NCBI RefSeq assembly: GCF_947496985.1
Contig: NZ_CANMEZ010000014.1
Coordinates: 16,379 to 80,378 of the forward strand
Length of the DNA: 64,000 nucleotides
From: an uncultured Kordia sp.
GTDB taxonomy: Bacteria > Bacteroidota > Bacteroidia > Flavobacteriales > Flavobacteriaceae
Direction: 5' to 3'
Position numbers and translations under genes: made by a program. This document shows positions 1 to 64,000 of the stretch, one piece after another (the stretch's first letter is position 1; each line of letters opens with the position of its first letter). The notes below the pieces were generated by a model. That model saw only the letters and a program-made list of their open reading frames with translations, had not been told where the DNA came from and did not search any database.

Positions 1-4
1 TACT

Positions 5-571
5 ATGAAAGACAATCTCAACAATATGGCAGGTTTGGATATATACTTATCCAATATAGCTAATGAAAAAGATGCTCAAAAAACATCGGAAATTCAATCT
101 ATAAATTACAAAACTATGCCATTAATGAGTTGGGATATTTATATGGAAAACTACCATAAAATGTTGCAAGGAGCCAAGAAGAATGTAGAACTAAAGCAAG
201 TAACTAACTTAGCTAAAAAATACAATTGGCAAAACGATTTAAACTTGGTATTTTCTGAGCATGACTATGAAGCAGTAATCATTACAGACGTTAACCAAAA
301 CATTATATGGGTTAATGAAGGGTTTTCTACCATGACGGGATATTCTCAAAAATTTGCTTTAAACAAAACACCTAACTTTTTACAAGGTGAGCAAACCTCT
401 CAAGAAACTAAAAACAGAATTCGACAAAAAATTAAGCAAAACAAGCCTTTCAAAGAAATCATCATAAATCACAAAAAGGACAAAACACCGTATACCTGTG
501 AAGTAAACATTATACCATTATACAACAATGAAACTACACATTTCATAGCATTTGAAAAGCAAGTTGTATAA
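5..571 (+). CDS. PAS domain-containing protein (single PAS, no obvious output domain)
   Basis: 188-aa ORF. The C-terminal ~110 aa shows a PAS-like pattern (AVIITDVNQNIIWVNEGFSTMTGYS ... FLQGEQT ... KDKTPYTCEVNIIPL). Confidence 0.6.
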   Translation: MKDNLNNMAGLDIYLSNIANEKDAQKTSEIQSINYKTMPLMSWDIYMENYHKMLQGAKKNVELKQVTNLAKKYNWQNDLNLVFSEHDYEAVIITDVNQNIIWVNEGFSTMTGYSQKFALNKTPNFLQGEQTSQETKNRIRQKIKQNKPFKEIIINHKKDKTPYTCEVNIIPLYNNETTHFIAFEKQVV

Positions 572-591
572 CACATAAAAAAAAGCTGTCC

Positions 592-693
592 AAAAAGTAG
601 TTAAAAACGTCAATCTGTACCTGATTCAGAATCTTACCTAACGAACAATCAGCTGTTGTAAGATGCAGAATAAGTTTTGACTTAACTATTTTT
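592..693. repeat. REP/MITE-like element with terminal inverted repeats (AAAAAGTAGTTAA ... TTAACTATTTTTT)
   Basis: The terminal IR was read directly. The first ~24 nt (CAAAAAGTAGTTAAAAACGTCAATCTG) closely match the start of the element at 57444 (CTAAAAAGTAATATAAAACGTCATTCTG). Confidence 0.5.
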
Positions 694-741
694 TTTAACC
701 TATTAGACAAGCTCTTCTTTTACATATATTAAGAAAAGTGT

Positions 742-996
742 TTAGCTTTCTTCTTTTCCAACATCTTCTTTTGCTGTAGTAACTAAACCTGTACTAGCGT
801 TTCCGTATACAGGACTTTCATTACGTAAAATATCAATCACGCATGCAAAATTCTCTTCCTTCATATATGGAGTTTCTTTACGTTTATTTCTAAAATCAAT
901 AAAATAGAACTTCCCTAAATCTACTTTTGGGTTCCAAACAGCTTGATATCCGTTTAACTTGGTTCAACCTTTTGTTCCTTATGGATGATGTGGCAT
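742..996 (-). pseudogene. Possible disrupted gene (ATG followed by two in-frame stops, then a 73-codon open frame)
   Basis: The minus-strand frame reads MPHHP*GTKG*TKLNGYQAVWNPKVDLGKFYFIDFRNKRKETPYMKEENFACVIDILRNESPVYGNASTGLVTTAKEDVGKEES*. The long open part has no in-frame ATG near its 5' end. Confidence 0.3.
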
Positions 997-1330
997 AACT
1001 TTTTTATTTAGAGGGTTAGTTTTATAACATAAAAACACTGGTTATCAGTGTGGTACATAGTAGGAGAATGTGTTTTTTATCAAATACATACGCTACATAA
1101 TGTTAAAACTACGTTGTACACAATATGTATATGGGAATTTCACTTTTTTAATTGTTCTATAAGTAGTAGTCATGAAAAACAACAATCATATACATACTAC
1201 CTACGGAAGAATATAAAAAATACTAGATATAGTTGGTGTGATTTCCGATTTGGAGTTTGTACGTTTCATTATTGTTAAAGCACGGTAATGAATAAAACTA
1301 GGTTAATACGTATAACATATTCCAAACGCA

Positions 1331-1365
1331 AGCAGTTTATTATTTTTTAATAAACTGCTTTTTTT
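1331..1365 (+). terminator. Strong rho-independent terminator with no annotated gene upstream
   Basis: 12-bp perfect stem AGCAGTTTATTA / TAATAAACTGCT with a T5 loop, followed by a T-run. The nearest convincing + strand CDS ends at 571. Confidence 0.6.
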
Positions 1366-1587
1366 ATGAGCACAACTACTTCCTTCTTATACTTTTCTGT
1401 AATCACTTCAACAGCATTACAAAGTTTCTTCTTAGTTGTAAAAAATTAAAAACACGACGTTTATGAAGTATTTACTACGCTTATGCAAAACAGTATGCAA
1501 ATTCAAAATAACTATTAGATATTCGTACCAGACAAAAGAAGCGATCTGCACAGAACATCGCTAATATTAATTTAAAGAAGTAAACAT

Positions 1588-1983
1588 ATGTCTATCAAAT
1601 TTAAAACTATTACGCGTAAAAATCCAAGGGATTTATCAGCACCAGAAAAGTATTATCCAAGCTCTGTAACAGGAAGTGTATTGGACTTAAACGAATTAGC
1701 CGACTTAGTTGGCGACGGATCTACCGTACGTCGTAATGATGTATATGCCGTACTAATAGGCTTAGTAGATGTAGCCAAAAAGCAATTAGAGTTAGGAAAC
1801 ATGGTTCGTTTGGGCGATTTAGGAAGTTTTTCCATCAATGTATCCAGTACAGGAAAAGATACGGCTGCAGAAGTAACGGCAACAAGCATAGAGAAGGGAA
1901 AAATAATTTTTAGACCTAGTGCAAATTTAAAGAATATGCTAAAAGCATTGCGCTATGAAAAAGTAGGAGAGTCTACTACGTAA
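1588..1983 (+). CDS. HU-family (Bacteroidetes HU_HIG-like) DNA-binding protein
   Basis: 131 aa. The layout is typical of Bacteroidetes histone-like proteins (N-terminal KxKxxxRKNPRD, then LxELAxxV..GSTVxxxDVxAVL..L......L..G..V.LGxxGSF). Confidence 0.65.
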   Translation: MSIKFKTITRKNPRDLSAPEKYYPSSVTGSVLDLNELADLVGDGSTVRRNDVYAVLIGLVDVAKKQLELGNMVRLGDLGSFSINVSSTGKDTAAEVTATSIEKGKIIFRPSANLKNMLKALRYEKVGESTT

Positions 1984-2102
1984 ACATTGCAAATTGCAGG
2001 TTTAAAAAAAGACTCAAAATAGGAGGAAACCGACTCCTTGTTTTTATTGATTAAAAATTCTATCTAAATCTTTTACAGATTTTACCAAGATAGAATTTTT
2101 TT

Positions 2103-2156
2103 TTGTCTTGATGTTTTGTACAAAATGTCAAGACAAAATTTTATTTTATCAAGACA
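2103..2156. repeat. 34-nt near-perfect palindrome plus a third TCAAGACA half-site
   Basis: TTGTCTTGATGTTTTGTACAAAATGTCAAGACAA (2103-2136) pairs end to end with two G-T positions. TCAAGACA recurs at 2149-2156. Confidence 0.6.
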
Positions 2157-2199
2157 TTTTTCAGGGCTTCTCAAAGCCCAGTGTTTATAGGGTATGCGA

Positions 2200-2241
2200 G
2201 AAGGCATGAAATTGTCACATCGAGCGCAGTCGAGATGCCTT
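2200..2241. repeat. Flavobacterial REP-like element (GTCACATCGAGCGCAGTCGAGA core inside a GAAGGCAT/ATGCCTT stem)
   Basis: The core recurs at 50497-50520 (GTCAATTCGAGCGCAGTCGAGAAT), 51915 (GTCACATCGAGCATT) and, degenerate, at 23056 (GTCATATTGAGCGTAGTGGAGA). Confidence 0.55.
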
Positions 2242-2423
2242 AGTATCTGTAATCTTTCTTAAATCTTTTATTGAAAATATATGGTTAGTTACGGTTTTCC
2301 GTAAGGTGTAGAGTTTGGTATTAGGTAGTTTCGATGTTTATATAATTGAAGCAGTTTATAAAGTTTAGTAATATGAAGATATGTAAAATACTATTCATTA
2401 AATATATTTAAAATAGCTAAAAA

Positions 2424-3071
2424 ATGAGTAAAGAGAAAAATCAATTTACTGGACCTAAAAAATATTTAGAAAAGAGTTTTTTAGAAGAATTGAATTACAA
2501 AATATGGTCAACAAAAGGCGCAAGATTTAAAGCAGATAAAAGGTTGAGAGCTAAAGCAAAACTATCAAACATTACTTTAGCAATAATATCAGCTTATCTA
2601 ATTATCGCTAGTTTAATATCTGTTTATAGTATTGATAATAATAGTAATGAAAATTTGATTAATTATGCTATTACAGCTCTTTCAATATTACTCTTAGTGG
2701 TAAGTCAATTTGAAAACTCTCAGGAGTATAAATTGAATGCAAGAATTTTTCATGATTGTGGACTTGAATTATCTGAATTGTATAATGAATTACGGATTTT
2801 TAAAACATTAAAGAAAAAACCAACTGATTACGAAGCTTATGTCTTTAGTAAAAAATTATCTGAAAGATATCAAATTGTTCTTAAAAATTATCAAAATCAT
2901 TCTTCGATCGACTATAATATGTTTAGAGTGAGTAATTTAGATTATTTTGATACAATTGCTACTTCTGAAATAAAAAAAATTAAAAGGAAATATAATTGGG
3001 GAATTTATGGTTGGTATACAATAATGATTGTTATAATTCCAATTATAATAATTATTATTAAAGTAATTTGA
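2424..3071 (+). CDS. SLATT-like two-TM effector-domain protein (stand-alone)
   Basis: 215 aa. An N-terminal amphipathic segment (W.TKGARFKADKRLRAKAK) precedes two TM helices, then a helical region and a third C-terminal TM. The pattern matches my recollection of the SLATT family but has not been HMM-verified. Confidence 0.45.
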   Translation: MSKEKNQFTGPKKYLEKSFLEELNYKIWSTKGARFKADKRLRAKAKLSNITLAIISAYLIIASLISVYSIDNNSNENLINYAITALSILLLVVSQFENSQEYKLNARIFHDCGLELSELYNELRIFKTLKKKPTDYEAYVFSKKLSERYQIVLKNYQNHSSIDYNMFRVSNLDYFDTIATSEIKKIKRKYNWGIYGWYTIMIVIIPIIIIIIKVI

Positions 3072-3216
3072 ATAATATGATTTCATCTATAAAAAGCCTG
3101 TATAAGTAATAAGACTATTAAAAACAGTAGTTTCTTTTTATGTAAATTCTTCAACTTATTAAGAATCTCTTAGATTTGTAAGAAAATCATATGTCATATA
3201 ATGAACATATGTTCAT

Positions 3217-3234
3217 TATACACACGTTGGCAAG
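3217..3234. repeat. Left inverted repeat bracketing ORF 3243-3785
   Basis: TATACACACGTTGGCAAG lies 9 nt before the ATG. The reverse complement of 3793-3811 is TATACACCTTGTTGGCAAG (7+9 identical nt). Confidence 0.6.
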
Positions 3235-3242
3235 CATAAAAA

Positions 3243-3785
3243 ATGATATTCAAGAAAACAAAAAGCAATCTATTTGACCACTTGACAGAGCCTCAAAAAC
3301 CTTGGGGAAACCGTACAGTGATTTCTGCGGCTGGAATAATAGCTGGTGGATGGACAATTGATAACAAAATATTTCTTCTATCCTCTGATGGATACTCTAT
3401 TTCTAATCCCTTAACAGGAGAAAGAGAAATAAGGAATCGAGATGAAGAAAACACAGCAATGTCAAAGTTCTCCAAAGACAATCTTGAATTTACAATTGAT
3501 GAATTAAATCAAACCATAAAGGTGTTTGGATTAAGAGGCGGAAACGGAAATCACATAACCTCAGACCAATGGAATCTGGATTCATTTCACCTTGGAATTG
3601 GAGAACAAATTGTTGGGCTTCGAAATTTCAGAGACAGAAAAAATGAACCTCAATATTGGAAGAACTTTGATTTAATAAAATTAGAAAGATTGGAAAATTT
3701 CACATTGACATATGGATTTTCACCAAACGAAAAACACTTTGGAATCTTTGGCTCTGGTGGAGCAGAAATATTTAGTAGAGAATAA
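3243..3785 (+). CDS. Hypothetical protein (no signal peptide, no recognisable motif)
   Basis: 180-aa ORF with an ATG start, bracketed tightly by inverted repeats. The antisense ORF 3293-3481 is judged a shadow. Confidence 0.5.
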   Translation: MIFKKTKSNLFDHLTEPQKPWGNRTVISAAGIIAGGWTIDNKIFLLSSDGYSISNPLTGEREIRNRDEENTAMSKFSKDNLEFTIDELNQTIKVFGLRGGNGNHITSDQWNLDSFHLGIGEQIVGLRNFRDRKNEPQYWKNFDLIKLERLENFTLTYGFSPNEKHFGIFGSGGAEIFSRE

Positions 3786-3792
3786 AAAACGA

Positions 3793-3811
3793 CTTGCCAA
3801 CAAGGTGTATA
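3793..3811. repeat. Right inverted repeat bracketing ORF 3243-3785
   Basis: CTTGCCAACAAGGTGTATA starts 8 nt after the stop codon. It is followed by two hairpins (3844-3861 and 3863-3887). Confidence 0.6.
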
Positions 3812-4020
3812 GCCAATAAGGCATTTAGAGATAAATTGAAAGTCCTGTTCTTTTGAGCAGGCAACGCCAAAACAAAGTTTTGACGTTTAACAAAAAAGAA
3901 AATTAAAAGTAAAAACATTTGTTTTGGCTTAGTGGTAAACCGAAAGTGAAGTGCTTCGAATCTGCCCTACTGTCCATGCACAGAACGTTACCCAACATAA
4001 GACCAACCATACTCAAAAAA

Positions 4021-4488
4021 ATGAAATCAATAGGAATTAGAGCAACACCAAAAGAAATATATTTTGCGATTGTTGAGCAGAATGTAGAGGAGAACAATGT
4101 TATAACCATAGATAAACTGATTTTACCTCTATCATTAGAAATACCTGATAGACTTAACTTTGTTAGGAAAACCATAATTGATATTATAAATCAATATGAC
4201 GTTACAAAAGCTGGAATAAAAGTTACAGAGGGCAACGCTCAAAGGTTAAGCATTGAAAGAATATCCATAGAAGCTATAATCCAAGAATTATTTTCAAGTT
4301 GTTCTGTCCAAAAATATTTCGGAGGTAATATTTCAAAAATTTCGAGATTATTGGGACTTTCAAACAATGGAGATTTAAAGAAAATTATAAAAGGAGAAAG
4401 TATTCCATACAATTTAGAATTTCTTCAAGAAAATAATGAAACACAAAGAGAATCAGTATTATCAGCACTTGCTGCATTAAATTTATAA
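4021..4488 (+). CDS. Hypothetical 155-aa protein, translationally coupled partner of the Ser/Thr kinase
   Basis: The track ORF 3919-4488 begins with TTG, and the first ATG is at 4021 (MKSIGIRATPKEIYFAIVEQ...). Its stop TAA at 4486-4488 lies 1 nt before the kinase ATG at 4490. Confidence 0.55.
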   Translation: MKSIGIRATPKEIYFAIVEQNVEENNVITIDKLILPLSLEIPDRLNFVRKTIIDIINQYDVTKAGIKVTEGNAQRLSIERISIEAIIQELFSSCSVQKYFGGNISKISRLLGLSNNGDLKKIIKGESIPYNLEFLQENNETQRESVLSALAALNL

Positions 4489-4489
4489 A

Positions 4490-5539
4490 ATGAACATAGG
4501 ACTAAGAGAAGCTACCCTAAATTTTGAATTAAAAAATAACATCGGTGCAGAAGGGAAAAACTCTGATGTTTTCATAGCACACGATAAGCAATTTGATGCA
4601 GATATTGTAATAAAAAGAATACCTAAAGCAGATTTTAATTCGCCAAACGATTATTACAAAGAGGCTAAGTGTTTATATACTTCAAAGCATCAAAATATCG
4701 TTACAGTAAATTATTCTTGCGAAGATGATGACCATATATATATTGCAATGCCACATTATGGTAAAGGTTCTTTAGAATCTTTAACGAAAACAAGATTTTT
4801 AACAGTTAGAGAAATTCTTAAATATTCTATAGATTTTTTATCTGGTTTAAATCATATTCACACAAAAGGACTAATACATTTTGACATAAAGCCAACTAAT
4901 ATTTTAATATCTGATTCTAATGAAGCATTGGTTACTGATTTTGGTTTAGCAAAATTTACAAATATCCACAGAGTTGCCGAACAAGATAAATTTTACAGTT
5001 TACATACAGCACCTGAATGTCTTGTAACTAATCAATTTACCATTCAAGTAGATATTTATCACGCTGGTTTAACTTTGTATAGAATTTGTAACGGTTCTAA
5101 TATTTTTAAAAATCAACTTGCTGGCATAACATCGAAAGCAGAATTGGATAATTTAATCACATCAGGTAGTTTTCCTGATAGAAATTTCTTCTTACCTCAT
5201 ATTCCTCAAAAATTGAGAAATGTGATAAGAAAAGCTCTCTCTGTTAATCCATCTGATAGACATAACAATCTAATTGAACTTTTAAATGAACTTTCAAAAA
5301 TTCAAGAGAATTTGGATTGGCAATTAAGTACAATTCCTAATGGTAATAAATGGGAATTAGATATGGATAATAAAACATACGATATTTCGTTAATAAATAA
5401 TAATGGTTCTTTTAATATCGAGACATACAAGACTATGAAAAGTTCTGGAAATAGAACAAGAGTAAACGGAGATTTTAGAACTAATTTAACAATTCAAAAA
5501 GCCACAACAGAACTGAAGAAAATACTGAAGTCATATTAA
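4490..5539 (+). CDS. Hanks-type serine/threonine protein kinase with an uncharacterised ~80-aa C-terminal domain
   Basis: Kinase motifs are readable: G-loop-like GAEGKNSDVF, VIKRIPK, catalytic loop HFDIKPTNILI, DFGLAK, and APE as TAPECL. Confidence 0.8.
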   Translation: MNIGLREATLNFELKNNIGAEGKNSDVFIAHDKQFDADIVIKRIPKADFNSPNDYYKEAKCLYTSKHQNIVTVNYSCEDDDHIYIAMPHYGKGSLESLTKTRFLTVREILKYSIDFLSGLNHIHTKGLIHFDIKPTNILISDSNEALVTDFGLAKFTNIHRVAEQDKFYSLHTAPECLVTNQFTIQVDIYHAGLTLYRICNGSNIFKNQLAGITSKAELDNLITSGSFPDRNFFLPHIPQKLRNVIRKALSVNPSDRHNNLIELLNELSKIQENLDWQLSTIPNGNKWELDMDNKTYDISLINNNGSFNIETYKTMKSSGNRTRVNGDFRTNLTIQKATTELKKILKSY

Positions 5540-5569
5540 TTTCGTAAATTTGTAGTCTAGTTTTATTCA

Positions 5570-5767
5570 ATGAAAGTAAATAAAACAACATATAATCCTA
5601 ATAAAAATTTGACTAGAGGGGAACTTTCAAACCCTTTTTCAAATTCTTCAATTCATTCTAGAATTAAAAAATCTGGTGCCATCGATTTGAAAAATAACTC
5701 CGTGTGGACTGAAAAAAACGGTTATTCTCAAGTAAAACCAATTGATAAAACAAAGAAACTGAAATAA
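5570..5767 (+). CDS. Small basic hypothetical protein
   Basis: 65-aa ORF 30 nt after the kinase, on the same strand. No motif was recognised. Confidence 0.3.
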   Translation: MKVNKTTYNPNKNLTRGELSNPFSNSSIHSRIKKSGAIDLKNNSVWTEKNGYSQVKPIDKTKKLK

Positions 5768-6035
5768 ATTACGTTGGGTAACACCGTATATAATTTATTG
5801 CTAGTTCTCGCCTACTTACGAAAATCCTCGCGGACTTTCTATCTGTGATTTATTTGCTAACTTTAGTGCTTAAAACACGCAACAAACCATATACAACAAC
5901 GTTAACTGCACGTAAAAAACTAGAAACTAATTAAACGTTCATAATATTATAAAAGAAAGCTATTTTGAAAATGTATTTCGTAGAATAATTGAAGAATAAT
6001 GCTTGTAAATTTAAAAAGTAAACATAAGCGATTCT

Positions 6036-6058
6036 AGCGCTCGTTTGTAACGAGTGCT
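6036..6058 (-). terminator. Hairpin downstream of the XRE gene
   Basis: AGCGCTCGT TTGTA ACGAGTGCT gives a 9-bp stem with one G-U. The trailing U-run is weak. Confidence 0.35.
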
Positions 6059-6075
6059 TCACAGTCAAAACAATC

Positions 6076-6342
6076 TTACAACTTCCCCTTAATCCTCTCC
6101 AGCTCATCAATCACTTTTTGTAAAGCTTCGGTTGGGTTTTCTTCTTCTTTTGTTGGGTAAAACAAATCGCGAATATCTACATCTAGTGTTTTGGCAATCT
6201 TTACTAATAACTCAGGTTTTGGAAAACTATTCCCTTGAACAATATTAGAAATACTTGCAGGCGTAACGCCAACTTTTTCGGCTAAATCTTTCCCGGTAAT
6301 CTCTTTTTCTTTTAAAACTTCTTTCAGTCGTAAAATATTCAT
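6076..6342 (-). CDS. XRE-family helix-turn-helix transcriptional regulator
   Basis: 88 aa. It has a classic Cro/CI HTH (LKEVLKEKEITGKDLAEKVGVTPASISNIVQGNSFPKPELLVKIAKTLDV). Confidence 0.85.
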   Translation of the reverse strand: MNILRLKEVLKEKEITGKDLAEKVGVTPASISNIVQGNSFPKPELLVKIAKTLDVDIRDLFYPTKEEENPTEALQKVIDELERIKGKL

Positions 6343-6378
6343 GCGTTATAATCTGTAATAATTAAGGTAAAACTACGG

Positions 6379-6537
6379 AAATTATAGAGATACGTATATA
6401 AATCTATCAAAAATTATAGTTTCATGTAAAAGTATTAAAATTATAGAGATACTAAATAAATTTAGTGAAAATTATAGTTTAACTTGAATTAAATAAAAGT
6501 AATATTTATATTTGAAGTGTAATTATTATAGTAATAC
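6379..6537. promoter_or_regulatory. Iterated AATTATAG boxes in the divergent XRE / 6567 intergenic region
   Basis: AAATTATAGAGATAC occurs at 6379 and 6438. AAAATTATAGTTT occurs at 6410 and 6468, about 59-60 nt apart. A fifth box, ATTATTATAGTAATAC, lies at 6522. Confidence 0.55.
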
Positions 6538-6566
6538 TAAATATTTAACGCTTTTTAATAGATCAT

Positions 6567-6806
6567 ATGACAACACAACAGCAATTAAACAAAGAATTGG
6601 TAGCCGAATTAAAAGAAATAAAGCAAGAACTTGCCAAATACAAGCACAGTTTTGAAACCGAAATGAACATTAAAAACTATTTGTACTTCTTTATATTAAC
6701 CAATGATTTAGTAGCGTCATTACAAGAATTTCAAAAAAAGTATAATAATGACAACGGAGATTATTATATAAAATCCTTGGAGTACTTAGTGCGTACAAGT
6801 ACGTAG
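6567..6806 (+). CDS. Small hypothetical protein (helical), divergent from the XRE regulator
   Basis: 79-aa ORF with an ATG start, downstream of the box array. Confidence 0.4.
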   Translation: MTTQQQLNKELVAELKEIKQELAKYKHSFETEMNIKNYLYFFILTNDLVASLQEFQKKYNNDNGDYYIKSLEYLVRTST

Positions 6807-6947
6807 TAATGGTTAATTCTATCCTTTTTTGCAAAGTAGGCAATTTCTCTCTATTCAAAATTTCGTATTCAACGCACCTTTGTTACAACAACGACGGAAT
6901 CCGAAAAGTCAATAATAATAGAGTAGGAAAACCAAAAACTAAAAGTT

Positions 6948-8039
6948 ATGAGTACAACAGCACAACAAAAAAGACCATTAAGAGGGCATAATCGCAGTCA
7001 TATACAAAATGTTCCTGAACACAAAGTTGAATTACCAGCTCCAAAAGTTTCACTACCAAATGATATGTATTTACATACGCCAACGTATGATACAGCTAAT
7101 CCAAATGGATGTTCTACAGAGTGGTGGTGGCATATTGGAACATTAAAGACAGCTACAGGTAGAGTTTTTGGATTTGAAATTAATGCGGCTGCATTTTATC
7201 CATTAGGTTTTACAGAAGTAATGCTTACAGATGTAAAAAATGGAGTTCACTATCACGAAACCAAATCAACATTTTCAGTATCAAAAGATTGGGCAGAAAG
7301 TGATCCGTCAAAACCTTGGAAAGTAAACTTAGAAGATGTATCAATGAGTGCTCCTGAAGCAACAGAGCCAACAAAGAATATGAAAGTTAAGGCATCGTTA
7401 GATGATGCTGCTACCAAAGCAACAGTATCGTTTGATTTGACACTTTCTCAAGAAGGAAAACCATTTTTTGTTTGGGGAACTGGAGAAGCGCCAAATCCGC
7501 CAAAACCAATAAAGTACGATAACAATTTCTACTTTTCGTTAACGCGTATACAAGCAAATGGTACTATTACAATTACTCCTGAAAATGGGACTCCAGAAAT
7601 ACATAATGTAACGGGCGTAACTTGGATGGATCACGAATGGGGAAAATTTGGTAATCATGGAAAAGGAGTGAAGTGGATTTTACAAGATATGCAATTGGAC
7701 AACGGAATTACGATTTCTAGTTATTCAATGAAAACACCAGTACTACACGAAACTAGTTCAGGAGTAGCTACTGTTCAAGTAAGTGCAGAAGGTGGATCGT
7801 TCTTTGTTCCAACAAAATTGAAACCAACCAAATCTACAACTATAGAAGGTAAGGAGTATTTTACAGAAGTATCTGTTGAAGTTGAAGGTCTTGGTTCATT
7901 TGTAGTGAAAACTTTATTCCCTGATCAAGTGTTTGACGGAGGCGTATACGAAGGTGTAGGATCTGTAACAGGCACAGTAACACTAGATGGTGTTACTAGT
8001 GATGTTTCAGGTACGGCATGGCTTGAGCAAACAAATTAA
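6948..8039 (+). CDS. Lipocalin-like / AttH-CrtC hydratase-like domain protein
   Basis: 363 aa. The motifs EWWWHIGTL, GFEINAAAFY and WMDHEWG resemble the AttH/hydroxyneurosporene-synthase-like family. Not verified. Confidence 0.45.
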   Translation: MSTTAQQKRPLRGHNRSHIQNVPEHKVELPAPKVSLPNDMYLHTPTYDTANPNGCSTEWWWHIGTLKTATGRVFGFEINAAAFYPLGFTEVMLTDVKNGVHYHETKSTFSVSKDWAESDPSKPWKVNLEDVSMSAPEATEPTKNMKVKASLDDAATKATVSFDLTLSQEGKPFFVWGTGEAPNPPKPIKYDNNFYFSLTRIQANGTITITPENGTPEIHNVTGVTWMDHEWGKFGNHGKGVKWILQDMQLDNGITISSYSMKTPVLHETSSGVATVQVSAEGGSFFVPTKLKPTKSTTIEGKEYFTEVSVEVEGLGSFVVKTLFPDQVFDGGVYEGVGSVTGTVTLDGVTSDVSGTAWLEQTN

Positions 8040-8207
8040 TAGGGATACATAGTAAGTATTTAATAAAAGATGTTAAAAGCGGGATTTCTTATATAGATGT
8101 CCCGCTTTTTGCATTAAATAAAAACAAATCATATAAGCTCCTTTTGATTTACTTTCTTTTAGTAATTTTGACCCAACCCGTTGTGGCTAATTTAAAACTG
8201 TTTTTTT

Positions 8208-8855
8208 ATGGAAGATGTATACTGCCCAGCATGCAAAGAAGAAATAAAAGGGAAATACTGTTCGGAGTGTGGTACTAAAGGACTTCATAAAAGTGAAATT
8301 GATGGATTAATTGTTAAGAATTGGTGGGAAGAAAAAGATTTGAAACGAGTGGTAGAAAATTCGGAAGTTCAAGATGTCATTAAACATTATTTAGCACAAT
8401 CTAAAAAAAGTATTTCTGCAGATGATTTTCTTCATAAAATGGATACTATATTTTCTCCTTTAACTGGAGTTTCCTTGAAAAAAGTAGCAGAAGTATCACT
8501 TCCAATATATAAAAGACTTGGTGTAAAAACGGGGAAATCTAAAACAGTACATTACACAGATGTAATACAGAAAATGTTACTAAAAATACTTTGTTCGTTA
8601 GCAAAGAACAATTATCCTTTAATTGAAGCCAAACAAGCCGTTAATGGAATGATACTCATTGGAGAAATTCCTTCAGATATGAAAACCTTTGGCGGAGAAG
8701 TTGTAGTTTCTTTAAAAGAAAATGAAGAGGAAATTGAAGTACGTGTTGACGCAAAGATAAAAGGACAACTTTTTGATTGGGGAAAAAGTAAAAGCGTCAT
8801 TAAAAATATTTATAAAGACATTGAAGAGTTCAAATTAGACTTAACTAAACTGTAA
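8208..8855 (+). CDS. Hypothetical protein with N-terminal zinc ribbon
   Basis: 215 aa. The N-terminus carries CPACKEEIKGKYCSECG. Confidence 0.5.
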   Translation: MEDVYCPACKEEIKGKYCSECGTKGLHKSEIDGLIVKNWWEEKDLKRVVENSEVQDVIKHYLAQSKKSISADDFLHKMDTIFSPLTGVSLKKVAEVSLPIYKRLGVKTGKSKTVHYTDVIQKMLLKILCSLAKNNYPLIEAKQAVNGMILIGEIPSDMKTFGGEVVVSLKENEEEIEVRVDAKIKGQLFDWGKSKSVIKNIYKDIEEFKLDLTKL

Positions 8856-8927
8856 AGTAACTATTCAAAGTCATTAATAAATTGTAACATTCAAAACCTT
8901 CTGAGTACATATATACAAAGAAACTGT

Positions 8928-9551
8928 ATGAACGAACTCTTAGCCCTAAACAAATCATTTTTAACAAAAGCCTTCTTTTGGATTAGCGGTATTCTTTCTG
9001 GATTATTTTCTCTGTATGTATATTTCTTTTATGCTGAAATTACGAGCAAGTGGATGCTTATTATATATAGTTTCACTTTAATTATATTGCCTTTATTTAT
9101 AATTTCTGTTTGGAGTTTTGATTGGTTTCGCAAAAGGAGATACAAAAAAAGAATATTAGCTAAAAAACCTTTTTCTGCACTAGAAACAATTGGTTTTACA
9201 CATAAAGTAATAAAATCTAATCATAATAGCTTAGTAGATTATGCACATATTGCCGAAATCAATGAATGTCAAATAGTATTTGATGTAGAAATTAATAAGC
9301 CAAAAATAGCAACCTTTACTATTTACGGACGTACAAGTCATTTAACTACGAAAGAATATGTACAAAAAGCAATGGATTATGAGTATAGTAATATTGAATT
9401 TAGCCCGAGTTCATTCACAAAAAAAATAAATACTAAAAATGAAACTATACAGTCTGTTCAGCAACTCCAAAGTATTTTACAAGAGTTTACTCATATTGTC
9501 AAAAAAGAAAAGTACGAACCTATTGTTATCACAGATACAATGCCCATATAG
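8928..9551 (+). CDS. Hypothetical membrane protein (2 N-terminal TM helices)
   Basis: 207-aa ORF with two hydrophobic N-terminal segments. Confidence 0.45.
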   Translation: MNELLALNKSFLTKAFFWISGILSGLFSLYVYFFYAEITSKWMLIIYSFTLIILPLFIISVWSFDWFRKRRYKKRILAKKPFSALETIGFTHKVIKSNHNSLVDYAHIAEINECQIVFDVEINKPKIATFTIYGRTSHLTTKEYVQKAMDYEYSNIEFSPSSFTKKINTKNETIQSVQQLQSILQEFTHIVKKEKYEPIVITDTMPI

Positions 9552-9629
9552 TTAAATATTGTATTTTGAATAGTATTCCTGTAACGTTTCTAATTTTCTC
9601 AACACTTATATTTCATAAGAATATGCACT

Positions 9630-9782
9630 ATGAAAAGAAAAAATAAATTTTCAGGCTTTATGGAGTCATTCACTTCTTTTGTGAGTGATTATACTCGTTT
9701 TCAAATTATAGCAGCGTTGGTGTTTCTTGTTTTTTTAGTTTTAGCTGTCATCTTCAAGAAGCTATTTGTACATTTATTTTAA
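9630..9782 (+). CDS. Possible 50-aa single-TM protein (not in ORF track)
   Basis: Manual translation gives MKRKNKFSGFMESFTSFVSDYTRFQIIAALVFLVFLVLAVIFKKLFVHLF*. Confidence 0.25.
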   Translation: MKRKNKFSGFMESFTSFVSDYTRFQIIAALVFLVFLVLAVIFKKLFVHLF

Positions 9783-10297
9783 TGATATAAAACGAAGCTT
9801 GCTTTGTTAGTTTCGTAAAATAACACAACATATATTACTTCAATAGTACATCATAGATAACATTCAGCATTTCATTACGTAATTTTGAATTCCTATGATT
9901 TAATAAAATAATAATTCTCCAATTTTTTGCCCTATTATAACATAGCATAGACGATTGTCTCATAGAATCTCCCGATTTTAAATACAATTGCTAAGCTTAT
10001 TTTTTGAAGATATAGTAATGAGGAATACCGCTAAAAATAAAGAGATGAATATTGAAATGTTTACAATCGTAAATAAATAGTTGAAATCCTGCATGTATGT
10101 GAATCGGTTTCGTAGTTTTTAAAACTATAATAAACTTGGATGAAAACAAAATATAAGATGACTATTTGTTGTAATGTAGCATGCTGTTTTTTTTTGAGAA
10201 TTAATATATTTTTAAATTGATCAATTATCAAATCTTCAAATCGCTTCTATTGCTACATTATCAAATTAACGTACTTTTGCAATCAGATTAGAAGACA

Positions 10298-11473
10298 ATG
10301 AGACAAGATAATTTTAAAATGGTTGCCAAAACCTTACATGGTTTTGAAGATTTACTCGAAGACGAACTAAAAAGATTAGGCGCGATGGACATCCGAAAAG
10401 GAACGCGTAACGTTACGTTTAGAGGAGACAAAGGGTTTATGTACAAAGCAAACTTATGCTTACGTACGGCAATTAAGATTTTAAAACCAATTCGCTATTT
10501 TAAAATTAAAAATGAACAAGATTTATACGATCAGGTATATAACATGCATTGGGATAAGTATTTAACGCATAATGATACTTTTGCGATTGATGCTACAGTT
10601 GCTTCAGAACAGTTTACACATTCACAATTTATTGCTTTAAAAACAAAAGATGCAATTGCGGATAAGTTTCGTAATACAGAAGGAAGAAGACCGAATGTAG
10701 ATATTAAATTCCCAACATTACGTATTCATGTACACATTCAAAACAATGATTGTAGTATTTCATTAGATAGTTCTGGTGGTTCACTACACAAACGTGGATA
10801 TAAAACGGCAACGAATATTGCACCAATTAATGAAGTACTAGCAGCAGGTTTAGTGATGTTATCTGGTTGGGACGGACAATCTGATTTGCTCGATCCTATG
10901 TGCGGAAGTGGAACAATTGCTATTGAAGCAGCAATGATTGCATGTAACATTCCTCCAAATATCAATAGAAAAGAATTTGGTTTTGAAAAGTGGCAAGATT
11001 GGGATGTTGATTTGTTTGAAAAAATAGAAGAATCAGCACTAAAAAAGATTCGCGAATTTCACCATGATATTTACGGATATGATAAGGCGCCATCTGCAGT
11101 TCAGAAAGCAAAAGACAATGTTAGAAACGCAAATTTGAGTGATTATATAAAGATTCGTCAGCAAAACTTCTTTGAAACAAAAAAAGAAGGTGATGAAAAG
11201 TTACATATTTTGTTCAATCCGCCATACGGTGAACGTTTACATATTGATATGGAACAATTTTACGCTGAAATAGGTGACACTTTAAAACAAGGATATTCCA
11301 ATACAAATGCATGGTTTATTACTTCAAATTTAGAAGCCTTAAAATTTGTAGGATTACGTCCATCACGTAAAATAAAAGTATTTAACGGTAAGTTAGAATC
11401 ACGTTTGGTAAAATACGAAATGTACGCAGGAAGTAAGAAAGCAAAGTTTCAAAAGAAAAATACAGACGATTAA
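10298..11473 (+). CDS. THUMP-domain class I SAM-dependent RNA methyltransferase (RlmL/RlmK-like N-terminal module)
   Basis: 391 aa. It has the SAM motif DPMCGSGTIAIEAA and the catalytic NPPYGERL. Confidence 0.8.
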   Translation: MRQDNFKMVAKTLHGFEDLLEDELKRLGAMDIRKGTRNVTFRGDKGFMYKANLCLRTAIKILKPIRYFKIKNEQDLYDQVYNMHWDKYLTHNDTFAIDATVASEQFTHSQFIALKTKDAIADKFRNTEGRRPNVDIKFPTLRIHVHIQNNDCSISLDSSGGSLHKRGYKTATNIAPINEVLAAGLVMLSGWDGQSDLLDPMCGSGTIAIEAAMIACNIPPNINRKEFGFEKWQDWDVDLFEKIEESALKKIREFHHDIYGYDKAPSAVQKAKDNVRNANLSDYIKIRQQNFFETKKEGDEKLHILFNPPYGERLHIDMEQFYAEIGDTLKQGYSNTNAWFITSNLEALKFVGLRPSRKIKVFNGKLESRLVKYEMYAGSKKAKFQKKNTDD

Positions 11474-11485
11474 AATAGACAACAG

Positions 11486-11713
11486 ATGAAACCAAAAACA
11501 AAAGCATTGCTATTTAATTTTGTAGCGTTTATGGCGCTCTTTTTAGTATTTCGTTTTACTTTAGGATATATTATTCCGATAAGTGGATTATGGTTGTCTT
11601 TACTTTGTGCAGTAATTGCAAGTGTACTTGCTCCTAAGTTTGCAGTCGTAAACAATGGAGGAAAAGAAAAAGTAATGATGAAAAGTTTATTTGGTGATGG
11701 GAGAGAGGTATGA
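11486..11713 (+). CDS. Small membrane protein
   Basis: 75 aa with two hydrophobic helices. It overlaps the next ORF by 4 nt (ATGA). Confidence 0.4.
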   Translation: MKPKTKALLFNFVAFMALFLVFRFTLGYIIPISGLWLSLLCAVIASVLAPKFAVVNNGGKEKVMMKSLFGDGREV

Positions 11714-12315
11714 TGTTTCGTAAAATATATCTTGCTTTTTTAAGTGCATGTTTTCTTTTGATATCTTGTGTGTCAACAAAAACAAGCATTTCTTCACAGG
11801 TGACTCATCATGAATCAGCTACATATGAATTTCTCCCAATGTTTATATGTCATAATGCGAAGTTTCTAAAACAACATCATATAGAAGAAGAGTTTGGTAA
11901 GATAAAAGAATTTACGGTATCTGAAACTCAAGTTATATATAATGAAACTGTTATTGTTGATCTAGATCAATTCGATAAAAAGTATTCTTATTTAGTAGAT
12001 TATTTTAAAGATGCAAGAGGCAAATACTTGATCATTTCTGAAGTGAGTTCAAACGAGTTACAATCAAGTTCAGATTTTAATACTTTGTCTAGAAAGAAAC
12101 TTTTTATCTGCGATTTATCCACAAGAAAAAAATATACATACAATTATACTTCTTCTAGTAGTGGGCTTATTTTGCCAAAAAGATATTATGAAACACTTAG
12201 ATATGGTATTACTATAAAATCAATAGACACTGTAAAAAAGTTGCTTGTATTTGAAAAAGATATGAATAGTGTGAATACTATAAAAGTTCCAATGGTTGAG
12301 GTTACTTCGTTTTAA
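11710..12315 (+). CDS. Putative lipoprotein
   Basis: 201 aa with a signal peptide ending LLISC (lipobox-like). Confidence 0.5.
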   Translation: MMFRKIYLAFLSACFLLISCVSTKTSISSQVTHHESATYEFLPMFICHNAKFLKQHHIEEEFGKIKEFTVSETQVIYNETVIVDLDQFDKKYSYLVDYFKDARGKYLIISEVSSNELQSSSDFNTLSRKKLFICDLSTRKKYTYNYTSSSSGLILPKRYYETLRYGITIKSIDTVKKLLVFEKDMNSVNTIKVPMVEVTSF

Positions 12316-12406
12316 ATAACACATTGTAATTTATAAGCCTCCAATTATGATGTTTTAAACTTCAGTTTTCTAGTATTTTTAGTTGTCTTTTAAATAGCGG
12401 TAATCG

Positions 12407-13462
12407 TTATTTTGTTAGGTTGTTAAGTCCGTTATATCTTTTTACTTTTCTTCTCTTTCTTGTCGATTTCCTTATTTTTCGTTTTACCATCTTAGACGAT
12501 TGTGCAGTATCATCATCACTTGAATCAGACATATCTTCTAACATTTCTATAGTTGATAACGGCATAGTCATTTTCCTTGCGCGCATTTTCTTCCAGGCAC
12601 CAGTTCCACCCATTTTTGCGCCTCCATCTTTTGCCCAAGTAGGAACATAAGCTCCATTTTTCCGATTAAAGGTCTTTTTCATTCCTTTTCTTTTCGCATA
12701 TCTTATTGCGGCTCTTTCAGGTTTTCCTCCCACAGGATTTCGTTCATTGTGAGGCTCAGCAGCTGTTAACAGCCCGCTAAATAAAGATGCAGATGCTTTT
12801 GATTTTGTAGATAGTTTCAGGCTCGAAGGTTTTACAGGTTGTACATTAGACATATATGTTCCTGTTTCGTCTAAGATTTCTTTCTCTTTTCCACTGCTTG
12901 TTATGTTTTTATGTATGTCATCATAATTTGTTTTTGGTAACGCCTTTCTGTTGGGCCATTCTTTCTTATCCAAATTCGCATATGGTTGTGTGCTGTACAT
13001 TCCTCTTCCTAACCTGATCGAACCAAATGGTGTTTTATGAATTACCCTATTATCTACATGACTTTTCTTTCCTTTTTTTCTATTGGTATAATCAATTCTA
13101 GCTTCATCGTGTCCTCTCTTAGTTCCCTTTTTTCGTGCTTTTTGTCTCTTTGTAGCACGATCTAATCTATCCAACATCTCTTTTTCGCGCTCTTCTTTTG
13201 TTTTCTCCTTTTTCTTGCCAAGTTGTATAACTGTATTTCCTCCTATAATAGAATTACTTGATCCATATGCCGTTGCATGTAATTGAGCAACATGCTTAGA
13301 GTGACGGCTGTTGTTAGCCATTTTTTGTTGTTTTCTTTGAACTGTAGCTTCAGGTCTATTATCAATTAACTGAAAAGGAGACGTTCCACTCTTTTTTTGA
13401 GAAACAGTATTGGCAACTGATTGATTTTTATGTTGTTGTTGTTGACCAGCATAAGTATTCAT
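12407..13462 (-). CDS. Highly basic (Lys/Arg-rich) hypothetical protein with N-terminal DNRPEA..QRK motif
   Basis: 351 aa. The N-terminus reads ...SPFQLIDNRPEATVQRKQQKMANNS.... The body is very K/R-rich with an acidic patch (EDMSDSSDDD) and a basic tail (RKIRKSTRKRRKVKR). No signal peptide. Confidence 0.6.
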   Translation of the reverse strand: MNTYAGQQQQHKNQSVANTVSQKKSGTSPFQLIDNRPEATVQRKQQKMANNSRHSKHVAQLHATAYGSSNSIIGGNTVIQLGKKKEKTKEEREKEMLDRLDRATKRQKARKKGTKRGHDEARIDYTNRKKGKKSHVDNRVIHKTPFGSIRLGRGMYSTQPYANLDKKEWPNRKALPKTNYDDIHKNITSSGKEKEILDETGTYMSNVQPVKPSSLKLSTKSKASASLFSGLLTAAEPHNERNPVGGKPERAAIRYAKRKGMKKTFNRKNGAYVPTWAKDGGAKMGGTGAWKKMRARKMTMPLSTIEMLEDMSDSSDDDTAQSSKMVKRKIRKSTRKRRKVKRYNGLNNLTK

Positions 13463-13617
13463 GTTTTTCCTTTTTAGATTTTGGGCAATTTTAAGCTATT
13501 AATTAGCTTTTCTAAAATTAAGATAAAATTTACATATTTACAATGCGTGTAACTACGTATGTTCTTTGTTCTTTTGTGCCAATAGTTCCATGGTGAGGTA
13601 GTATATATTTATAAATG

Positions 13618-14592
13618 CTATTTTAATTTTTCTAAAAACAAAAACAACTGATCTCTTGCATCTTTTTTTGCTTTGGTATCACCTTCTATGGTTCCGCCAA
13701 ATTCAAATTCGTAAGTCTTTCCATCAATAGTCATGTTTCCAGTTGTGATACTTGAATTGATATCAGGATGTGTAGAAATTAAATGACCTGCATTATCATA
13801 TTGTATGTTTTTAAAGTCATACTTAAAATTAGCTGTTTTAATTCTTTCAGCTAACATATCAGCCATGGTTGCCGCTGGCCAAACTTGATCATCTAAACCA
13901 GAAAACAACAAAATGGGACCTTTACTATTTTCAATCTTAATAATTGCTTTTGCTACTTTGTTTGTTTTAGTTAAACCATTTTCCCAATATGGTAATGTTT
14001 GAATTTTTGCAGTATTGTTTCCCTGAATTTTATTCATTGGTACATAGGGAATAGCTATTCCTTTGTATTTCCAACTTGGTTTTATTGTATTAGCACTGTA
14101 CGGGAGCACGGTATTTGACCAACTTACAGCACTTGGTGCATATGCTACAACACCATGAATATATTCCGGAAATGTAGTAGCAAGTACCAACGCTAATTCT
14201 GCATTTCTTGAAGCGCCCATTACTACAATTTTGTCCGAATTTACAGCTGATTGTTTTGAAAGCCATTTGAATGCTTTTTCAAAATATTCAAGATTGATTT
14301 CTTCAGCTAATTTGGGTAAACCTTCTCTTCGTGTATAGGGTAATGATAGGCTTGCATACCCTTTTTTTGAAATTTGTTCTGCCCAATAATCGCCCCATTG
14401 TCCACCACCAATTAGTATAACTGTTGGTTGCGATTGCGTATCATTTTTAGCATAATAGTTTCCTTGAAAACCATTTTTATGTATAGCTTTTGCTTTAACA
14501 CCATTATATAAAAAATGATCAGCAATAAAATATCCAAATATGAATACTGCAATAATTCCTATAATAAAACTGTATTTTTTGCTATTTTTCAT
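13618..14592 (-). CDS. Alpha/beta hydrolase, BAAT / acyl-CoA thioester hydrolase C-terminal-domain-like
   Basis: 324 aa with an N-terminal TM/signal. The nucleophile-elbow-like VVMGASRNAELAL and overall layout resemble the BAAT_C/dienelactone hydrolase family. Confidence 0.55.
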   Translation of the reverse strand: MKNSKKYSFIIGIIAVFIFGYFIADHFLYNGVKAKAIHKNGFQGNYYAKNDTQSQPTVILIGGGQWGDYWAEQISKKGYASLSLPYTRREGLPKLAEEINLEYFEKAFKWLSKQSAVNSDKIVVMGASRNAELALVLATTFPEYIHGVVAYAPSAVSWSNTVLPYSANTIKPSWKYKGIAIPYVPMNKIQGNNTAKIQTLPYWENGLTKTNKVAKAIIKIENSKGPILLFSGLDDQVWPAATMADMLAERIKTANFKYDFKNIQYDNAGHLISTHPDINSSITTGNMTIDGKTYEFEFGGTIEGDTKAKKDARDQLFLFLEKLK

Positions 14593-14673
14593 GTGACTAG
14601 TTTAGTTATATGTACAAATGAATGATTGTCTTTATATGAGTGTACATAGAAACTGGAATGTTACATGTTTAGT

Positions 14674-15243
14674 TTATTTTAGAGGGATTTGTAGTTTTTT
14701 CTTTATGAGTAATTTAATTTCTAATTCAGTATCCAGAAAACATTCTAAATAAAAATCTTTTTCATATTTCATGAACCAACTATTTTGATTTAGGTCTTCG
14801 CAGATTGTTTTTACATATCTACTTATAAGTGCTATTAATGCGATCTTTACTTCTTTATTATACTTGTTGAAGTTTGGGAATACTCTAAATAAATTCCATT
14901 GTATACTTTCAAACTTACCTGTATTAGGTTTATATTTAATATTTCTGCTATTCCTGTTTGTAGCACCATATTCAACCTTAACTAAAGCAGTATTAGTATT
15001 GGTTTTAAAATTAATTTTAATACCTACAATTATTTCAGGTTCTCTAAGAAAAATAATTCCTCCAGCAAATGTTTTTAGAACATGATATTTTCCTTTGGAT
15101 TTGAATAATTCAAAATCATCTTTAAGTAATAACGTATGATTTTGTTCCGTTTTTGAGGAAATGATATCAAATGCAGTATTCAATCCTTTAGTAAGATTTT
15201 TGCTGCTTCTTGAAAAGTCAATACTTTCTATTTCCTCAATCAA
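14674..15243 (-). CDS. Hypothetical protein
   Basis: 189-aa ORF with no motif recognised. The antisense ORF 14864-15085 is judged a shadow. Confidence 0.45.
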   Translation of the reverse strand: MIEEIESIDFSRSSKNLTKGLNTAFDIISSKTEQNHTLLLKDDFELFKSKGKYHVLKTFAGGIIFLREPEIIVGIKINFKTNTNTALVKVEYGATNRNSRNIKYKPNTGKFESIQWNLFRVFPNFNKYNKEVKIALIALISRYVKTICEDLNQNSWFMKYEKDFYLECFLDTELEIKLLIKKKLQIPLK

Positions 15244-15265
15244 TGTTTTTATCTTTATTCAAATA

Positions 15266-15565
15266 TTAATTGTTTGTTGTTTTATCTCTTTTTCCGTAAA
15301 ACTTAACTAAAATATTTCCAAAAATGAAATACAACACTAGTACCGTAACTGCGCCTATTAAATAACCATTTTCTAAGAATTTTGAATATTCATAATTATA
15401 ACAAAATATACTTATCGCTATTATAAATTGCAGCACAGCATAACTTATATTTCCTTTTGAAGTATAGCCAAACATTCCGAGGAAATGAGTTTTAGTAAGT
15501 CCAAAAATTAGATGAGGTATTGCATTCGCAATTAAAGCACCAATGATAAAATCGATCAGATTCAT
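15266..15565 (-). CDS. Small integral membrane protein
   Basis: 99 aa with 3 hydrophobic helices. It has a 4-nt overlap with the upstream HD gene. Confidence 0.45.
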   Translation of the reverse strand: MNLIDFIIGALIANAIPHLIFGLTKTHFLGMFGYTSKGNISYAVLQFIIAISIFCYNYEYSKFLENGYLIGAVTVLVLYFIFGNILVKFYGKRDKTTNN

Positions 15566-16071
15566 TCTTTTAATAAATTTTCCAAATATTGAATTACATC
15601 CATATACTTATCATCATGTAACTTTTCAACAAACGCAGGATTTTCTTTTCTGTATACAGCTAACATTCTACTACTTGTATTTTTAGAATGTGTTACATTG
15701 GCAATACGATCGCATAGTTTTATAAAGATAGCGTAAGGTGTATTTCTGATACCTTCATAGTATTTGTCCCCAGCGCGTTCACTTCGTGTTTTTCCTTTGT
15801 CATTGGTTAATGCATAAGCTAACTCTGCAATATCTTCATTTAATGCTTTTTTTACATCATTATAAGTTTCACGTGCATCTTCAATAACATCGTGAACCCA
15901 ACAACCTGCTAACACATTTTGCTGTGCTTCTTCTGGAATTAAATATAGAAATTGATTTGCAGCATTGACAACCATTTGCAAATGAAATTCATACGGATAT
16001 TGATCATACATATGATTTGCATCGCGATGTTTTTCTGAAGCGTATACACGTGCTTTTTCGTGAATCGTCAT
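15562..16071 (-). CDS. HD domain-containing phosphohydrolase
   Basis: 169 aa with the H..HD motif (WVHDVIED). Confidence 0.7.
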   Translation of the reverse strand: MTIHEKARVYASEKHRDANHMYDQYPYEFHLQMVVNAANQFLYLIPEEAQQNVLAGCWVHDVIEDARETYNDVKKALNEDIAELAYALTNDKGKTRSERAGDKYYEGIRNTPYAIFIKLCDRIANVTHSKNTSSRMLAVYRKENPAFVEKLHDDKYMDVIQYLENLLKE

Positions 16072-16093
16072 AAATAAATATGTTTTTCTGCGA

Positions 16094-19000
16094 TTAGAAT
16101 TTATTTTGTTCTTTACGTGCTCTTATAGGATACGCTGGTCGTTTAGGATATACTTTTGGATTTTCCTTTAGTTGCTTTAAAGCAATTTCAATTGCTTTCT
16201 CTAATTGTGGATCGCGTCCTTGAATAACTAATTTAGGCAATTGATCTACTTCAACATCTGGTGCGACACCTTCGTTTTCTACAGTATATCCATTTTCATC
16301 CCAAAAGGCAATATTTGGAGCAGTTACAACGCCACCATCTATGAATTCTGGATATCCTAAAATACCGACCAATCCGCCCCAAGTACGTTTTCCAACAATA
16401 GTTCCCATGTTTTGCCTTTTAAAAGCCCAAGGAAGATAATCGCCGCCAGAACCAGCACCTTCATTTACGAGCATTACTTTTGGTCCGTCAATAGAAGCGC
16501 TAGGCGTTCGTAAATCTTTACCATATCTAAAGTTCCAACCAGACATTTTTGATCTTTGTAAAATATCTAAATAATAATCTGCTAGTAATCCTCCACCATT
16601 AAAACGTTCGTCAATAATGACTGCTTTTTTATTTGTCTGTGGGAAGAAGTAACGTTTGAAATATTCATGACCTTGTCCAGCAGTATTAGGAACGTATACA
16701 TATGCAACTTGCCCATTAGTAGCTTCATCTACTTTTTTGATATTGTTTTCTACCCAAGCACGATTTCTAAGTTGTATTTCTCCATAAATAGGCACAACTT
16801 TCACAGTTCTACGATTTGTACCATCTGCTTTAGCGCTAACTTCAAGCGTAACAATTTTACCAGCAGTATTTTCAAAGAAAGCATATAAGTTTTGATTAGC
16901 AGTTACGTTTTTACCATTTACAGAAAGTAAATAATCACCAACAGTAACATTTACTCCAGGTTCTGTTAACGGAGAGCGTAAGTTTGGATTCCAGTTAAGG
17001 CCTCCATATATTTTTGAAAATTGATAACGATTATTATTTACTTTATAATCTGCGCCAAGCAAACCACCACCAATATATGGAGCAGAGTTTAGTCGGTCTC
17101 CTGTATCTGCAAATCGATGATGTCCAACACCAAGTTCACTAAACATCCATTGCATCATTCTGTATAAATCACTTCTGTTAGTTACATGGGCAAGAAATGG
17201 TTTGTATTTCTTTTTCATCGATTTCCAGTTGATTCCGTGCATCCCAGGATCGTAGAAGTAATCACGATTTACGCGCCAAGCTTCTTCAAAAATGTTATTC
17301 CATTCTTTTACAGGATCAATTTTTACCTGAATGGAAGTGGTATTTACCGAATTGTCAGTTTTTGAACCTATGGCAGTTACACCATAATCACCGTTTTTAT
17401 AATACAACATTTGTTTTCCGTCACTAGAAAATTCAAAACTACTCGCTTGTGTAATTTCTTCTGCTTTTTGATCTTTTAAGCTAAATTTATAAATAGGTTG
17501 CGCAGCAAAGAAACTTGAATTCGGATTTCTTGATAAGTAAAATAGTTCACCTTCGTTGGCAATTTGTAAGTTGGAATAGTTTCCTGAGCGAATAGGAAGT
17601 GCTATGATTCTATGCTCAATTCCATCCCAATCAATTTTTAACGCAGTTTCTTCTTCTTCTTTAGCTGATGAATCCTTTTTTTCTGCAACTTCAATTACTT
17701 CTTCGTCATTCTTTTTCGCTAATGGCGAAATGGTCTCTTTTTGTAGGGTAATGAGGTAAATTGTATTGGAAGATTCCATATCTTGACTAGAAAGGTCAAA
17801 CCAATTTAATAATGGACCTGCATCCGTTGAAGCGGTTAAGTAAATGTATTTTCCACTTGGATCAAAAACAACTTCGGAGATATTAGATAATCCATCAGAA
17901 ATAGCAAATGATTTGTTTTCATCTACTGAATATACAAACGCTTTTTGATAGTATGTTTCTGTGATTTGCGTATATGTAACCCATTTTGAATCGTGCGACC
18001 AAGAACCAAAAATGTCTCTAAATGCACCAATTCCGTATAAAACATCAGAAGCTATTTTAGTGCTTTTTTTAGATGCAACATCTACTATGTAAATGCTTTT
18101 ACTATTATCTGTATAGCATATTTTTTTACTATCAGGCGACCAATTTATATGTGCGTAAAAGCCATTTCCTTTGATTGAAATTTTTTCAACGCTATTGTCT
18201 TGTATGTTTTTTATATGTAATTCATATTCTCCAGAAGCATCTGAAAAATAAGCAATATGTTTCCCATTAGGAGACCATTGTGGGTCTTTTTCGTGTACGC
18301 CAGCTGTTTGTGAAATATTATTAACATCTCCTTTTTTTACAGGAACCGTAACAATTTCACCTCTAAAATCCATTACAAGTCGTTTTCCAGAAGGAGAAAT
18401 ACCGACCGATCGTATGTATTGATTTCCAGAAACAAAACGTGGACGTAATTCTAGTAAATCAGTTGCAATACCGATAGTAAGTTTTGTTTTCTGCTTTACA
18501 GCAGGATTATACGTATGTAAATATCCTGCTTGTTCATAGATTAATTCGTTATTATCTGATGAAATTGCCAATACAGGAAAGTCTTTATAAAATGTATGTT
18601 GTGTTACTTGTTTAGAATCCATATCGTACGAATAGATATTGAATTCTCCATTACGATCCGATCGGAAGTATACTGTGTTTCTAATCCATTGCGGATTTGT
18701 ATCGTTACTTCCTGTAGCTGGTTTTGGAATTTCGTCTACTTCATGTGTTTTTACATCATAAATCCAAATCTTTCCTTGTCGTCCACCACGATAGTTTTTC
18801 CATTGCGTATGCGCACTTCCAAAAGGTGTATATGCTATATATTTCGCATCTGGCGAATACGATGCGCTATGTGCGGTAGGTAGAGGTAACTTTGTAACTG
18901 GTCCACCATCAATACTTATGGTGTACAATTGTCTGTAATGATATACATGACTGTGTCTTCTAGAAGCGAAGAGAATATTTTTTCCGGTTTCGTCAAAGCT

Positions 19001-19357
19001 TCTCACTAAATCTGCATATGGATGCCAAGTAAGGCGTTTTGGAACACCGCCATTTACATCTATAATAAACACATCTATATTTCCATCATATTCTGCACTG
19101 AAAGCAATTTTAGATCCGTCAGGTGAGAAGATAGGATTTGATTCTATGCCTTCGTCAATAGTAAGTCTGATAGGGTTAGAACCATCTCTGTTGGCAACCC
19201 ATAAATCCTCTGCATAGATAAAAGCAATTTTGTTTTTACTAATGGCAGGATTGGACATTAAGCGTGTGTCTTTTACATTCTGAGCAGTAATTGTACTTGT
19301 AAAGAATAGAAATAAAATTCCTAAAAGGAAGTTGGTGGTTGGTTGGAAAGGTTTCAT
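16094..19357 (-). CDS. Tricorn-protease-like S41 peptidase (beta-propellers + PDZ + S41 catalytic domain)
   Basis: 1087 aa with a signal peptide. TolB-like repeats (SPDG.KIAF, WSPDSKK) are followed by a C-terminal tail-specific protease region (GAGSGGDYLP..., GKRTWGG). Confidence 0.85.
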   Translation of the reverse strand: MKPFQPTTNFLLGILFLFFTSTITAQNVKDTRLMSNPAISKNKIAFIYAEDLWVANRDGSNPIRLTIDEGIESNPIFSPDGSKIAFSAEYDGNIDVFIIDVNGGVPKRLTWHPYADLVRSFDETGKNILFASRRHSHVYHYRQLYTISIDGGPVTKLPLPTAHSASYSPDAKYIAYTPFGSAHTQWKNYRGGRQGKIWIYDVKTHEVDEIPKPATGSNDTNPQWIRNTVYFRSDRNGEFNIYSYDMDSKQVTQHTFYKDFPVLAISSDNNELIYEQAGYLHTYNPAVKQKTKLTIGIATDLLELRPRFVSGNQYIRSVGISPSGKRLVMDFRGEIVTVPVKKGDVNNISQTAGVHEKDPQWSPNGKHIAYFSDASGEYELHIKNIQDNSVEKISIKGNGFYAHINWSPDSKKICYTDNSKSIYIVDVASKKSTKIASDVLYGIGAFRDIFGSWSHDSKWVTYTQITETYYQKAFVYSVDENKSFAISDGLSNISEVVFDPSGKYIYLTASTDAGPLLNWFDLSSQDMESSNTIYLITLQKETISPLAKKNDEEVIEVAEKKDSSAKEEEETALKIDWDGIEHRIIALPIRSGNYSNLQIANEGELFYLSRNPNSSFFAAQPIYKFSLKDQKAEEITQASSFEFSSDGKQMLYYKNGDYGVTAIGSKTDNSVNTTSIQVKIDPVKEWNNIFEEAWRVNRDYFYDPGMHGINWKSMKKKYKPFLAHVTNRSDLYRMMQWMFSELGVGHHRFADTGDRLNSAPYIGGGLLGADYKVNNNRYQFSKIYGGLNWNPNLRSPLTEPGVNVTVGDYLLSVNGKNVTANQNLYAFFENTAGKIVTLEVSAKADGTNRRTVKVVPIYGEIQLRNRAWVENNIKKVDEATNGQVAYVYVPNTAGQGHEYFKRYFFPQTNKKAVIIDERFNGGGLLADYYLDILQRSKMSGWNFRYGKDLRTPSASIDGPKVMLVNEGAGSGGDYLPWAFKRQNMGTIVGKRTWGGLVGILGYPEFIDGGVVTAPNIAFWDENGYTVENEGVAPDVEVDQLPKLVIQGRDPQLEKAIEIALKQLKENPKVYPKRPAYPIRARKEQNKF

Positions 19358-19558
19358 TGGTATGTAAATGGTTAATTTTTTGATTGAGTTCAGAAATAGA
19401 AGTTGAAGATACTAAAAATACTAGTGTGACAATGCTTTATAAATGCTAGATATATGTTAAATAAATACTAAAAAAGTCATCTTGTTTAAAGATGACTTTT
19501 TAATATTTCTTAGGTGTTTATTTTGAATGTTTTAATAGCAGGGATCTAGCATATTGAC

Positions 19559-20338
19559 TTATTCTTGCTCAGAATCTTCAACTTCTTCTTTCTTTTTCTT
19601 TGCTTTTTTGTAGATAGGAATGGAGTAACTTATGGTATAATTAAAACCAGCACCAACATTACTGTCGGTTGTTACTTTGTTAAATCCAGGAATGAATAAG
19701 TTTTGAAAGTTATCAGGTTCTTTCGTACTTAAGAGTCGATTTAAACGAACGCTAAACCCTAAATATATGTTTTTATATAATTCTACTTTTATTCCAGCAA
19801 CAGCTTCAATCCAATGTGCATTTAAGCTAGAAAACTCTGTGCCTGGTGCAAATTCTAAATTGTCAGGATTTTCTAAATGTGTATCGTTTATGTAGATACG
19901 ATAGCTGTTTAAAGTTTGCTTATGTGTACTGTATCCATAACGCAAACCAACAAAGATGGAATTTTCCATTCCAAACCAGTTTTCATAGGCATTAAAATCG
20001 AATCCTACTTTTAAATAGCTTCCTTCTGTAGTAAAGTTTAGTTGATCTTCATCAACTGTTTTCTTTTCATTCCCTAATTCGGCAGCTAAATAAAACTTTT
20101 TGGTAATTCTAAAATCTCCTACGACTTCAAAACCTTGGTAATCTTTTTCAAGTAACACTCGAATTGGTCTACTTAAATCTAATCCAATACGTAATCCGTA
20201 ATTATCTTTATTGGGAGATAGAGTATCTTTTACAACTTCTGTAGCTTCTTTTTCAGTAGTTGTTTCTTCTGAGTTTTCTTGTGCAAAGCTTATGCTAAAT
20301 ACCAAGAATGCGAGTATACTAGTGATATATTTTAACAT
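19559..20338 (-). CDS. Predicted outer-membrane beta-barrel protein
   Basis: 259 aa with a signal peptide, alternating beta-strand pattern and C-terminal aromatic strands. Confidence 0.5.
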   Translation of the reverse strand: MLKYITSILAFLVFSISFAQENSEETTTEKEATEVVKDTLSPNKDNYGLRIGLDLSRPIRVLLEKDYQGFEVVGDFRITKKFYLAAELGNEKKTVDEDQLNFTTEGSYLKVGFDFNAYENWFGMENSIFVGLRYGYSTHKQTLNSYRIYINDTHLENPDNLEFAPGTEFSSLNAHWIEAVAGIKVELYKNIYLGFSVRLNRLLSTKEPDNFQNLFIPGFNKVTTDSNVGAGFNYTISYSIPIYKKAKKKKEEVEDSEQE

Positions 20339-20891
20339 GCGCTATAGTTTCATTTTGAATAGTAAATTGTGTAATGGCTATTCCTGTTGTTGTATTGATC
20401 CAATTGTCTGAATCAGTGGTAACAACAACGCCAGTTCCAGCATCATCTAATCTATAATTTGTAGCATAACCACAAGCTCTAGAAAGAAAAATTTCAGAAG
20501 TTTCATAGTTAAATGTGATGAGGTCTGAATTTCCAGCAGTAATATTTCCGTCACTATCTGTTTCATATCCAGAGAAGAAACGATATACTGTAGTGTTTTC
20601 TTGTGTATGTAATGGAATAGATATCGTATTTACAGTATCAGCATTATCCTGAATTGGAGATGCAGTATTGGGATCTAAGTTTGGATTTAATGCTTCTACA
20701 AATAAGTTCGTTACATTTTTTGCAACATCTTCTCCTGTAGCGATCATAATATCTGCATCAAAAAAATCAATCACTAATCTTGGAGTCGTAAGCGTTCCTT
20801 CTGCACAAATATCATCTTTCTCACATGAAAAGGAGAAAACAGCTGTTGCAATAACTAAGCAGATAACTCCTATATACGATAGTTTTTTCAT
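20319..20891 (-). CDS. Putative lipoprotein
   Basis: 190 aa with a signal plus lipobox (VFSFSC). It overlaps the downstream barrel gene by 20 nt. Confidence 0.5.
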   Translation of the reverse strand: MKKLSYIGVICLVIATAVFSFSCEKDDICAEGTLTTPRLVIDFFDADIMIATGEDVAKNVTNLFVEALNPNLDPNTASPIQDNADTVNTISIPLHTQENTTVYRFFSGYETDSDGNITAGNSDLITFNYETSEIFLSRACGYATNYRLDDAGTGVVVTTDSDNWINTTTGIAITQFTIQNETIAHVKIYH

Positions 20892-20896
20892 ATTAT

Positions 20897-22309
20897 TTAA
20901 TTTCTCTTTTCTAAAAGTACAACATTTTCAATATGATGTGTTTGTGGAAACATATCAACGGCTTGTACTTTGGTTACTTTATATGTTTCGTCCATCAAAG
21001 CTAAATCGCGCGCTTGTGTAGCACTGTTGCAACTTACGTAGACTACTTTTTTAGGTGCAATGTTTAAAATTTGTTGCACTACATCTGCATGCATTCCGTC
21101 ACGTGGTGGATCAGTAATAATAATATCTGGTGTTCCATGAGCTTCAATGAATTCAGTATTAAAAACCTTTTTCATATCTCCAACAAAGAATTCTGTATTT
21201 GTAATATTATTAAATGCAGCATTTTCTTTAGCAGCTTCAATAGCTTCAGGAACCGATTCTACACCCACTACTTTTTTCGCTTTTTTCGATACAAATTGTG
21301 CAATAGTACCTGTTCCTGTATACAAATCATATACCAATTCATCACCAACTAAACCAGCAAAGTCACGCGTGATTTTATACAATTCATGTGCTTGATCAGA
21401 ATTTGTTTGATAGAATGATTTGGCATTAATCTTAAACTTCAAACCTTCCATTTCTTCAAAAATATGATCACGCCCGTTAAAACAGATTACTTCCTGATCG
21501 TAAATAGTGTCATTTCCTTTTCCATTAATTACATACAATAACGCTGTAATTTCAGGGAATGTTTCTTTTATATAATTTAAAAGTAACTCACGCTTTGCAA
21601 TGTCTTCTTTGTAGAATTGTACCAATACCATTACTTCACCGATAGAAGACGTACGAATCATCAATGTTCGTAATAATCCTCTTTGGTTTCTTGTATTAAA
21701 GAAAGCAATGTCGTATGTTGTAGCAAATTCTTTAATTGCATTTCTGATTGCATTTGATGGATCAGCTTGTAAGTGACATTTCTTTACATCTAAAATCTTG
21801 TCCCACATGCCTGGGATATGAAATCCTAGTGCATTTCTATCACCTAAATCTTCACCAGAATCTACTTCTTCTTGTGTTAACCAACGACTATCCGAAAACG
21901 AGAACTCCATTTTATTTCTGTAAAAATACTGTTCGGCACTTCCTAAAATTGGTGTTAACTCAGGTAATTCAACTTTCCCAATACGTGTTAAATTATTCAA
22001 CACTTCTTTCTGCTTGTAAAACAATTGGTGTTTATATTCCATATGTTGCCACTTGCAACCACCACAAGTTCCAAAATGTTCACAAACAGGTTCGGTACGT
22101 TTATCAGAATACGAATGAAAGTGTATAACTTTCCCTTCGTAAAACGCTTTTCGTTTTTTATATGTTTGAATATCTACCACATCACCGGGAACGGCATTTG
22201 GTAAAAATATCACATTTCCATCTTCAGTTTTAGCGACTGTTTTCCCTTTTGTAGCAGTATCTACCACTTCAACTTGTTCAAACACTTTCTTACGATTCTT
22301 TCTTCCCAT
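20897..22309 (-). CDS. rlmD: 23S rRNA (uracil-5-)-methyltransferase RlmD/RumA family
   Basis: 470 aa. It has a TRAM-like N-terminus, the Fe-S cysteines CEHFGTCGGCKWQH, and SAM-MTase motifs (DLYTGTGTIA, DPPRDG). Confidence 0.85.
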   Translation of the reverse strand: MGRKNRKKVFEQVEVVDTATKGKTVAKTEDGNVIFLPNAVPGDVVDIQTYKKRKAFYEGKVIHFHSYSDKRTEPVCEHFGTCGGCKWQHMEYKHQLFYKQKEVLNNLTRIGKVELPELTPILGSAEQYFYRNKMEFSFSDSRWLTQEEVDSGEDLGDRNALGFHIPGMWDKILDVKKCHLQADPSNAIRNAIKEFATTYDIAFFNTRNQRGLLRTLMIRTSSIGEVMVLVQFYKEDIAKRELLLNYIKETFPEITALLYVINGKGNDTIYDQEVICFNGRDHIFEEMEGLKFKINAKSFYQTNSDQAHELYKITRDFAGLVGDELVYDLYTGTGTIAQFVSKKAKKVVGVESVPEAIEAAKENAAFNNITNTEFFVGDMKKVFNTEFIEAHGTPDIIITDPPRDGMHADVVQQILNIAPKKVVYVSCNSATQARDLALMDETYKVTKVQAVDMFPQTHHIENVVLLEKRN

Positions 22310-22547
22310 GCGGCAAAAATAACAATAGCGGTAAATATATATATAATTTATGTGGGCAATATTTAAAAAAGTGTGAAAAGTTTTTGTGAATGGTTATTAA
22401 ATCTTAGGTGTTTACTCAATGAAATAATACAAAAGACTAATTTTCACCATTTATTATAGATGCCCGAATGATTGTTTTATAAAATCATTGCATGAAAACA
22501 ATCTTTGGACTATTTTTAAAGAAATATAATGCGATAAAGATTTTTCA

Positions 22548-23003
22548 ATGATCACTATCTTCAAAAGCGAAATTCATTCCACTAAAAAACCAGCAGTATT
22601 CAAAACTACTTTGGAAGCCAAAACTTTAAAAACATCAAAAATGTTAAGCATTATGAATACGGTTAACATGACTTCCAATGACAAGGATTTTTATGGAAAA
22701 TATGAAAAAGATACAATTGCAATCACGCGCATTCGTAGAATTTCCTTGTTACGATTTTTACCAAAATTAATTATAACATTTCCTGAAATAGAAAAGAGTC
22801 TAAAGTTTCATGTAAAACTTGGTTTCTTTTCACTCATGGCGTTAATTTTTTTAGGCTTAGCTTTAATTATAAATATATCAGAATTCGTTAGAACAAGTAG
22901 ATTTACAGAAGATTTTTTAACAATATTAATCTTTATAGGAGTCTTTTTCAGCTTTGTGCTGATTGAACTTATGATGTACAAACAAAAATTTAATAATTAT
23001 TAA
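22548..23003 (+). CDS. Hypothetical membrane protein
   Basis: 151 aa with two C-terminal TM helices. Confidence 0.4.
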   Translation: MITIFKSEIHSTKKPAVFKTTLEAKTLKTSKMLSIMNTVNMTSNDKDFYGKYEKDTIAITRIRRISLLRFLPKLIITFPEIEKSLKFHVKLGFFSLMALIFLGLALIINISEFVRTSRFTEDFLTILIFIGVFFSFVLIELMMYKQKFNNY

Positions 23004-23084
23004 TTGTTCTTGTAAAGAAAGCCTAATTCATCGTCTACTAATTAAATAATAAATAGTTGTCATATTGAGCGTAGTGGAGATAAA

Positions 23085-24560
23085 TCAACTAAACTTCTGC
23101 ATTAAATCTTCCACAACAGTTTCCGTATTTTTATAACGATTTTGTTTATCTAAAATGCTTGAAGAAGCTTTTCGAACGCTACAATCAGCAATAGCGCAAC
23201 GTTCACATGTCACACCAACTTCTTTGGTTTGAATAGCAGAATCTTCTAAAAAAGAAATCTTTCGTTTCAATTGTTTATTTATAAGCAGTCCAACGCTAAT
23301 ACTTCTGTAATGATTCTTTTTAAACGGGTCTTTCGTTGCAGAGGATAATACCAAATAACGCATATTATCTTCCACATAATGTGAAATCTGCATGTCAAAC
23401 ACATGGCCTTGATCACTTTTTGCAATTGTTTCTAACACATTTAACGAAACCCAGCGTCTGCAATAATGTTCGTTCATTTCATTGGCATGTGGCGAATGTT
23501 GATGTGATAAATGCAACTCTTTTTTCAAATGAAACTTATCTGTTGTGGCTTTATGCGTAAATCGTAAAAAGAATAAATTCTGAATATTAAAATCTTTGGG
23601 AAGAATATTAGTTAAACGCTGATAAAACGATTCAGGAGAAGCATTAAAACTATCTATTAATTGTAAATAAATTTCTTTTTGAAAAGTTTTTTGTTGAAAC
23701 AATTCGGTTAACTGAGTTGTCAAAGAAGCTCTCGGAATCATTAACGCACCAGCAAAATACGAAGCATAAAAATTATTCAAAACTTGATCAAAATTATCAA
23801 ACTTGATCCATGAAAATGTATACAATCGATCTTTAATATCTAGAAAATTATAGGCTAATTCTTTTGCATAAATAAAGGTGCGTTGTGCATCATCAATATG
23901 CTTGGCGAGCAATAATGTTTTCGTTTTCGGAACAAAAATAGAACGTAAATTTCCTAACTCTTGATGTTTTGTCAGCTCTTCATCATTAATTGTATATAAA
24001 AATTCTTCAATTAAAATTTCTTCGAGTTCTTGTGAAGAAACTTTCTTTGTTAAATCGACTTGATAGGTTTTTGAGAAGGCTAAAACACTTTGTTCTAACT
24101 CATCAAAATAATTATTATTCGCCTCTTGGAATGAACGTACGGAAGCCAAATAAAAACTCTCTCTGCTAAAGCTATAATGTTGTGCAATCTCAATAATTGT
24201 ACTAATAAAAGCATTCACTTTTACAGGCGCATTGGTAACAATGTCAATAAGAGTACTTTCTTGAATACCAAATAGTTCTAGTGGAATCTCTTTTAGTATT
24301 TTAGATTGTAAAATTTCGCCAATAGGCGCCAAATTCTTATCCAGTTTCAAAGAAACCAAATGATCATAAGGAACATCTAACTTTTCTGAAAGCAATACAA
24401 TTTTATCTGTTTTTGGAAATTTCTTTCCTTTCTCTATTTCGTTCAAATATGATTTAGACAAGCCAGATAATTTAGACAAACCGAATAAGGATAATTTCCT
24501 TTCTGTACGTATTTGCTTGAGTTTTAAACCAAAAATAAGTTTAACGTATTCTTCTTCCAT
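23085..24560 (-). CDS. XRE-family HTH regulator with ImmA/IrrE-like and C-terminal Cys-containing domain (RamB/ScfR-like), divergent from aceBA
   Basis: 491 aa. The N-terminal HTH reads LKQIRTERKLSLFGLSKLSGLSKSYLNEIEKGKKFP, the central part has YFAGALMIPR, and the C-terminus has CERCAIADC. The position next to aceB-aceA fits this regulator class. Confidence 0.7.
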   Translation of the reverse strand: MEEEYVKLIFGLKLKQIRTERKLSLFGLSKLSGLSKSYLNEIEKGKKFPKTDKIVLLSEKLDVPYDHLVSLKLDKNLAPIGEILQSKILKEIPLELFGIQESTLIDIVTNAPVKVNAFISTIIEIAQHYSFSRESFYLASVRSFQEANNNYFDELEQSVLAFSKTYQVDLTKKVSSQELEEILIEEFLYTINDEELTKHQELGNLRSIFVPKTKTLLLAKHIDDAQRTFIYAKELAYNFLDIKDRLYTFSWIKFDNFDQVLNNFYASYFAGALMIPRASLTTQLTELFQQKTFQKEIYLQLIDSFNASPESFYQRLTNILPKDFNIQNLFFLRFTHKATTDKFHLKKELHLSHQHSPHANEMNEHYCRRWVSLNVLETIAKSDQGHVFDMQISHYVEDNMRYLVLSSATKDPFKKNHYRSISVGLLINKQLKRKISFLEDSAIQTKEVGVTCERCAIADCSVRKASSSILDKQNRYKNTETVVEDLMQKFS

Positions 24561-24580
24561 AACAACAAATATAACATAAT

Positions 24581-24634
24581 TTGCGAACTTAACATTTTTA
24601 GCGAATAAAATTTATTTAGCGAACGTTCGCTAAA
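24581..24634. promoter_or_regulatory. Operator: perfect 20-nt palindrome TTTAGCGAACGTTCGCTAAA plus two upstream half-sites
   Basis: The palindrome lies at 24615-24634. Half-sites are TTGCGAAC at 24581 and TTTAGCGAAT at 24597. All sit between the divergent regulator and aceB. Confidence 0.65.
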
Positions 24635-24676
24635 TTGAAAAAAATGTTTTAATATTGCTGCATAAAATTATACATC

Positions 24677-26275
24677 ATGGAAGAAATCGTTTTAAAACAG
24701 TCTAAAGTTCAGTTCGCTAACGAAGTGAAAAATTACTATCCAGAAATTTTAACTGATGAAGCATTAACCTTTATTATTGCTTTACATGAAAAGTTTAATG
24801 CCAAACGATTAGAATTATTAGAAAGGCGAGAAATGCAACAGACCATTTTTGATAAAGGTAAATTTCCAGAGTTTCCAAGAGAGACGAAAGATATACGAGA
24901 AAGTGATTGGAAAGTGAGTGAAATCCCTCATGATTTACAAGACAGACGTGTGGAAATTACAGGTCCTGTAGATCGCAAAATGATAATAAATGCATTGAAT
25001 TCTGGCGCAAAAACGTTTATGGCAGACTTGGAAGATAGTAATTCGCCAAGTTGGAAAAATACGATTGAAGGACAACAAAATCTTAAAGATACAAATCAAA
25101 AAACGATTTCTCTTCACGATACAAAAAGGAACAAATTATACGAGTTAGAAGATGAAACAGCTGTGTTATTAGTACGTCCAAGAGGTTTGCATTTAAATGA
25201 GAGACACATTTTGATAGAAGGAGAAGAAACTTCAGGAAGTTTAGTCGATTTTGGATTATATGTATTGCACAACACAACAGTAATGTTGGTAAATAATACA
25301 GCACCTTATTTCTATCTACCAAAATTAGAACACTATTTAGAAGCACGTTGGTGGAATGAAGTATTCGAATTTGCACAAGCGTATTTAGGAGTTCCAAACG
25401 GAACATTTAAAGCAACAGTTTTGGTAGAAACTATTACAGCAAGTTTTCAATTAGACGAAATTATTTTTGAGTTGAAAGATCATATTGTTGGTCTTAATTG
25501 TGGTCGTTGGGATTACATTTTCTCATACATAAAGAAATTTAGAAATCATCAAAATTTTGTAGTTCCAAATAGAGATCAAGTAACAATGACAACACCATTT
25601 ATGGACGCGTATTCAAAATTGGTAATTCAACGTTGCCACAAACGTGGAATTTTAGCAATAGGTGGAATGGCAGCACAAATTCCTATTAAAAATAACGCTT
25701 TCGCGAATGCACAAGCATTAGAAAAAGTTAGAAAAGACAAAGAGCGCGAAGTCAAAAATGGACACGACGGCACTTGGGTAGCACATCCAGCGTTGGTTGA
25801 AGTTGCTATGAATGAATTCAATAAACATATGCCTACGTCAAATCAATTACATGTCACTAGAGACGATGTGCAAATCACAGAAAAAGATTTGTTAGCATTA
25901 CCAAATGGAACGGTTACCGAAAAAGGAATTCGTAAAAATATAAATGTCGGTATCTTATACATTGAAGCATGGTTACGTGGGTTTGGAGCTGTGGCTTTAT
26001 ATAACTTAATGGAAGATGCCGCTACTGCAGAAATATCACGCACGCAAGTGTGGCAATGGTTAAAAAATGAAGTGTTTTTAGAAGATGGACGACAATTTAA
26101 AGAAGCATTGTTTAGAGAAATTTTTGATGATGAAATTGAAAAAATCATCACAGAAGTTGGTGAAGACAAATTACCTAAAACTAAATTCAAACTGGCAATA
26201 TCACTTTTTGAAAAGTTAGTTACAGCAACCGAATTTGAAGAGTTCTTAACGCTTCCTGCATATTTGCACATATAA
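24677..26275 (+). CDS. aceB: Malate synthase A
   Basis: 532 aa with family-typical blocks (RRVEITGPVDRKMIINALNSGA, FMADLEDS, NCGRWDYIFS). Confidence 0.95.
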   Translation: MEEIVLKQSKVQFANEVKNYYPEILTDEALTFIIALHEKFNAKRLELLERREMQQTIFDKGKFPEFPRETKDIRESDWKVSEIPHDLQDRRVEITGPVDRKMIINALNSGAKTFMADLEDSNSPSWKNTIEGQQNLKDTNQKTISLHDTKRNKLYELEDETAVLLVRPRGLHLNERHILIEGEETSGSLVDFGLYVLHNTTVMLVNNTAPYFYLPKLEHYLEARWWNEVFEFAQAYLGVPNGTFKATVLVETITASFQLDEIIFELKDHIVGLNCGRWDYIFSYIKKFRNHQNFVVPNRDQVTMTTPFMDAYSKLVIQRCHKRGILAIGGMAAQIPIKNNAFANAQALEKVRKDKEREVKNGHDGTWVAHPALVEVAMNEFNKHMPTSNQLHVTRDDVQITEKDLLALPNGTVTEKGIRKNINVGILYIEAWLRGFGAVALYNLMEDAATAEISRTQVWQWLKNEVFLEDGRQFKEALFREIFDDEIEKIITEVGEDKLPKTKFKLAISLFEKLVTATEFEEFLTLPAYLHI

Positions 26276-26346
26276 AAAACAATCCTGCGATTGCGGCAAC
26301 AATCAACAGGATCTAATTATTAATAAAAATAACGTATCACAAAATT

Positions 26347-27624
26347 ATGAAAACTCAAGACAGAATTCAAGCATTAATTACAGAATGGACAACAAATGCA
26401 CGTTGGAAAGGAATTGAACGACCTTACACAGCTGCCGAAGTTGTAAAATTGCAAGGTTCTTACAAATTAGATCATAGCATTGCACGTTTAGGCGCAGAAA
26501 AACTATGGAGAAAACTAAACAATCAAGATTTTGTTGCTGGTTTGGGCGCTTTAACAGGAAATCAAGCAGTACAAGAAGTAGAAGCTGGTTTGGGCGCTAT
26601 TTATTTAAGTGGATGGCAAGTAGCTGCTGATGCAAATTTGGCAGGAGAAATGTATCCTGATCAGTCGTTATATCCTGCGAATAGTGTTCCGCAAGTGGTA
26701 AAGCGTATCAACAATGCATTATTGCGTCGCGATCAAATTCAGTGTGTAAACGAAGCTGAAAACAAACTTGATTATTTAGTGCCGATTGTTGCGGATGCAG
26801 AAGCTGGTTTTGGAGGAAATTTAAATGCATTTGAATTAATGAAAGCTATGATTGAAGCTGGCGCATCAGGAGTCCATTTTGAAGATCAATTGAGTTCAGC
26901 AAAAAAATGTGGACATTTAGGAGGGAAAGTCTTAGTGCCAACGCAAGAAGCGATCAATAAATTAGTAGCAGCGCGTTTGGCAACTGATGTTATGGGTGTT
27001 CCAACCTTAATCATTGCTCGTACAGATGCAGATGCAGCTAACTTATTGACAAGTGATATTGATGCAAGAGATGCCGAATTTATAACAGGTGAGCGTACAC
27101 ATGAAGGTTTCTTTCATGTAAACAACGGAATCAAGCAAGGAATTGCACGTGGATTAAGTTATGCTCCATATGCTGACTTAGTTTGGATGGAAACTTCAAA
27201 CCCTGATTTAGATTATGCACGTGAATTTGCAGAAGCAATTCATGCACAATATCCAGGGAAAATGTTAGCGTATAACTGTTCACCTTCATTCAATTGGGCA
27301 GCAAAATTAAGCGTGGCCGAAATGGAAACTTTTAGAGAAGAATTAGCAGCTATGGGTTATAAATTTCAATTCATTACGTTAGCAGGTTTTCATGCGTTAA
27401 ACACAAGTATGTTTGAATTGTCAAAAGCATATAAAGAAAGAGGAATGGCTGGGTATTCTGAATTACAAGAACGCGAATTTGCATTACAAAAAGATGGTTT
27501 TAACGCTGTAAAACATCAAGGTTTTGTTGGGACAACCTACTTTGATGCAGTTCAAAACACAGTGACGGCAGGCGCATCAAGTACAGTTGCTATGAAAGAT
27601 AGTACTGAAGTAGCTCAGTTTTAA
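26347..27624 (+). CDS. aceA: Isocitrate lyase
   Basis: 425 aa with the signature KKCGHLGGK. Confidence 0.95.
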
Positions 27625-27727
27625 TAAAACTTAGTTTTGAAAAGTACGCAGTACGCATTCAAAATTGTTAGTTGAATTAAATCTCGTGATATGATGAGAT
27701 ATTAATTATTTAATTTTTTCGAAAAAA

Positions 27728-27761
27728 AACCGTTTCATTTGTCATAGTGAAGCGGTTTTTT
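27728..27761 (+). terminator. Rho-independent terminator after aceA
   Basis: 10-bp stem AACCGTTTCA / TGAAGCGGTT (one G-U) followed by a T-run. Confidence 0.6.
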
Positions 27762-27962
27762 GTGTTTTATTATGTTGAGTGTTTACATGTTATTATATTG
27801 ATTAATATAGGTGTATGGTTGTGTTTCTAGAAAAAAATAGAATCAAAAAATCATAACTCGTAAATCTAAAATACATTCTCGTATCTTTAAAAAAGGATAA
27901 AATTTTCTAATAAAATGAACCTTTTCAATTTTCTCACGTCTGTAGTATAGACGGAAGTTTTT

Positions 27963-28502
27963 ATGCATGAAAAAAATCACATATCAGATGGAATTCTTGT
28001 TGGTCAATACAAAGCAGGTGATAAAAAAGCATTCGCAATATTGGTAAAGCGTTTTCACAAAATATTCTGTAATCACGCTTATTGGATTGTAAAAGATGCA
28101 GAAGTTGCCAAAGATATTGCACAAGATAGTTGGAAACTCATTATAGATAAAGTGGAAAGTTTACAAAACCCTGAGCGTTTTAAAAGTTGGGCATTACGAA
28201 TTGTTCACAGAAAATCAATTGATTGGACACGGGCAATAGCAAAGAAACAACAACAGCAAAACGATTATACAGTTACAAAATCTATTCGTGATCTTCCGTC
28301 AATAGATACAAATTTGACAAAGCAACAATTAAAACAAGCAATTATACAATTATCTATAAGTCAACAACAAATAATACGCTTGTTTTATGTAGACGATTAT
28401 TCTTTAAAAAAGATTTCAAGCATTTTAGGAATATCAGTCGGAACTGTAAAATCACGCTTGTATCACGCAAGAGAACAATTAAAAAAGCAATTAAAAAAAT
28501 AG
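27963..28502 (+). CDS. ECF-type RNA polymerase sigma-70 factor
   Basis: 179 aa. Region 2 (AQDSWKLII) and the region 4 HTH (YSLKKISSILGISVGTVKSRLYHAR) are readable. Confidence 0.85.
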   Translation: MHEKNHISDGILVGQYKAGDKKAFAILVKRFHKIFCNHAYWIVKDAEVAKDIAQDSWKLIIDKVESLQNPERFKSWALRIVHRKSIDWTRAIAKKQQQQNDYTVTKSIRDLPSIDTNLTKQQLKQAIIQLSISQQQIIRLFYVDDYSLKKISSILGISVGTVKSRLYHAREQLKKQLKK

Positions 28503-28507
28503 AAATT

Positions 28508-28891
28508 ATGAGCACAATGGAAGACATAGATAAGTTAATAAAAGAAACATTAACAGAAGAAGAGTCAAAGTTTTATGACGAATTAGATGAGCAAGGTTTG
28601 TGGGGAATGTTTAAAAGTATTTTTCAAGGAAAATTAGGTTGGTTAGCTGTGATAATGAATATTGTAAATTTAATAGCCTTTGGCGTATTCATTTATTGTT
28701 TGGTACAATTTTTTAGTGTAGAAGAAACCAATGAAATGCTAAAATGGGGCATGGGAATTGTTATCTGTTTAATGATAAATGCGATGATAAAAATATATGC
28801 ATGGATGCAAATGGACAAACGTGCAATTTTACGAGAAATGAAACGCTTGGAGTTACAAATATCCTCTTTAGCTTCTAAAATATCTGAATAA
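28508..28891 (+). CDS. Small membrane protein, candidate cognate anti-sigma/partner
   Basis: 127 aa with 2 TM helices, located 5 nt after the sigma gene. Confidence 0.4.
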   Translation: MSTMEDIDKLIKETLTEEESKFYDELDEQGLWGMFKSIFQGKLGWLAVIMNIVNLIAFGVFIYCLVQFFSVEETNEMLKWGMGIVICLMINAMIKIYAWMQMDKRAILREMKRLELQISSLASKISE

Positions 28892-29032
28892 GATGTTAAA
28901 TTAAAGCTAATATTTTAGTAATTTGCAACTCTCTAGGGATGATTTCTCTCCCACGCTGAATTTTCGATTCCTCGAAAGGATAAAGGTAGAGTAGGAATGG
29001 TTATTTTATGTATCATTTAAAACTTTATTAAA

Positions 29033-30274
29033 ATGGCTGTTTTAGAACAATTAACATCTCAGCAAGCAATTGAATTAGAAGACAAGTATGGAGCGCACAA
29101 CTATCATCCACTTCCAGTGGTTTTGAATAGAGGAGAAGGCGTACATGTTTGGGACGTAGAAGGCGTAAAGTATTACGATTTTCTTTCTGCATACTCAGCT
29201 GTAAACCAAGGACATTGTCATCCAAAAATTGTAAATGCGATGGTGTCTCAAGCACAAACACTTACATTAACGTCTCGTGCGTTTTATAATGACATCTTGG
29301 GTCGTTATGAGAAATTTGCATCGGAATATTTCAATTTCGATAAATTATTACCAATGAATACAGGAGCGGAAGCTGTAGAAACAGCCTTGAAAATCTGTAG
29401 AAAATGGGCATACGAGAAAAAAGGAATCGCAGAAAACGAAGCTGAAATTGTCGTTTGCGAAAACAACTTTCATGGAAGAACTACGACGATTATTTCATTT
29501 TCAAATGATCCTGTAGCACGTAAAAACTTTGGCCCATACACAAGCGGATTTATCAAAATCGCGTATGATAATCTTGAAGCGTTAGAAGAAACGTTAAAAA
29601 GTAATCCAAACGTAGCCGGATTTATGGCAGAACCTATTCAAGGAGAAGCTGGAGTATATGTTCCATCTGAAGGATATCTAGCGAAAGCGAAAGCATTATG
29701 TGAAAAACACAATGTATTGTTTATTGCTGACGAAGTACAAACAGGAATTGCACGTACTGGAAAATTATTAGCGGTTGATCATGAAAATGTAAAACCAGAT
29801 ATCTTAATCTTAGGAAAAGCAATATCTGGAGGTGCATATCCTGTATCAGCAGTATTAGCAGATGATCATATTATGGGTGTAATTCGCCCAGGAAATCACG
29901 GATCAACTTTTGGAGGAAACCCTGTTGCAGCAGCAGTTGCAATGGCAGCTTTGGAAGTTGTTAAAGAAGAAGGATTGGCTGAAAATGCTGAAAGATTAGG
30001 AAAACTTTTTAGAAGCGAATTAAACAAATATATTGAAACAAGTGGTATCGTAAACCTTGTCAGAGGAAAAGGATTGTTGAACGCAATTGTGATCAATGAC
30101 GATGAAGAAAGTGATACAGCTTGGAATATTTGTATGGCGCTAAAGAATAATGGGTTATTAGCAAAACCAACACATGGAAACATTATTCGTTTTGCACCAC
30201 CATTAGTAATGACTGAAGAGCAATTATTAGATTGTGTAGCAATTATTATAAAAACACTTAAAGAATTTGAATAG
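29033..30274 (+). CDS. rocD: Ornithine--oxo-acid aminotransferase
   Basis: 413 aa class-III aminotransferase. Blocks [16 protein letters not shown] and [11 protein letters not shown] are present, with the PLP Lys in LGKAISGG. Confidence 0.9.
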
Positions 30275-30741
30275 TGCCATTAAAAAAAGAAGATAGTTCA
30301 GTATTTGATAATTTTGAATTACGATTAAATGAACAGTCCAAAAAGTTTTTACGCGAAACTGCAAAATGGACGTTTATTTTATCAATTCTAGGATTTATTC
30401 TTATAGGATTATTTTTATTAATCGCTATTTTCTTTATTGTGATGTATGCTGCATTGAACGAAAATGTAAGCCCTCTAGTAGCGAGCGGAATGTCTGTAGA
30501 ATTTGTTGCTATTGTATACTTTGTGCTGGCAGTATTGTATTTTTTTCCAGTAATGTATTTATATCGTTTTTCACGAAGAATGAAATCAGCATTGTTAGAA
30601 AAAAGTACAGATGGTTTAACAAGAGCTTTTTCAAGCTTAAAATCACATTACAAATTCATAGGAATTCTAGTATTATCACTAGTAGGATTGTATGCTTTAG
30701 TTTTTGTTTTTGCAATTATAGCAGGAGCAGCAGGAATCTAA
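30274..30741 (+). CDS. Integral membrane protein (4 TM)
   Basis: 155 aa with a GTG start overlapping the rocD stop by 1 nt. The alternative-frame ORF 30366-30806 was rejected. Confidence 0.5.
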   Translation: MPLKKEDSSVFDNFELRLNEQSKKFLRETAKWTFILSILGFILIGLFLLIAIFFIVMYAALNENVSPLVASGMSVEFVAIVYFVLAVLYFFPVMYLYRFSRRMKSALLEKSTDGLTRAFSSLKSHYKFIGILVLSLVGLYALVFVFAIIAGAAGI

Positions 30742-30819
30742 ATACTATTAAAAATAAACATACTAAAAAAGCGGATGTACAATGTACATCCGCTTTTTGT
30801 ATATAGAAGAATCTAATTC

Positions 30820-31140
30820 TTATTGATTGTTTATTTGTTCCATTAATTCTTGCCATTGCTGTTGTTGTAGTTCCCATCCACCAGTTGACAAAATGTAAAT
30901 AGCGTATAAGAAATATAAAACGTTAATGATAGTAACTACTAAAGCTATAATTTTAGCAGTATTCATGTTGTTTAAATTTCCTTCGTATTCATCTGGATTT
31001 GCAGTAGCACCTTTTATTTTATTATCAGCTATAAAATAAGCTGGTCCAGAAAGTAGAAATCCAAGTCCGCTAAAGCAGCAGCAAAGAAATCCAATTACAG
31101 ATAGGACATATACTAATGTTGGATTGAGTTGTTTTTTCAT
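30820..31140 (-). CDS. CCC-motif membrane protein
   Basis: 106 aa with the N-terminal TM segment VIGFLCCCFSGLG. Confidence 0.5.
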   Translation of the reverse strand: MKKQLNPTLVYVLSVIGFLCCCFSGLGFLLSGPAYFIADNKIKGATANPDEYEGNLNNMNTAKIIALVVTIINVLYFLYAIYILSTGGWELQQQQWQELMEQINNQ

Positions 31141-31165
31141 GTGATTGTAGTTTGATTATTTAAAT

Positions 31166-31471
31166 TTAATATAATTTTTTGACAAAGAAATTAATTATGA
31201 TAATAATGACAGTTGTAATTCCTAAAAAGTTAATCAGTTTTTGAGAATTCCTAAATTTATAAAAGATATTGATACCAACAAGAGCGAAAAATAAAATAAG
31301 CGTATAAATTGCTGGATACATTTTGAAAGCTTCAATAAACTCTCCTTGTGTAATTAATGATAATGAACGTTGTAAGCCACAACCAAAGCAATCAATTCCT
31401 AAATATTTTTTAGAAACACATGGAAGCATATAATCATCAAGTTGTATTAAAAAAATGAGTGCGCTATGCAT
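31166..31471 (-). CDS. DUF2752-like membrane protein
   Basis: 101 aa with the motif C....LGIDCFGCGLQRS followed by TM helices. Confidence 0.5.
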   Translation of the reverse strand: MHSALIFLIQLDDYMLPCVSKKYLGIDCFGCGLQRSLSLITQGEFIEAFKMYPAIYTLILFFALVGINIFYKFRNSQKLINFLGITTVIIIIINFFVKKLY

Positions 31472-31669
31472 TTTAATGGTTGGTTTTTACAAATATAGAA
31501 AATACTTTATTCTATATTTAATGTATCATCAGTATTGATTTTTTATAGAACGTTACGGAAAAAGATGTTTTTTTTGAAAAAAAGTCTAAAATTTGAATGC
31601 GATTTTGTGTATCATTCCCAAAATGAAAGCGTTGCTTGAAAAGAAAATATTATTTTTGGAGTCTAAAAA

Positions 31670-31933
31670 TTGCATGGAGTGAATTCTAAATATAAAACAG
31701 CTGTTTATTTTTTTCTTGTCTTTTTCGGAGTTGGGATCTTACTTTTTATAGACGCAATTCAAGGAGAAACACAACTTGTGCTTACAATTATTGCATTAGT
31801 GATGACAATGTTTGGATTGTACAAAGTAACTTCGATGCAAACATCTAACAAGCAAAAAAAGTACGATAACGAAGAATACTTTAATAGAGAAAAATATTCT
31901 CAGCAAGAAGAAGAAGAAGAAGAAGAAGAGTAA
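31670..31933 (+). CDS. Small 2-TM protein with poly-Glu C-terminus
   Basis: 87-aa ORF ending ...QQEEEEEEEE. Confidence 0.4.
   Translation: MHGVNSKYKTAVYFFLVFFGVGILLFIDAIQGETQLVLTIIALVMTMFGLYKVTSMQTSNKQKKYDNEEYFNREKYSQQEEEEEEEE
31907..31930 (+). repeat. (GAA)7GAG trinucleotide microsatellite encoding the poly-Glu tail
   Basis: Read directly as gaagaagaagaagaagaagaagag, immediately before the TAA stop. Confidence 0.9.
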
Positions 31934-31958
31934 GTAATAATAGTAGCATACAATAATC

Positions 31959-32519
31959 ATGAATTTTGAAGTAGGAGATAAGGTAGAGGCAATTGATGAT
32001 GTCATTAGTGGAGTTGTAAAATCCATTAGTGGGAAGATAATTATGGTGGAAACAAATGAAGGTTTTCCTATTACATTTGAAGCGTCTGAATTGGTAAAAG
32101 TAAATATTGATGAAATTAGCCGTGATTTATCATACCAAAAAATTCATACTGCTATTCAAGAAAAAGAGGCTGCAAAAAAGCCAAAACGCATTCTAGAAAA
32201 GTCGTCAAGAAAAGAACGCTCTGAAATAATTTTAGAAGTAGACTTACATATTCATCAATTGACAAAGTCAGCTAAAGGCATGAGTAATTTTGATATGCTT
32301 ACCCTACAAACAGATACTGCTAAGCGTCAATTAGAATTTGCCATTCGTAAACGAATTCCTAAAGTAGTTTTTATTCACGGAGTTGGAGCTGGTGTATTGA
32401 AAGAAGAATTAGCCTATTTGTTCAGAAGATACGACAATGTAAAATATTATGATGCTAATTATCAGAAATACGGATTAGGTGCAACAGAAGTTTACATTTA
32501 TCAAAACCCGAAAAATTGA
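31959..32519 (+). CDS. Smr (MutS2-related small nuclease) domain protein
   Basis: 186 aa. The C-terminal part reads LEVDLHIHQL...AKRQLEFAIRKRIPKVVFIHGVGAGVLKEEL. Confidence 0.7.
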   Translation: MNFEVGDKVEAIDDVISGVVKSISGKIIMVETNEGFPITFEASELVKVNIDEISRDLSYQKIHTAIQEKEAAKKPKRILEKSSRKERSEIILEVDLHIHQLTKSAKGMSNFDMLTLQTDTAKRQLEFAIRKRIPKVVFIHGVGAGVLKEELAYLFRRYDNVKYYDANYQKYGLGATEVYIYQNPKN

Positions 32520-32571
32520 TTCTATAATTCTACGTCAGTAATTTAGGATCGGTTATTTTCCTTAAAATCAA

Positions 32572-33099
32572 TTACTCAGCAACTGTTGTAATAGAACCGT
32601 AATCAAATGTATCATAAGTGATGCTATTTCCTTCATTATTTGAAAATACAATATTCTCAAAGGTAATAACATGCTGATAACTTACTATAATAGTTGGATC
32701 AACAGTATCAGGTACTTCAGTAGTAACTACTTTAACGATTCCATTATTCGCTGTATACTCTAAATTTACTTGAATATCTGAAGGTGGCAATTCACTACAA
32801 AAATAATCACTAGATATAGTTGTGTTAAATCCTCTATAATATGCACTTCCACTTACAGACAAATCGAGTTCTCTTGGAATACCTTCATCAGTAACTGTAT
32901 TGATAAAAAGTGTATTTGGTACTTCTAAAATCAACGCTTCAGCACCATCTATTCTAAATAATAATGTAACACCAGCAGGTACTGGAGTACAACCAGCAAC
33001 ACTGGCAGTACTTTCAAAGTCGATTTCTTCCAAAGGTAAATCTCCATCATCACAACCAAAAACAAATACTAGGGCAAAAAGGAACCATAAATTTTTCAT
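32572..33099 (-). CDS. Putative lipoprotein
   Basis: 175 aa with a signal plus lipobox (VFVFGC). Confidence 0.5.
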   Translation of the reverse strand: MKNLWFLFALVFVFGCDDGDLPLEEIDFESTASVAGCTPVPAGVTLLFRIDGAEALILEVPNTLFINTVTDEGIPRELDLSVSGSAYYRGFNTTISSDYFCSELPPSDIQVNLEYTANNGIVKVVTTEVPDTVDPTIIVSYQHVITFENIVFSNNEGNSITYDTFDYGSITTVAE

Positions 33100-33246
33100 G
33101 AAAAGTACTATTATAAAAATTTGTATAAATATAAAGGCAAAAGTATAAGAAAACTCTATTTATAACGAAACTTATTGTAAATAATTTTATTTAAACTATT
33201 TTTGTTCATCTTTATTTCAACCAACCCTATTTATTAAACATAACGA

Positions 33247-34395
33247 ATGAAGAATGTATATTTTGATAGTGCAGCTACAACACAAATTCGACCAGAAGTT
33301 GTAGATCGCATTAAGATAGCCTTAGAAGAGAATTACGGAAATCCGTCTTCAACACATAGTTACGGTCGCTCTTCAAAAACATTAATAGAAACTGCACGCA
33401 AAACCATTGCTAGGTATTTAAATGCTTCTCCTCAAGAAATTATTTTTACTTCAGGAGGAACTGAAGCAGATAATATGGCATTGCGTTGTTCGGTACGTGA
33501 TTTAGGTGTTACCACCATAATTACATCGCCCATTGAGCATCACGCCGTTTTACATACGGTGGAACAATTGCGCGTAGAAAGTGATATTAAAGTTACATAT
33601 GTAAAACTACAATCGTGCGGAACGCCAGATTATGATGATTTAGAAGCGTTGCTAAAAGCTGATAATTCTAAAAAATTAGTCAGCTTAATGCATGTAAATA
33701 ACGAAATCGGAAATATTTTAGATGCTGATAGAGTAGGAGCGCTTTGCAAAGAATATGGAGCGTTGTTTCATTCTGATACAGTGCAATCTATTGGGCATTT
33801 CGATTGGGATTTGCAAAAGACACCTGTTGATTTCTTAGCAGCTGCGGCACATAAATTTCATGGACCAAAAGGAATTGGTTTTGCTTTTATCAGAAAAGAT
33901 TCTGGTTTAAAACCGCTAATTTTTGGAGGATCGCAAGAACGAGGATTTAGAGCAGGAACCGAAGCTGTACACAATGTTGTTGGTTTGGAAGAAGCTTTCA
34001 AACTTGCTTATGATAATTTAGAAGAAGAAAAAACGTATGTAGAAGGTTTGAAAACCTACTTTATGGCAGAATTGAAAAGAGTAATGCCAGACGTAAAATT
34101 CAACGGAAACTGTCACGAAACGACTAAAAGTACGTATACCTTAGTAAATGTATGTTTACCATTTGACCAACAAAAGGCGTTAATGCTTTTATTTCATATG
34201 GATTTAAAAGGAATTGCATGTTCTAAAGGAAGTGCTTGCCAATCAGGAAGTAGTAAAGGTTCGCATGTATTGCGCGCTATTTTAAGTAATGAAGATTTAG
34301 AAAAACCATCATTACGTTTCTCTTTCTCAAAATTCAATACCAAAGAAGAAATAGATTATTTAATTCAAGTGTTACACGAATACGCAAATTCATAA
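33247..34395 (+). CDS. Cysteine desulfurase (NifS/IscS class V aminotransferase)
   Basis: 382 aa with FTSGGTEADN, the PLP-Lys motif AAHKFHGPKG, and the active-site region SKGSACQSG. Confidence 0.85.
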   Translation: MKNVYFDSAATTQIRPEVVDRIKIALEENYGNPSSTHSYGRSSKTLIETARKTIARYLNASPQEIIFTSGGTEADNMALRCSVRDLGVTTIITSPIEHHAVLHTVEQLRVESDIKVTYVKLQSCGTPDYDDLEALLKADNSKKLVSLMHVNNEIGNILDADRVGALCKEYGALFHSDTVQSIGHFDWDLQKTPVDFLAAAAHKFHGPKGIGFAFIRKDSGLKPLIFGGSQERGFRAGTEAVHNVVGLEEAFKLAYDNLEEEKTYVEGLKTYFMAELKRVMPDVKFNGNCHETTKSTYTLVNVCLPFDQQKALMLLFHMDLKGIACSKGSACQSGSSKGSHVLRAILSNEDLEKPSLRFSFSKFNTKEEIDYLIQVLHEYANS

Positions 34396-34533
34396 TGGAA
34401 GTAAAAATTTAATATACAAAAAGCGAGTTCAATATTTAGAACTCGCTTTTTTTTATGTTGTAATCTTGATAATCTATTTTACTCAAGCATTCCTAAGTTT
34501 CTGTTGTTTTGCTTTTACATAGTTCGAAGATAA

Positions 34534-35190
34534 CTATTGTTTTTCTTCATACGGGAACTTTCTACTGGCTTTTCGCATCATCTTTGCAATAATTACGGAA
34601 GTGTTTTTTCCAGATTTACGATTGATTGTTTTTTCATAACGCCATAACAGTTTTCCTGTATTTTTATCACTTAACTTAATAATGATTTTTCCATAATCGG
34701 ACTTTCCTTTTAAGAAGGTAATCAAGTCAAAAGAAGTGTCTACTTCTTTAGAGAGTAACAAACGCGAAGTTAACGAACCACTAATAATGGCGTCAACTTT
34801 TAGTATTTTACACAATTCTTGTGGTGTGTAAATATCAATATTTTCATCCGTAATTCCAGCTTTTTTCAGACTACGATTGGTTGTATTAATATCTTGAAAA
34901 TCAATTTTAAGTTTCTTCTTACGTTTTCTGTTTAAGAAATAACTTTCCAAGGCTTCTTGTACAGCAATACCTTCTTGTTGTTCAAACTTTTTTATTTGTG
35001 CTTCACTATAGTTTCCTTGATCAGATTTTAAATTCAGTTTGGTCTGAAACGGAAGAATTGCAATAGTTTGATGATCTTTTGAAAGTTCTTCAAACTTATC
35101 ACTTACATATATTTTTTTCTGTGCAGTACTTTGTTGTATTCCAACAAATAATAGTAAAAGGACAATTAACTTCTTCATTATAATTTTCAT
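34534..35190 (-). CDS. Hypothetical secreted/lipoprotein
   Basis: 218 aa with a signal peptide (MKKLIVLLLLFVGIQQSTA). Confidence 0.45.
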   Translation of the reverse strand: MKIIMKKLIVLLLLFVGIQQSTAQKKIYVSDKFEELSKDHQTIAILPFQTKLNLKSDQGNYSEAQIKKFEQQEGIAVQEALESYFLNRKRKKKLKIDFQDINTTNRSLKKAGITDENIDIYTPQELCKILKVDAIISGSLTSRLLLSKEVDTSFDLITFLKGKSDYGKIIIKLSDKNTGKLLWRYEKTINRKSGKNTSVIIAKMMRKASRKFPYEEKQ

Positions 35191-35277
35191 TCTGAAAAGT
35201 ACTTCTCTAAATAACTTTTTAAGAAAAATTACTCAAAGCAATCTATTCATTATTTAATTTTATCAAACACACAAGAC

Positions 35278-37749
35278 CTAAAATCGCATTCCCATTTTTA
35301 CATTAAATACACGACCGGTTAAGAAATTTGGAATTCCAAACTGACGTTTTGTATATACATCACGAACCCAAGTATTGGTGATTGAGTTTTGTACATCAAA
35401 GATGTTGAAAATTTCAAACCCAACATTCAATTCTTTAAACACAGATTTCCAACCACGATCAAATTGTTTGTCTTTGTCTACTAAAACATAAGAGAAACCA
35501 ACATCTGCACGTTTATAATCAGGTAATTCGCTTTGGAATAAATACGGATCAGAATAACTTGGTGATCCACTAGGCAACCCTGTATTATATGTTAAGTTTA
35601 AATATAATTTTAAGTTTGGAATCTTTCGCATATAATCTTGAAACAACACAGCAAACTTCAAACGTTGATCTGTAGGTCTGCTAATGTATCCACGATTGTT
35701 GATGTTTTCTTCTGTTTTTAAATATCCAAAACTGACCCAGCTTTCTGTGCCAGGAACAAATTCACCATTCAAGCGCATATCTAAACCATAAGCATATGCA
35801 TCAGCTACATTATCGGCTCTGTAACGAATTCGTACATTTTCAATCGTATAGGCATTTACATCAGAAAGACTTTTGTAGTATGCTTCTGTTGTTAATTTAA
35901 ATGGACGATCCCAAAGTTTGAAACTATAATCATTTCCTAATACAACATGAATTGATTGTTGTGCTTTTACATTTGGATTTACAACACCATCCGCACCACG
36001 TAATTCTCTATAAAAAGGTGGTTGGTGGTAAAATCCTCCAGACAAACGGAACAACATATCTTTTTCCCACTTTGGCTTGATAGCAACTTGTGCTCTTGGG
36101 CTAAAAACGGCTTGTGTCTTACTTTTAATTCCATCACCATTTACTGTCCAACTATGTGCACGAACACCAATATTTGTCCAAACATCATGTTCTCCAAGTG
36201 TTGATTGTTTACTCCATTGTGCATATCCAGAAACACGATCAATTTGCGTATTATTTCTTGCGCGTACCGTTTGGAAAGGTTCTATAGGTCCTTCATACGG
36301 TGTATAAGGTTGATTATTTGAGAATTGAGGAAAAGGAGGACGAATTGAAAATCCTGCCGAGTCTATTACTTCCCATTCAATCAATCGATCACGAATATCT
36401 TCACGTGTGTATTTAACTCCCCAATCAATTTGATTTTCTTCGTTATTAATTTTATAATTCCCTTTGTGTTCAACATTGAAAATCAAGGCGTCTAAGTCGT
36501 TTCTACCATGATTTAATTGCGAACCAATTCCTTCACTAAATTCTACATTTCCTAAATCTTGATCGCCAATATTTGTATTTACTTCTCCTAAACGATATTC
36601 TGCTAAAATGTCAAAATGTTCTTGTTCGGTTGTATGATAGGCAGACGCGATAAATTTTAATGTAACGTCATCATTGAGATAATAATTTGCTTTCAATGCA
36701 CCAAAATACGTTCGGTAACGATCTTCTTCTCGTCCTTGATAAAAAACTAATAAAGCAATCGGATCTTGTAATGTCCCAAAGTTTGTCTGGCGTGTTAACG
36801 GTTCATAATCGTAATCATTGAAAGAAACATTTCCTAAGAAGTTCAAATCGAACTTATCTGAAAACTTATATGTTAAATATGTTTGAAAATCTGTAAATCG
36901 AGGTTTAAAGTTCGTTTCTGTTTGTTTGCTATTTACTAATAAACTATTGTCACGGTAACGAATTCCTGAAATGGTTGAAAACTTACTGTCATTACTTACA
37001 GTTTCAACAGAAGCACTTCCACCAAGTAAGCTTAAATTAACTCTTCCGCCAAAGCGAACTGGTCTTTTATAGGTGATATCTAACACAGAAGAGAGTTTGT
37101 CTCCATATTTTGCTTGAAATCCTCCAGCAGAGAAATCAATATTCTGAACCAAATCAGAATTCACAAAACTCAATCCTTCTTGTTGTCCAGATCGAATTAA
37201 AAATGGGCGATATACTTCAATTTCGTTTACATACACTAAATTTTCATCGTAGTTTCCACCACGAACTGAATATTGTGTACTTAGTTCATTATTATTATTA
37301 AAACCAGGAAACGACATCAATAAATTTTCTACACCAGGATTTGCACCAGGAATCAAACGTACAGTCTCGGCTGAAACCGATTGAATTCCTTGCACTGCTT
37401 TTCGTCCACGCGAATCAACTACAACAACGCCAATTTCCTCCGTACTTGTGTTCATTACAGGATGTAACTCATAATCTTCGCCATCTTTCAATTCAATTGT
37501 AATGGTGATGTTTTTATGAGAAATATGTGAAAATGTAAGTGTGATTTTTTGATTAGCAGGAATAACGATTTTAAAAAATCCATTTTTATTCGTTTGTGTT
37601 CCTGTATCAACCGAAGAACTGATATTTACATCTTCAATAGGCTGATTGTTCTTATCTAAAATAACTCCTCTAACGGTTGCTGTTTGTGCAATAATGAAGT
37701 TTGCAAACAGGAAAAAACCCAAGAAAAGAATGCTTCGTATTGGTTTCAA
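35278..37749 (-). CDS. TonB-dependent receptor with carboxypeptidase-regulatory-like N-terminal domain
   Basis: 823 aa. It has a signal peptide, the TATVRGVILD... CarbopepD_reg-like start, a plug region and a C-terminal beta-barrel ending in F. Confidence 0.8.
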   Translation of the reverse strand: MKPIRSILFLGFFLFANFIIAQTATVRGVILDKNNQPIEDVNISSSVDTGTQTNKNGFFKIVIPANQKITLTFSHISHKNITITIELKDGEDYELHPVMNTSTEEIGVVVVDSRGRKAVQGIQSVSAETVRLIPGANPGVENLLMSFPGFNNNNELSTQYSVRGGNYDENLVYVNEIEVYRPFLIRSGQQEGLSFVNSDLVQNIDFSAGGFQAKYGDKLSSVLDITYKRPVRFGGRVNLSLLGGSASVETVSNDSKFSTISGIRYRDNSLLVNSKQTETNFKPRFTDFQTYLTYKFSDKFDLNFLGNVSFNDYDYEPLTRQTNFGTLQDPIALLVFYQGREEDRYRTYFGALKANYYLNDDVTLKFIASAYHTTEQEHFDILAEYRLGEVNTNIGDQDLGNVEFSEGIGSQLNHGRNDLDALIFNVEHKGNYKINNEENQIDWGVKYTREDIRDRLIEWEVIDSAGFSIRPPFPQFSNNQPYTPYEGPIEPFQTVRARNNTQIDRVSGYAQWSKQSTLGEHDVWTNIGVRAHSWTVNGDGIKSKTQAVFSPRAQVAIKPKWEKDMLFRLSGGFYHQPPFYRELRGADGVVNPNVKAQQSIHVVLGNDYSFKLWDRPFKLTTEAYYKSLSDVNAYTIENVRIRYRADNVADAYAYGLDMRLNGEFVPGTESWVSFGYLKTEENINNRGYISRPTDQRLKFAVLFQDYMRKIPNLKLYLNLTYNTGLPSGSPSYSDPYLFQSELPDYKRADVGFSYVLVDKDKQFDRGWKSVFKELNVGFEIFNIFDVQNSITNTWVRDVYTKRQFGIPNFLTGRVFNVKMGMRF

Positions 37750-37760
37750 TATAATTAGTT

Positions 37761-39455
37761 TTAATTTTTTCTAAAAAACGTGCTTGTAAAAGTAGTACTA
37801 TTTCCAACATTATCAGTAACGATCAACTTTAAATTATGTTTTGCTTCTGTAAAAATAAGATCGCTAAAATCGTAAGATAACATGCCTTTTTTGGCGTCAT
37901 ATTCAAATAAAATCCATTTTCCATTAATTGTTCCACGATAACTTCGTACCGCAGAAAGATTGTCTGTAACTTTTATCTTTAAATATTTTTTACTGGAAAT
38001 CCATTTGTTTTTGGCAAAATTTACGGGTTTCACTTTAGGTGGAATCGTGTCTTTTGCTAAAAAGTAGGTTCCTAAATTTTTAGTGCTTGTCGTAAACTTT
38101 ATGCCATTTTTTTTGGTACTACTGTATGATGGTTTCTTTTTTCGGTTTAAACTGGCAATAAATAACTTTTTGCGTTCAGCTTCGGTATATTTTGAAACAT
38201 CAAACGTAATGACAAAATTTTTATGTGCAGCTACTCTATCGTTATGTATTTTATAACGTCCTTTTTTATCTTTCGATAAATCGAAATAAAAATCTTCATA
38301 AAACGTATTTTTCGGAATATATATACTTACATCACCTTCCTTAATAGAGTGTTCAGTATTTCGTGTAATTAAATGATTGGTAACAGTTTCTTTCTTTTTT
38401 TGCGTAATCTTTTGTTTTTTACCAACAACAGGAATTGTAATAGTTGTTGTATTATTTTTAAAATCTTTCACTTTTAATACAACTGTATATTCTTTTCCTT
38501 CTTCAATTTGAATTTTCCCATCATTGACAACATCTTTATAAATGCTCAATTTGTTTGCAGGTGTTACAAAACAGCGTTGTACACGTTGTTTCATTTTCTT
38601 AAAACGTGGATAATCAATTAATGTATTAATATATCTCGATTCACCAAAAGAGAACTTTTTAAAGTCGTAACTAAAGTTTTTTACACCGTTTACATAACTT
38701 TCCAATTGGTAGATTCCATTTTTATTAAACGCTAAATCTTGTCGGTCATATGAATTTACTCCAAAACCAATTTCGCCTGAAGCATATACTTTCGTAGCTG
38801 TAAAACTATTTTTCTCTTTTCCTTTCTTTAATTGTAATTGTACAATTTTATTAGAAGAATTAATTTGAGCAGAATCTGACAAAGCATATCCAAATACACC
38901 ATTCACAGTAGGATTGTGTGAATCTTTTACATTTATACCAAACAGCATTGGATTCATTGGTTTAGAAGCAGCATCACGAATTTCAAAATGTAAATGTGGC
39001 CCACCAGAAGATCCGCTATTTCCAGAATAGGCAATAACTTCCCCTTTTTTAATCACCAATTCATCTGCTTTCGGATATAACTGAATTTCATATCGTTCTT
39101 TGCTGTATTGTTGTTTCTTTAAATAGGCTTCTAGTTTTGGTGCTAACTTTTTCAAATGTGCATACACAGAAGTATACCCATTTGTGTGTGTTACGTACAA
39201 GGCTTTTCCAAATCCCCAATGTTGAATCTTAATACGAGAAACATGTCCGTCGCCAATAGCAAATACTTCAAAACCTTCTTTTTGTTTTGTCTTGATATCA
39301 ATTCCGGAGTGAAAGTGATTACTTCTTAATTCTCCAAAAGTTCCTGATAAAATAATAGGAATATCCAACGGTGACCTAAAGTCGTTTTGAGGAGTTTTTT
39401 GTTGAGAAAAGGCAATAGAAAAGAAAAATAAAAAAATAAAAAAAAGTCTGTACAT
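37761..39455 (-). CDS. M23 family metallopeptidase
   Basis: 564 aa with HSGIDIKT and GGPHLHFEIR motifs. It lies 11 nt upstream of the TonB receptor gene, so a likely operon. Confidence 0.8.
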   Translation of the reverse strand: MYRLFFIFLFFFSIAFSQQKTPQNDFRSPLDIPIILSGTFGELRSNHFHSGIDIKTKQKEGFEVFAIGDGHVSRIKIQHWGFGKALYVTHTNGYTSVYAHLKKLAPKLEAYLKKQQYSKERYEIQLYPKADELVIKKGEVIAYSGNSGSSGGPHLHFEIRDAASKPMNPMLFGINVKDSHNPTVNGVFGYALSDSAQINSSNKIVQLQLKKGKEKNSFTATKVYASGEIGFGVNSYDRQDLAFNKNGIYQLESYVNGVKNFSYDFKKFSFGESRYINTLIDYPRFKKMKQRVQRCFVTPANKLSIYKDVVNDGKIQIEEGKEYTVVLKVKDFKNNTTTITIPVVGKKQKITQKKKETVTNHLITRNTEHSIKEGDVSIYIPKNTFYEDFYFDLSKDKKGRYKIHNDRVAAHKNFVITFDVSKYTEAERKKLFIASLNRKKKPSYSSTKKNGIKFTTSTKNLGTYFLAKDTIPPKVKPVNFAKNKWISSKKYLKIKVTDNLSAVRSYRGTINGKWILFEYDAKKGMLSYDFSDLIFTEAKHNLKLIVTDNVGNSTTFTSTFFRKN

Positions 39456-39638
39456 AAATCAAAAATGCGTTTGAAAAGCTAAAATAGCTAATACTTAGTT
39501 AATTCGGAATCTTTAAATTCAAAAACTGCACCAAAAAAGTACAAAACTTAAAGTAATACTTTAAATAATAGTAAAAACCCTTGCGAACTAATTTTATGAA
39601 TGTTAAATTTGTAATTATATGCATTGAATAGAAATGTA

Positions 39639-39929
39639 ATGAGTAGTACTTTGAAAATTGTTGATTCTCTTGAAAATAGAGTGAGTAAAATGCTCCACAA
39701 GCTTGCAGTGTTGGAGCAAAAAAACCAAAAACTAAGTCAAGAATTAGCAACAGCCACTCAAAATACAGAACGTTTACAACAAGAAATCTCAACATGGGAA
39801 GAAAAGTTTCAAGCGTTAAAAATTGCAAATTCAATGCTTGGCAGTGATAACAACAAAAAAGAAGCTAAGCTTAAAATAAATACACTAATTCGGGAAATTG
39901 ATCATTGTATTGCACAATTAGCCGAATAA
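39639..39929 (+). CDS. Coiled-coil protein upstream of zapA (ZapB-like by position)
   Basis: The track ORF starts with TTG at 39624, and the first ATG is at 39639. The sequence shows a heptad-rich pattern. Confidence 0.45.
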   Translation: MSSTLKIVDSLENRVSKMLHKLAVLEQKNQKLSQELATATQNTERLQQEISTWEEKFQALKIANSMLGSDNNKKEAKLKINTLIREIDHCIAQLAE

Positions 39930-39947
39930 AAGATAGTTCTTTACACT

Positions 39948-40241
39948 ATGGAAAATAAGCTCAAAATAAAGCTTTCTATTGCGGATAGAGTATATCCACT
40001 TACTATTGCAGCAAGTCAAGAAGAAGGATTGCGCAAAGCAGCTAAGAAAATAGAAGCTATGATAAAACAATTTGAGCAAAGCTATGCTGTGAGAGATAAG
40101 CAAGATGTATTGGCAATGTGTGCCTTACAGTTTGCTGCACAAGTAGAGCAAAAAGCTATAGATAAAGATGCAAATCAAACCGCATTAGAAGATAAATTAA
40201 AAGCGCTTGACGAATTATTGAAGGCGCAGCTTAGTTCATAA
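39948..40241 (+). CDS. zapA: Cell division protein ZapA
   Basis: 97 aa with an N-terminus typical of ZapA (KIKLSIADRVYPLTIAASQEEGLRKAAKKI). Confidence 0.7.
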   Translation: MENKLKIKLSIADRVYPLTIAASQEEGLRKAAKKIEAMIKQFEQSYAVRDKQDVLAMCALQFAAQVEQKAIDKDANQTALEDKLKALDELLKAQLSS

Positions 40242-40261
40242 GTTCTGTAAAATATAAATAG

Positions 40262-40454
40262 GTTACTGCCTACATTGGTTTTTATTTTTGATAAACTCAA
40301 CGTTAATATAATTAAAAAGAGTGAGTCATGGTTGTAAAAGCAAGCTGTCAATACTAAACTCGTTTAGTATTTAGACGGATCCTTGATCAATCTGTTAGCT
40401 CTAAACTTGTTTTTTTGGAGTTTATACAAAACTCTAATCAATGTAGGCTTTTTT
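40262..40454 (+). ncRNA. ssrS: Candidate 6S RNA (Flavobacteriia type)
   Basis: A 13-bp closing stem pairs GCCTACATTGGTT (40268-40280) with AATCAATGTAGGC (40436-40448), followed by T6. Internal hairpins include 40353-40370. It sits directly after zapA, as ssrS does in E. coli. Confidence 0.5.
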
Positions 40455-40626
40455 AGTTAGTGCAACTTAGTTTTAAAGAAGACCATATGTAGGAACATAC
40501 AAAATGTAAGCTAAACTAATACTGTTGAAAAACAGTAATTTAGGTTTGTAACTCAATTTTTATACACAGAATTTCCTTGGAGTTTCATACCATACATTAA
40601 ATTAATTATATAATTAAGATCGACAG

Positions 40627-42204
40627 ATGATGGATAGTACAACAACAATTATAATCGCAGTCGCCGTTGGCGTCATCAGCATAATTGTAGGCTTCTTGAT
40701 AGCCAAAAGCTTGGAGAAAAAACAAGCTTCAAAAATTATTCAAGATGCTAAAAAAGAAGCTTCTTCTTTATTAAAAGGAGCTAAAAAAGATGCTGAAAGT
40801 GTGAAGAAAGATAAAATTCTTCAAGCAAAAGAAAAGTTTTTAGAATTAAAAGCTGAGCACGAAAAATTTATCTTATCAAAAGATAAAAAAATGGCAGAAG
40901 CCGAAAAACGCACGCGTGACAAGGAATCTCAAATTTCTAGCGAATTATCAAAGAACAAAAAATTAAACCAAGAAATAGAATCAAAACTAAAAGATTATAA
41001 CTATCGTTTAGATTTTGTAGAGAAGAAAAAATCGGAAGTTGAGCGTTTACATAAAAGTCAAGTAGAACAATTAGAGGTAATTTCAGGATTGTCTGCCGAT
41101 GAAGCAAAAGATCAATTAGTAGCTTCACTAAAAGAAGAAGCAAAAACAGATGCTATGAGCTATATTCAAGCAAAACTTGAAGAAGCAAAACTTACAGCAC
41201 AACAAGAAGCAAAGAAAGTAATCATTAATACAATCCAACGTATAGGAACGGAAGAAGCAGTTGAAAACTGTGTATCTGTTTTTAATATTGAATCTGATGA
41301 TGTAAAAGGACGTATTATTGGTAGAGAAGGACGAAATATTAGAGCTTTAGAAGCAGCTACAGGTGTAGAAATTATTGTAGATGATACGCCAGAAGCTATT
41401 ATTCTTTCTTGCTTTGATTCGGTACGAAGAGAAATTGCACGTTTATCACTTCATAGATTGGTAACTGATGGACGAATTCACCCAGCACGTATTGAAGAAG
41501 TTGTAAAGAAAACACGTAAACAAATTGATGAAGAAATTATTGAAGTTGGAAAGCGTACAGTAATCGATTTAGGAATTCACGGATTACATCCAGAATTAAT
41601 AAAAACTGTTGGACGAATGAAGTATCGTTCTTCATACGGACAAAACTTATTACAACATTCGCGTGAAGTAGCAAAACTTTGTGGTGTAATGGCTGCTGAG
41701 CTAGGATTGAATCCAAAACTAGCCAAAAGAGCAGGGTTGTTACATGATATTGGAAAAGTACCAGATACAGAAACAGAAGTACCGCACGCAATCTTAGGAA
41801 TGCAATGGGCTGAGAAATATGGTGAAAAAGCAGAAGTTTGTAACGCTATTGGAGCCCATCATGATGAAATAGAAATGGTTTCATTATTATCACCAATCGT
41901 ACAAGTATGTGATGCAATTTCTGGAGCAAGACCAGGTGCACGTCGTCAAGTATTAGACAGTTATATTCAACGTTTAAAGGACTTAGAGGACATTGCTTTT
42001 GGTTTCCCAGGAGTAAAGAAAGCATATGCAATTCAAGCAGGTCGTGAACTTCGTGTAATTGTTGAAAGTGAAAAAGTAGATGATGCGAAAGCAGCAGAAT
42101 TATCATTCAACATCTCACAAAAAATTCAAACGGATATGACCTATCCAGGACAAGTAAAAATTACTGTAATTAGAGAAACGAGAGCCGTAAACATTGCGAA
42201 ATAG
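40627..42204 (+). CDS. rny: Ribonuclease Y
   Basis: 525 aa with an N-terminal TM, coiled coil, KH domain ([15 protein letters not shown]) and HD domain (LLHDIGK). Confidence 0.95.
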
Positions 42205-42348
42205 TTTCTAAATTTTATATATAAATTCACAAAACGTGATTATCCAAGTTCTTTAACTTACGGTAATCACGTTTCTTCTTTATGGCAAAACATTGACGAA
42301 TAGCTGTTATTTATCGATATCTTTAGTATAACCTAAATAAGACCTGTT

Positions 42349-42522
42349 ATGTTAAAGAAAATTTTAAATCTCGCAGGAGTAGACGCACTTTCAAAAATAG
42401 AACAAATTGAAACTCAAGGAGGCAAAATTGTTCCTACCTTAGCTACATCATTTATGTGTTATTGTAATAATATATATATAGGTGAAAAAAAATCTGTTCA
42501 AGATTGTTGGAAAACCTGCTAA
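42349..42522 (+). CDS. GG-leader bacteriocin-like peptide precursor, 57 aa (not in ORF track)
   Basis: Manual translation gives MLKKILNLAGVDALSKIEQIETQGG|KIVPTLATSFMCYCNNIYIGEKKSVQDCWKTC*. It has a leader ending in GG and 4 Cys in the core, and is followed by a terminator. Confidence 0.55.
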   Translation: MLKKILNLAGVDALSKIEQIETQGGKIVPTLATSFMCYCNNIYIGEKKSVQDCWKTC

Positions 42523-42547
42523 ATAACAGAACCACTGAAAAGTGAAA

Positions 42548-42580
42548 AAACAGAAATTGGATAACGGTTTCTGTTTTTTT
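42548..42580. terminator. Bidirectional terminator between the peptide gene and xerD
   Basis: 9-bp stem AAACAGAAA / TTTCTGTTT flanked by an A-run and a T-run. It abuts the xerD stop. Confidence 0.6.
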
Positions 42581-43475
42581 ATGTCCTAGGATGATATTTC
42601 TCCATTACCATAGCCAAATGACTTCTATCTACATGCATGTAAATTTCTGTAGTTGTAATACTTTCATGACCTAACATTAATTGAATAGCACGCAAATCAG
42701 CTCCATTCTCTAATAAATGTGTTGCAAATGAATGACGAAATGTATGTGGAGATATTTTCTTTTTTAACCCTGATTTTTCTGTTAAGCGCTTAATAATTGT
42801 AAAAATCATAACGCGTGTTAGTTGTTTTCCGCGTCTATTCAAAAAAACTGTATCACTAAACTCAGGTACATGTTTGGTATGATTGCGTTGTCCATTTACA
42901 TAGAAATTAATATGTTTCTGTGTAAAACTACTTATAGGAACAAAACGCTGTTTATCTCCTTTTCCTGTAACTCTAATAAAGCCTTCATCAAAAAACAAAT
43001 CAGAAAGCTTTAAACCAACCAATTCACTAACACGTAAACCACAACCATATAAGGTTTCTATAATTGCTTTATTTCTGTGTCCTTCATTTTTGGATAGATC
43101 AATGCAAGCAAGAAGCTTTTCAATGTCTTCTATCGCCAAAGTATCAGGTAATTTTCTGCCAATCTTTGGTGCTTCAATTAGTTCCATAGGATTATCTTTT
43201 CGATAATCTTCAAAAACTAAATAATTAAAAAAACTTTTCAGACCAGAAATAATTCGTGTTTGCGAACGTGCATTTAAAATTTTGGCAACTTCATAAATAA
43301 ACTGTTGTACTGTTTCTTCGTCAATAGACAAGGGAGAAGAGTTGATGTTATTTTCAGTAAGATAATGAATCAATTTCTCTATATCATGCGTGTAATTCAC
43401 AATAGTATTGTCAGATAAACCACGTTCGATTCTCAAAAAATGTTGAAAATCTTTAAGCGAATGTGTCCATTTCAT
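42579..43475 (-). CDS. xerD: Site-specific tyrosine recombinase XerD
   Basis: 298 aa with the catalytic region HTFRHSFATHLLENGADLRAIQLMLGHESITTTEIY. Confidence 0.9.
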   Translation of the reverse strand: MKWTHSLKDFQHFLRIERGLSDNTIVNYTHDIEKLIHYLTENNINSSPLSIDEETVQQFIYEVAKILNARSQTRIISGLKSFFNYLVFEDYRKDNPMELIEAPKIGRKLPDTLAIEDIEKLLACIDLSKNEGHRNKAIIETLYGCGLRVSELVGLKLSDLFFDEGFIRVTGKGDKQRFVPISSFTQKHINFYVNGQRNHTKHVPEFSDTVFLNRRGKQLTRVMIFTIIKRLTEKSGLKKKISPHTFRHSFATHLLENGADLRAIQLMLGHESITTTEIYMHVDRSHLAMVMEKYHPRT

Positions 43476-43643
43476 GTGAAAATTCTTTCAAAATTGGGGA
43501 AATTTGTTAAAAAATAAACAATTGATAATCAGTTTGTTAAAAAAAGGGTTGCGTCAGAATGTGTTAATAATTAGTTAAGAAATGATTGTGAAATTACAAA
43601 AAGTAGTTCTTTTGTACCAGAATTAATTAAAAAACTATTTAAG

Positions 43644-44135
43644 ATGAAAAAAATTATTTTAGTTGCAGTTGTTGCCTTATTTGGGTTTACAATGAACGCA
43701 CAAGAATTCAAAGCGGGAATCAATGGAGCTTTACCAATCGGAGATGCAGGAGATGTTGCAGACTTTAGTATTGGTTTAGATTTAGCTTACTTATGGAATG
43801 TTGGAGAGTCATTCGATGTAGGTGTTGCTTCAGGGTTTACAACTGCTTTCACGAAAGATATTACTGTTTTAGGGAACAAAGTATCTGTTGATGATGTACA
43901 GTTTTTACCAATTGCAGGTGCCGCTCGTTACAATGTTTCTGAAGATTTCTTTTTTGGAGCAGATTTAGGATATGCTGTTGGAATCAATGATGGAAATGAC
44001 GGAGGTTTATACTACAGACCAAAAATTGGTTATAACCTTACTGAGAAGTTTTCTTTAAACCTTTCTTATACAGGAATAGCTAGAGATGGAAACACTTGGG
44101 ATACTATTGGATTAGGAGTTGAATACGGATTCTAA
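43644..44135 (+). CDS. Small outer-membrane beta-barrel protein
   Basis: 163 aa with a signal peptide, alternating strands and a terminal F. Confidence 0.6.
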   Translation: MKKIILVAVVALFGFTMNAQEFKAGINGALPIGDAGDVADFSIGLDLAYLWNVGESFDVGVASGFTTAFTKDITVLGNKVSVDDVQFLPIAGAARYNVSEDFFFGADLGYAVGINDGNDGGLYYRPKIGYNLTEKFSLNLSYTGIARDGNTWDTIGLGVEYGF

Positions 44136-44223
44136 GAAATAGAAAATATTTTGTGAAAAGGAAGCTAATTTGGCTTCCTTTTTTTATGCTTAAAAATTGC
44201 CTATTTTTACCAAAATAATTGCC

Positions 44224-44640
44224 ATGAACATCATTATTATTAATGGACCAAACTTGAATCTACTTGGAAAGCGTGAACCAGAAATTTACGGAAGCGCTAC
44301 GTTTGAAGACTATTTTGAAGAATTACAAAAGCAATATTCAACTATAAATCTAAGTTACTACCAATCAAATGTAGAAGGTGAGTTGATTAATAAGATTCAA
44401 GAAGTTGGTTTTGAATATGATGGTATTATTTTAAATGCTGGAGCATATACACATACATCTATTGGGATTGGAGATGCTATAAAAGCGATAACTACGGCTG
44501 TAGTAGAAGTGCATATTTCTAATACATTTGGTAGAGAAGCATTCAGGCATCAATCGTACATTTCGGCGCATGCAAAAGGTGTAATCTTAGGTTTCGGAAT
44601 GCAAAGCTATCAATTGGCAATTCAAAGTTTTTTATCGTAA
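44224..44640 (+). CDS. aroQ: Type II 3-dehydroquinate dehydratase
   Basis: The N-terminus MNIIIINGPNLNLLGKREPEIYG is typical of AroQ. The track start at 44197 is less likely. Confidence 0.9.
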   Translation: MNIIIINGPNLNLLGKREPEIYGSATFEDYFEELQKQYSTINLSYYQSNVEGELINKIQEVGFEYDGIILNAGAYTHTSIGIGDAIKAITTAVVEVHISNTFGREAFRHQSYISAHAKGVILGFGMQSYQLAIQSFLS

Positions 44641-45363
44641 ATGAAGAAAGCATACTTCAATTGGAGCACAGGAAAAGATTCTTCGCTGGCTTTATATCAT
44701 ATCTTAAAAAATAAAGAATACAACGTAACACAATTAGTTACAACAGTAAATAAAGACTATGAACGTGTTTCTATGCACGGATTGCGTGAAGCATTGTTAG
44801 ATGCACAAGTAGAACGTTTGCAATTACCATTACAAAAAATATACTTTCCTGCCGAAGTTTCAATGTCTAGTTATGATGCAACGATGAAAGAAGCCACAAA
44901 AAAACTTATTTATGAAGGATATCAATACGGAATCTTTGGAGATATCTTTTTAGAAGATTTACGAAATTATCGTGAAGAAAAACTCAAAGAAGTTGGTATC
45001 ACAGGTGTATTTCCTTTATGGAAACAAGATACCAAGGCTTTATTAAAAGAATTACTTGTTTTAGGTTTTAAAGCAATTACAGTATGTGTAAATGCAAAAC
45101 TATTAGATGAATCTTTTGTGGGAAGAGTTTTAGATGAAGACTTTCTCAACGATTTACCAGATACTGTAGATCCTTGTGGTGAAAATGGAGAATTTCACAC
45201 TTTTGTATTTGATGGACCTATATTTTCTTCACCAATCGACTTTACAATTGGGGAGAAAGTGTTAAAAACATATTCGCCTTCTAAAAAAGATGAAGATAGC
45301 TGTGGTACAGACGATTCTGCTTGGGATCGAGCTTTTTGGTACTGTGATTTAATTCCAAAATAA
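44641..45363 (+). CDS. Dph6-related ATP pyrophosphatase (diphthine-ammonia ligase-like, MJ0570 family)
   Basis: 240 aa with the N-terminal PP-loop-like WSTGKDSSLAL and a C-terminal GENGEFHTFV. Confidence 0.65.
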   Translation: MKKAYFNWSTGKDSSLALYHILKNKEYNVTQLVTTVNKDYERVSMHGLREALLDAQVERLQLPLQKIYFPAEVSMSSYDATMKEATKKLIYEGYQYGIFGDIFLEDLRNYREEKLKEVGITGVFPLWKQDTKALLKELLVLGFKAITVCVNAKLLDESFVGRVLDEDFLNDLPDTVDPCGENGEFHTFVFDGPIFSSPIDFTIGEKVLKTYSPSKKDEDSCGTDDSAWDRAFWYCDLIPK

Positions 45364-45540
45364 CAGAAAGTTCTTAAAAATTAACGTTTCTCTGTGAAAA
45401 CTTTAATCAAGTTTTAAGAATCAGTTAAGAACAAATTAAGACAAACCCTTCCTATATTTGATTCAGAAATCAGACAATGATTTCGCGCAATTTTTTCATA
45501 GCTGAAGGTGGGATATCAGTTATTAGGTTGGTTGAGGAAA

Positions 45541-45574
45541 AAGTCATTCAAGTAATTGAATGACTTTTTATTTT
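45541..45574 (+). terminator. Strong terminator about 175 nt downstream of the nearest + strand CDS
   Basis: 11-bp stem AAGTCATTCAA / TTGAATGACTT with loop GTAA, followed by TTTATTTT. Confidence 0.6.
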
Positions 45575-45727
45575 ATACTCGGTTTAATACTTCAACACTC
45601 GTCTCATTCATATATGATTAAAACTTGAAAACGTATTTCGTTAAAGTATTACTTCGCGAAAGTTTATTTTTATGATGGTTTTTTGCATTTATAATAATGC
45701 TCAACATTTCATATATCAAGCTTTTAC

Positions 45728-46456
45728 TTATAGAGGAATAAAGAAAGCTACCGAATATGCAGATCTACTTTTTGTCTTTACTCTCATTTTAAATTGCCAA
45801 ACTCCAGGTTGTGCTTGGTGATAAGTTTCATTTCTTGAAAGTGACTTCCATTCGCTTACTTTTGTATACCAAGTATTACTGTAGCCAGAAGTTCTGTATT
45901 TCAATCCAAAATAGACTCTTTTTAAAGTATTTCCTCTTATTATTCTAGCACTGTAATGTATACCAGTTGATGAGCTATAATGCGTATAATAATTCCATCC
46001 TGATTTTGCTAAATTACCTTTAGATTTAGGGTGATTAAAGGTAACTGATAATGCTGTCGAAGAATCATTCTTTTTGACATTCATTAACTCAAAAGCTAAT
46101 GGGCTTTTCTCATCGTCAAGAGTGCCAACATCATTATTTTCTTCTGTTTCGTCTTTATTATTTGATAATATTTCATCGTAGTTAGTTTCGGATAAAGTGA
46201 AATTATCTTCAGAGTAAAGATTTAACAGTTCAAGATCATTTGCGTAAACTCTTATAGTTGCAGTATCTCCATGTAATGAAGATAATTCAAAATCTTTACT
46301 AAATTCGTAATCAGTTTTTGCTGAAATAGAATCGGTTTCTTCTGGGATTTCCCCTTTATTACAGCTTGTTAAAAAGGTTGAGACTAATAAAAAAATAGCA
46401 AATACACTCAAGGTGTTTTTTTTTAGTTTAGTTAGGTTAAAAGTTAATGTTTTCAT
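45728..46456 (-). CDS. Putative lipoprotein of unknown function, adjacent to the peptide array
   Basis: 242 aa with a signal plus lipobox (FLTSC), an acidic middle and a basic/aromatic C-terminal half. Confidence 0.5.
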   Translation of the reverse strand: MKTLTFNLTKLKKNTLSVFAIFLLVSTFLTSCNKGEIPEETDSISAKTDYEFSKDFELSSLHGDTATIRVYANDLELLNLYSEDNFTLSETNYDEILSNNKDETEENNDVGTLDDEKSPLAFELMNVKKNDSSTALSVTFNHPKSKGNLAKSGWNYYTHYSSSTGIHYSARIIRGNTLKRVYFGLKYRTSGYSNTWYTKVSEWKSLSRNETYHQAQPGVWQFKMRVKTKSRSAYSVAFFIPL

Positions 46457-46660
46457 GGTTATTAGAATTTTGTTTTCCTTACTCTATTTAAAAATTGGCT
46501 TTTCAGGATTTCGCCATAGTTAGGTGTAATCTTAATTTCATTTTAATGAATGAAATCACTTACAAATAACAATAAAAAGCAAGAATGTAAAAGGAAAGTA
46601 AATGACATTTTATAAAACATCAGTATAAAAAAAGCAGTGTGAAAATACAGGTAAAAGAAA

Positions 46661-46678
46661 AGCGAACCGAAGTTCGCT
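46661..46678 (-). terminator. UUCG-tetraloop hairpin terminator (copy 1)
   Basis: The + strand reads AGCGAACCGAAGTTCGCT, so the minus-strand RNA is AGCGAAC-UUCG-GUUCGCU followed by a U-rich tract. Confidence 0.65.
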
Positions 46679-46739
46679 TACATTTAGTAATTTCTTGCAA
46701 TAATTGAGGTTATTCACAACTATAGTAGTTCGCAAACTA

Positions 46740-46910
46740 CTAATTATGATCGCATCCAGGAGTTAGTTGTTTCTCTTTATCGCAAGTTCCATAAGATTGA
46801 ACTTGACAACAAGCAGATAATTCACTTCCGCCACCTTTAATCAAGTTTTGATTCATTACAGAAATAGGTGTTTTGTTTAGTTGTAATGTTTTAAAATTTC
46901 TTTTCTTCAT
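46740..46910 (-). CDS. GG-leader Cys-rich peptide precursor (56 aa)
   Basis: MKKRNFKTLQLNKTPISVMNQNLIKGG|GSELSACCQVQSYGTCDKEKQLTPGCDHN. The start was moved to the MKK that matches the paralogues. Confidence 0.6.
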   Translation of the reverse strand: MKKRNFKTLQLNKTPISVMNQNLIKGGGSELSACCQVQSYGTCDKEKQLTPGCDHN

Positions 46911-47010
46911 GGTATCTTTTGTTTGGTTTAACAATTAATAATAAGATACATATCCAGATTGTTAACTATTTACGGGATCACCATATTTAACATTTAAAGA
47001 GTATAAAAAA

Positions 47011-47027
47011 ACGAACCGAAGTTCGCT
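47011..47027 (-). terminator. UUCG-loop hairpin terminator (copy 2, shorter stem)
   Basis: ACGAACCGAAGTTCGCT flanked by A7 and T7. Confidence 0.55.
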
Positions 47028-47031
47028 TTTT

Positions 47032-47175
47032 TTAAAAGAAAGTATCGCAAGGTTCAAAACACGATTCAACTATTAAAGTTGGCAATGCTTTTTTACCACC
47101 TTTCAATTCTTCAAATTTCAATGTTGAAATTGCTCTTTTGTTTAGTGTTAACAATTTTAAATTCTGTTTTTTCAT
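47032..47175 (-). CDS. GG-leader peptide precursor, 47 aa (not in ORF track)
   Basis: Manual translation gives MKKQNLKLLTLNKRAISTLKFEELKGG|KKALPTLIVESCFEPCDTFF*. Confidence 0.55.
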   Translation of the reverse strand: MKKQNLKLLTLNKRAISTLKFEELKGGKKALPTLIVESCFEPCDTFF

Positions 47176-47277
47176 AATAAAAAGTTTAAATATTAATTAT
47201 GATAAAACTAGCTTTAAATAGAAAGGAACTATTCGTACAAAATGTACGATTTATCAAAATAGCATGCATAGTATATA

Positions 47278-47475
47278 CTATCCACAAAAAATAAAATTTG
47301 TTCTATATTCTCTATGAGTTGAACAAACTTTAAATGTAAAAGTTACTCCGGATACTGTCTGCCCTGTAGCTGCCGCTGCTCCTGAATTTGCTAAACCACC
47401 TTTTAATAGGACGGCATTAATGTCAGAAATTGTTTTCTTGTTTAAAGCTAATGATTTCAATTGTTGTTTTTTCAT
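47278..47475 (-). CDS. GG-leader peptide precursor (65 aa)
   Basis: MKKQQLKSLALNKKTISDINAVLLKGG|LANSGAAAATGQTVSGVTFTFKVCSTHREYRTNFIFCG. The start was moved to MKK. Confidence 0.6.
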   Translation of the reverse strand: MKKQQLKSLALNKKTISDINAVLLKGGLANSGAAAATGQTVSGVTFTFKVCSTHREYRTNFIFCG

Positions 47476-47642
47476 TGTATAAAATTTTAAGGTTTCTATC
47501 TTCATGGGTTGAGATACACAATTCATTACCCAAAAAAGAAAAATAAACTAGGTAGAATTAAATACAGATGGACACTATATATGTAGCTTTTGGATCGTAA
47601 ATATTCATCCAAAAGCTGTGATTTTAGTATATGATATAAAAA

Positions 47643-47660
47643 AAGCGAACCGAAGTTCGC
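47643..47660 (-). terminator. UUCG-tetraloop hairpin terminator (copy 3)
   Basis: AGCGAACCGAAGTTCGCT is identical to copy 1. A second hairpin lies at 47586-47618. Confidence 0.65.
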
Positions 47661-47672
47661 TTTAAATTTTAA

Positions 47673-47879
47673 TTAGCATAAAATATCTGTATGGCAAATG
47701 CATATAGAGTAATCAGTATTTGGTAAAGGAATAGGTGCTAAAGTGTGTTCAGTATCTGGTTCTACATGACAGATTTGAACGCTATAACATTTAGCTGTAC
47801 GGTATATTCCACCAGTAATACTAATATTAGAAATTGATTTCTTGTTAAGCTCTAAGCTTTTTAAATTCTTTTTTCTCAT
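47673..47879 (-). CDS. GG-leader Cys-rich peptide precursor (68 aa)
   Basis: MRKKNLKSLELNKKSISNISITGG|IYRTAKCYSVQICHVEPDTEHTLAPIPLPNTDYSICICHTDILC. Confidence 0.65.
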   Translation of the reverse strand: MRKKNLKSLELNKKSISNISITGGIYRTAKCYSVQICHVEPDTEHTLAPIPLPNTDYSICICHTDILC

Positions 47880-47990
47880 GATATAGAGTTTTATGATTTT
47901 ATACTTAAATGGGTTTAAATAAGAGAATCATTACCCAAAAGAGAGAATAGTTTGTTAAATAGTACGAATAGTAAAAGGGAGAAAGAAAAA

Positions 47991-48008
47991 AGCGAACCGA
48001 AGTTCGCT
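47991..48008 (-). terminator. UUCG-tetraloop hairpin terminator (copy 4)
   Basis: AGCGAACCGAAGTTCGCT is identical to copies 1 and 3. Confidence 0.65.
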
Positions 48009-48059
48009 TGTGCTTTATACTATTTGGCAATAGCCTCAATAACAGAAAAATTCTTCATA

Positions 48060-48221
48060 CTACATACTAGGTAATGATTTAAGAATCTGACAATCGTTAT
48101 GATGATAACATTGCATACCTGTATTTCCTCCGTTAATTTTTGCTTGTGCAGTTTTGTCCAATTCTTGAACACCTTTTAAGTTTAAAATGTTTTTTTCATC
48201 GTATAAATTTTGGTTTAACAT
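48060..48221 (-). CDS. GG-leader peptide precursor with a different leader type (53 aa)
   Basis: MLNQNLYDEKNILNLKGVQELDKTAQAKINGG|NTGMQCYHHNDCQILKSLPSM. The start was moved to the second Met. Confidence 0.5.
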   Translation of the reverse strand: MLNQNLYDEKNILNLKGVQELDKTAQAKINGGNTGMQCYHHNDCQILKSLPSM

Positions 48222-48307
48222 ATACCAAATGATGAAGAAAAGTATCACCTTAAAAAGTAAGTTGACTTAAATAGGATGATTTAAGACTTATTATAGTTTT
48301 AAAAAGA

Positions 48308-48604
48308 TTATTTCAAATACTTCTTTTCAATATAAAAAGTAGCAAACGGAATCAATGAAGCTACAAAGAAAATAACAAATCGCTTTATAGACCATTTTTG
48401 CTCACGAACTACAATGAAAGCAAAAAGTACATAGGCGATAAACAAAAACCCATGTGCCGTACCAACAATTTTATTTGGCATTGGCATTTCCATAAAATAT
48501 TTTAAAGGCATTGTAATAAAAAGTGCTAAAAACGAAATACCTTCAAGTAGAGCAAGTTGTCCAAATCGTTTTGTGTTTTTAGTAGGAGTGAATGTTGTAT
48601 CCAT
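48308..48604 (-). CDS. DUF3817-like small integral membrane protein
   Basis: LEGISFLALFITMPLKYF....P..VGTAHGFLFIAYV is typical of that family. The start was moved to MDTTF. Confidence 0.55.
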   Translation of the reverse strand: MDTTFTPTKNTKRFGQLALLEGISFLALFITMPLKYFMEMPMPNKIVGTAHGFLFIAYVLFAFIVVREQKWSIKRFVIFFVASLIPFATFYIEKKYLK

Positions 48605-48706
48605 AACTAAGGAAAATGTGAATTCAAAGCATTTAGAAATATTGGTCGAATTCGGATTAAAAAACATAAAAAAAGCTGCTCAACGAGCAGCTTTTTAAAA
48701 TATATA

Positions 48707-50098
48707 TTATAAATGTATTACTTCGTCATAAGCGGCGGCAACAGCTTCCATTACTGCTTCACTCATCGTAGGATGCGGATGTACTGCTTTTAACACTTCG
48801 TGCCCTGTAGTTTCTAACTTTCTACCTAAAACAGCTTCGGCAATCATATCCGTAACTCCAGCACCAATCATATGGCAACCTAGCCATTCTCCATATTTTG
48901 CATCAAAAATTACTTTTACAAAACCTTCTTTCGTTCCACCAGCACTTGCTTTTCCAGATGCTGAGAATGGGAAGTTTCCAACTTTGATATCATAACCTTG
49001 TTCTTTTGCCTGTGCTTCCGTTAAACCAACAGATGCAATTTCAGGAGAACAATACGTACAACCAGGAATATTTCCATAATCTAAGGCTTCAACATGCATT
49101 CCTGCAATTTTCTCTACACATAGAATTCCTTCCGCAGAAGCAACATGTGCTAAAGCTTGTCCAGGTGTAACATCTCCAATAGCATAATATCCAGGGATAT
49201 TAGTTTGGTAATAATCGTTTACTAATATTTTATCTCTATCTGTAGCAATTCCGACAGCTTCTAAACCAATATTTTCAATATTCGTTTTAATTCCAACAGC
49301 CGAAAGTACAATATCAGCTTCTAATACTTGTTCACCTTTCTTCGTTTTTACCGTAGCTTTTACACCATCTCCAGAAGTATCAACCGAAGTTACTTCCGCA
49401 GACGTCATAATTTTAATACCACTTTTCTTAAACGAACGTTCTAACTGTTTAGACACATCAGCATCTTCCACAGGAACAATCTTAGGCATATATTCTACAA
49501 TCGTAACTTCCGTACCCATAGAGTTGTAGAAGTATGCAAACTCTACACCAATAGCTCCCGATCCTACTACGATCATCTTCTTTGGTTGCGTTGGCAAGGT
49601 CATTGCTTCTCTGTAACCAATAACTTTCTTACCATCTTGTGGCAAACTAGGTAACTCACGTGAGCGCGCTCCAGTAGCTATTACAATATGTTGTGCACTA
49701 TATTCGGTAACTTTTCCGTCTTTATCTTTAACATCAATCTTCTTTCCAGCTTTTAAAGTTCCAAAACCGTTAAGTACATCAATCTTATTCTTTTTCATTA
49801 AGAACTGAACACCTTTGCTCATTCCGTCAGCAACACCACGACTACGTTGTACTACAGCGTCAAAATCCTTGTCGTATGCTGTTACTGATAATCCGTAATC
49901 TCCAGCATGTTTCAAATACTCAAAAACTTGTGCTGATTTCAATAAGGCTTTCGTTGGAATACATCCCCAATTTAAGCAAACGCCACCTAAACTTTCTTTC
50001 TCAACTACTGCAGTTTTAAACCCTAATTGAGAAGCTCTAATGGCAGTTACATATCCACCAGGACCACTTCCTAAAACGATGATATCGTATGTATTCAT
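48707..50098 (-). CDS. lpdA: Dihydrolipoyl dehydrogenase
   Basis: 463 aa with FAD-binding GSGPGGY and the redox disulfide GGVCLNWGCIPTK. Confidence 0.95.
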   Translation of the reverse strand: MNTYDIIVLGSGPGGYVTAIRASQLGFKTAVVEKESLGGVCLNWGCIPTKALLKSAQVFEYLKHAGDYGLSVTAYDKDFDAVVQRSRGVADGMSKGVQFLMKKNKIDVLNGFGTLKAGKKIDVKDKDGKVTEYSAQHIVIATGARSRELPSLPQDGKKVIGYREAMTLPTQPKKMIVVGSGAIGVEFAYFYNSMGTEVTIVEYMPKIVPVEDADVSKQLERSFKKSGIKIMTSAEVTSVDTSGDGVKATVKTKKGEQVLEADIVLSAVGIKTNIENIGLEAVGIATDRDKILVNDYYQTNIPGYYAIGDVTPGQALAHVASAEGILCVEKIAGMHVEALDYGNIPGCTYCSPEIASVGLTEAQAKEQGYDIKVGNFPFSASGKASAGGTKEGFVKVIFDAKYGEWLGCHMIGAGVTDMIAEAVLGRKLETTGHEVLKAVHPHPTMSEAVMEAVAAAYDEVIHL

Positions 50099-50169
50099 AT
50101 CTTAAAATTTTGTTGTCTGATTTTCAAGATGCAAATTTACGGAATTCTAAGGTAACAATAAACTTTCTA

Positions 50170-50525
50170 TACCTGTTTTTACTTCACCTTCGACTCTGCT
50201 CAGTGTAAACACTCATGGTATGTTTGTATCGCTTTGCTCTTTGTATATTAGTAAGCTAGTAATTAAGAGAAATTTATTTATACATTTATTTTGGGAGTTC
50301 CCTTTCGCTATCGCTTCAGGTCGCGCTATTCGCTACAAGTCCGCGCTCGCAAACTCGCTGTGGGCTTTCCACTGCTATCGCTAACTCGGTAGAATACTAA
50401 ATACTAAATTTTGAATACTGGATGTTGAATTTTTGAGTTTACACTGAGCTTGTCGAAGTGTTGATTTGTCAATTCGTTAATTTGTTTGTTTGTCAATTCG
50501 AGCGCAGTCGAGAATACTTAGCATT
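50170..50525. repeat. Cluster of GC-enriched REP-like elements in a 650-nt intergenic region
   Basis: Includes ...CGACTCTGCTCAGTGTAAAC..., a GC-rich block (50290-50400: GGTCGCGCTATTCGCTACAAGTCCGCGCTCGCAAACTCGCTGTGGGCTTTCCACTGCTATCGC), ...ACACTGAGCTTGTCGAAG... and GTCAATTCGAGCGCAGTCGAGAAT. Confidence 0.55.
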
Positions 50526-50754
50526 GCATTTGTGATTTGGTGTATCGAGAACAGCTTAGAACTTCAAAATACTTCTCAATACTAATTTGTTTCACAAATT
50601 CACTAGAAGTGACATTTGGAGTTTTTCAATGAAGTTAGCAAACACTTTTACATTTAAAATTTAGTGTTTTACATTTTGAATTTACCTTTTTTGTAGGAAA
50701 TGTAACATTTGTCTACCTTGTGACTACTAACTTTTTGTAAACACGAGTTAAGAT

Positions 50755-51873
50755 ATGGGAAAACCGAATTTGGTAATAGATAGAGTACACAACAAATTAT
50801 TGTTAAACGGAGAGGTTGTAGGCGAGGTTTATTTAAGTGGTAGAGATAACTGGAGATTTCAAAAAATTTCCACTCGCAGAAGCGATAATATTATTGTAAT
50901 AGATGAAATTGATAATTTTGTAGGTGTAAAGACTTCAAACATTTTTGACCAACATATACAATTTATTATTATTTCATCTAGAAAAGAATTAGAAAATTAT
51001 TTTAATAATATATTCATGAATTCTTATGTCATGTTAAAAAAACGTGGTTATGAGAATGGATTGGAATTATTTTTTTCGGCTGACTCCAAAAAATGGAATT
51101 TTAATTTTAGTTTAAAACTTTTTACTGATACTTTTTTTCAGTCTCTACTAAAAAATCAAAGATTTTTATATGCTTATGACGGTCAAATTGATGAAAATAA
51201 AATTATTAAAGGAATTTTGCTATATAAATCTATAGATAAACAAAAAGATATTAATATTCTTTATTATGAAGTCATAAATTTACTCAAATTAGAAATTGAA
51301 TCAATAATATCAAGATTGACCCAAGAACAAAGTATTAAAAGCAATAATCTAACAAACACTTTCACATTCCCACCAGAAATCCAATCTTCCTGCGAACAAT
51401 ACTTAATTTACTTTGCAACGTTTTTAAAAGACATTGGCATCAATGCAGAAACAAATATCGAATCTAAAGCACATGAAACTTTATTTACAGTAATTCCCGA
51501 AAATGGAGAAGAAGCATTAGACAACATTAAAGAAGCGTTACAAATGTATTTGTCACTTCCTGAAAGTCCAGAGTTTGAGAGTATAGTTACTGGGTTTCTA
51601 GATGTTGGCGCACAACAATTAGCTTCGCAGGTTTTATTTTTAAAGTCGCAACTTATGATGGCAAACTCAGCTATTCAATTAAAAGATGCAACAATCAAGA
51701 GTTTAAATATGACAATCTATCAACAAAGTTTACTTATAGAAAAAGATCAAACTAAAAAAGAAAACGAAGAAAAATTTGCAGGTGGCTTAGTGAGAGTTGG
51801 TGAGTTAAAAATAAAAAACTTCACGTTTGACCTACCAGAATTATTAAGGCGAATCAAACGAAAATTTAAATAA
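50755..51873 (+). CDS. Hypothetical protein (orphan-looking, Asn/Ile/Lys-rich)
   Basis: 372-aa ORF with no motif recognised. Confidence 0.45.
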   Translation: MGKPNLVIDRVHNKLLLNGEVVGEVYLSGRDNWRFQKISTRRSDNIIVIDEIDNFVGVKTSNIFDQHIQFIIISSRKELENYFNNIFMNSYVMLKKRGYENGLELFFSADSKKWNFNFSLKLFTDTFFQSLLKNQRFLYAYDGQIDENKIIKGILLYKSIDKQKDINILYYEVINLLKLEIESIISRLTQEQSIKSNNLTNTFTFPPEIQSSCEQYLIYFATFLKDIGINAETNIESKAHETLFTVIPENGEEALDNIKEALQMYLSLPESPEFESIVTGFLDVGAQQLASQVLFLKSQLMMANSAIQLKDATIKSLNMTIYQQSLLIEKDQTKKENEEKFAGGLVRVGELKIKNFTFDLPELLRRIKRKFK

Positions 51874-52038
51874 CGAATAACGAATTTAAAATGTAAAACG
51901 CTAAATTTAAAATCTGTCACATCGAGCATTATTTGAGATCAAAATACTTTTTGATTAAAAATACTTAACGAAGTTATCGAGATGCAAACCCAAAAGCCCA
52001 AATAGACAACCAATACTAATCCCTAATACCTTCAAAAT

Positions 52039-52581
52039 ATGAAACTCCTCATCATCGGCGCATCAGGCTCAGGAACTACAACACTTGGAAAAGCACTTTC
52101 TAAAGCCACAGACTTTACACACTTAGATGTAGATGATTATTATTGGAAAGTAACAAACCCACCATTTCAATTGAAAGAAGAAATGGCAGTTCGTACCAAA
52201 AACCTACAAGTTGAGTTTGAAAAACATGAAAATGTTATCGTCAGTGGTTCGTTGGTAAGTTGGGGAACGTATTGGCAAACAGCTTTCGATTTAGTAGTGT
52301 TTGTCACTTTAGACAAAGAAATCCGATTGCAACGACTCAAACAACGTGAAGTTGAACGTTACGGAGACAAACTACAAACGGATGCAATTATACAAGAACG
52401 TTCACAAGCATTTTTGGCGTGGGCAACACGTTATGACGATTTCAAATTTACAGGACGTTCTATCAAGATTCATCGTGATTGGTTAAACTCACTTTCGTGT
52501 GAAATCGTTGAAATTGATAGTGAGGTAGCTTTAGAAAAAAATATGAGTCATGTGTTACAATTCTTCAAACCTCATTACTAA
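52039..52581 (+). CDS. P-loop NTPase, adenylate-kinase-like / topology-modulation-like small kinase
   Basis: 180 aa with the Walker A motif GASGSGTTTLGK at the N-terminus. Confidence 0.6.
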   Translation: MKLLIIGASGSGTTTLGKALSKATDFTHLDVDDYYWKVTNPPFQLKEEMAVRTKNLQVEFEKHENVIVSGSLVSWGTYWQTAFDLVVFVTLDKEIRLQRLKQREVERYGDKLQTDAIIQERSQAFLAWATRYDDFKFTGRSIKIHRDWLNSLSCEIVEIDSEVALEKNMSHVLQFFKPHY

Positions 52582-52637
52582 TAGGATTGAATTCCATATC
52601 TTAATTACAAGAATTTAAATTATATCTAATTCCATTT

Positions 52638-53387
52638 ATGCCAATTTCAGACAAACGAAAACATCAACTTGCTTCCTGTAAAATATGTCAATTAAGAGAT
52701 TTTGAACCCGAAGTTGGAATAACCTGTGCATTGACCAAAAAAGTTGCTGATTTTGAAAATGAATGCTCTTCTATACAAATTGATTTTGAAGTATTGGATG
52801 ACAAACAAGTTGAAGTGCATAATACAATCATGAATTATATAAAGACCAACTTTAGGTTATATGGACTTCGAAAAAAAGACTACTTACAACCCAATCATCC
52901 GATTCAAAAAAAATACAATCACAAGAAAAACACCCACAATCTTACATTTAAAGAAATTCTACAACCAAGTGTTTTATTTGGAATTGGTATGTTGGCATTA
53001 TTTGTGTTTTCAACGCTTGCTCTACAAACAGAAAGTGGTTTGAAATTCTTATTTGGGTTTTTAGCTTTTGTGGCAGTATGTTTTACAATTGCAAGAGGAG
53101 TAATCGATTATTATACGCCAGCTAAAAATAGAATCACTACCGATGAACTTGGTTTTACATATAAAGAAAAACGATTTTTTTGGCATGACATTGTTGATTA
53201 TCGTATTTTGGAAAGAAGAGGGAAAAGAGGCTTTTTTAATCTCATAATTGGAACCATTTATGGAGACGTACATTCGTTTGATTTATTGTATGTCAAAATA
53301 ACTCCAGACGAACTTATCGAAATTTTAAATTTAAATAGAAAAGACTATTTTACACGTTTTGAACGCAATCTACCTGAAATATTTTAA
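52638..53387 (+). CDS. Hypothetical membrane protein (N-terminal Cys cluster, 2 central TM)
   Basis: 249-aa ORF carrying CKICQ...C....C. Confidence 0.4.
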   Translation: MPISDKRKHQLASCKICQLRDFEPEVGITCALTKKVADFENECSSIQIDFEVLDDKQVEVHNTIMNYIKTNFRLYGLRKKDYLQPNHPIQKKYNHKKNTHNLTFKEILQPSVLFGIGMLALFVFSTLALQTESGLKFLFGFLAFVAVCFTIARGVIDYYTPAKNRITTDELGFTYKEKRFFWHDIVDYRILERRGKRGFFNLIIGTIYGDVHSFDLLYVKITPDELIEILNLNRKDYFTRFERNLPEIF

Positions 53388-53420
53388 TGTATATTAGCTA
53401 GATATAAATTGTAGTTACCT

Positions 53421-53924
53421 ATGAGAAACTGTATTTCATGCTACCAACAAATAACAGATGATGTTAACTTCTGTCCACACTGTGGAGCAAAACAGTCACA
53501 ATTACACACACAAGAAGAAGTTCGCGCAACGCATCAAGAAACAGAAAACAAACCAGTCGTTATCATTATTGTGCTTGCCATTTTAACAATTTGTGGTTCA
53601 ATATTTACCATTGGACGTGCCGTATTATACGAATTGGTAGGTTCTATGGCTAATGACGATGGCATCATGATAAGAGCTGGAATTTATGTATTTGCTTCTA
53701 TAGGAACAATAGCTGGCGCAATTATGATGTTGCTTAAAAAAATGAATGGTTTGTATCTGTATACTGTCTGTCAAATAATATACATTATCGCAGCTACATT
53801 TGCAGCTATAGCGCACAATTCAAAAGAAAATTTAGCGTCAGTTATCTTTGTTTTCTTTGTAGCGCCTTCAATTTTATTTTTAATATTTTACTGGATAAAA
53901 GATGTTCGTAAACATTTAAAATAG
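53421..53924 (+). CDS. Zinc-ribbon domain membrane protein
   Basis: 167 aa with CISCYQQITDDVNFCPHCG followed by 4 TM helices. Confidence 0.5.
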   Translation: MRNCISCYQQITDDVNFCPHCGAKQSQLHTQEEVRATHQETENKPVVIIIVLAILTICGSIFTIGRAVLYELVGSMANDDGIMIRAGIYVFASIGTIAGAIMMLLKKMNGLYLYTVCQIIYIIAATFAAIAHNSKENLASVIFVFFVAPSILFLIFYWIKDVRKHLK

Positions 53925-53933
53925 TTTCTATTT

Positions 53934-54335
53934 ATGATAACAATTATGAAATGGAAAACCTTTAGGAATACCTGTAACATAATAACGGTGAGCGATCAAA
54001 AAATACGATATGCAATACTTTTAATTTTCATTATTTTTTGTCAGAGTTGTGAAGAAAATTTTAAAGGAGGAAAAGTATACAGTACAGAAAGTGAAGTGCA
54101 TATATTAGATGATATTTTGAATGAAGATCAACAGCGTTTTAAGATTATTTCAGATTCTGTTTCTCCAAATGATGCATATGTCTATATTCATTATAAAGAC
54201 AAAGCAATAAAAAACGAATTAGATGCTGTTGTAAATATACAAACAAACGAATATTGGGCTGTTGTAAAAAATAATCAAGCAAATGAAAATTTGACAGAAG
54301 GACGTATTCCGTCGGCATATAAAATAAAAGGTTGA
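53934..54335 (+). CDS. Hypothetical protein
   Basis: 133-aa ORF with an N-terminal hydrophobic segment ending in C (possible lipobox IIFCQSC). Confidence 0.4.
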   Translation: MITIMKWKTFRNTCNIITVSDQKIRYAILLIFIIFCQSCEENFKGGKVYSTESEVHILDDILNEDQQRFKIISDSVSPNDAYVYIHYKDKAIKNELDAVVNIQTNEYWAVVKNNQANENLTEGRIPSAYKIKG

Positions 54336-54490
54336 ACGCAAGAAAATGAATTGTTATTGACCAAAAACCAATCAAAAAATATACAAGTAGGATATATTAA
54401 AAAGTTAACAACTGGCAATAATATCAATGGTGTGAAAATCATAATTTCAGAAAACTAAAATAAATACTATTACCATAAACAATTCATACA

Positions 54491-55681
54491 ATGTATTTCA
54501 GTTTTAACTTCAAAAGTTCAACCTTATTAATTTTCTTTATTCATGGACTGATATTTACATTATTATTACTGTATAAAGGTATTCGGAACGAAAACAAATC
54601 TAGTTTTTGGCTAGCATCGTTTATCTTTTTATGTTCGCTATATATTGCGCCTTTTATGTTGGGTTATGCAGGTTGGTATGGTAAAGATACATATCGGGAA
54701 ATATTATTTTTTATACCATTTCAGCAGTTATTTCTCATACCACCTTTACTATATTTTTATGTAAAAAGTTCGCTTACAATTTCGTTTCGATTTCAGAAGA
54801 AAGATTGGGTACATTTTATTCCTGCTATACTATACGCACTATATAGTTTGATTGTGTGGATAACAGACGTATTAGTGTTAGATGAATTTTACTTTTATGC
54901 AGATGGACGCGATAAAGATTTATCACTTTGGTATCAAATTTCAGGTTTCTTCATGCTAGTGTTCTATCTATTTCAATGCCTAAAACTGTATACAGCTTAT
55001 AAAAAGGAAACTTACGAAACGGTAAGTTATGCAGATACTATTTTGTACGCATGGATTCAACGATTTTTAATTGCTTTTTTAGGATTATTATTAATTCGAG
55101 TTTTATTCTTTATTCTCAATCCTGAATGGGCAAACTTTGGAAGAAAGTACTGGTATTATCTCTGTTTTTCAGTTCTATTTTATTACATCGCGCTTAGTGG
55201 ATATATTCATATTATAAAAATGCATGCTTCTTTTCAACCAAGATTGTCCACAACTTTTTCTGAGGATTTTCTAGCGGAAGCGGAAAAAGAAAAAATAACA
55301 CCGTCAAATACGGAAACGATGGAAGCTGAAATTACGGGAGTTGATGAAAACCTGAAAAACCAATTGGAAGATTTGATGATTGAAAAGATGATTTTTAAGA
55401 ATCCAAATTTAACCTTGTTTGATGTCGCCAAATTACTTGAAACGCACCCGAAAAAAGTATCAAATATCATTAATAAAGGTTTTAAAGTAAACTTTAACGA
55501 CTTTGTGAATTCGTACAGAACAGAAGAAGTCATCAAAAAAGTTACTTCTGATGAAAATGATTTGAAAACCTTATTAGGAATTGCATTGGACTCTGGATTT
55601 AACTCAAAATCAACGTTTAACAGGGCTTTTAAAAAACATACACAGCAAACTCCTAAAGAATATTTTAGCAAAAAAGTATAA
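54491..55681 (+). CDS. Multi-TM AraC-family transcriptional regulator
   Basis: 396 aa. About 7 hydrophobic helices precede a C-terminal AraC HTH (LGIALDSGFNSKSTFNRAFKKHTQQTPKEY). The antisense ORF 55234-55875 was rejected. Confidence 0.75.
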   Translation: MYFSFNFKSSTLLIFFIHGLIFTLLLLYKGIRNENKSSFWLASFIFLCSLYIAPFMLGYAGWYGKDTYREILFFIPFQQLFLIPPLLYFYVKSSLTISFRFQKKDWVHFIPAILYALYSLIVWITDVLVLDEFYFYADGRDKDLSLWYQISGFFMLVFYLFQCLKLYTAYKKETYETVSYADTILYAWIQRFLIAFLGLLLIRVLFFILNPEWANFGRKYWYYLCFSVLFYYIALSGYIHIIKMHASFQPRLSTTFSEDFLAEAEKEKITPSNTETMEAEITGVDENLKNQLEDLMIEKMIFKNPNLTLFDVAKLLETHPKKVSNIINKGFKVNFNDFVNSYRTEEVIKKVTSDENDLKTLLGIALDSGFNSKSTFNRAFKKHTQQTPKEYFSKKV

Positions 55682-55768
55682 AAAAGACGTGTCAAATCAC
55701 GATTTGGCGCGCTTTTAATAATAAATACTGACACATTTGTAGCATCAAAAAACGCAAAACAGTATTTC

Positions 55769-57412
55769 ATGAAGTCAAATGTATTATGCTTAGCATTTTT
55801 GCTAATATTCGGAGTTGCTTTTGGACAGAGAATAACCAAAGAACAACAGATCAAGTTAGATGAAATTACCATCAAAGATGTTCCAAAAGGCGGTCCAGGA
55901 ATTGCCGTTGGAATTATTCAAAATGGTCATGTTGCATATGAAAACTACGCAGGCTTTGCCAATTTGAAAGACAGTATTCGTATTGGGAAAAGCACACGTT
56001 TCAACATTGCATCTAATGGAAAACAATTTACAGCGTTTGCTGTTTTAGTCTTAGCAGAAAAAAGCAAACTAAACTTAAAAGATGATATTAGAAAATACCT
56101 TCCGAATCTGTATAAAAATATTAAAAAACCAATTAAAATTGAACACTTAATAAACCATTCTAGCGGAATTCGTGATATATATGATTTATGGAGTTTACAA
56201 GGGGTTACTTGGTGGAAACAAAAGTTTGACAATGCTGACGCGATGCAATTATTAGAAAAGCAAAACGATTTAAACTTTGAACCAGGCAGCAAACATTCAT
56301 ACAGTAATTCTAATTATATCATCCTAACACAAGTCATAGAAAAAGTGACCGGACAAAGTTTTGTTAGCTATACAGATGCACTTTTTAAATCTTTAGGAAT
56401 GCCAAATACTTCGTTTGTTTCAGATTATACAAACATTAAAGAACCAATTGCAAAACCATATTTTAATTTTAATACATGGACAACTTACAATTGGACCTGT
56501 AGTATTCATGGAGATGGAAATTTGTTTACTACATTGGAAGATCAATTACAGTGGGAGAAAATTATTCAAACTAAAAAAAGTACTGTTTTTTCGAAAGCTA
56601 TCTTAGAGAAAAGTCAGGGACTAATTGAAAATACAAACATTGAAAATTATGGATATGGATTGGAATTTGGCGAATTTAGAAATGTACCATACACATTTCA
56701 TGCTGGATCAACAGGCGCTTGGAAGGCATATGTAACTCGTTTTCCTTCTAAAAAAATTTCTATCATCACAATTATAAATAGTGGGAAAATTGACCCAACT
56801 GGACAAACTTTAGAAATGGCAACAGTTCTATTAAATAAAACCAACGAAAAAGAAACGTTCAGAATTACACCAGAGAAAATAGGAGCAAAGGTTACTATTG
56901 AAGATGTTTTGGGTATTTATAGAACAAAAGGTGGATACATTATGAAGTTTGAAGAGCGAGATGGGGATTTATACATGTTACGTTCAGGGAGAAATGATAT
57001 GAAATTACTACGCGAAGCTGACAATGTATTTCATCAATGGAATGATGCACCTTTTAAACAAGAATTTACAAAAAACGAAAATGGAGTGTTGCAAGTAACA
57101 GTGTATTACCCAAGTGTAGCACCTTTTACGCTAACACGTATTGAAAGTGATTTAAGTAGGTTTGATTTTAAAACCTTAAGTGGAACATTTTACAATGAAG
57201 AAACAGATGTTTCTTTTTCTATAAAGTATGTAAAAGATCAAGCATATGAGGTGAAATTTGGTAAGAAAAAGAAAAGCGGATTGTTAGTATATGCAAACGA
57301 AATGTTAGTAGACGATTACAACCTTTCATTTGAAAAAGATGCTAATGGCACTATTAATGAAATACGTGTGACATCTGGAAGAATTCAGAATGTTCGTTTT
57401 GTTCGGAAATAA
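55769..57412 (+). CDS. Serine hydrolase, beta-lactamase/PBP4-like family
   Basis: 547 aa with a signal peptide, S-x-x-K (ASNGKQF) and Y-x-N (YSNSNY). Confidence 0.8.
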   Translation: MKSNVLCLAFLLIFGVAFGQRITKEQQIKLDEITIKDVPKGGPGIAVGIIQNGHVAYENYAGFANLKDSIRIGKSTRFNIASNGKQFTAFAVLVLAEKSKLNLKDDIRKYLPNLYKNIKKPIKIEHLINHSSGIRDIYDLWSLQGVTWWKQKFDNADAMQLLEKQNDLNFEPGSKHSYSNSNYIILTQVIEKVTGQSFVSYTDALFKSLGMPNTSFVSDYTNIKEPIAKPYFNFNTWTTYNWTCSIHGDGNLFTTLEDQLQWEKIIQTKKSTVFSKAILEKSQGLIENTNIENYGYGLEFGEFRNVPYTFHAGSTGAWKAYVTRFPSKKISIITIINSGKIDPTGQTLEMATVLLNKTNEKETFRITPEKIGAKVTIEDVLGIYRTKGGYIMKFEERDGDLYMLRSGRNDMKLLREADNVFHQWNDAPFKQEFTKNENGVLQVTVYYPSVAPFTLTRIESDLSRFDFKTLSGTFYNEETDVSFSIKYVKDQAYEVKFGKKKKSGLLVYANEMLVDDYNLSFEKDANGTINEIRVTSGRIQNVRFVRK

Positions 57413-57443
57413 TAAGTAAACATAAAAAATACAAGGAGGCTTT

Positions 57444-57507
57444 CTAAAAAGTAATATAAAACGTCATTCTGGATCAAATTCGGTTTGACGAAAATTCAAC
57501 TTTTTAG
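57444..57507. repeat. REP/MITE-like element, same family as 592-693
   Basis: The terminal IR is CTAAAAAGT / ACTTTTTAG and the inner IR is AACGTCA / TGACG. It shares its 5' ~24 nt with the element at 592. Confidence 0.5.
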
Positions 57508-57681
57508 TCAGCTTCTTTTTTATAGAACATTTTCAAGAAAAAGAAGTTGTTTTGAAACGAAATACAAAAAAATACTACCAATATTTTAGTACATAAACAG
57601 TATTTTAAAAAAGGATATAAATTTCATTTTCACAACACTTAGAAAAACTATATCTTGAGAATTGTACGAATAAGGTATTTT

Positions 57682-58905
57682 ATGAAAAACTGTTTAGAAC
57701 AAAAAAGAGTTAACAATACATTTGTGATCATAGTTTCAGTTTTATTAGAACGCATTAGTTATTATGGAGTTCGTTCAATGTTGATATTATATATGATTGG
57801 TGAAACGCTTCAAATAGCACATTATGAAGCAATCACTATTTACCAATACATGTTAATCTTCTTACTCTTTTCACAATTATTAGGAGGAATTTTTGGAGAT
57901 TTTGTATTAAAGAATAAAAAATCAATCCTAATTGGAGGAATAGTAGCAGTTTTAGGGTGTGTACTTTTTTGTATCCCAAACATCAATATGATGTATTTAG
58001 GAATACTATTTTTGACATTGGGCTCTGGATTTTTAAAACCTAATATGTTAGCTGCGTATGGAAAGACATATTACAATGATAAACAATATTTAGACACAGC
58101 TTTTTCGCTTTATCACTTAGTTGTAAATATAGGTGCTTTCATTGGTGTTTTACTATTTGCATACATAAGTGATTCCTTTGGATTCCTTGTTGGATTTGGA
58201 TTTGCAGGAGTATTATATTTACTAACAGCTTTAGTATCATTTGCAATATCTGAAACAGATGAAAAACTTCAATACAATCAACAAAGTGCTTCAAGTTATG
58301 CTATACTCTATATTGTAATTGCTATGGTGACTTCTGTAGCTTTTTGGGCATTGTATGAGATGTCTGGAACATCTAGGTATATGTTGGGAGCTGATGAAAG
58401 CTTTATGAGTCAGTTAAGCGCATATTTTTCAAAAGAAATACTAGATTATATTGATGCTGTTTTTTTAATTCCCCTACTAATTATATTTGGCGGTATTTGG
58501 TTAAAATTTCATCGATCTCAATTTTTGAAAATTGCATTAGGATTTCTTTTTGGATCGCTGGCACTATTTCAGTTTTCTCAAATATCTATAGGTAATTTTC
58601 AAGAAAATATAGTTTACTTATTCAGCGGAATATTCTTTTACAGTTTAGCAGAAATATACATAGTAGTGATAACTTTTTCTATAATTACACGGTACACAAA
58701 TCCTAAATATCTAACAACGATAATGGCTTTGCTTGCTAGTCTTATAGGAGCTATAGTGTATCTTGTAAATCCTATAACTTCATTTTTGTTTAATAATGAT
58801 CCTTCATTAAGTACGTATGTTGGATTAAGCATTTCTATAGCAATTACAGTCATGTTGTTTTTAGGCTTTTTCTTTGGGAAAAAAATCTCAAAGACGAATG
58901 GATAA
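57682..58905 (+). CDS. POT/PTR2-family (proton-dependent oligopeptide) transporter-like MFS protein
   Basis: The ExxERFxYYG-like motif LLERISYYGVRS sits near the N-terminus, with about 12 hydrophobic segments. The track start at 57655 is TTG. Confidence 0.6.
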   Translation: MKNCLEQKRVNNTFVIIVSVLLERISYYGVRSMLILYMIGETLQIAHYEAITIYQYMLIFLLFSQLLGGIFGDFVLKNKKSILIGGIVAVLGCVLFCIPNINMMYLGILFLTLGSGFLKPNMLAAYGKTYYNDKQYLDTAFSLYHLVVNIGAFIGVLLFAYISDSFGFLVGFGFAGVLYLLTALVSFAISETDEKLQYNQQSASSYAILYIVIAMVTSVAFWALYEMSGTSRYMLGADESFMSQLSAYFSKEILDYIDAVFLIPLLIIFGGIWLKFHRSQFLKIALGFLFGSLALFQFSQISIGNFQENIVYLFSGIFFYSLAEIYIVVITFSIITRYTNPKYLTTIMALLASLIGAIVYLVNPITSFLFNNDPSLSTYVGLSISIAITVMLFLGFFFGKKISKTNG

Positions 58906-59452
58906 ATTCAAAAAATACAGTAAAAATATCTTAATCGCCTTTGTTTTGTTATTCGTATTTAAGGGGTTTTTATATCAAAAACTAGTGAATTATGCTAAAA
59001 CTGATACAAGAAAAGACTATGCAATTACCAATCAAAAACTTATCAAAACCATTGAAAAAGAAATAGCAGGAAAAGAACTAACTATTGATGCTATTATTAA
59101 TTGTAGTTTGAAGCTTACGGCAAAACATTTAAAGTTTAAATTAGAAGAAACTTCAAACAATCCGAATATCAATTTTGAAACGCAAAAAGCACATTGTGTA
59201 GGTTATGCAGCTTTATGTAATAGTATTGGAAACTACATTTTGGAAAAGAAACAACTAGCAAATACATACAAATTTACACATGTTGTTGGAAAGATAGAAT
59301 TTTTAGGATTTGATACACATCAACTATTTAAAAGTCCATTCTTTAAAGATCACGATTACAATGAAATCATTCATAAACAAACTGGTGAAAAGCAATTCAT
59401 TGATGCAAGTGTATATGATTATACTTGGATAAAGCGTATAAGATCTAATTAA
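58898..59452 (+). CDS. Hypothetical protein (N-terminal TM; possible transglutaminase-like Cys/His/Asp core)
   Basis: The ATG at 58898 overlaps the POT gene end by 8 nt. The fold suggestion rests only on the motifs KAHCVGYAALC and KDHDYNE. Confidence 0.4.
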   Translation: MDKFKKYSKNILIAFVLLFVFKGFLYQKLVNYAKTDTRKDYAITNQKLIKTIEKEIAGKELTIDAIINCSLKLTAKHLKFKLEETSNNPNINFETQKAHCVGYAALCNSIGNYILEKKQLANTYKFTHVVGKIEFLGFDTHQLFKSPFFKDHDYNEIIHKQTGEKQFIDASVYDYTWIKRIRSN

Positions 59453-59752
59453 ATAAAAGAATTTCTAAATTAAACTATGCAAAAAATCACAGGTCAAAAG
59501 CATCCGAAAAAAGCATTTATATATGGACTAGCTGTTATGTCATAACTTCCAGTTCCTAGAGTTGAAAACGGTTCTGTAGAAATCTCAAAACGTCCTTCAA
59601 TATACTTGCTTTGAATATCATGAAGTAGTATCGTAAATGCTCTGTTGACTACAAACTGATTTGAAACACCACTAATATTTGGAACTTATATTCCAAGTGG
59701 TGCTAAAGCTGTAAAATTGACAAAATCATACTTAGATAAACATGAAAAGGTT

Positions 59753-59787
59753 AAAAGATGTAAACTTTCTAGTATTTTACATCTTTT
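59753..59787 (-). terminator. Hairpin terminator downstream of the 94-aa GG-leader gene
   Basis: 12-bp stem AAAAGATGTAAA / TTTACATCTTTT with an 11-nt loop. Confidence 0.5.
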
Positions 59788-59795
59788 AAATAAGA

Positions 59796-60080
59796 TTAAC
59801 AATTAGAATTAACAGAGCCTACAACACAATCATTATTAGATTGTAAACTATAACCTGTTGTATTTCCGCAAGGAGAATCCTCTCTTGTACGCGGTCTTCC
59901 ATGTGTGGAGCAAGTAGCTTCATAGCAACTCATATGTAAGGTATTAGGACAGTCGGTTTCAATAATAGTAACATTATTATATGGATTTGTTGTAATATCT
60001 GTTCCTCCAAAGAGATGAAGTGTTTTAAAATGTATAATTTTTGATTTGGTCAAGTGTAACTTTCGTTGTTGCTTTTTCAT
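59796..60080 (-). CDS. GG-leader Cys-rich secreted protein precursor (94 aa)
   Basis: MKKQQRKLHLTKSKIIHFKTLHLFGG|TDITTNPYNNVTIIETDCPNTLHMSCYEATCSTHGRPRTREDSPCGNTTGYSLQSNNDCVVGSVNSNC. The core has 7 Cys. Confidence 0.55.
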   Translation of the reverse strand: MKKQQRKLHLTKSKIIHFKTLHLFGGTDITTNPYNNVTIIETDCPNTLHMSCYEATCSTHGRPRTREDSPCGNTTGYSLQSNNDCVVGSVNSNC

Positions 60081-60159
60081 GAGTACGTATAATTAAAAAA
60101 TTCAATAACTAAAACTACAGATTGTTCGCTAACTCACTAAAAATATAAATGAAAAATAA

Positions 60160-60182
60160 TGTTCAATTCCGTGAATTGAACA
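60160..60182. promoter_or_regulatory. Perfect 10-3-10 palindrome TGTTCAATTC-CGT-GAATTGAACA (terminator of the AraC gene and/or operator)
   Basis: It abuts the stop codon of 60183-61859. On the minus strand it is followed by TTATTTTT. It lies about 80-100 nt upstream of the ATG of 59796-60080. Confidence 0.6.
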
Positions 60183-61859
60183 TTATTTTTCCTCAGTAGC
60201 ACGTACTTTTTTAATAAAGTAAGAAGGTTTCAAACCCGTTTTCTTTTGAAATGCTCTCAAAAAAGCGCCAGAATTGGTAAAACCAGCTTCTTGAGCAATG
60301 GCTTTAATAGTATACTTTTTATACATTTCGTCATTCTGAATGCGATCAATAGTATAATCTACACGTAAATCGTTGATGTAATTGGTAAAAGTTTTATTCT
60401 TATGTGAATTGATAATTTTGGAAAGATATTTAGAATTTGTTTGTGCAATTTTGGCAACTTCATGTAATGAAATTTGATTGGTTAAATACAGTTTTTTAAC
60501 TTCAAACATGCGCAATCGTTCCAAAATGGTTTCTGTCGTACTAGCATCTAATTCAACAGAATTTTCAAGAGTATCTTTTGTGTCAGGAATATTTTCTTTT
60601 TGTTCTATTTTGTAGCGTTCTTGCTGAGAAATAATTGCATCAAAACGCTTTTGGTATTGTATTCGCAATCGATAATAATAAAACAGAATTAAAAGTCCTA
60701 AAATGCTAATAAAAGCACCAATTCCAATGCTCCATCGAAGTTTCTGATTGGTTTGTTTAGAATCTTCCGTTAAGTTTACAATTAAGGTTTCTTTCTCATC
60801 TAACAATCGCGGAATATCATATTCTTTTACAATAGTTTGCGATAATTCTTTGTATTGTAAATGATGAATGCTGTCAAGTTTTAATAATCTATTTGTATAA
60901 TATAATTGCAGGGTTTTATCATCTTTTTGCTTGGCATTTTTAATCAAAAACTCATACGATTCACGTAGTGGTAATAAAATATCCGATTCATTTGAAAAAG
61001 CAGTATCAATCTTTCTAAAATAATACAAAGCTTTTTCAGATTTACCAATGGCATCATAACTTTTTCCAACATAAAATTCACCAATAAGTTGATCTAATTT
61101 GTGCAAATTTGGCAATGCCTTTTCAATACTATCTATAGCTGCAAGATGATTTCCACTAATTGATAAATTAATACCTTCATTCACTACAAAATGATAATAC
61201 AAAGGCAATTGTTCGTTTTTTAGCGTTAATGCAATGCCTTCTGTATTCATTGCTGTTGCTTTTGCATGCTGACCACTTTCATAATATATGCTTGATAATT
61301 GAAACAAAATATCATGTCGTACATTTTTGGTTGATTCAAATTCTAAACAATCCAAAAACGTTTGCTCGGCGCTTTCATAATCACCAATAGTACGTTGCAT
61401 AAAACCAATATTGTATTTGGCATCGTAATAAAAAACATTATGTCTGTTCTTTAGCGTTTTTTCAGCAAGTAAATAATTATCTAAAGCCTTAGCATAGTCA
61501 TTTTCATAATAAAATAGTGTTCCTTTTGCTAAATAGAAGTGTGCAGGAAATTCTTCATGTTTTAAGTTTTTGGTATACAAAATTGCACTATCCAAATATT
61601 GAATTTTTTTTGTGAAATCGGAAGTCGTTTTTCGTAGAAAGTAAAACCCTTTTCCAATACGTAAACTATCATTTTTCGCTTTCGCGCGATTAAAAAAAGC
61701 ATTGGTATAGGTTTGATATATTTCAGGATTCTTCGTATTTGCTGCAATTTGTGTTTCTAATTCTTTAAATGATGCACGTGTGAGTGAATCTGTTGCTTGT
61801 TGTCCGTAAAGAGTGCAACTAAAACATAGAATGATCAAGAAATATCGATACGAAAACAT
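60183..61859 (-). CDS. One-component regulator: signal peptide + extracytoplasmic TPR domain + single TM + cytoplasmic AraC-type HTH
   Basis: 558 aa. It has an N-terminal signal (FLIILCFSCTLYG), TPR-like repeats (YAKALDNYLLAEK, YESAEQTFLDCLE), a TM (WSIGIGAFISILGLLILFYYY), and a C-terminal HTH (IAQEAGFTNSGAFLRAFQKKTGLKPSYF). Confidence 0.8.
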   Translation of the reverse strand: MFSYRYFLIILCFSCTLYGQQATDSLTRASFKELETQIAANTKNPEIYQTYTNAFFNRAKAKNDSLRIGKGFYFLRKTTSDFTKKIQYLDSAILYTKNLKHEEFPAHFYLAKGTLFYYENDYAKALDNYLLAEKTLKNRHNVFYYDAKYNIGFMQRTIGDYESAEQTFLDCLEFESTKNVRHDILFQLSSIYYESGQHAKATAMNTEGIALTLKNEQLPLYYHFVVNEGINLSISGNHLAAIDSIEKALPNLHKLDQLIGEFYVGKSYDAIGKSEKALYYFRKIDTAFSNESDILLPLRESYEFLIKNAKQKDDKTLQLYYTNRLLKLDSIHHLQYKELSQTIVKEYDIPRLLDEKETLIVNLTEDSKQTNQKLRWSIGIGAFISILGLLILFYYYRLRIQYQKRFDAIISQQERYKIEQKENIPDTKDTLENSVELDASTTETILERLRMFEVKKLYLTNQISLHEVAKIAQTNSKYLSKIINSHKNKTFTNYINDLRVDYTIDRIQNDEMYKKYTIKAIAQEAGFTNSGAFLRAFQKKTGLKPSYFIKKVRATEEK

Positions 61860-61908
61860 ATATGATTTTTTGGTAATGCTAATATATCCATATCGTGTAA
61901 AATAATAA

Positions 61909-61968
61909 ATTGAACAAAGGAGAACTTTTAGTTCAATTCACGGAAATGAACATTTCTTTTGTTGAATT
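61909..61968. promoter_or_regulatory. Four alternating TTGAAC/GTTCAA-type half-sites between the AraC gene and the 62106 peptide gene
   Basis: ATTGAACA at 61909, GTTCAATT at 61931, ATGAACA at 61946 and GTTGAATT at 61961. The segment GTTCAATTCACGGAAATGAACA matches the reverse complement of the 60160 palindrome with one change. Confidence 0.5.
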
Positions 61969-62105
61969 GTGTATGAAAATGTATGTACTTCGTTAGCAGA
62001 AATAGAAAGTGTATTTGCGCAAAAACTAAATGAACTTGTGAAAATCTTACAAGGAGAATTCAAATTTAGACACTTTCAATAAGTATTAATTCAAAACATA
62101 AAAAG

Positions 62106-62291
62106 ATGAAAAAAAGAAATTTAAAATCACTTAAACTAAACAAGAAATTTATTTCAAACTTTAAAAGTATAGAAATTAGAGGAGGACTTAGCGGATTGAC
62201 ACGCTGTGGCTGTCCTGCTCCGGAAAGAACAAATTCATGTCAAGAACCACTTAGTCGAACAGATCAAGTAACTTGTTTAGGATGTTATTAG
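62106..62291 (+). CDS. GG-leader Cys-rich peptide precursor (61 aa)
   Basis: MKKRNLKSLKLNKKFISNFKSIEIRGG|LSGLTRCGCPAPERTNSCQEPLSRTDQVTCLGCY. The leader is nearly identical to that of 47673-47879. Confidence 0.65.
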   Translation: MKKRNLKSLKLNKKFISNFKSIEIRGGLSGLTRCGCPAPERTNSCQEPLSRTDQVTCLGCY

Positions 62292-62326
62292 GAGGATTTA
62301 GTTTCCAAGTATAAATTTTATGGAAA

Positions 62327-62344
62327 AGCGAGCTTAAGTTCGCT
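62327..62344 (+). terminator. Variant of the AGCGAAC hairpin terminator (copy 5)
   Basis: AGCGAGC-TTAA-GTTCGCT followed by TTTTCTC. Confidence 0.55.
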
Positions 62345-62371
62345 TTTCTCTATAATCTCAATTATAAAAGT

Positions 62372-62935
62372 TTAAAGATCTTCCGTAAAATGTCGTTTAC
62401 CTTTTTCTTTACTAAACTTGTCTTTATTATAGGTTGAAGATTGTCCTTTTGGAATAGACAACGATGTCCATTGTTCACCACGAATTAATTTAGCAACATA
62501 GACTAATTGTCCAATATGATACGGATAATGACATAATTGACGTGTGATAGCTTCCAAAACAGTATGTCCTTGATTTCGAATATAAATAATACGAGAAACA
62601 TCTTTAGGTTGTAATGGATTAATTGCATCAAACAAACAATTCCAACCTTTTTCCCAAGCGGTAATCATTTCGGCTTTCGTTTTGTAGGTAGCTTCAAACT
62701 CTGTATCACGATGTCTCCATTCCTTTTCACCATCTTCCGTAAGGAAATTTGTCCAACGACTCAACATATTGCCAACAATATGTTTTACAATTATAGCAAT
62801 ACTGTTGCTATCTTCATTTTGTTGCCAATGAATATCTTCTTCCCGTAATTGGGCAAAAGTTTTATCACCAACACTTTTATAATAGGCAAATTGTTTGCGT
62901 GTACTTTCTAAATAATTTTCAGAAACAGAACTCAT
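62372..62935 (-). CDS. DinB-superfamily (DUF1572-like) protein
   Basis: 187 aa with four-helix-bundle-type His positions (IVKHIVGN, HRD, HYPYHIGQ). Confidence 0.6.
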   Translation of the reverse strand: MSSVSENYLESTRKQFAYYKSVGDKTFAQLREEDIHWQQNEDSNSIAIIVKHIVGNMLSRWTNFLTEDGEKEWRHRDTEFEATYKTKAEMITAWEKGWNCLFDAINPLQPKDVSRIIYIRNQGHTVLEAITRQLCHYPYHIGQLVYVAKLIRGEQWTSLSIPKGQSSTYNKDKFSKEKGKRHFTEDL

Positions 62936-63402
62936 GAGACGTAGATTTTTTGATTAAAATAGGCTTTCAAATAGCTTTTTAGATCTTCAGTTTCTACAGT
63001 ATCATCTAATTGAAGAGTATGAACAACTTGCTCATTTTTACTATTAGAAAACGTAATATCCACTGTGTCAGAAACAACATGAATACGCTCTATTTTGTGT
63101 ACAGGAATTTTAAATTGTGAAATTTTATAACGTCTTTGAAAAAGGTGAATTACCGATCCGATCAATAAACCACTGTAAATTATTTCCAATTTTCCCGTTA
63201 AGAAATACATGATTATGGTTAATATAGCCAATGCAACAGTCACATATAGAATGTGATCAAAAATATAGGAAAAAGTCAACTTAGGATTTTCAGTTTCTTC
63301 CAATATTTCACAAGTTTCCCAATTTCCATGATCACTGAAATAGAAAAATTCTTCATTAATATTCAAATAGCCTTTTCTTAAAACAAAATAGCGTTTCTCC
63401 AT
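62932..63402 (-). CDS. Hypothetical 2-TM membrane protein
   Basis: 156-aa ORF with a 4-nt overlap with the DinB-like gene. Confidence 0.4.
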   Translation of the reverse strand: MEKRYFVLRKGYLNINEEFFYFSDHGNWETCEILEETENPKLTFSYIFDHILYVTVALAILTIIMYFLTGKLEIIYSGLLIGSVIHLFQRRYKISQFKIPVHKIERIHVVSDTVDITFSNSKNEQVVHTLQLDDTVETEDLKSYLKAYFNQKIYVS

Positions 63403-63498
63403 GTAGTAAATATACAGAAAAGATATATTTTGTATTTAATTATAAATGTTGAATTCTAAATTTTAAATGAAAACTAATATGTTAACAATCCATAAAGT

Positions 63499-63999
63499 CT
63501 AGTTACCTAATAATCTAGCAATTTCTGTCTGTAACTTTGGAATCACTTGTTCTTCAAACCAAGGATTTTTGCTCAACCAAAAACGATTCCTAGGTGATGG
63601 ATGTGGTAATGGAAAATATGTTGGAAGATAACTTTCGTAATTTGAAACGGTTTCCGTTAGTGTTTTCTTAGCTTTTTCTTGTAGATAATATTTTTGTGCA
63701 TATTGCCCAACTAGTAACACCAATTTGGCTTTTTCCATCTTTGCTAGTAATTGTTTGTGCCAAGCTTCAGCACATTCTTTTCTAGGAGGCAAATCGCCCG
63801 ATTTTCCCTTTCCAGGATAACAAAATCCCATAGGAATTAAGGCAATATTCTTTGCATCATAAAAAACATCGTCAGAAACATTTAACCATTTTCTAAGTCG
63901 TTTCCCGCTCATGTCATTCCATGGAATACCATTCTGATGTACTTTCAAACCAGGCGCTTGTCCAATTAAAATAATTTTAGACGATTCATGCGCAGACAA
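63499..63999 (-). CDS. Uracil-DNA glycosylase superfamily protein (5' end probably beyond the window)
   Basis: The motif ILIGQAPG and a C-terminal HPSPRN are present. The track start codon at 63997-63999 is TTG at the window edge, so the gene is likely partial. Confidence 0.7.
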   Translation of the reverse strand: MSAHESSKIILIGQAPGLKVHQNGIPWNDMSGKRLRKWLNVSDDVFYDAKNIALIPMGFCYPGKGKSGDLPPRKECAEAWHKQLLAKMEKAKLVLLVGQYAQKYYLQEKAKKTLTETVSNYESYLPTYFPLPHPSPRNRFWLSKNPWFEEQVIPKLQTEIARLLGN

Positions 64000-64000
64000 A

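What the first reader, a model, noticed from the sequence alone, without database searches (positions are those of the whole stretch)
46661..48221. Tandem array of five monocistronic GG-leader peptide genes, four of them ending in the same UUCG-tetraloop terminator
Seen directly: five minus-strand genes of 47-68 codons sit head to tail.
- Four share the leader M(K/R)K.NLK.L.LNK..IS...(7-10 aa)GG. The fifth has an L..ELDK..Q..I.GG leader.
- The cores after GG are unrelated to one another and carry 2-5 Cys.
- One gene (47032-47175) is below the ORF-track cutoff, and three others have spurious N-terminal extensions in the track.
- Four of the five are followed by AGCGAACCGAAGTTCGCT (three copies are 18/18 identical). 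On the coding strand this is a C(UUCG)G-closed tetraloop hairpin with a U-rich tail, so each gene looks like its own transcription unit.
- Genes 47278 and 47673 also share a 5' leader block (TTTTGGGTAATGA .. AACCCAT.AAG) about 45-70 nt upstream of the ATG.

Established: double-glycine leaders are removed by C39-peptidase ABC exporters, and such precursors include class II bacteriocins, signalling peptides and Bacteroidetes lanthipeptide or rSAM substrates.

Unusual: there is no exporter, immunity gene, LanB/C/M or rSAM enzyme anywhere in this 64 kb. Instead the array lies between housekeeping genes (a lipoprotein and DUF3817/lpdA). It looks like a diversifying cassette array of secreted peptides that depends on machinery encoded elsewhere.
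Basis: partly seen in the sequence, partly recalled or inferred. Interest (0 to 1): 0.75.

Follow-up and report, generated by a model that had tools for sequence, protein, structure and literature searches.

The report
Orphan Kordia double-glycine peptide gene array
This stretch of a marine Kordia (Flavobacteriaceae) genome holds four working genes and one decayed gene for small cysteine-rich peptides with a cleavable double-glycine leader; they belong to a very large, mostly unnamed gene family, and no processing or export enzyme was found next to any copy examined.

Summary
Five minus-strand small ORFs sit head to tail. Four carry the leader MKKxNLKxLxLNKxxIS…GG, and four are followed by GCGAAC-UUCG-GUUCGC plus a U-tract. 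No exporter, Lan or rSAM gene lies anywhere in the 64 kb.

- **Real genes.** P1, P2 and P4 have Kordia orthologues with dN/dS 0.03–0.3 while synonymous sites are near saturation.
- **Large family.** A profile search finds about 1,900 clusters at 50% identity. The leader is almost invariant and the cores are hypervariable and Cys/Thr/Ser/Pro-rich.
- **Fifth gene decayed.** It has a frameshift and two in-frame stops relative to intact 60–61-aa orthologues.
- **Family-specific hairpin.** 30 copies occur in 320 kb of Kordia DNA. All are at peptide genes, and every stem variant is a G·U wobble on the sense strand.
- **Own promoters.** Units carry conserved palindromes upstream of a Bacteroidota-type −7 box.
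- **Variable hot spot.** The array between DUF3817 and the Dph6-like gene is empty in K. algicida and differs in every species examined.
- **Machinery not found.** It is absent from all 18 family loci examined.

The leader fits the published Bacteroidota class I lanthipeptide type (LxLxKx5L…GG) but scores below the curated cut-off. Best reading: autonomous precursor modules served by remote shared machinery, as with prochlorosins. This is a variant of a known kind and moderately interesting.

The parts
46661..46678 (-). Terminator hairpin after P1 (GCGAAC-UUCG-GUUCGC plus U-tract)
   Evidence: Exact 18-mer. Terminator scan. Fold -24.7 kcal/mol for the 3' region, z -3.4.
46740..46910 (-). P1 precursor gene, 56 aa: MKKRNFKTLQLNKTPISVMNQNLIKGG | GSELSACCQVQSYGTCDKEKQLTPGCDHN
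   Evidence: Orthologues 79-80% identical in K. jejudonensis and K. zhangzhouensis. Core dN/dS 0.03 against K. zhangzhouensis.
46970..46990 (-). Type A upstream element TTAAATATGGTGATCCCGTAA (consensus TTAAnTAnGGTnnTnCCGTAA, a palindrome TTACGG-N5-CCGTAA). It ends 59 nt before the P1 ATG. A -7-like box TATCTTAT lies at 46941-46948.
   Evidence: The same motif lies 51-59 nt before the ATG of about 16 family genes in Kordia genomes and metagenome contigs. A TAnnTTTn box follows it by about 20 nt.
47010..47027 (-). Terminator hairpin after P2 (one change, giving G1·U16)
   Evidence: Fold -12.3 kcal/mol, z -4.65.
47032..47175 (-). P2 precursor gene, 47 aa: MKKQNLKLLTLNKRAISTLKFEELKGG | KKALPTLIVESCFEPCDTFF
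   Evidence: Orthologues P0006, P0010, P0013 and P0030. dN/dS 0.20 against strain YSTF-M3. Best hit to NF038153 is 19.5 bits, below the cut-off of 22.
47203..47249 (-). P2 upstream region: perfect palindrome TCGTACATTTTGTACGA (47233-47249) and -7-like box TAGTTTTA (47203-47210)
   Evidence: Both are conserved in the P2 orthologues of K. zhangzhouensis and YSTF-M3.
47278..47475 (-). P3 precursor gene, 65 aa: MKKQQLKSLALNKKTISDINAVLLKGG | LANSGAAAATGQTVSGVTFTFKVCSTHREYRTNFIFCG. No family hairpin follows it.
   Evidence: Orthologue P0016. The 3' region folds no better than shuffles, z -1.4.
47500..47535 (-). Type B upstream block of P3: TTTTGGGTAATGA-N15-AACCCATGAAG
47644..47661 (-). Terminator hairpin after P4
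   Evidence: z -3.9.
47673..47879 (-). P4 precursor gene, 68 aa: MRKKNLKSLELNKKSISNISITGG | IYRTAKCYSVQICHVEPDTEHTLAPIPLPNTDYSICICHTDILC (5 Cys)
   Evidence: Orthologues lie at the same locus in YSTF-M3 and at a different locus in K. antarctica. dN/dS 0.17. Five Cys are kept in all orthologues.
47904..47940 (-). Type B upstream block of P4: TTTTGGGTAATGA-N12-AACCCATTTAAG
   Evidence: Also present before the P4 orthologues of K. antarctica and YSTF-M3.
47991..48008 (-). Terminator hairpin after the P5 remnant
   Evidence: The same position is occupied after the intact orthologues.
48015..48221 (-). P5: decayed copy of a second-type GG peptide. Intact orthologues are 60-61 aa, MKK.ILN..GV.E..K..Q..INGG | ..GMQC....DC.IL.SLPGME.E.FFC.WGYCQI.
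   Evidence: The DNA alignment with three intact orthologues shows 7 A instead of 8 after the ancestral ATG (48197-48199), GAG>TAG at 48060-48062 and TGG>TGA within 48033-48041. An upstream ATG at 48219-48221 keeps a 53-aa ORF open.
48266..48285 (-). Type D upstream palindrome CTTAAAT-N6-ATTTAAG before P5
   Evidence: Conserved before the YSTF-M3 P5 orthologue and a related gene in strain SMS9.
62106..62343 (+). Sixth family member (P6, 61 aa, 62106-62291) with variant hairpin GCGAGC-UUAA-GUUCGC (62328-62343)
   Evidence: z -3.5. Orthologue P0002.

Best explanation
The region is an intergenic hot-spot array of four intact genes and one decayed gene for double-glycine-leader precursor peptides.

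**The family.** It is very large and centred on Kordia. The leader MKK(R/K/Q)NLKSLxLNKKSISN(L/F)…GG is almost invariant. It is an instance of the Bacteroidota LxLxKx5L…GG leader described for class I lanthipeptide precursors. The cores are hypervariable and rich in Cys, Thr, Ser and Pro.

**The module.** Each gene looks like an autonomous unit. It has a type-specific palindromic element over the -35 region, a short A-rich 5' UTR, the leader and the core. A Bacteroidota -7 box (TAnnTTTn) was identified before P1 and P2 and in the type A units of other loci. In four of the five units a nearly invariant GCGAAC-UUCG-GUUCGC hairpin with a U-tract follows and acts as an intrinsic terminator.

**Proposed mechanism.** The invariant leader is the handle for one shared machinery encoded elsewhere in the genome. 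Most likely a C39-peptidase ABC exporter cuts after GG. Thioether-forming enzymes (LanB/LanC type or radical SAM) probably act on the cores first. This is one machinery with many substrates, as in prochlorosins. The products are most likely secreted competition or signalling peptides.

**Shown:** the genes are real and constrained; the family and its size; the module anatomy; the locus variation; the absence of machinery nearby.

**Inferred:** transcription boundaries, cleavage and export, modification chemistry, biological role.
For: **Coding.** pS is 0.46-0.88 but dN/dS is 0.03-0.31 in both leader and core for P1, P2 and P4 against their orthologues.

**Family.**
- 135 word-indexed hits, mostly Kordia.
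- 1,891 representatives at 50% identity with E<=1e-3.
- Leader positions 1-19 are nearly invariant in 232 sequences.
- 119 sequences fall into 75 core clusters.

**Leader type.**
- 24 of 119 family members hit NF038153 lant_leader_L1a at E<=0.01, and 2 hit TIGR04149.
- P1-P3 score 14-19.5 bits against NF038153.
- L-x-L-N-K-x5-(M/L/I/F) is visible in all five LNK-type peptides. Walker et al. 2020 (PMC7268733) describe LxLxKx5L plus GG leaders for Bacteroidota class I LanAs, often with a C39 protease in the cluster.

**Thioether rather than disulfide only.** All 234 cores contain Cys (11.8%), but Cys number shows no parity bias: 57 even against 59 odd in the low-redundancy set. P4 keeps 5 Cys in every orthologue.

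**Terminator.**
- 30 hairpins in 320 kb of Kordia DNA. 25 lie within 130 nt after a GG-type small ORF on the same strand. Of the other five, three follow a peptide gene or a decayed remnant, one follows a family member in sense orientation, and one lies at a contig start.
- 66 of 66 stem cells pair, and every stem variant is G·U or U·G on the sense strand.

**Promoters.** The type A motif sits at a fixed 51-59 nt from the ATG in about 16 units, followed by a -7 box. Types B, C and D are conserved among orthologues.

**Hot spot.**

**Remote machinery is plausible at genus level.** K. antarctica has an antiSMASH lanthipeptide cluster (PMC7477175). The supplement of PMC11118758 reports Kordia clusters with LanC, Peptidase C39, ABC transporter and HlyD, and calls Kordia RiPP-rich.
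Against: - No C39-ABC exporter, LanB/C or rSAM enzyme was found in the window. None was seen next to any of the 18 family loci examined. The partner is therefore entirely inferred for this genome.
- The window peptides fall below the curated cut-off of NF038153, and P4 does not hit it at all.
- P3 lacks a terminator, so P3 and P2 could be co-transcribed.
- There are no expression data.
- The promoter assignment rests on consensus matches only, and the generic sigma-70 scan was not enriched.
- The absence of Cys parity bias is indirect evidence for modification.
- The AlphaFold model of P4 was uninformative (pLDDT 50.6).
Confidence: 0.6

Rival explanations
1. The peptides are unmodified, disulfide-bonded class II-type bacteriocins or other secreted peptides. 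A remote C39-ABC transporter cleaves and exports them, periplasmic oxidation forms disulfides, and no RiPP enzymes are involved.
For: - GG leaders and Cys-rich cores are present.
- The intact P5-type peptides have 4 Cys and a class II-like leader.
- No modifying enzyme lies near any array.
- Bacteroidetocins are a precedent for disulfide-bonded GG peptides in this phylum (PMC6671954).
- The first 116-sequence set shows a mild excess of even Cys counts, 72 against 44.
Against: - Low-redundancy representatives show no parity bias, 57 even against 59 odd.
- P4 conserves an odd number of Cys.
- No immunity, TM-protein or thiol-oxidoreductase genes are adjacent, unlike bacteroidetocin loci.
- The leader resembles the lanthipeptide L1a and rSAM-target leader models rather than bacteriocin models.
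Confidence: 0.25
2. The peptides are extracellular signals (pheromones) of a peptide-based communication system. After GG cleavage and export they are sensed by membrane regulators such as the TPR-TM-AraC protein encoded next to P6.
For: - A 558-aa protein with an N-terminal TPR region, a hydrophobic stretch and a C-terminal AraC HTH lies divergently next to P6. Its 45%-identical orthologue in K. antarctica lies next to five family genes.
- Another array is followed by an AraC regulator.
- Shared palindromic upstream motifs suggest regulon-type control.
Against: - The array under study has no adjacent regulator.
- Two of the three AraC adjacencies are orthologous, so independent support is thin.
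- About 1,900 hypervariable cores, with many paralogues per genome, fit an arsenal better than a signal.
- The TPR domain's location and any peptide binding are untested.
Confidence: 0.1
3. The array is an integron-like or other mobile cassette array in which the hairpins are recombination sites rather than terminators.
For: - ORF-plus-palindrome units lie head to tail.
- Content and order differ between species, and the P4 orthologue sits at another locus in K. antarctica.
- A tyrosine recombinase gene lies about 3 kb away at 42579-43475.
Against: - That recombinase is conserved at the same place in K. algicida, which has no array, and in all other species. It looks like housekeeping XerC/D.
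- The hairpin is a 16-nt perfect stem-loop with a U-tract, always in sense orientation. Its variants are tolerated only as RNA G·U pairs.
- Units carry their own promoter-like elements.
- There is no similarity to plasmids or phages.
Confidence: 0.03
4. The ORFs are chance reading frames in conserved non-coding DNA.
For: They are very short and AT-rich, and several were not called by gene finders.
Against: - Reading frames are preserved across species with near-saturated synonymous change and dN/dS well below 1.
- Hundreds of homologues share the leader.
Confidence: 0.01

Closest known systems
Bacteroidota class I lanthipeptide precursors with LxLxKx5L…GG leaders (Walker et al. 2020; NCBIfam NF038153 lant_leader_L1a; the pinensin family)
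   Same: Same phylum and same leader logic: MKK start, L-x-L-x-K-x5-hydrophobic, ending in GG. The cores are rich in Cys, Ser and Thr. The NF038153 profile is the best hit, though weak.
   Different: Scores fall below the curated cut-off. No LanB/LanC or C39 protease lies in the neighbourhood of any copy examined. The genes are dispersed as autonomous modules among housekeeping genes rather than embedded in a biosynthetic cluster.
Prochlorosins (ProcA/ProcM) of marine picocyanobacteria
   Same: There are many paralogues per genome. The leader is highly conserved and the cores hypervariable. Many precursor genes are encoded far from the single modifying enzyme, and content varies between strains.
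   Different: The leader is unrelated (Nif11/NHLP type). The enzyme is a class II LanM. No equivalent of the invariant family-specific terminator or the shared upstream palindromes has been described to my knowledge. For Kordia the enzyme has not been identified.
TIGR04149 (GG_sam_targ_CFB) rSAM-modified GG peptides of Bacteroidota
   Same: Short GG leader with a similar N-terminus, and Cys-containing cores. Two of 119 family members hit weakly, and UniRef names two members 'Natural product'.
   Different: The window peptides do not hit the model. No radical SAM or SPASM gene is nearby.
Bacteroidetocins (class IIf bacteriocins; Coyne et al. 2019)
   Same: GG-leader peptides of Bacteroidota with four Cys, cleaved after GG. 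This resembles the P5-type peptides.
   Different: Bacteroidetocin leaders are 15-16 aa, against 25 aa here. Their genes sit with a TM protein, a thiol oxidoreductase and an ABC/peptidase gene, and none of these is present here. No sequence similarity was detected by family models.
Kordia as a 'RiPP-rich genus' (TrRiPP deep-learning mining, Microbiome 2024, PMC11118758)
   Same: It probably covers the same peptides. The paper reports many predicted rSAM- or lanthipeptide-type precursors in Kordia, and Kordia clusters with LanC, C39, ABC and HlyD.
   Different: In the parts I read, the paper does not describe the leader family, the orphan arrays among housekeeping genes, the invariant terminator or the promoter motifs.

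Membership tests
Double-glycine leader peptides (substrates of C39-peptidase ABC exporters) | N-terminal leader of about 15-30 aa ending in GG (or GA/GS), non-hydrophobic and not a Sec signal | tested here: met
   Leaders of 24-27 aa ending in GG in P1-P4 and P6, and 31 aa in the P5 ORF. They are charged and Lys-rich, with no hydrophobic core.
Double-glycine leader peptides (substrates of C39-peptidase ABC exporters) | Hydrophobic residues at -4, -7 and -12 relative to the cleavage site | tested here: inconclusive
   Read directly from the sequences. P2: L-4, F-7, I-12 (all met). P3: L-4, A-7, I-12. P1: I-4, Q-7, I-12. P4: I-4, N-7, K-12. P5 type: I-4, L/Q-7 within the L..EL..I.GG pattern.
Double-glycine leader peptides (substrates of C39-peptidase ABC exporters) | A cognate Peptidase_C39-domain ABC transporter (with or without an HlyD partner) in the genome | not testable with these tools
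   Absent from the 64 kb and from all flanks examined. The rest of the genome was not available. The literature reports C39/ABC/HlyD clusters in Kordia.
NF038153 lant_leader_L1a / Bacteroidota class I lanthipeptide precursors | HMM score at or above the curated cut-off (22 bits) | tested here: not met
   P1 14.4, P2 19.5 and P3 16.8 bits; P4 and P5 have no hit. 24 of 119 homologues hit at E<=0.01, best 3e-4.
NF038153 lant_leader_L1a / Bacteroidota class I lanthipeptide precursors | LxLxKx5L leader motif followed by GG (Walker 2020) | tested here: met
   LQLNKTPISVM, LTLNKRAISTL, LALNKKTISDI, LELNKKSISNI and LKLNKKFISNF. The motif definition is from PMC7268733.
NF038153 lant_leader_L1a / Bacteroidota class I lanthipeptide precursors | LanB (or split LanB) and LanC encoded in the same cluster | tested here: not met
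   None in the window or next to the other family loci examined.
NF038153 lant_leader_L1a / Bacteroidota class I lanthipeptide precursors | Dehydrated Ser/Thr and (methyl)lanthionine rings in the product | not testable with these tools
   Only indirect evidence. Cores contain Cys 11.8%, Thr 10.7% and Ser 7.9%, and Cys number shows no even-count bias.
TIGR04149 GG_sam_targ_CFB (rSAM-modified GG peptides) | HMM match and an adjacent radical SAM/SPASM maturase | tested here: not met
   No hit for the window peptides. 2 of 119 homologues hit weakly. No rSAM gene nearby.
Bacteroidetocins (class IIf) | 15-16-aa GG leader, 42-48-aa mature peptide with 4 Cys, and adjacent TM protein, thiol oxidoreductase and ABC/peptidase genes | tested here: not met
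   The intact P5-type leader is 25 aa and the mature part about 35-36 aa with 4 Cys. The ancillary genes are absent. The definition is from PMC6671954.
Integron gene-cassette array | attC sites (at least about 55 nt, imperfect, with conserved R/L boxes), promoterless cassettes and an adjacent IntI integrase | tested here: not met
   The 16-nt perfect hairpin with a U-tract shows sense-strand G·U variation. Units carry promoter-like elements. The only tyrosine recombinase nearby is conserved in the array-less K. algicida.
Any Rfam RNA family (for the hairpin or the 5' blocks) | Score at or above the gathering threshold | tested here: not met
   Only sub-threshold, terminator-driven matches in 46300-48400: TarB 31 bits against 80, and similar.

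The most novel reading that the evidence does not exclude
Kordia carries a Bacteroidota counterpart of the prochlorosin system, taken further.

- It has dozens of autonomous promoter-leader-core-terminator modules per genome.
- The modules are co-regulated through a few shared palindromic operators.
- All feed one remote, promiscuous thioether-forming and C39-export machinery.
- New modules are gained, lost and moved between intergenic hot spots by recombination between the conserved leader and the invariant hairpin that flank each hypervariable core.

A subset, such as P6 next to the membrane TPR-AraC protein, could double as self-sensed signals.
Probability: 0.25. Interest if true: 0.7.

Novelty: new variant of a known kind. 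Interest (0 to 1): 0.5.

Why it matters
If one remote enzyme set really matures this many different cores, Kordia would be a natural combinatorial peptide library in a cultivable, algicidal marine bacterium. Only the invariant leader would be needed as a handle, which is useful for RiPP engineering and for understanding competition in algal blooms.

The invariant terminator and the fixed-distance promoter motifs give simple DNA signatures for finding these tiny genes. Annotation pipelines often miss them. One gene here is 47 codons, and several orthologues were uncalled or misextended.

The finding also shows that cluster-centred genome mining will undercount precursors in Bacteroidota.

Tried and rejected
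- **Looking up the window's own genome.** The DUF3817 and lpdA proteins were not on record, so the source genome could not be retrieved. The closest lpdA genes, at 96% identity, are from K. algicida OT-1 and a Kordia MAG.
- **Searching for the partner machinery.**
  - Pfam on every ORF of 90 aa or more not nested in a longer one.
  - Pfam tables for the genes flanking nine family loci reached through eight look-ups.
  - Large ORFs next to metagenomic copies.
  - A regex screen for C39/ABC motifs over all 1.55 Mb fetched.
  - Nothing was found.
- **Metagenome scan with the family profile.** It returned only 8 loci, all among housekeeping genes.
- **Rfam on the region.** Only sub-threshold matches driven by the terminators.
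- **Pfam on the peptides.** Nothing.
- **NCBIfam on the second-type (P5-like) leaders.** Only insignificant leader similarities: ComC, leader_Chryseo, cyan_ocin_like.
- **AlphaFold2 of P4 with four orthologues.** pLDDT 50.6, unusable, so no fold search was run.
- **Plasmid and phage collections.** No similarity.
- **Generic sigma-70 promoter scan.** Not enriched. The Bacteroidota -33/-7 consensus was examined by hand instead.
- **Hairpin as a general Kordia terminator.** Considered and rejected, because all 30 copies in 320 kb sit at peptide genes.
- **The 242-aa lipoprotein as a relocated copy.** It is not homologous to the lipoprotein found between lpdA and DUF3817 in other species.


Full report
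**1. What is in the sequence**

Five small ORFs lie head to tail on the minus strand between 46.6 and 48.3 kb.
- P1, 46740-46910, 56 aa.
- P2, 47032-47175, 47 aa.
- P3, 47278-47475, 65 aa.
- P4, 47673-47879, 68 aa.
- P5, 48060-48221, 53 aa.

P1 to P4 begin M(K/R)K.(N/Q)(L/F)K.L.LNK..IS and reach GG after 24-27 residues. P5 has an L..ELDK..Q..I.GG leader.

The 18-mer AGCGAACCGAAGTTCGCT occurs four times: three exact copies and one with a single mismatch. Shuffles give none. Each copy lies 5-62 nt after a stop codon and is followed by a T-run. As RNA, each folds into a 6-bp stem closed on a UUCG loop, extended by flanking A/U pairs. Three of the four regions give z-scores of -3.4 to -4.7.

P3 has no such hairpin, and its 3' region folds no better than shuffles.

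At the DNA level the four leaders are 64-72% identical. The cores cannot be aligned. The hairpin block is 88-100% identical.

**2. Source organism and neighbourhood**

lpdA is 96% identical to the genes of Kordia algicida OT-1 and a Kordia MAG. GC content is 31.6%.

The flanking genes are a lipoprotein with no Pfam match, DUF3817, lpdA, a Dph6-like ATP-binding protein, dehydroquinase and an XerC/D-like recombinase.

Pfam scans of every ORF of 90 aa or more that is not nested inside a longer one found no Peptidase_C39, ABC exporter, HlyD, LanB/C/M or radical SAM protein in the 64 kb.

**3. The genes are real**

A profile of the leader-bearing peptides retrieved 135 proteins. Nearly all the named ones come from Kordia species.

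Each intact window peptide has orthologues with a conserved core.
- P1: K. jejudonensis and K. zhangzhouensis, 79-80% identity.
- P2: four orthologues.
- P3: one orthologue.
- P4: K. antarctica, YSTF-M3 and metagenomes.

For P1, P2 and P4, orthologue DNA was available. There the proportion of synonymous differences is 0.46-0.88, close to saturation. dN/dS is 0.03-0.31 in both leader and core. The P1 core shows 2 non-synonymous against 10 synonymous changes. Chance ORFs are excluded.

**4. P5 is a remnant**

Three intact orthologues of 60-61 aa exist, in YSTF-M3, the ALOHA MAG and a metagenome contig. They read MKK.ILN..GV.E..K..Q..INGG followed by a 4-Cys core ending FFC.WGYCQI(A/S).

The DNA alignment shows three lesions in the window copy.
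- One A is missing from the run after the ancestral ATG.
- GAG has become TAG.
- TGG has become TGA.

An upstream ATG keeps a 53-aa ORF open, but the last two Cys are lost. I treat P5 as a decaying gene.

The ALOHA MAG array also contains truncated leader remnants. Gene death therefore appears to be part of the dynamics of these arrays.

**5. Family size and nature**

An exhaustive HMM search of 1.84 billion cluster representatives gave 1,891 hits at E<=1e-3 and 96 at E<=1e-10.

In 232 sequences the first 19 leader positions are almost invariant: M K K (R/K/Q) N L K S L x L N K K S I S N (L/F). Cores have a median length of 36 aa. The 119 sequences fall into 75 unrelated core clusters.

Every core contains Cys (11.8% of residues). 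Thr (10.7%), Ser (7.9%) and Pro (8.0%) are also abundant. The number of Cys shows no preference for even values in the low-redundancy set, 57 even against 59 odd. P4 keeps five Cys in all its orthologues. This argues against a purely disulfide-paired design and leaves room for thioether cross-links.

**6. Relation to known leader families**

- NCBIfam NF038153 (lant_leader_L1a, class I lanthipeptide) is the only consistent hit. It scores 14.4-19.5 bits for P1-P3 against a cut-off of 22, and does not hit P4. It is hit by 24 of 119 homologues at E<=0.01. TIGR04149 is hit by 2.
- Pfam finds nothing.
- Walker et al. 2020 describe Bacteroidota class I LanA leaders with LxLxKx5L ending in GG, often with a C39 protease in the cluster (PMC7268733). 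All five LNK-type peptides in the window fit that motif.
- The family therefore works like that leader type but fails its curated membership threshold and its genomic-context criterion.
- The P5 type matches no model. It differs from bacteroidetocins in leader length and in context.

**7. The hairpin is a family hallmark**

In 320 kb of Kordia-type DNA (window, seven genomic loci from five genomes, two more K. antarctica loci, eight metagenome loci) there are 30 copies with at most 2 mismatches.
- 25 lie within 130 nt downstream of a GG-type small ORF on the same strand.
- Three follow a peptide gene or a decayed or partial remnant that the automatic filter missed.
- One, scored on the opposite strand, follows a family member when read in sense orientation.
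- One lies at a contig start.

None was found elsewhere. It follows both leader types.

The 16-mer is identical in four named Kordia species, although synonymous sites are near saturation. The eleven distinct variants keep 66 of 66 stem cells paired. Every stem change is a G·U or U·G wobble on the sense strand, which would be an A·C mismatch on the other strand. The shuffle control is weak because there are few variants (41 of 500).

This points to selection on an RNA hairpin in the mRNA, that is, an intrinsic terminator and/or 3' stabiliser inherited with each gene duplicate.

**8. Upstream elements**

About 16 units in Kordia genomes and metagenome contigs, including P1, carry TTAAnTAnGGTnnTnCCGTAA (a palindrome TTACGG-N5-CCGTAA). 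It ends 51-59 nt before the ATG and is followed about 20 nt later by a TAnnTTTn box like the Bacteroidota -7 element.

Other types have their own elements.
- P2 orthologues share TCGTACAnnnTGTACGA plus TAG(T/C)TTTA.
- P3 and P4 orthologues share TTTGGGTAATGA…AACCC.
- P5-type genes share CTTAAAT-N5/6-ATTTAAG.

Each unit therefore seems to have its own regulated promoter. That supports separate transcription units but does not prove them.

**9. Comparative genomics of the locus**

The interval between DUF3817 and the Dph6-like gene differs in every genome examined.
- K. algicida OT-1: no peptide gene.
- K. zhangzhouensis: P2 and P1 orthologues.
- YSTF-M3: P4, P2, three others and an intact P5.
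- ALOHA MAG: one intact LNK-type gene, decayed leader remnants and an intact P5.
- The window: the P5 remnant, then P4, P3, P2 and P1.

In K. antarctica the P4 orthologue sits in a different array, between a Peptidase_M15 gene and a pseudouridine synthase gene. It has the same 5' block there but no family hairpin immediately downstream; the hairpins in that array follow neighbouring genes.

All 18 family loci examined lie between housekeeping genes, and none has an adjacent exporter or maturase. There is no similarity to plasmids or phages.

**10. Literature**

- K. antarctica has an antiSMASH lanthipeptide cluster (PMC7477175).
- A 2024 deep-learning survey calls Kordia a RiPP-rich genus. Predicted rSAM- and lanthipeptide-type precursors dominate, and it reports Kordia clusters containing LanC with a nucleotidyltransferase, Peptidase C39, ABC transporter and HlyD (PMC11118758).
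- The general richness is therefore known. I did not find the leader family, orphan arrays, invariant terminator or promoter motifs described.
- Walker et al. also note that prochlorosin precursors are often far from their LanM. That is the closest functional analogue.

**11. Verdict**

- P5 is a pseudogene.
- Missing local machinery is the rule for this family rather than an oddity of this locus.
- Export and modification remain inferred.

The most likely mechanism is autonomous precursor modules whose invariant leader directs them to a shared, remotely encoded C39 exporter, probably after thioether formation. This is a new variant of a known kind. It is interesting for its scale and its tidy module architecture rather than for a new principle.

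Noticed in passing
window 60183-62343: A sixth family gene (P6, 62106-62291 +) lies divergently next to a 558-aa protein with an N-terminal TPR region, a hydrophobic stretch (about residues 377-400) and a C-terminal AraC HTH. Its 45%-identical orthologue in K. antarctica (L097 7162-8853) lies next to five tightly packed family genes that have no hairpins between them. This could be a sensor-regulator for the peptides.
   Followed up: partly
window 46476-46517 (-): Sub-threshold Rfam match to DUF805b RNA (28 bits against a gathering score of 35.6, E 2.7e-5) in the 5' region of the 242-aa lipoprotein gene.
   Followed up: no
window 45728-46456 (-): The 242-aa lipoprotein (lipobox LTSC) flanking the array has no Pfam match. 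It is not homologous to the 207-217-aa lipoprotein that sits between lpdA and DUF3817 in other Kordia. That gene is missing from the window, so the locus has been remodelled.
   Followed up: partly
window 50100-62300: In K. zhangzhouensis the DUF1572 gene and its neighbour lie directly upstream of lpdA. In the window they are 12 kb away (62372-63402). The intervening block looks like an insertion or rearrangement. It holds an AraC regulator, a beta-lactamase-family protein, an MFS/POT transporter, the TPR-AraC protein and P6.
   Followed up: partly
window 5-5539: A cluster of a PAS-domain protein, an HU-HIG protein, a SLATT_5 2TM effector-domain protein and a Ser/Thr protein kinase. It is reminiscent of a conflict or defence island.
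   Followed up: no
window 27963-28891: An ECF-type sigma factor (Sigma70_r2/r4_2, 179 aa) is followed by a DUF6768 membrane protein, a likely anti-sigma factor. It is a candidate reader of the unusual upstream motifs, but there is no evidence linking them.
   Followed up: no
L002 (K. algicida OT-1) about 14400-14680 (-): K. algicida lacks the array at the lpdA locus. It still has a second-type GG peptide gene (MLKKILNLTGVDALTKIDQVQANGG…) with a type A-like motif 75 nt upstream.
   Followed up: partly
L082 9637-11530 (Kordia sp. YSTF-M3): An array of six units, each ending in the family hairpin. It mixes both leader types and includes very short peptides (31 aa, MLEKFEQYKTENLQLILGG…). An AraC regulator follows it.
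   Followed up: partly
L001 10830-11080 (Kordia MAG ALOHA_ZT_18): Truncated leader remnants, for example MKKKSFKSLALNKTQVSNFNALLRK followed by a stop, and degenerate hairpins. These indicate ongoing decay of family members.
   Followed up: partly

Follow-up and report, generated by a model that had tools for sequence, protein, structure and literature searches.

A predicted membrane-anchored TPR–AraC regulator paired with genes for putative exported peptides and a precisely placed inverted repeat in flavobacteria

A regulator predicted to be anchored in the membrane, with an outward-facing domain of a peptide-binding type, is encoded next to small GG-leader peptide genes in an uncultured Kordia sp., and the pairing, together with a precisely positioned DNA repeat, recurs in about 100 related loci of marine and soil flavobacteria, suggesting a switch that may be controlled by the exported peptide. 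We examined the window, a 64,000-nt stretch of contig NZ_CANMEZ010000014.1 (assembly GCF_947496985.1, positions 16,379 to 80,378), in which a sequence-only reading had noted a TPR/AraC regulator between two GG-leader peptide genes with a shared palindrome on both flanks. That observation was confirmed, whereas the interpretation attached to it, an autoinduction or competition-sensing circuit in which the regulator is a receptor for the exported peptides, is only partly supported. We found no description of this cassette in the literature that we could search.

The regulator gene (60183–61859, minus strand) encodes 558 amino acids. Pfam searches gave hits above cutoff for HTH_18 (2.7e-12) and HTH_AraC (3.6e-8) at residues 469–550, while TPR_2, TPR_12, TPR_8 and TPR_1 scored near their cutoffs (TPR_2 just above) and TPR_6 well below; no HisKA, HATPase or receiver domain was detected. 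The AlphaFold2 model is confident (pLDDT 84.5) and shows a helical repeat domain at residues 30–336, one long helix at residues 349–419 and the HTH at residues 439–557. The N-terminal signal-peptide-like segment (residues 1–19, MFSYRYFLIILCFSCTLYG|QQ; 61803–61859, minus strand) ends LYG|QQ, and the glutamine after the predicted cleavage site fits the Bacteroidota 'Q-rule'. The TPR superhelix (residues about 30–336; 60852–61772, minus strand) is the predicted periplasmic sensor. A single transmembrane helix (residues 376–396, WSIGIGAFISILGLLILFYYY; 60672–60734, minus strand), the only hydrophobic 19-mer window with a Kyte–Doolittle mean >1.6, lies inside the long helix of the model and is followed by a positive cluster, RLRIQYQKRF. 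The AraC/XylS-type DNA-binding domain (residues about 451–552; 60204–60509, minus strand) contains most of the invariant columns of the family alignment. The predicted topology is consistent with the proposed periplasmic TPR and cytoplasmic AraC domains, and 944 family representatives were found at E ≤ 1e-30.

The downstream partner gene (59796–60080, minus strand) encodes a 94-aa peptide with the leader MKKQQRKLHLTKSKIIHFKTLHLFGG and a 68-aa core containing six cysteines, not the seven counted initially. The six cysteines are invariant and the motif T.G.PRT..SPCG is conserved in six orthologues. A hairpin, AAAAGATGTAAA...TTTACATCTTTT, follows the gene directly (59753–59787, minus strand); it is terminator-like, although it was not scored by the terminator scan because it has too few G-C pairs. 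The divergent gene (62106–62291, plus strand) encodes a 61-aa peptide with the leader MKKRNLKSLKLNKKFISNFKSIEIRGG and a core with five cysteines, in which the leader is conserved and the core hypervariable among orthologues. Leader-HMM E-values were 1.8e-12 and 5.1e-13 for the 94-aa and 61-aa peptides, respectively. The possibility that these small ORFs are not genes and that the leader resemblance is due to chance draws on the fact that neither window peptide reaches a curated Pfam or NCBIfam threshold, but it is contradicted by the remaining data and we consider it extremely unlikely: the leader HMM hits only the six known leader ORFs in the 64 kb, at E below 1e-9, with the next best hit at E = 1.7; the cysteines and the PRT..SPCG motif are kept in orthologues; position and strand are conserved in more than 80 loci; and gene callers in the source databases also call these ORFs.

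The palindrome TGTTCAATTC-CGT-GAATTGAACA lies at 60160–60182 and abuts the regulator stop codon. Searching the 64 kb for GTTCAATTCNNNGAATTGAAC with up to 3 mismatches returned only two occurrences, at 60161–60181 (0 mismatches) and 61931–61951 (1 mismatch), against an expectation of 0.16. The downstream palindrome is really the core of an inverted repeat with 19-bp arms (60151–60191) that includes the stop codon. Its centre lies 90 nt from the ATG of the 94-aa peptide gene and about 54 nt from a candidate Bacteroidota -7 box, TAGTTTTA (60110–60117, minus strand), as in the rest of the family, making it a proposed operator of this promoter and possibly also the regulator's terminator. The block TGTAGTTTTA is conserved in 4 of the 6 orthologues and is one base off in a fifth, while the most distant orthologous locus, L082, has a shifted TATAGTTTTA. 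The upstream copy, GTTCAATTCACGGAAATGAAC (61931–61951), lies in the divergent promoter region within a block, CATTTCCGTGAATT, that is invariant in the six orthologues, about 55 nt from TATATTAG (61879–61886, minus strand), a candidate -7-like box of the regulator gene that is conserved in 5 of 6 orthologues and whose role as a promoter element is inferred. Of the two further TTGAAC-type half-sites proposed for this region, we found only one exact TTGAAC (61910), plus a TTGAATTG. A further conserved block, GTACTTCGTT ... TGTATTTGCGCAA (61985–62022, plus strand), comprises invariant alignment columns and contains the palindrome TTGCGCAA and a near-consensus -7 box, TGTATTTG; it is the probable promoter of the divergent peptide gene, a function that is inferred.

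To determine whether the gene linkage is conserved, we compared related loci. Six of six orthologous loci (63–78% regulator identity) keep the divergent peptide, the regulator and the downstream peptide, as well as both palindromes, which are conserved while the surrounding intergenic DNA drifts. Among 96 homologous regulators of Kordia, Aquimarina and Flavobacterium, 81 are followed within 500 nt on the same strand by a leader-HMM-positive ORF, compared to 1 of 329 other ORFs of at least 150 aa (Fisher p = 2.6e-70); in the underlying survey 15 of 97 regulators lack a detectable downstream peptide. A lack of conserved association with GG-leader ORFs had been named beforehand as a result that would refute the proposal, and the data show the opposite, the association being among the strongest features of the family. 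Tandem arrays of up to five regulators occur, with four in locus L003 and five in locus L055; all four in L003 and three of the five in L055 are followed by their own peptide gene.

The repeat is placed relative to the peptide promoter rather than to the regulator's stop codon. Of 82 peptide promoters, 59 carry TTC-N2-3-GAA centred 80–100 nt upstream of the ATG, whereas shuffled sequences gave a mean of 0.9 and a maximum of 4. An exact TAnnTTTG is present at the place of the -7 box in 44 family promoters, and in 39 of these 44 the distance from the repeat centre to TAnnTTTG is 52–53.5 nt, an activator-like position; in contrast, the distance from the regulator stop codon varies from 0 to 71 nt. 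We found 90 perfect repeats with arms of at least 6 nt, compared to 12.6 +/- 3.2 in shuffles, of which 31 lie just downstream and 29 just upstream of regulator genes. These results bear on the alternative that the palindrome is only a transcription terminator of the regulator gene, with a coincidental second copy and no regulatory link to the peptide genes. In favor of this view, the window's downstream copy forms a 19-bp RNA hairpin (-23.6 kcal/mol, z = -7.5) with a U-rich tail and is called terminator-like. However, the upstream copy forms no stable hairpin (z = -0.5 to -0.9), nor do most family copies (z about 0 for the paralogue copies), the conserved TTC...GAA core is sequence-specific across three genera, and uncompensated arm substitutions occur in the orthologous loci L080 and L081, arguing for a DNA site rather than an RNA structure. 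Together with the spacing fixed to the peptide promoter and the copies upstream of regulator genes, this contradicts the terminator-only reading, which we regard as very unlikely.

The best explanation is that the locus is one copy of a modular cassette widespread in Flavobacteriaceae, in which a single-pass membrane one-component regulator, with its TPR superhelix exported to the periplasm and its AraC-type domain in the cytoplasm, would bind the inverted repeat with the core TTC-N2-3-GAA (here TGTTCAATTC-N3-GAATTGAACA). In this view, one copy about 53 nt upstream of the -7 box of the downstream peptide gene, roughly at position -65, would act from a class-I-activator-like position, and the second, at the same distance from the regulator's own putative promoter, would act within the region shared with the divergent peptide gene. 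The peptides would presumably be cleaved and exported by a C39-peptidase ABC exporter encoded elsewhere; the mature partner peptide would be bound by the periplasmic TPR domain, switching the regulator on and raising transcription of the regulator, the partner peptide and the divergent bacteriocin/RiPP-like peptide in an autoinducing, positive-feedback loop. Our computations show the gene linkage, the conservation and fixed geometry of the repeat, the predicted topology and the leader type, whereas binding of the repeat by this regulator, activation rather than repression, and the identity of the exported peptide as the ligand are inferred from sequence alone. We are confident that the regulator controls the peptide genes through the repeat, but only tentative about the exported partner peptide being the ligand, such that confidence in the model as a whole is moderate. 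Against the model, palindromic sites are not the typical AraC-family target. A reading in which the regulator is a repressor, or the peptide an antagonist, giving homeostatic negative feedback, could draw on palindromic operators being common for repressors, on the overlap of the downstream copy with the stop codon and terminator-like hairpin, and on the sign of regulation being inferred only. We consider it unlikely because the repeat is centred about 53 nt upstream of the -7 box with +/-1 nt precision, upstream of the core promoter, where activators of the AraC family usually act, while repressor sites usually overlap the core promoter.

Support for peptide sensing is weaker. The TPR domain resembles peptide-binding TPRs, LGN and, weakly, Rap, but the fold is generic: the best Foldseek matches are consensus TPR, LGN/Pins and OGT, with Rap-CSF at rank 33, and profile searches gave hits to RapF and RapJ at 2e-8 and 1e-7. 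The HTH is far more conserved than the TPR domain; for example, tandem paralogues in L055 have 99% HTH, 49% TPR and 13% peptide-core identity. Among pairs with HTH identity of at least 0.9, TPR and core identity correlate (rho 0.83), although this may simply reflect shared divergence time with a slow HTH, or a gene-conversion patch over HTH, intergenic region and leader in L055, and is not proof of co-evolution. Many Kordia paralogues share the same repeat core, so what differs between cassettes is the sensor domain and the peptide. On the other hand, the 68-aa, six-cysteine mature partner peptide is well conserved among orthologues and large for a pheromone, and we infer that a peptide exported across both membranes would have to re-cross the outer membrane to reach a periplasmic sensor.

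The leaders are of the Bacteroidota class I lanthipeptide type (LxLxKx5L...GG), the motif described for Bacteroidetes class I LanAs (Walker et al. 2020, PMC7268733), which the sequence-only reading had not recognized. Some partner peptides pass the NCBIfam class I lanthipeptide leader model NF038153, whereas the window peptides score below its cutoff. In about 20 related loci, which are lanthipeptide-like gene clusters, the peptide gene is followed or preceded by S8 protease and split LanB (Lant_dehydr_N and Lant_dehydr_C), and in a subset a C39-ABC exporter and HlyD are also present, in some loci 2–3 kb away; there the peptide is at least also a biosynthetic precursor, and it may be a product as much as a signal. 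No exporter or modifying enzyme, including LanB and LanC, was found among the window's ORFs screened, i.e. the ten largest of the first 40 kb by Pfam and those from 40 kb on by reading their translations. These clusters, together with the generic TPR fold, make it possible, though less favored, that the regulator is a cluster-situated regulator that controls adjacent RiPP or bacteriocin precursor genes through the repeat without sensing the peptides, which would be only products, its TPR domain responding instead to envelope stress, a competitor's molecule, a nutrient or the export machinery. Against this, most loci, including the window, have no modifying enzyme nearby yet keep the strict one-regulator, one-peptide pairing, and the tandem arrays in L003 and L055, with most members having their own peptide and nearly the same DNA site, are hard to explain if all sense a common cue. 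The two readings overlap, as in lantibiotic clusters such as nisin product and signal can be the same molecule.

The sequence-only reading had also linked the locus to an array of GG-leader genes at 46.7–48.2 kb. The array hairpin AAGCGAACTTCGGTTCGCTTTT occurs 4 times in the array, and a 3-mismatch variant, the terminator hairpin AAGCGAGCTTAAGTTCGCTTTT (62326–62347, plus strand), follows the 61-aa gene, as claimed. However, the leader of the 62106 peptide, described as almost identical to that of the array member at 47673, is by our count about 74% identical over its first 19 residues, thus similar rather than almost identical, and the array has no copy of the inverted repeat. The proposed link is therefore weak, resting only on a shared leader type and a shared terminator repeat.

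Parts of the arrangement are familiar from known systems. In the GG-leader pheromone circuits of Gram-positive bacteria (ComC/ComAB/ComDE, BlpC/BlpAB/BlpHR and the PlnA/PlnBCD 'three-component' bacteriocin regulation), a small double-glycine-leader peptide is likewise encoded next to an outward-facing membrane sensor, with export here presumed to go through a C39-peptidase ABC transporter, the same operator in front of sensor and peptide genes in a positive-feedback layout, and bacteriocin-like GG peptides as co-regulated neighbours; the Kordia sensor, however, is predicted to be one protein rather than a histidine kinase plus response regulator, the host is a Gram-negative Bacteroidota with an outer membrane, the partner peptide is long and Cys-rich, and the circuit is inferred from sequence. 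Lantibiotic autoinduction (nisin NisRK, subtilin SpaRK) and the Bacteroidetes class I lanthipeptide clusters, including pinensin, share the idea that a ribosomal peptide product induces its own cluster, but the sensor here is not a two-component system. As in the RRNPP receptors of Firmicutes (Rap, NprR, PlcR, PrgX, Rgg), a TPR-type helical-repeat protein, here a putative receptor, is encoded immediately upstream of its small peptide gene and many diverged receptor–peptide cassettes occur per genome, although similarity is at a generic TPR level; RRNPP receptors are cytoplasmic, bind re-imported peptides and have an N-terminal XRE HTH or phosphatase output, whereas here the TPR is predicted periplasmic, the output is a C-terminal AraC domain behind a TM helix, and the peptides use a GG leader rather than a Sec signal. 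Membrane-bound one-component regulators (ToxR, TcpP, CadC, and BcrR of Enterococcus, which senses the peptide antibiotic bacitracin) also couple an extracytoplasmic or membrane signal directly to DNA binding within a single polypeptide spanning the membrane, but ToxR-like proteins have an N-terminal cytoplasmic winged-helix domain and a C-terminal periplasmic domain, the reverse of the order predicted here, and the DNA-binding fold is different. Finally, the hybrid two-component systems (HTCS) of Bacteroides are Bacteroidota inner-membrane sensors with a periplasmic sensor domain and a cytoplasmic AraC-type output domain, yet they contain histidine-kinase and receiver domains and sense glycans, and the partner of the Kordia regulator is a peptide gene rather than a polysaccharide utilisation locus.

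The three open reading frames described in the sequence-only reading lie exactly where it placed them, and its observation held: 59796-60080 (-) encodes 94 aa, 60183-61859 (-) encodes 558 aa and 62106-62291 (+) encodes 61 aa. The 558-aa protein carries a C-terminal AraC/XylS-type DNA-binding domain, with HTH_18 at 47.2 bits (cutoff 33.6) and HTH_AraC at 33.8 bits (cutoff 26.6) at residues 469-550, whereas the Pfam models TPR_2, TPR_12, TPR_8 and TPR_1 score near their cutoffs (TPR_2 just above) and TPR_6 is well below. An AlphaFold2 model built on 41 homologues is confident (mean pLDDT 84.5) and shows a helical-repeat domain at residues 30-336, one very long helix at 349-419, a disordered linker at 420-438 and the AraC domain at 439-557. 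The only strongly hydrophobic 19-residue window, at residues 376-396, lies inside the long helix and is followed by RLRIQYQKRF, and the N-terminus MFSYRYFLIILCFSCTLYG|QQ looks like a cleavable signal peptide. Given that the DNA-binding domain must be cytoplasmic and that one TM helix separates it from the TPR domain, the TPR domain is predicted to be periplasmic. This order is the reverse of that in ToxR-like membrane one-component regulators, which have an N-terminal cytoplasmic winged-helix domain and a C-terminal periplasmic domain, and the DNA-binding fold is AraC. Neither the HisKA/HATPase and receiver domains that lie between the sensor and the AraC output in Bacteroides hybrid two-component systems, nor any other kinase or receiver domain as in the histidine kinase-response regulator pairs of GG-leader pheromone and class II bacteriocin systems, were detected in the regulator, and only 43 residues lie between the TM helix and the HTH.

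The palindrome TGTTCAATTC-CGT-GAATTGAACA (60160-60182) abuts the stop codon of the regulator gene. The pattern GTTCAATTCNNNGAATTGAAC, allowing up to 3 mismatches, occurs in the 64 kb only at 60161-60181 and 61931-61951, against an expectation of 0.16. Three details required correction: the 94-aa peptide has 6 Cys rather than the 7 originally counted, the downstream repeat has 19-bp arms (60151-60191), and only one extra exact TTGAAC, instead of two further half-sites of this type, lies in the divergent region.

The closest named homologues of the regulator are from Kordia species (Flavobacteriaceae), at 74% identity, and Kordia, Aquimarina and Flavobacterium genomes each carry many paralogues. 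Five orthologous loci (designated L080, L001, L081, L002 and L082) have 63-78% regulator identity, and all keep the same layout of divergent small gene, regulator and downstream small gene. In L001, L002, L080 and L081 the same flanking genes are also present where the contigs reach them, with DUF1572 on one side (L001, L002, L080) and an MFS/PTR2 transporter on the other (L001, L081). L001 and L081 also carry a 199-aa protein with no Pfam hit just after the downstream peptide gene, between it and the transporter, a position that is occupied in the window by a 192-aa ORF on the opposite strand (58874-59452, +). The two peptides behave differently: the downstream peptide is a conserved protein with six invariant Cys and a T.G.PRT..SPCG motif, 51-66% identical among orthologues, whereas the divergent peptide keeps its leader but has an unalignable, hypervariable core. 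In the intergenic alignments the repeat cores are invariant while the surrounding sequence drifts; two orthologues have arm substitutions that are not compensated on the other arm, and one (L082) has a symmetric double change. The upstream region holds a second block that is invariant in six orthologues, GTACTTCGTT...TGTATTTGCGCAA (61985-62022), which contains the 8-nt palindrome TTGCGCAA and lies between the repeat and the divergent peptide gene. We take it to be the promoter of the divergent gene, although it could also be the site of a second regulator.

To investigate whether the association extends beyond these orthologues, we used a pattern-based scan of one genome per species, which returned 77 loci (L003-L079); together with L001, L002 and the window, these hold 97 full-length regulators with enough flanking DNA. 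A leader HMM trained on Kordia found no peptides in the Aquimarina and Flavobacterium loci, which at first suggested a genus-restricted association, but a looser scan and a second HMM showed that the partner peptides are present there with a diverged leader subtype. Scanning every small ORF in about 900 kb with a leader HMM gave 107 hits, of which 91 lie within 500 nt downstream of a regulator on the same strand, and most of the rest are second or third peptide genes further down the same cassette. As a control within the same loci, 81 of 96 regulators have such an ORF downstream, against 1 of 329 other ORFs of at least 150 aa (Fisher p = 2.6e-70), so that the absence of a conserved association, which would have counted against the proposed circuit, was not observed. 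A small peptide gene adjacent to the receptor gene is also a feature of RRNPP systems. Tandem arrays occur, with four regulators in L003 and five in L055; all four in L003 and three of the five in L055 are followed by their own peptide gene. In Kordia-type loci, additional GG-leader peptides of the type found in the 46.7-48.2 kb array of the window usually lie divergently upstream, as in the window itself.

When the 82 peptide upstream regions are aligned on the ATG, a TTC-N2-3-GAA inverted repeat appears at a fixed place, followed by the Bacteroidota -7 promoter box TAnnTTTG. The motif is centred 80-100 nt from the ATG in 59 of 82 regions, whereas shuffled sequences give a mean of 0.9 and a maximum of 4, and in 39 of the 44 regions with an exact -7 box the distance from the repeat centre to the box is 52-53.5 nt. 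In contrast, the distance from the regulator's stop codon varies from 0 to 71 nt, indicating that the element is positioned relative to the peptide promoter and not relative to the end of the regulator gene. Perfect repeats of this type with arms of at least 6 nt number 90, against 12.6 +/- 3.2 in shuffles; 31 of these lie just after and 29 just before regulator genes, and some of the rest sit about 87 nt before extra peptide genes. In three Aquimarina species the same 19-21-nt perfect repeat TCCAATTCATGGAATTGGA recurs 1.3-3.5 kb downstream of the nearest regulator gene (L026 at 7978, L037 at 10148 and L048 at 8822), outside the windows scored as regulator-adjacent and near conserved genes of unknown function (neighbouring-gene clusters c20 and c29), and these copies may mark additional regulon targets. 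In the window, the downstream repeat centre (60171) is 54 nt from TAGTTTTA (60110-60117), and the upstream centre (61941) is 55 nt from a conserved TATATTAG box before the regulator gene. Bacteroidota promoters have a -7/-33 consensus, and with the -7 box in its usual place the repeat centre falls near -65, a position at which activators typically sit. A sigma-70 promoter scan was uninformative for Bacteroidota, with hits at shuffle level.

The reading that the palindrome acts only as a transcription terminator is contradicted by its fixed spacing to the peptide promoter, by the copies before regulator genes and by the RNA folding. As RNA, the downstream copy in the window is a strong hairpin (-23.6 kcal/mol, z = -7.5) with a U-rich tail and is called terminator-like, so it may also end the regulator transcript. 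However, the upstream copy and copies from other loci fold no better than shuffles, indicating that hairpin stability is not the conserved property. We also expected the repeat arms to reveal paralogue-specific operators, but many Kordia paralogues share the same core (ATAATTCACGGAATTGT), and DNA specificity therefore does not separate the cassettes; what distinguishes them is the sensor domain and the peptide.

Both window leaders, which end in GG at residues 25-26 and 26-27 and match the leader HMM with E values of about 1e-12, fit the LxLxKx5L...GG motif (LHLTKSKIIHF...GG and LKLNKKFISNF...GG) described by Walker et al. for class I lanthipeptide precursors of Bacteroidetes, often with a C39 protease in the cluster (PMC7268733). 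Neither window peptide gave a hit with the curated NCBIfam model NF038153 (cutoff 22 bits), and members of the 46.7-48.2 kb array score 14-19.5 bits, whereas two of nine partner peptides tested from other loci score 23-27 bits. Clustering of the neighbouring genes and scanning of representatives showed that the Flavobacterium loci are typically arranged as C39-ABC exporter and HlyD (divergent), then regulator, peptide, S8 protease, LanB N-terminal protein and LanB C-terminal protein, while several Aquimarina loci have split LanB before the regulator, or a prolyl oligopeptidase after the peptide. Overall, split LanB is present in about 20 related loci and a C39-ABC exporter lies 2-3 kb away in 6-8 of 79. 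In L030, L057, L058, L059, L061 and L067 (Aquimarina and Flavobacterium), a prolyl oligopeptidase (Peptidase_S9 with a beta-propeller) directly follows the partner peptide gene instead of the S8 protease, which suggests alternative maturation routes. Kordia paralogue cassettes are followed by a thioredoxin-like protein; in L003, L004, L005, L007, L008, L009 and L013 (Kordia and related) this is a convergent 441-aa protein (DUF5106 plus Thioredoxin_8/AhpC-TSA), a candidate disulfide-handling partner for the Cys-rich peptides. Many loci show no such enzyme within 5 kb, and in the window no exporter, LanB, LanC or other RiPP enzyme was found among the ten largest ORFs of the first 40 kb scanned with Pfam, nor among the ORFs from 40 kb on, which were read only as translations. 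The partner peptide is therefore at least sometimes a RiPP precursor, and in this window it is an orphan, among the ORFs screened, with respect to modification and export genes. The main rival explanation is that the protein is a cluster-situated regulator sensing some other periplasmic cue and the peptides are only products; the two readings overlap, as nisin shows.

Foldseek places the sensor model among TPR superhelices, namely consensus TPR, the peptide-binding LGN/Pins and OGT, with Rap-CSF at rank 33, and a profile search of PDB sequences also hits RapF and RapJ at 2e-8 and 1e-7. These matches to Rap proteins are at the generic TPR level only, compatible with peptide binding but not specific for it, and the predicted periplasmic location differs from that of RRNPP receptors, which are cytoplasmic and bind re-imported peptide. 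Across the family the HTH domain is much more conserved than the TPR domain (mean pairwise identity 55% against 35%), and peptide cores are near random similarity (20%). Among pairs with at least 90% identical HTH, TPR identity ranges from 41% to 96% and tracks core identity (rho 0.83), whereas partial correlations over all pairs are near zero (0.08). The tandem L055 paralogues (2569-4371 and 4983-6689, uncultured Aquimarina) show a mosaic pattern, with HTH 99% identical, a near-identical intergenic region and identical first 10 leader codons, but TPR 49% and core 13% identical, suggesting gene conversion or module shuffling within cassette arrays. The covariation fits receptor-ligand co-diversification, but it could also be due to shared history plus a conversion tract over HTH, intergenic region and leader, and we consider it suggestive only.

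Taken as a whole, the computations give good support for the coupling of a membrane-anchored TPR-AraC regulator, of predicted topology, to GG-leader peptide genes and for a conserved inverted repeat at an activator-like position in front of both the partner peptide gene and the regulator gene, whereas it is inferred that the regulator binds the repeat, for which the only evidence is the indirect one of a conserved repeat phase-locked to the -7 box, that it activates, and that its predicted periplasmic TPR domain senses the exported partner peptide, closing an autoinduction loop that would also drive the divergent bacteriocin-like gene. The earlier interpretation of the locus as a peptide-responsive circuit is partly supported: the layout, with the repeat before both regulator and peptide genes, is compatible with a peptide inducing its own synthesis. 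For true cell-to-cell signalling the outer membrane poses a mechanistic difficulty, as a 68-aa disulfide-rich peptide exported to the medium would need a route back to the periplasm; alternatively, the loop may be cell-autonomous.

We found no description of this cassette in the literature searched, which did not include subscription journals, so that an earlier description cannot be excluded; a Bacteroidales RiPP-mining paper merely notes TPR and HTH genes in some clusters (PMC10352776). GG-peptide autoinduction, RiPP cluster regulation and membrane one-component regulators are each known, and what the present locus adds to them is a concrete operator and promoter architecture, as predicted from sequence. 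Peptide-based autoinduction is textbook knowledge for Gram-positive bacteria, whereas for Bacteroidota a 2026 quorum-sensing review lists only N-acyl-cyclolysines (PMC13419125). The family is large, with 944 representatives at 50% identity and E <= 1e-30, and the compact two- or three-gene module of receptor-regulator, partner peptide and defined putative operator with fixed promoter geometry, recurring about a thousand times at this cluster level, makes the question directly testable. It also provides a likely control point for the many uncharacterised Bacteroidota lanthipeptide-type clusters, in which an operator and a regulator could be used to switch silent clusters on. Even if the protein is only a cluster-situated regulator, the predicted operator and promoter architecture are new and useful annotation for this regulator family.

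A further-reaching possibility, which we consider rather unlikely on present evidence, is that the cassette family would be the first peptide-based cell-to-cell signalling system of Bacteroidota, in which a periplasmic TPR one-component receptor would directly sense its cognate exported GG-leader peptide and autoinduce it together with neighbouring bacteriocin/RiPP genes, and which would have expanded into many pherotype-like receptor-peptide pairs per genome in Kordia, Aquimarina and Flavobacterium. Kordia algicida has a density-dependent protease release that is induced by a filtrate from which proteases and other high-molecular-weight constituents had been removed by centrifugal ultrafiltration; no AHL was detected and no signal has been identified (PMC3117869). 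The cassette is a candidate for the unknown density signal in algicidal Kordia, and in this further-reaching view it could be the unidentified non-AHL, low-molecular-weight signal behind the protease release.

The tie proposed in the sequence-only reading between this locus and the array at 46.7-48.2 kb is weak. The array (46658-48248, - strand) comprises five small GG-leader peptide genes, 46740, 47032, 47278 and 47673 with the LxLxKx5L leader and 48060 with a different leader, and four of them are each followed by the identical hairpin AAGCGAACTTCGGTTCGCTTTT, which looks like a repeated terminator cassette. A search of the array for the inverted repeat found no copy, no TTC-N3-GAA repeat and no regulator is adjacent, and only the leader type and the repeated terminator hairpin are shared with the regulator locus. 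Elsewhere in the window, a 57-aa ORF (42349-42522, +) with a class II bacteriocin-type GG leader (MLKKILNLAGVDALSKIEQIETQGG) and a 4-Cys core stands alone next to a XerD-like recombinase gene. A second membrane-anchored AraC regulator of a different design (54491-55681, +; 396 aa) has a polytopic hydrophobic N-terminal half and a C-terminal AraC HTH, with partial NCBIfam hits, and no GG peptide was seen adjacent to it.
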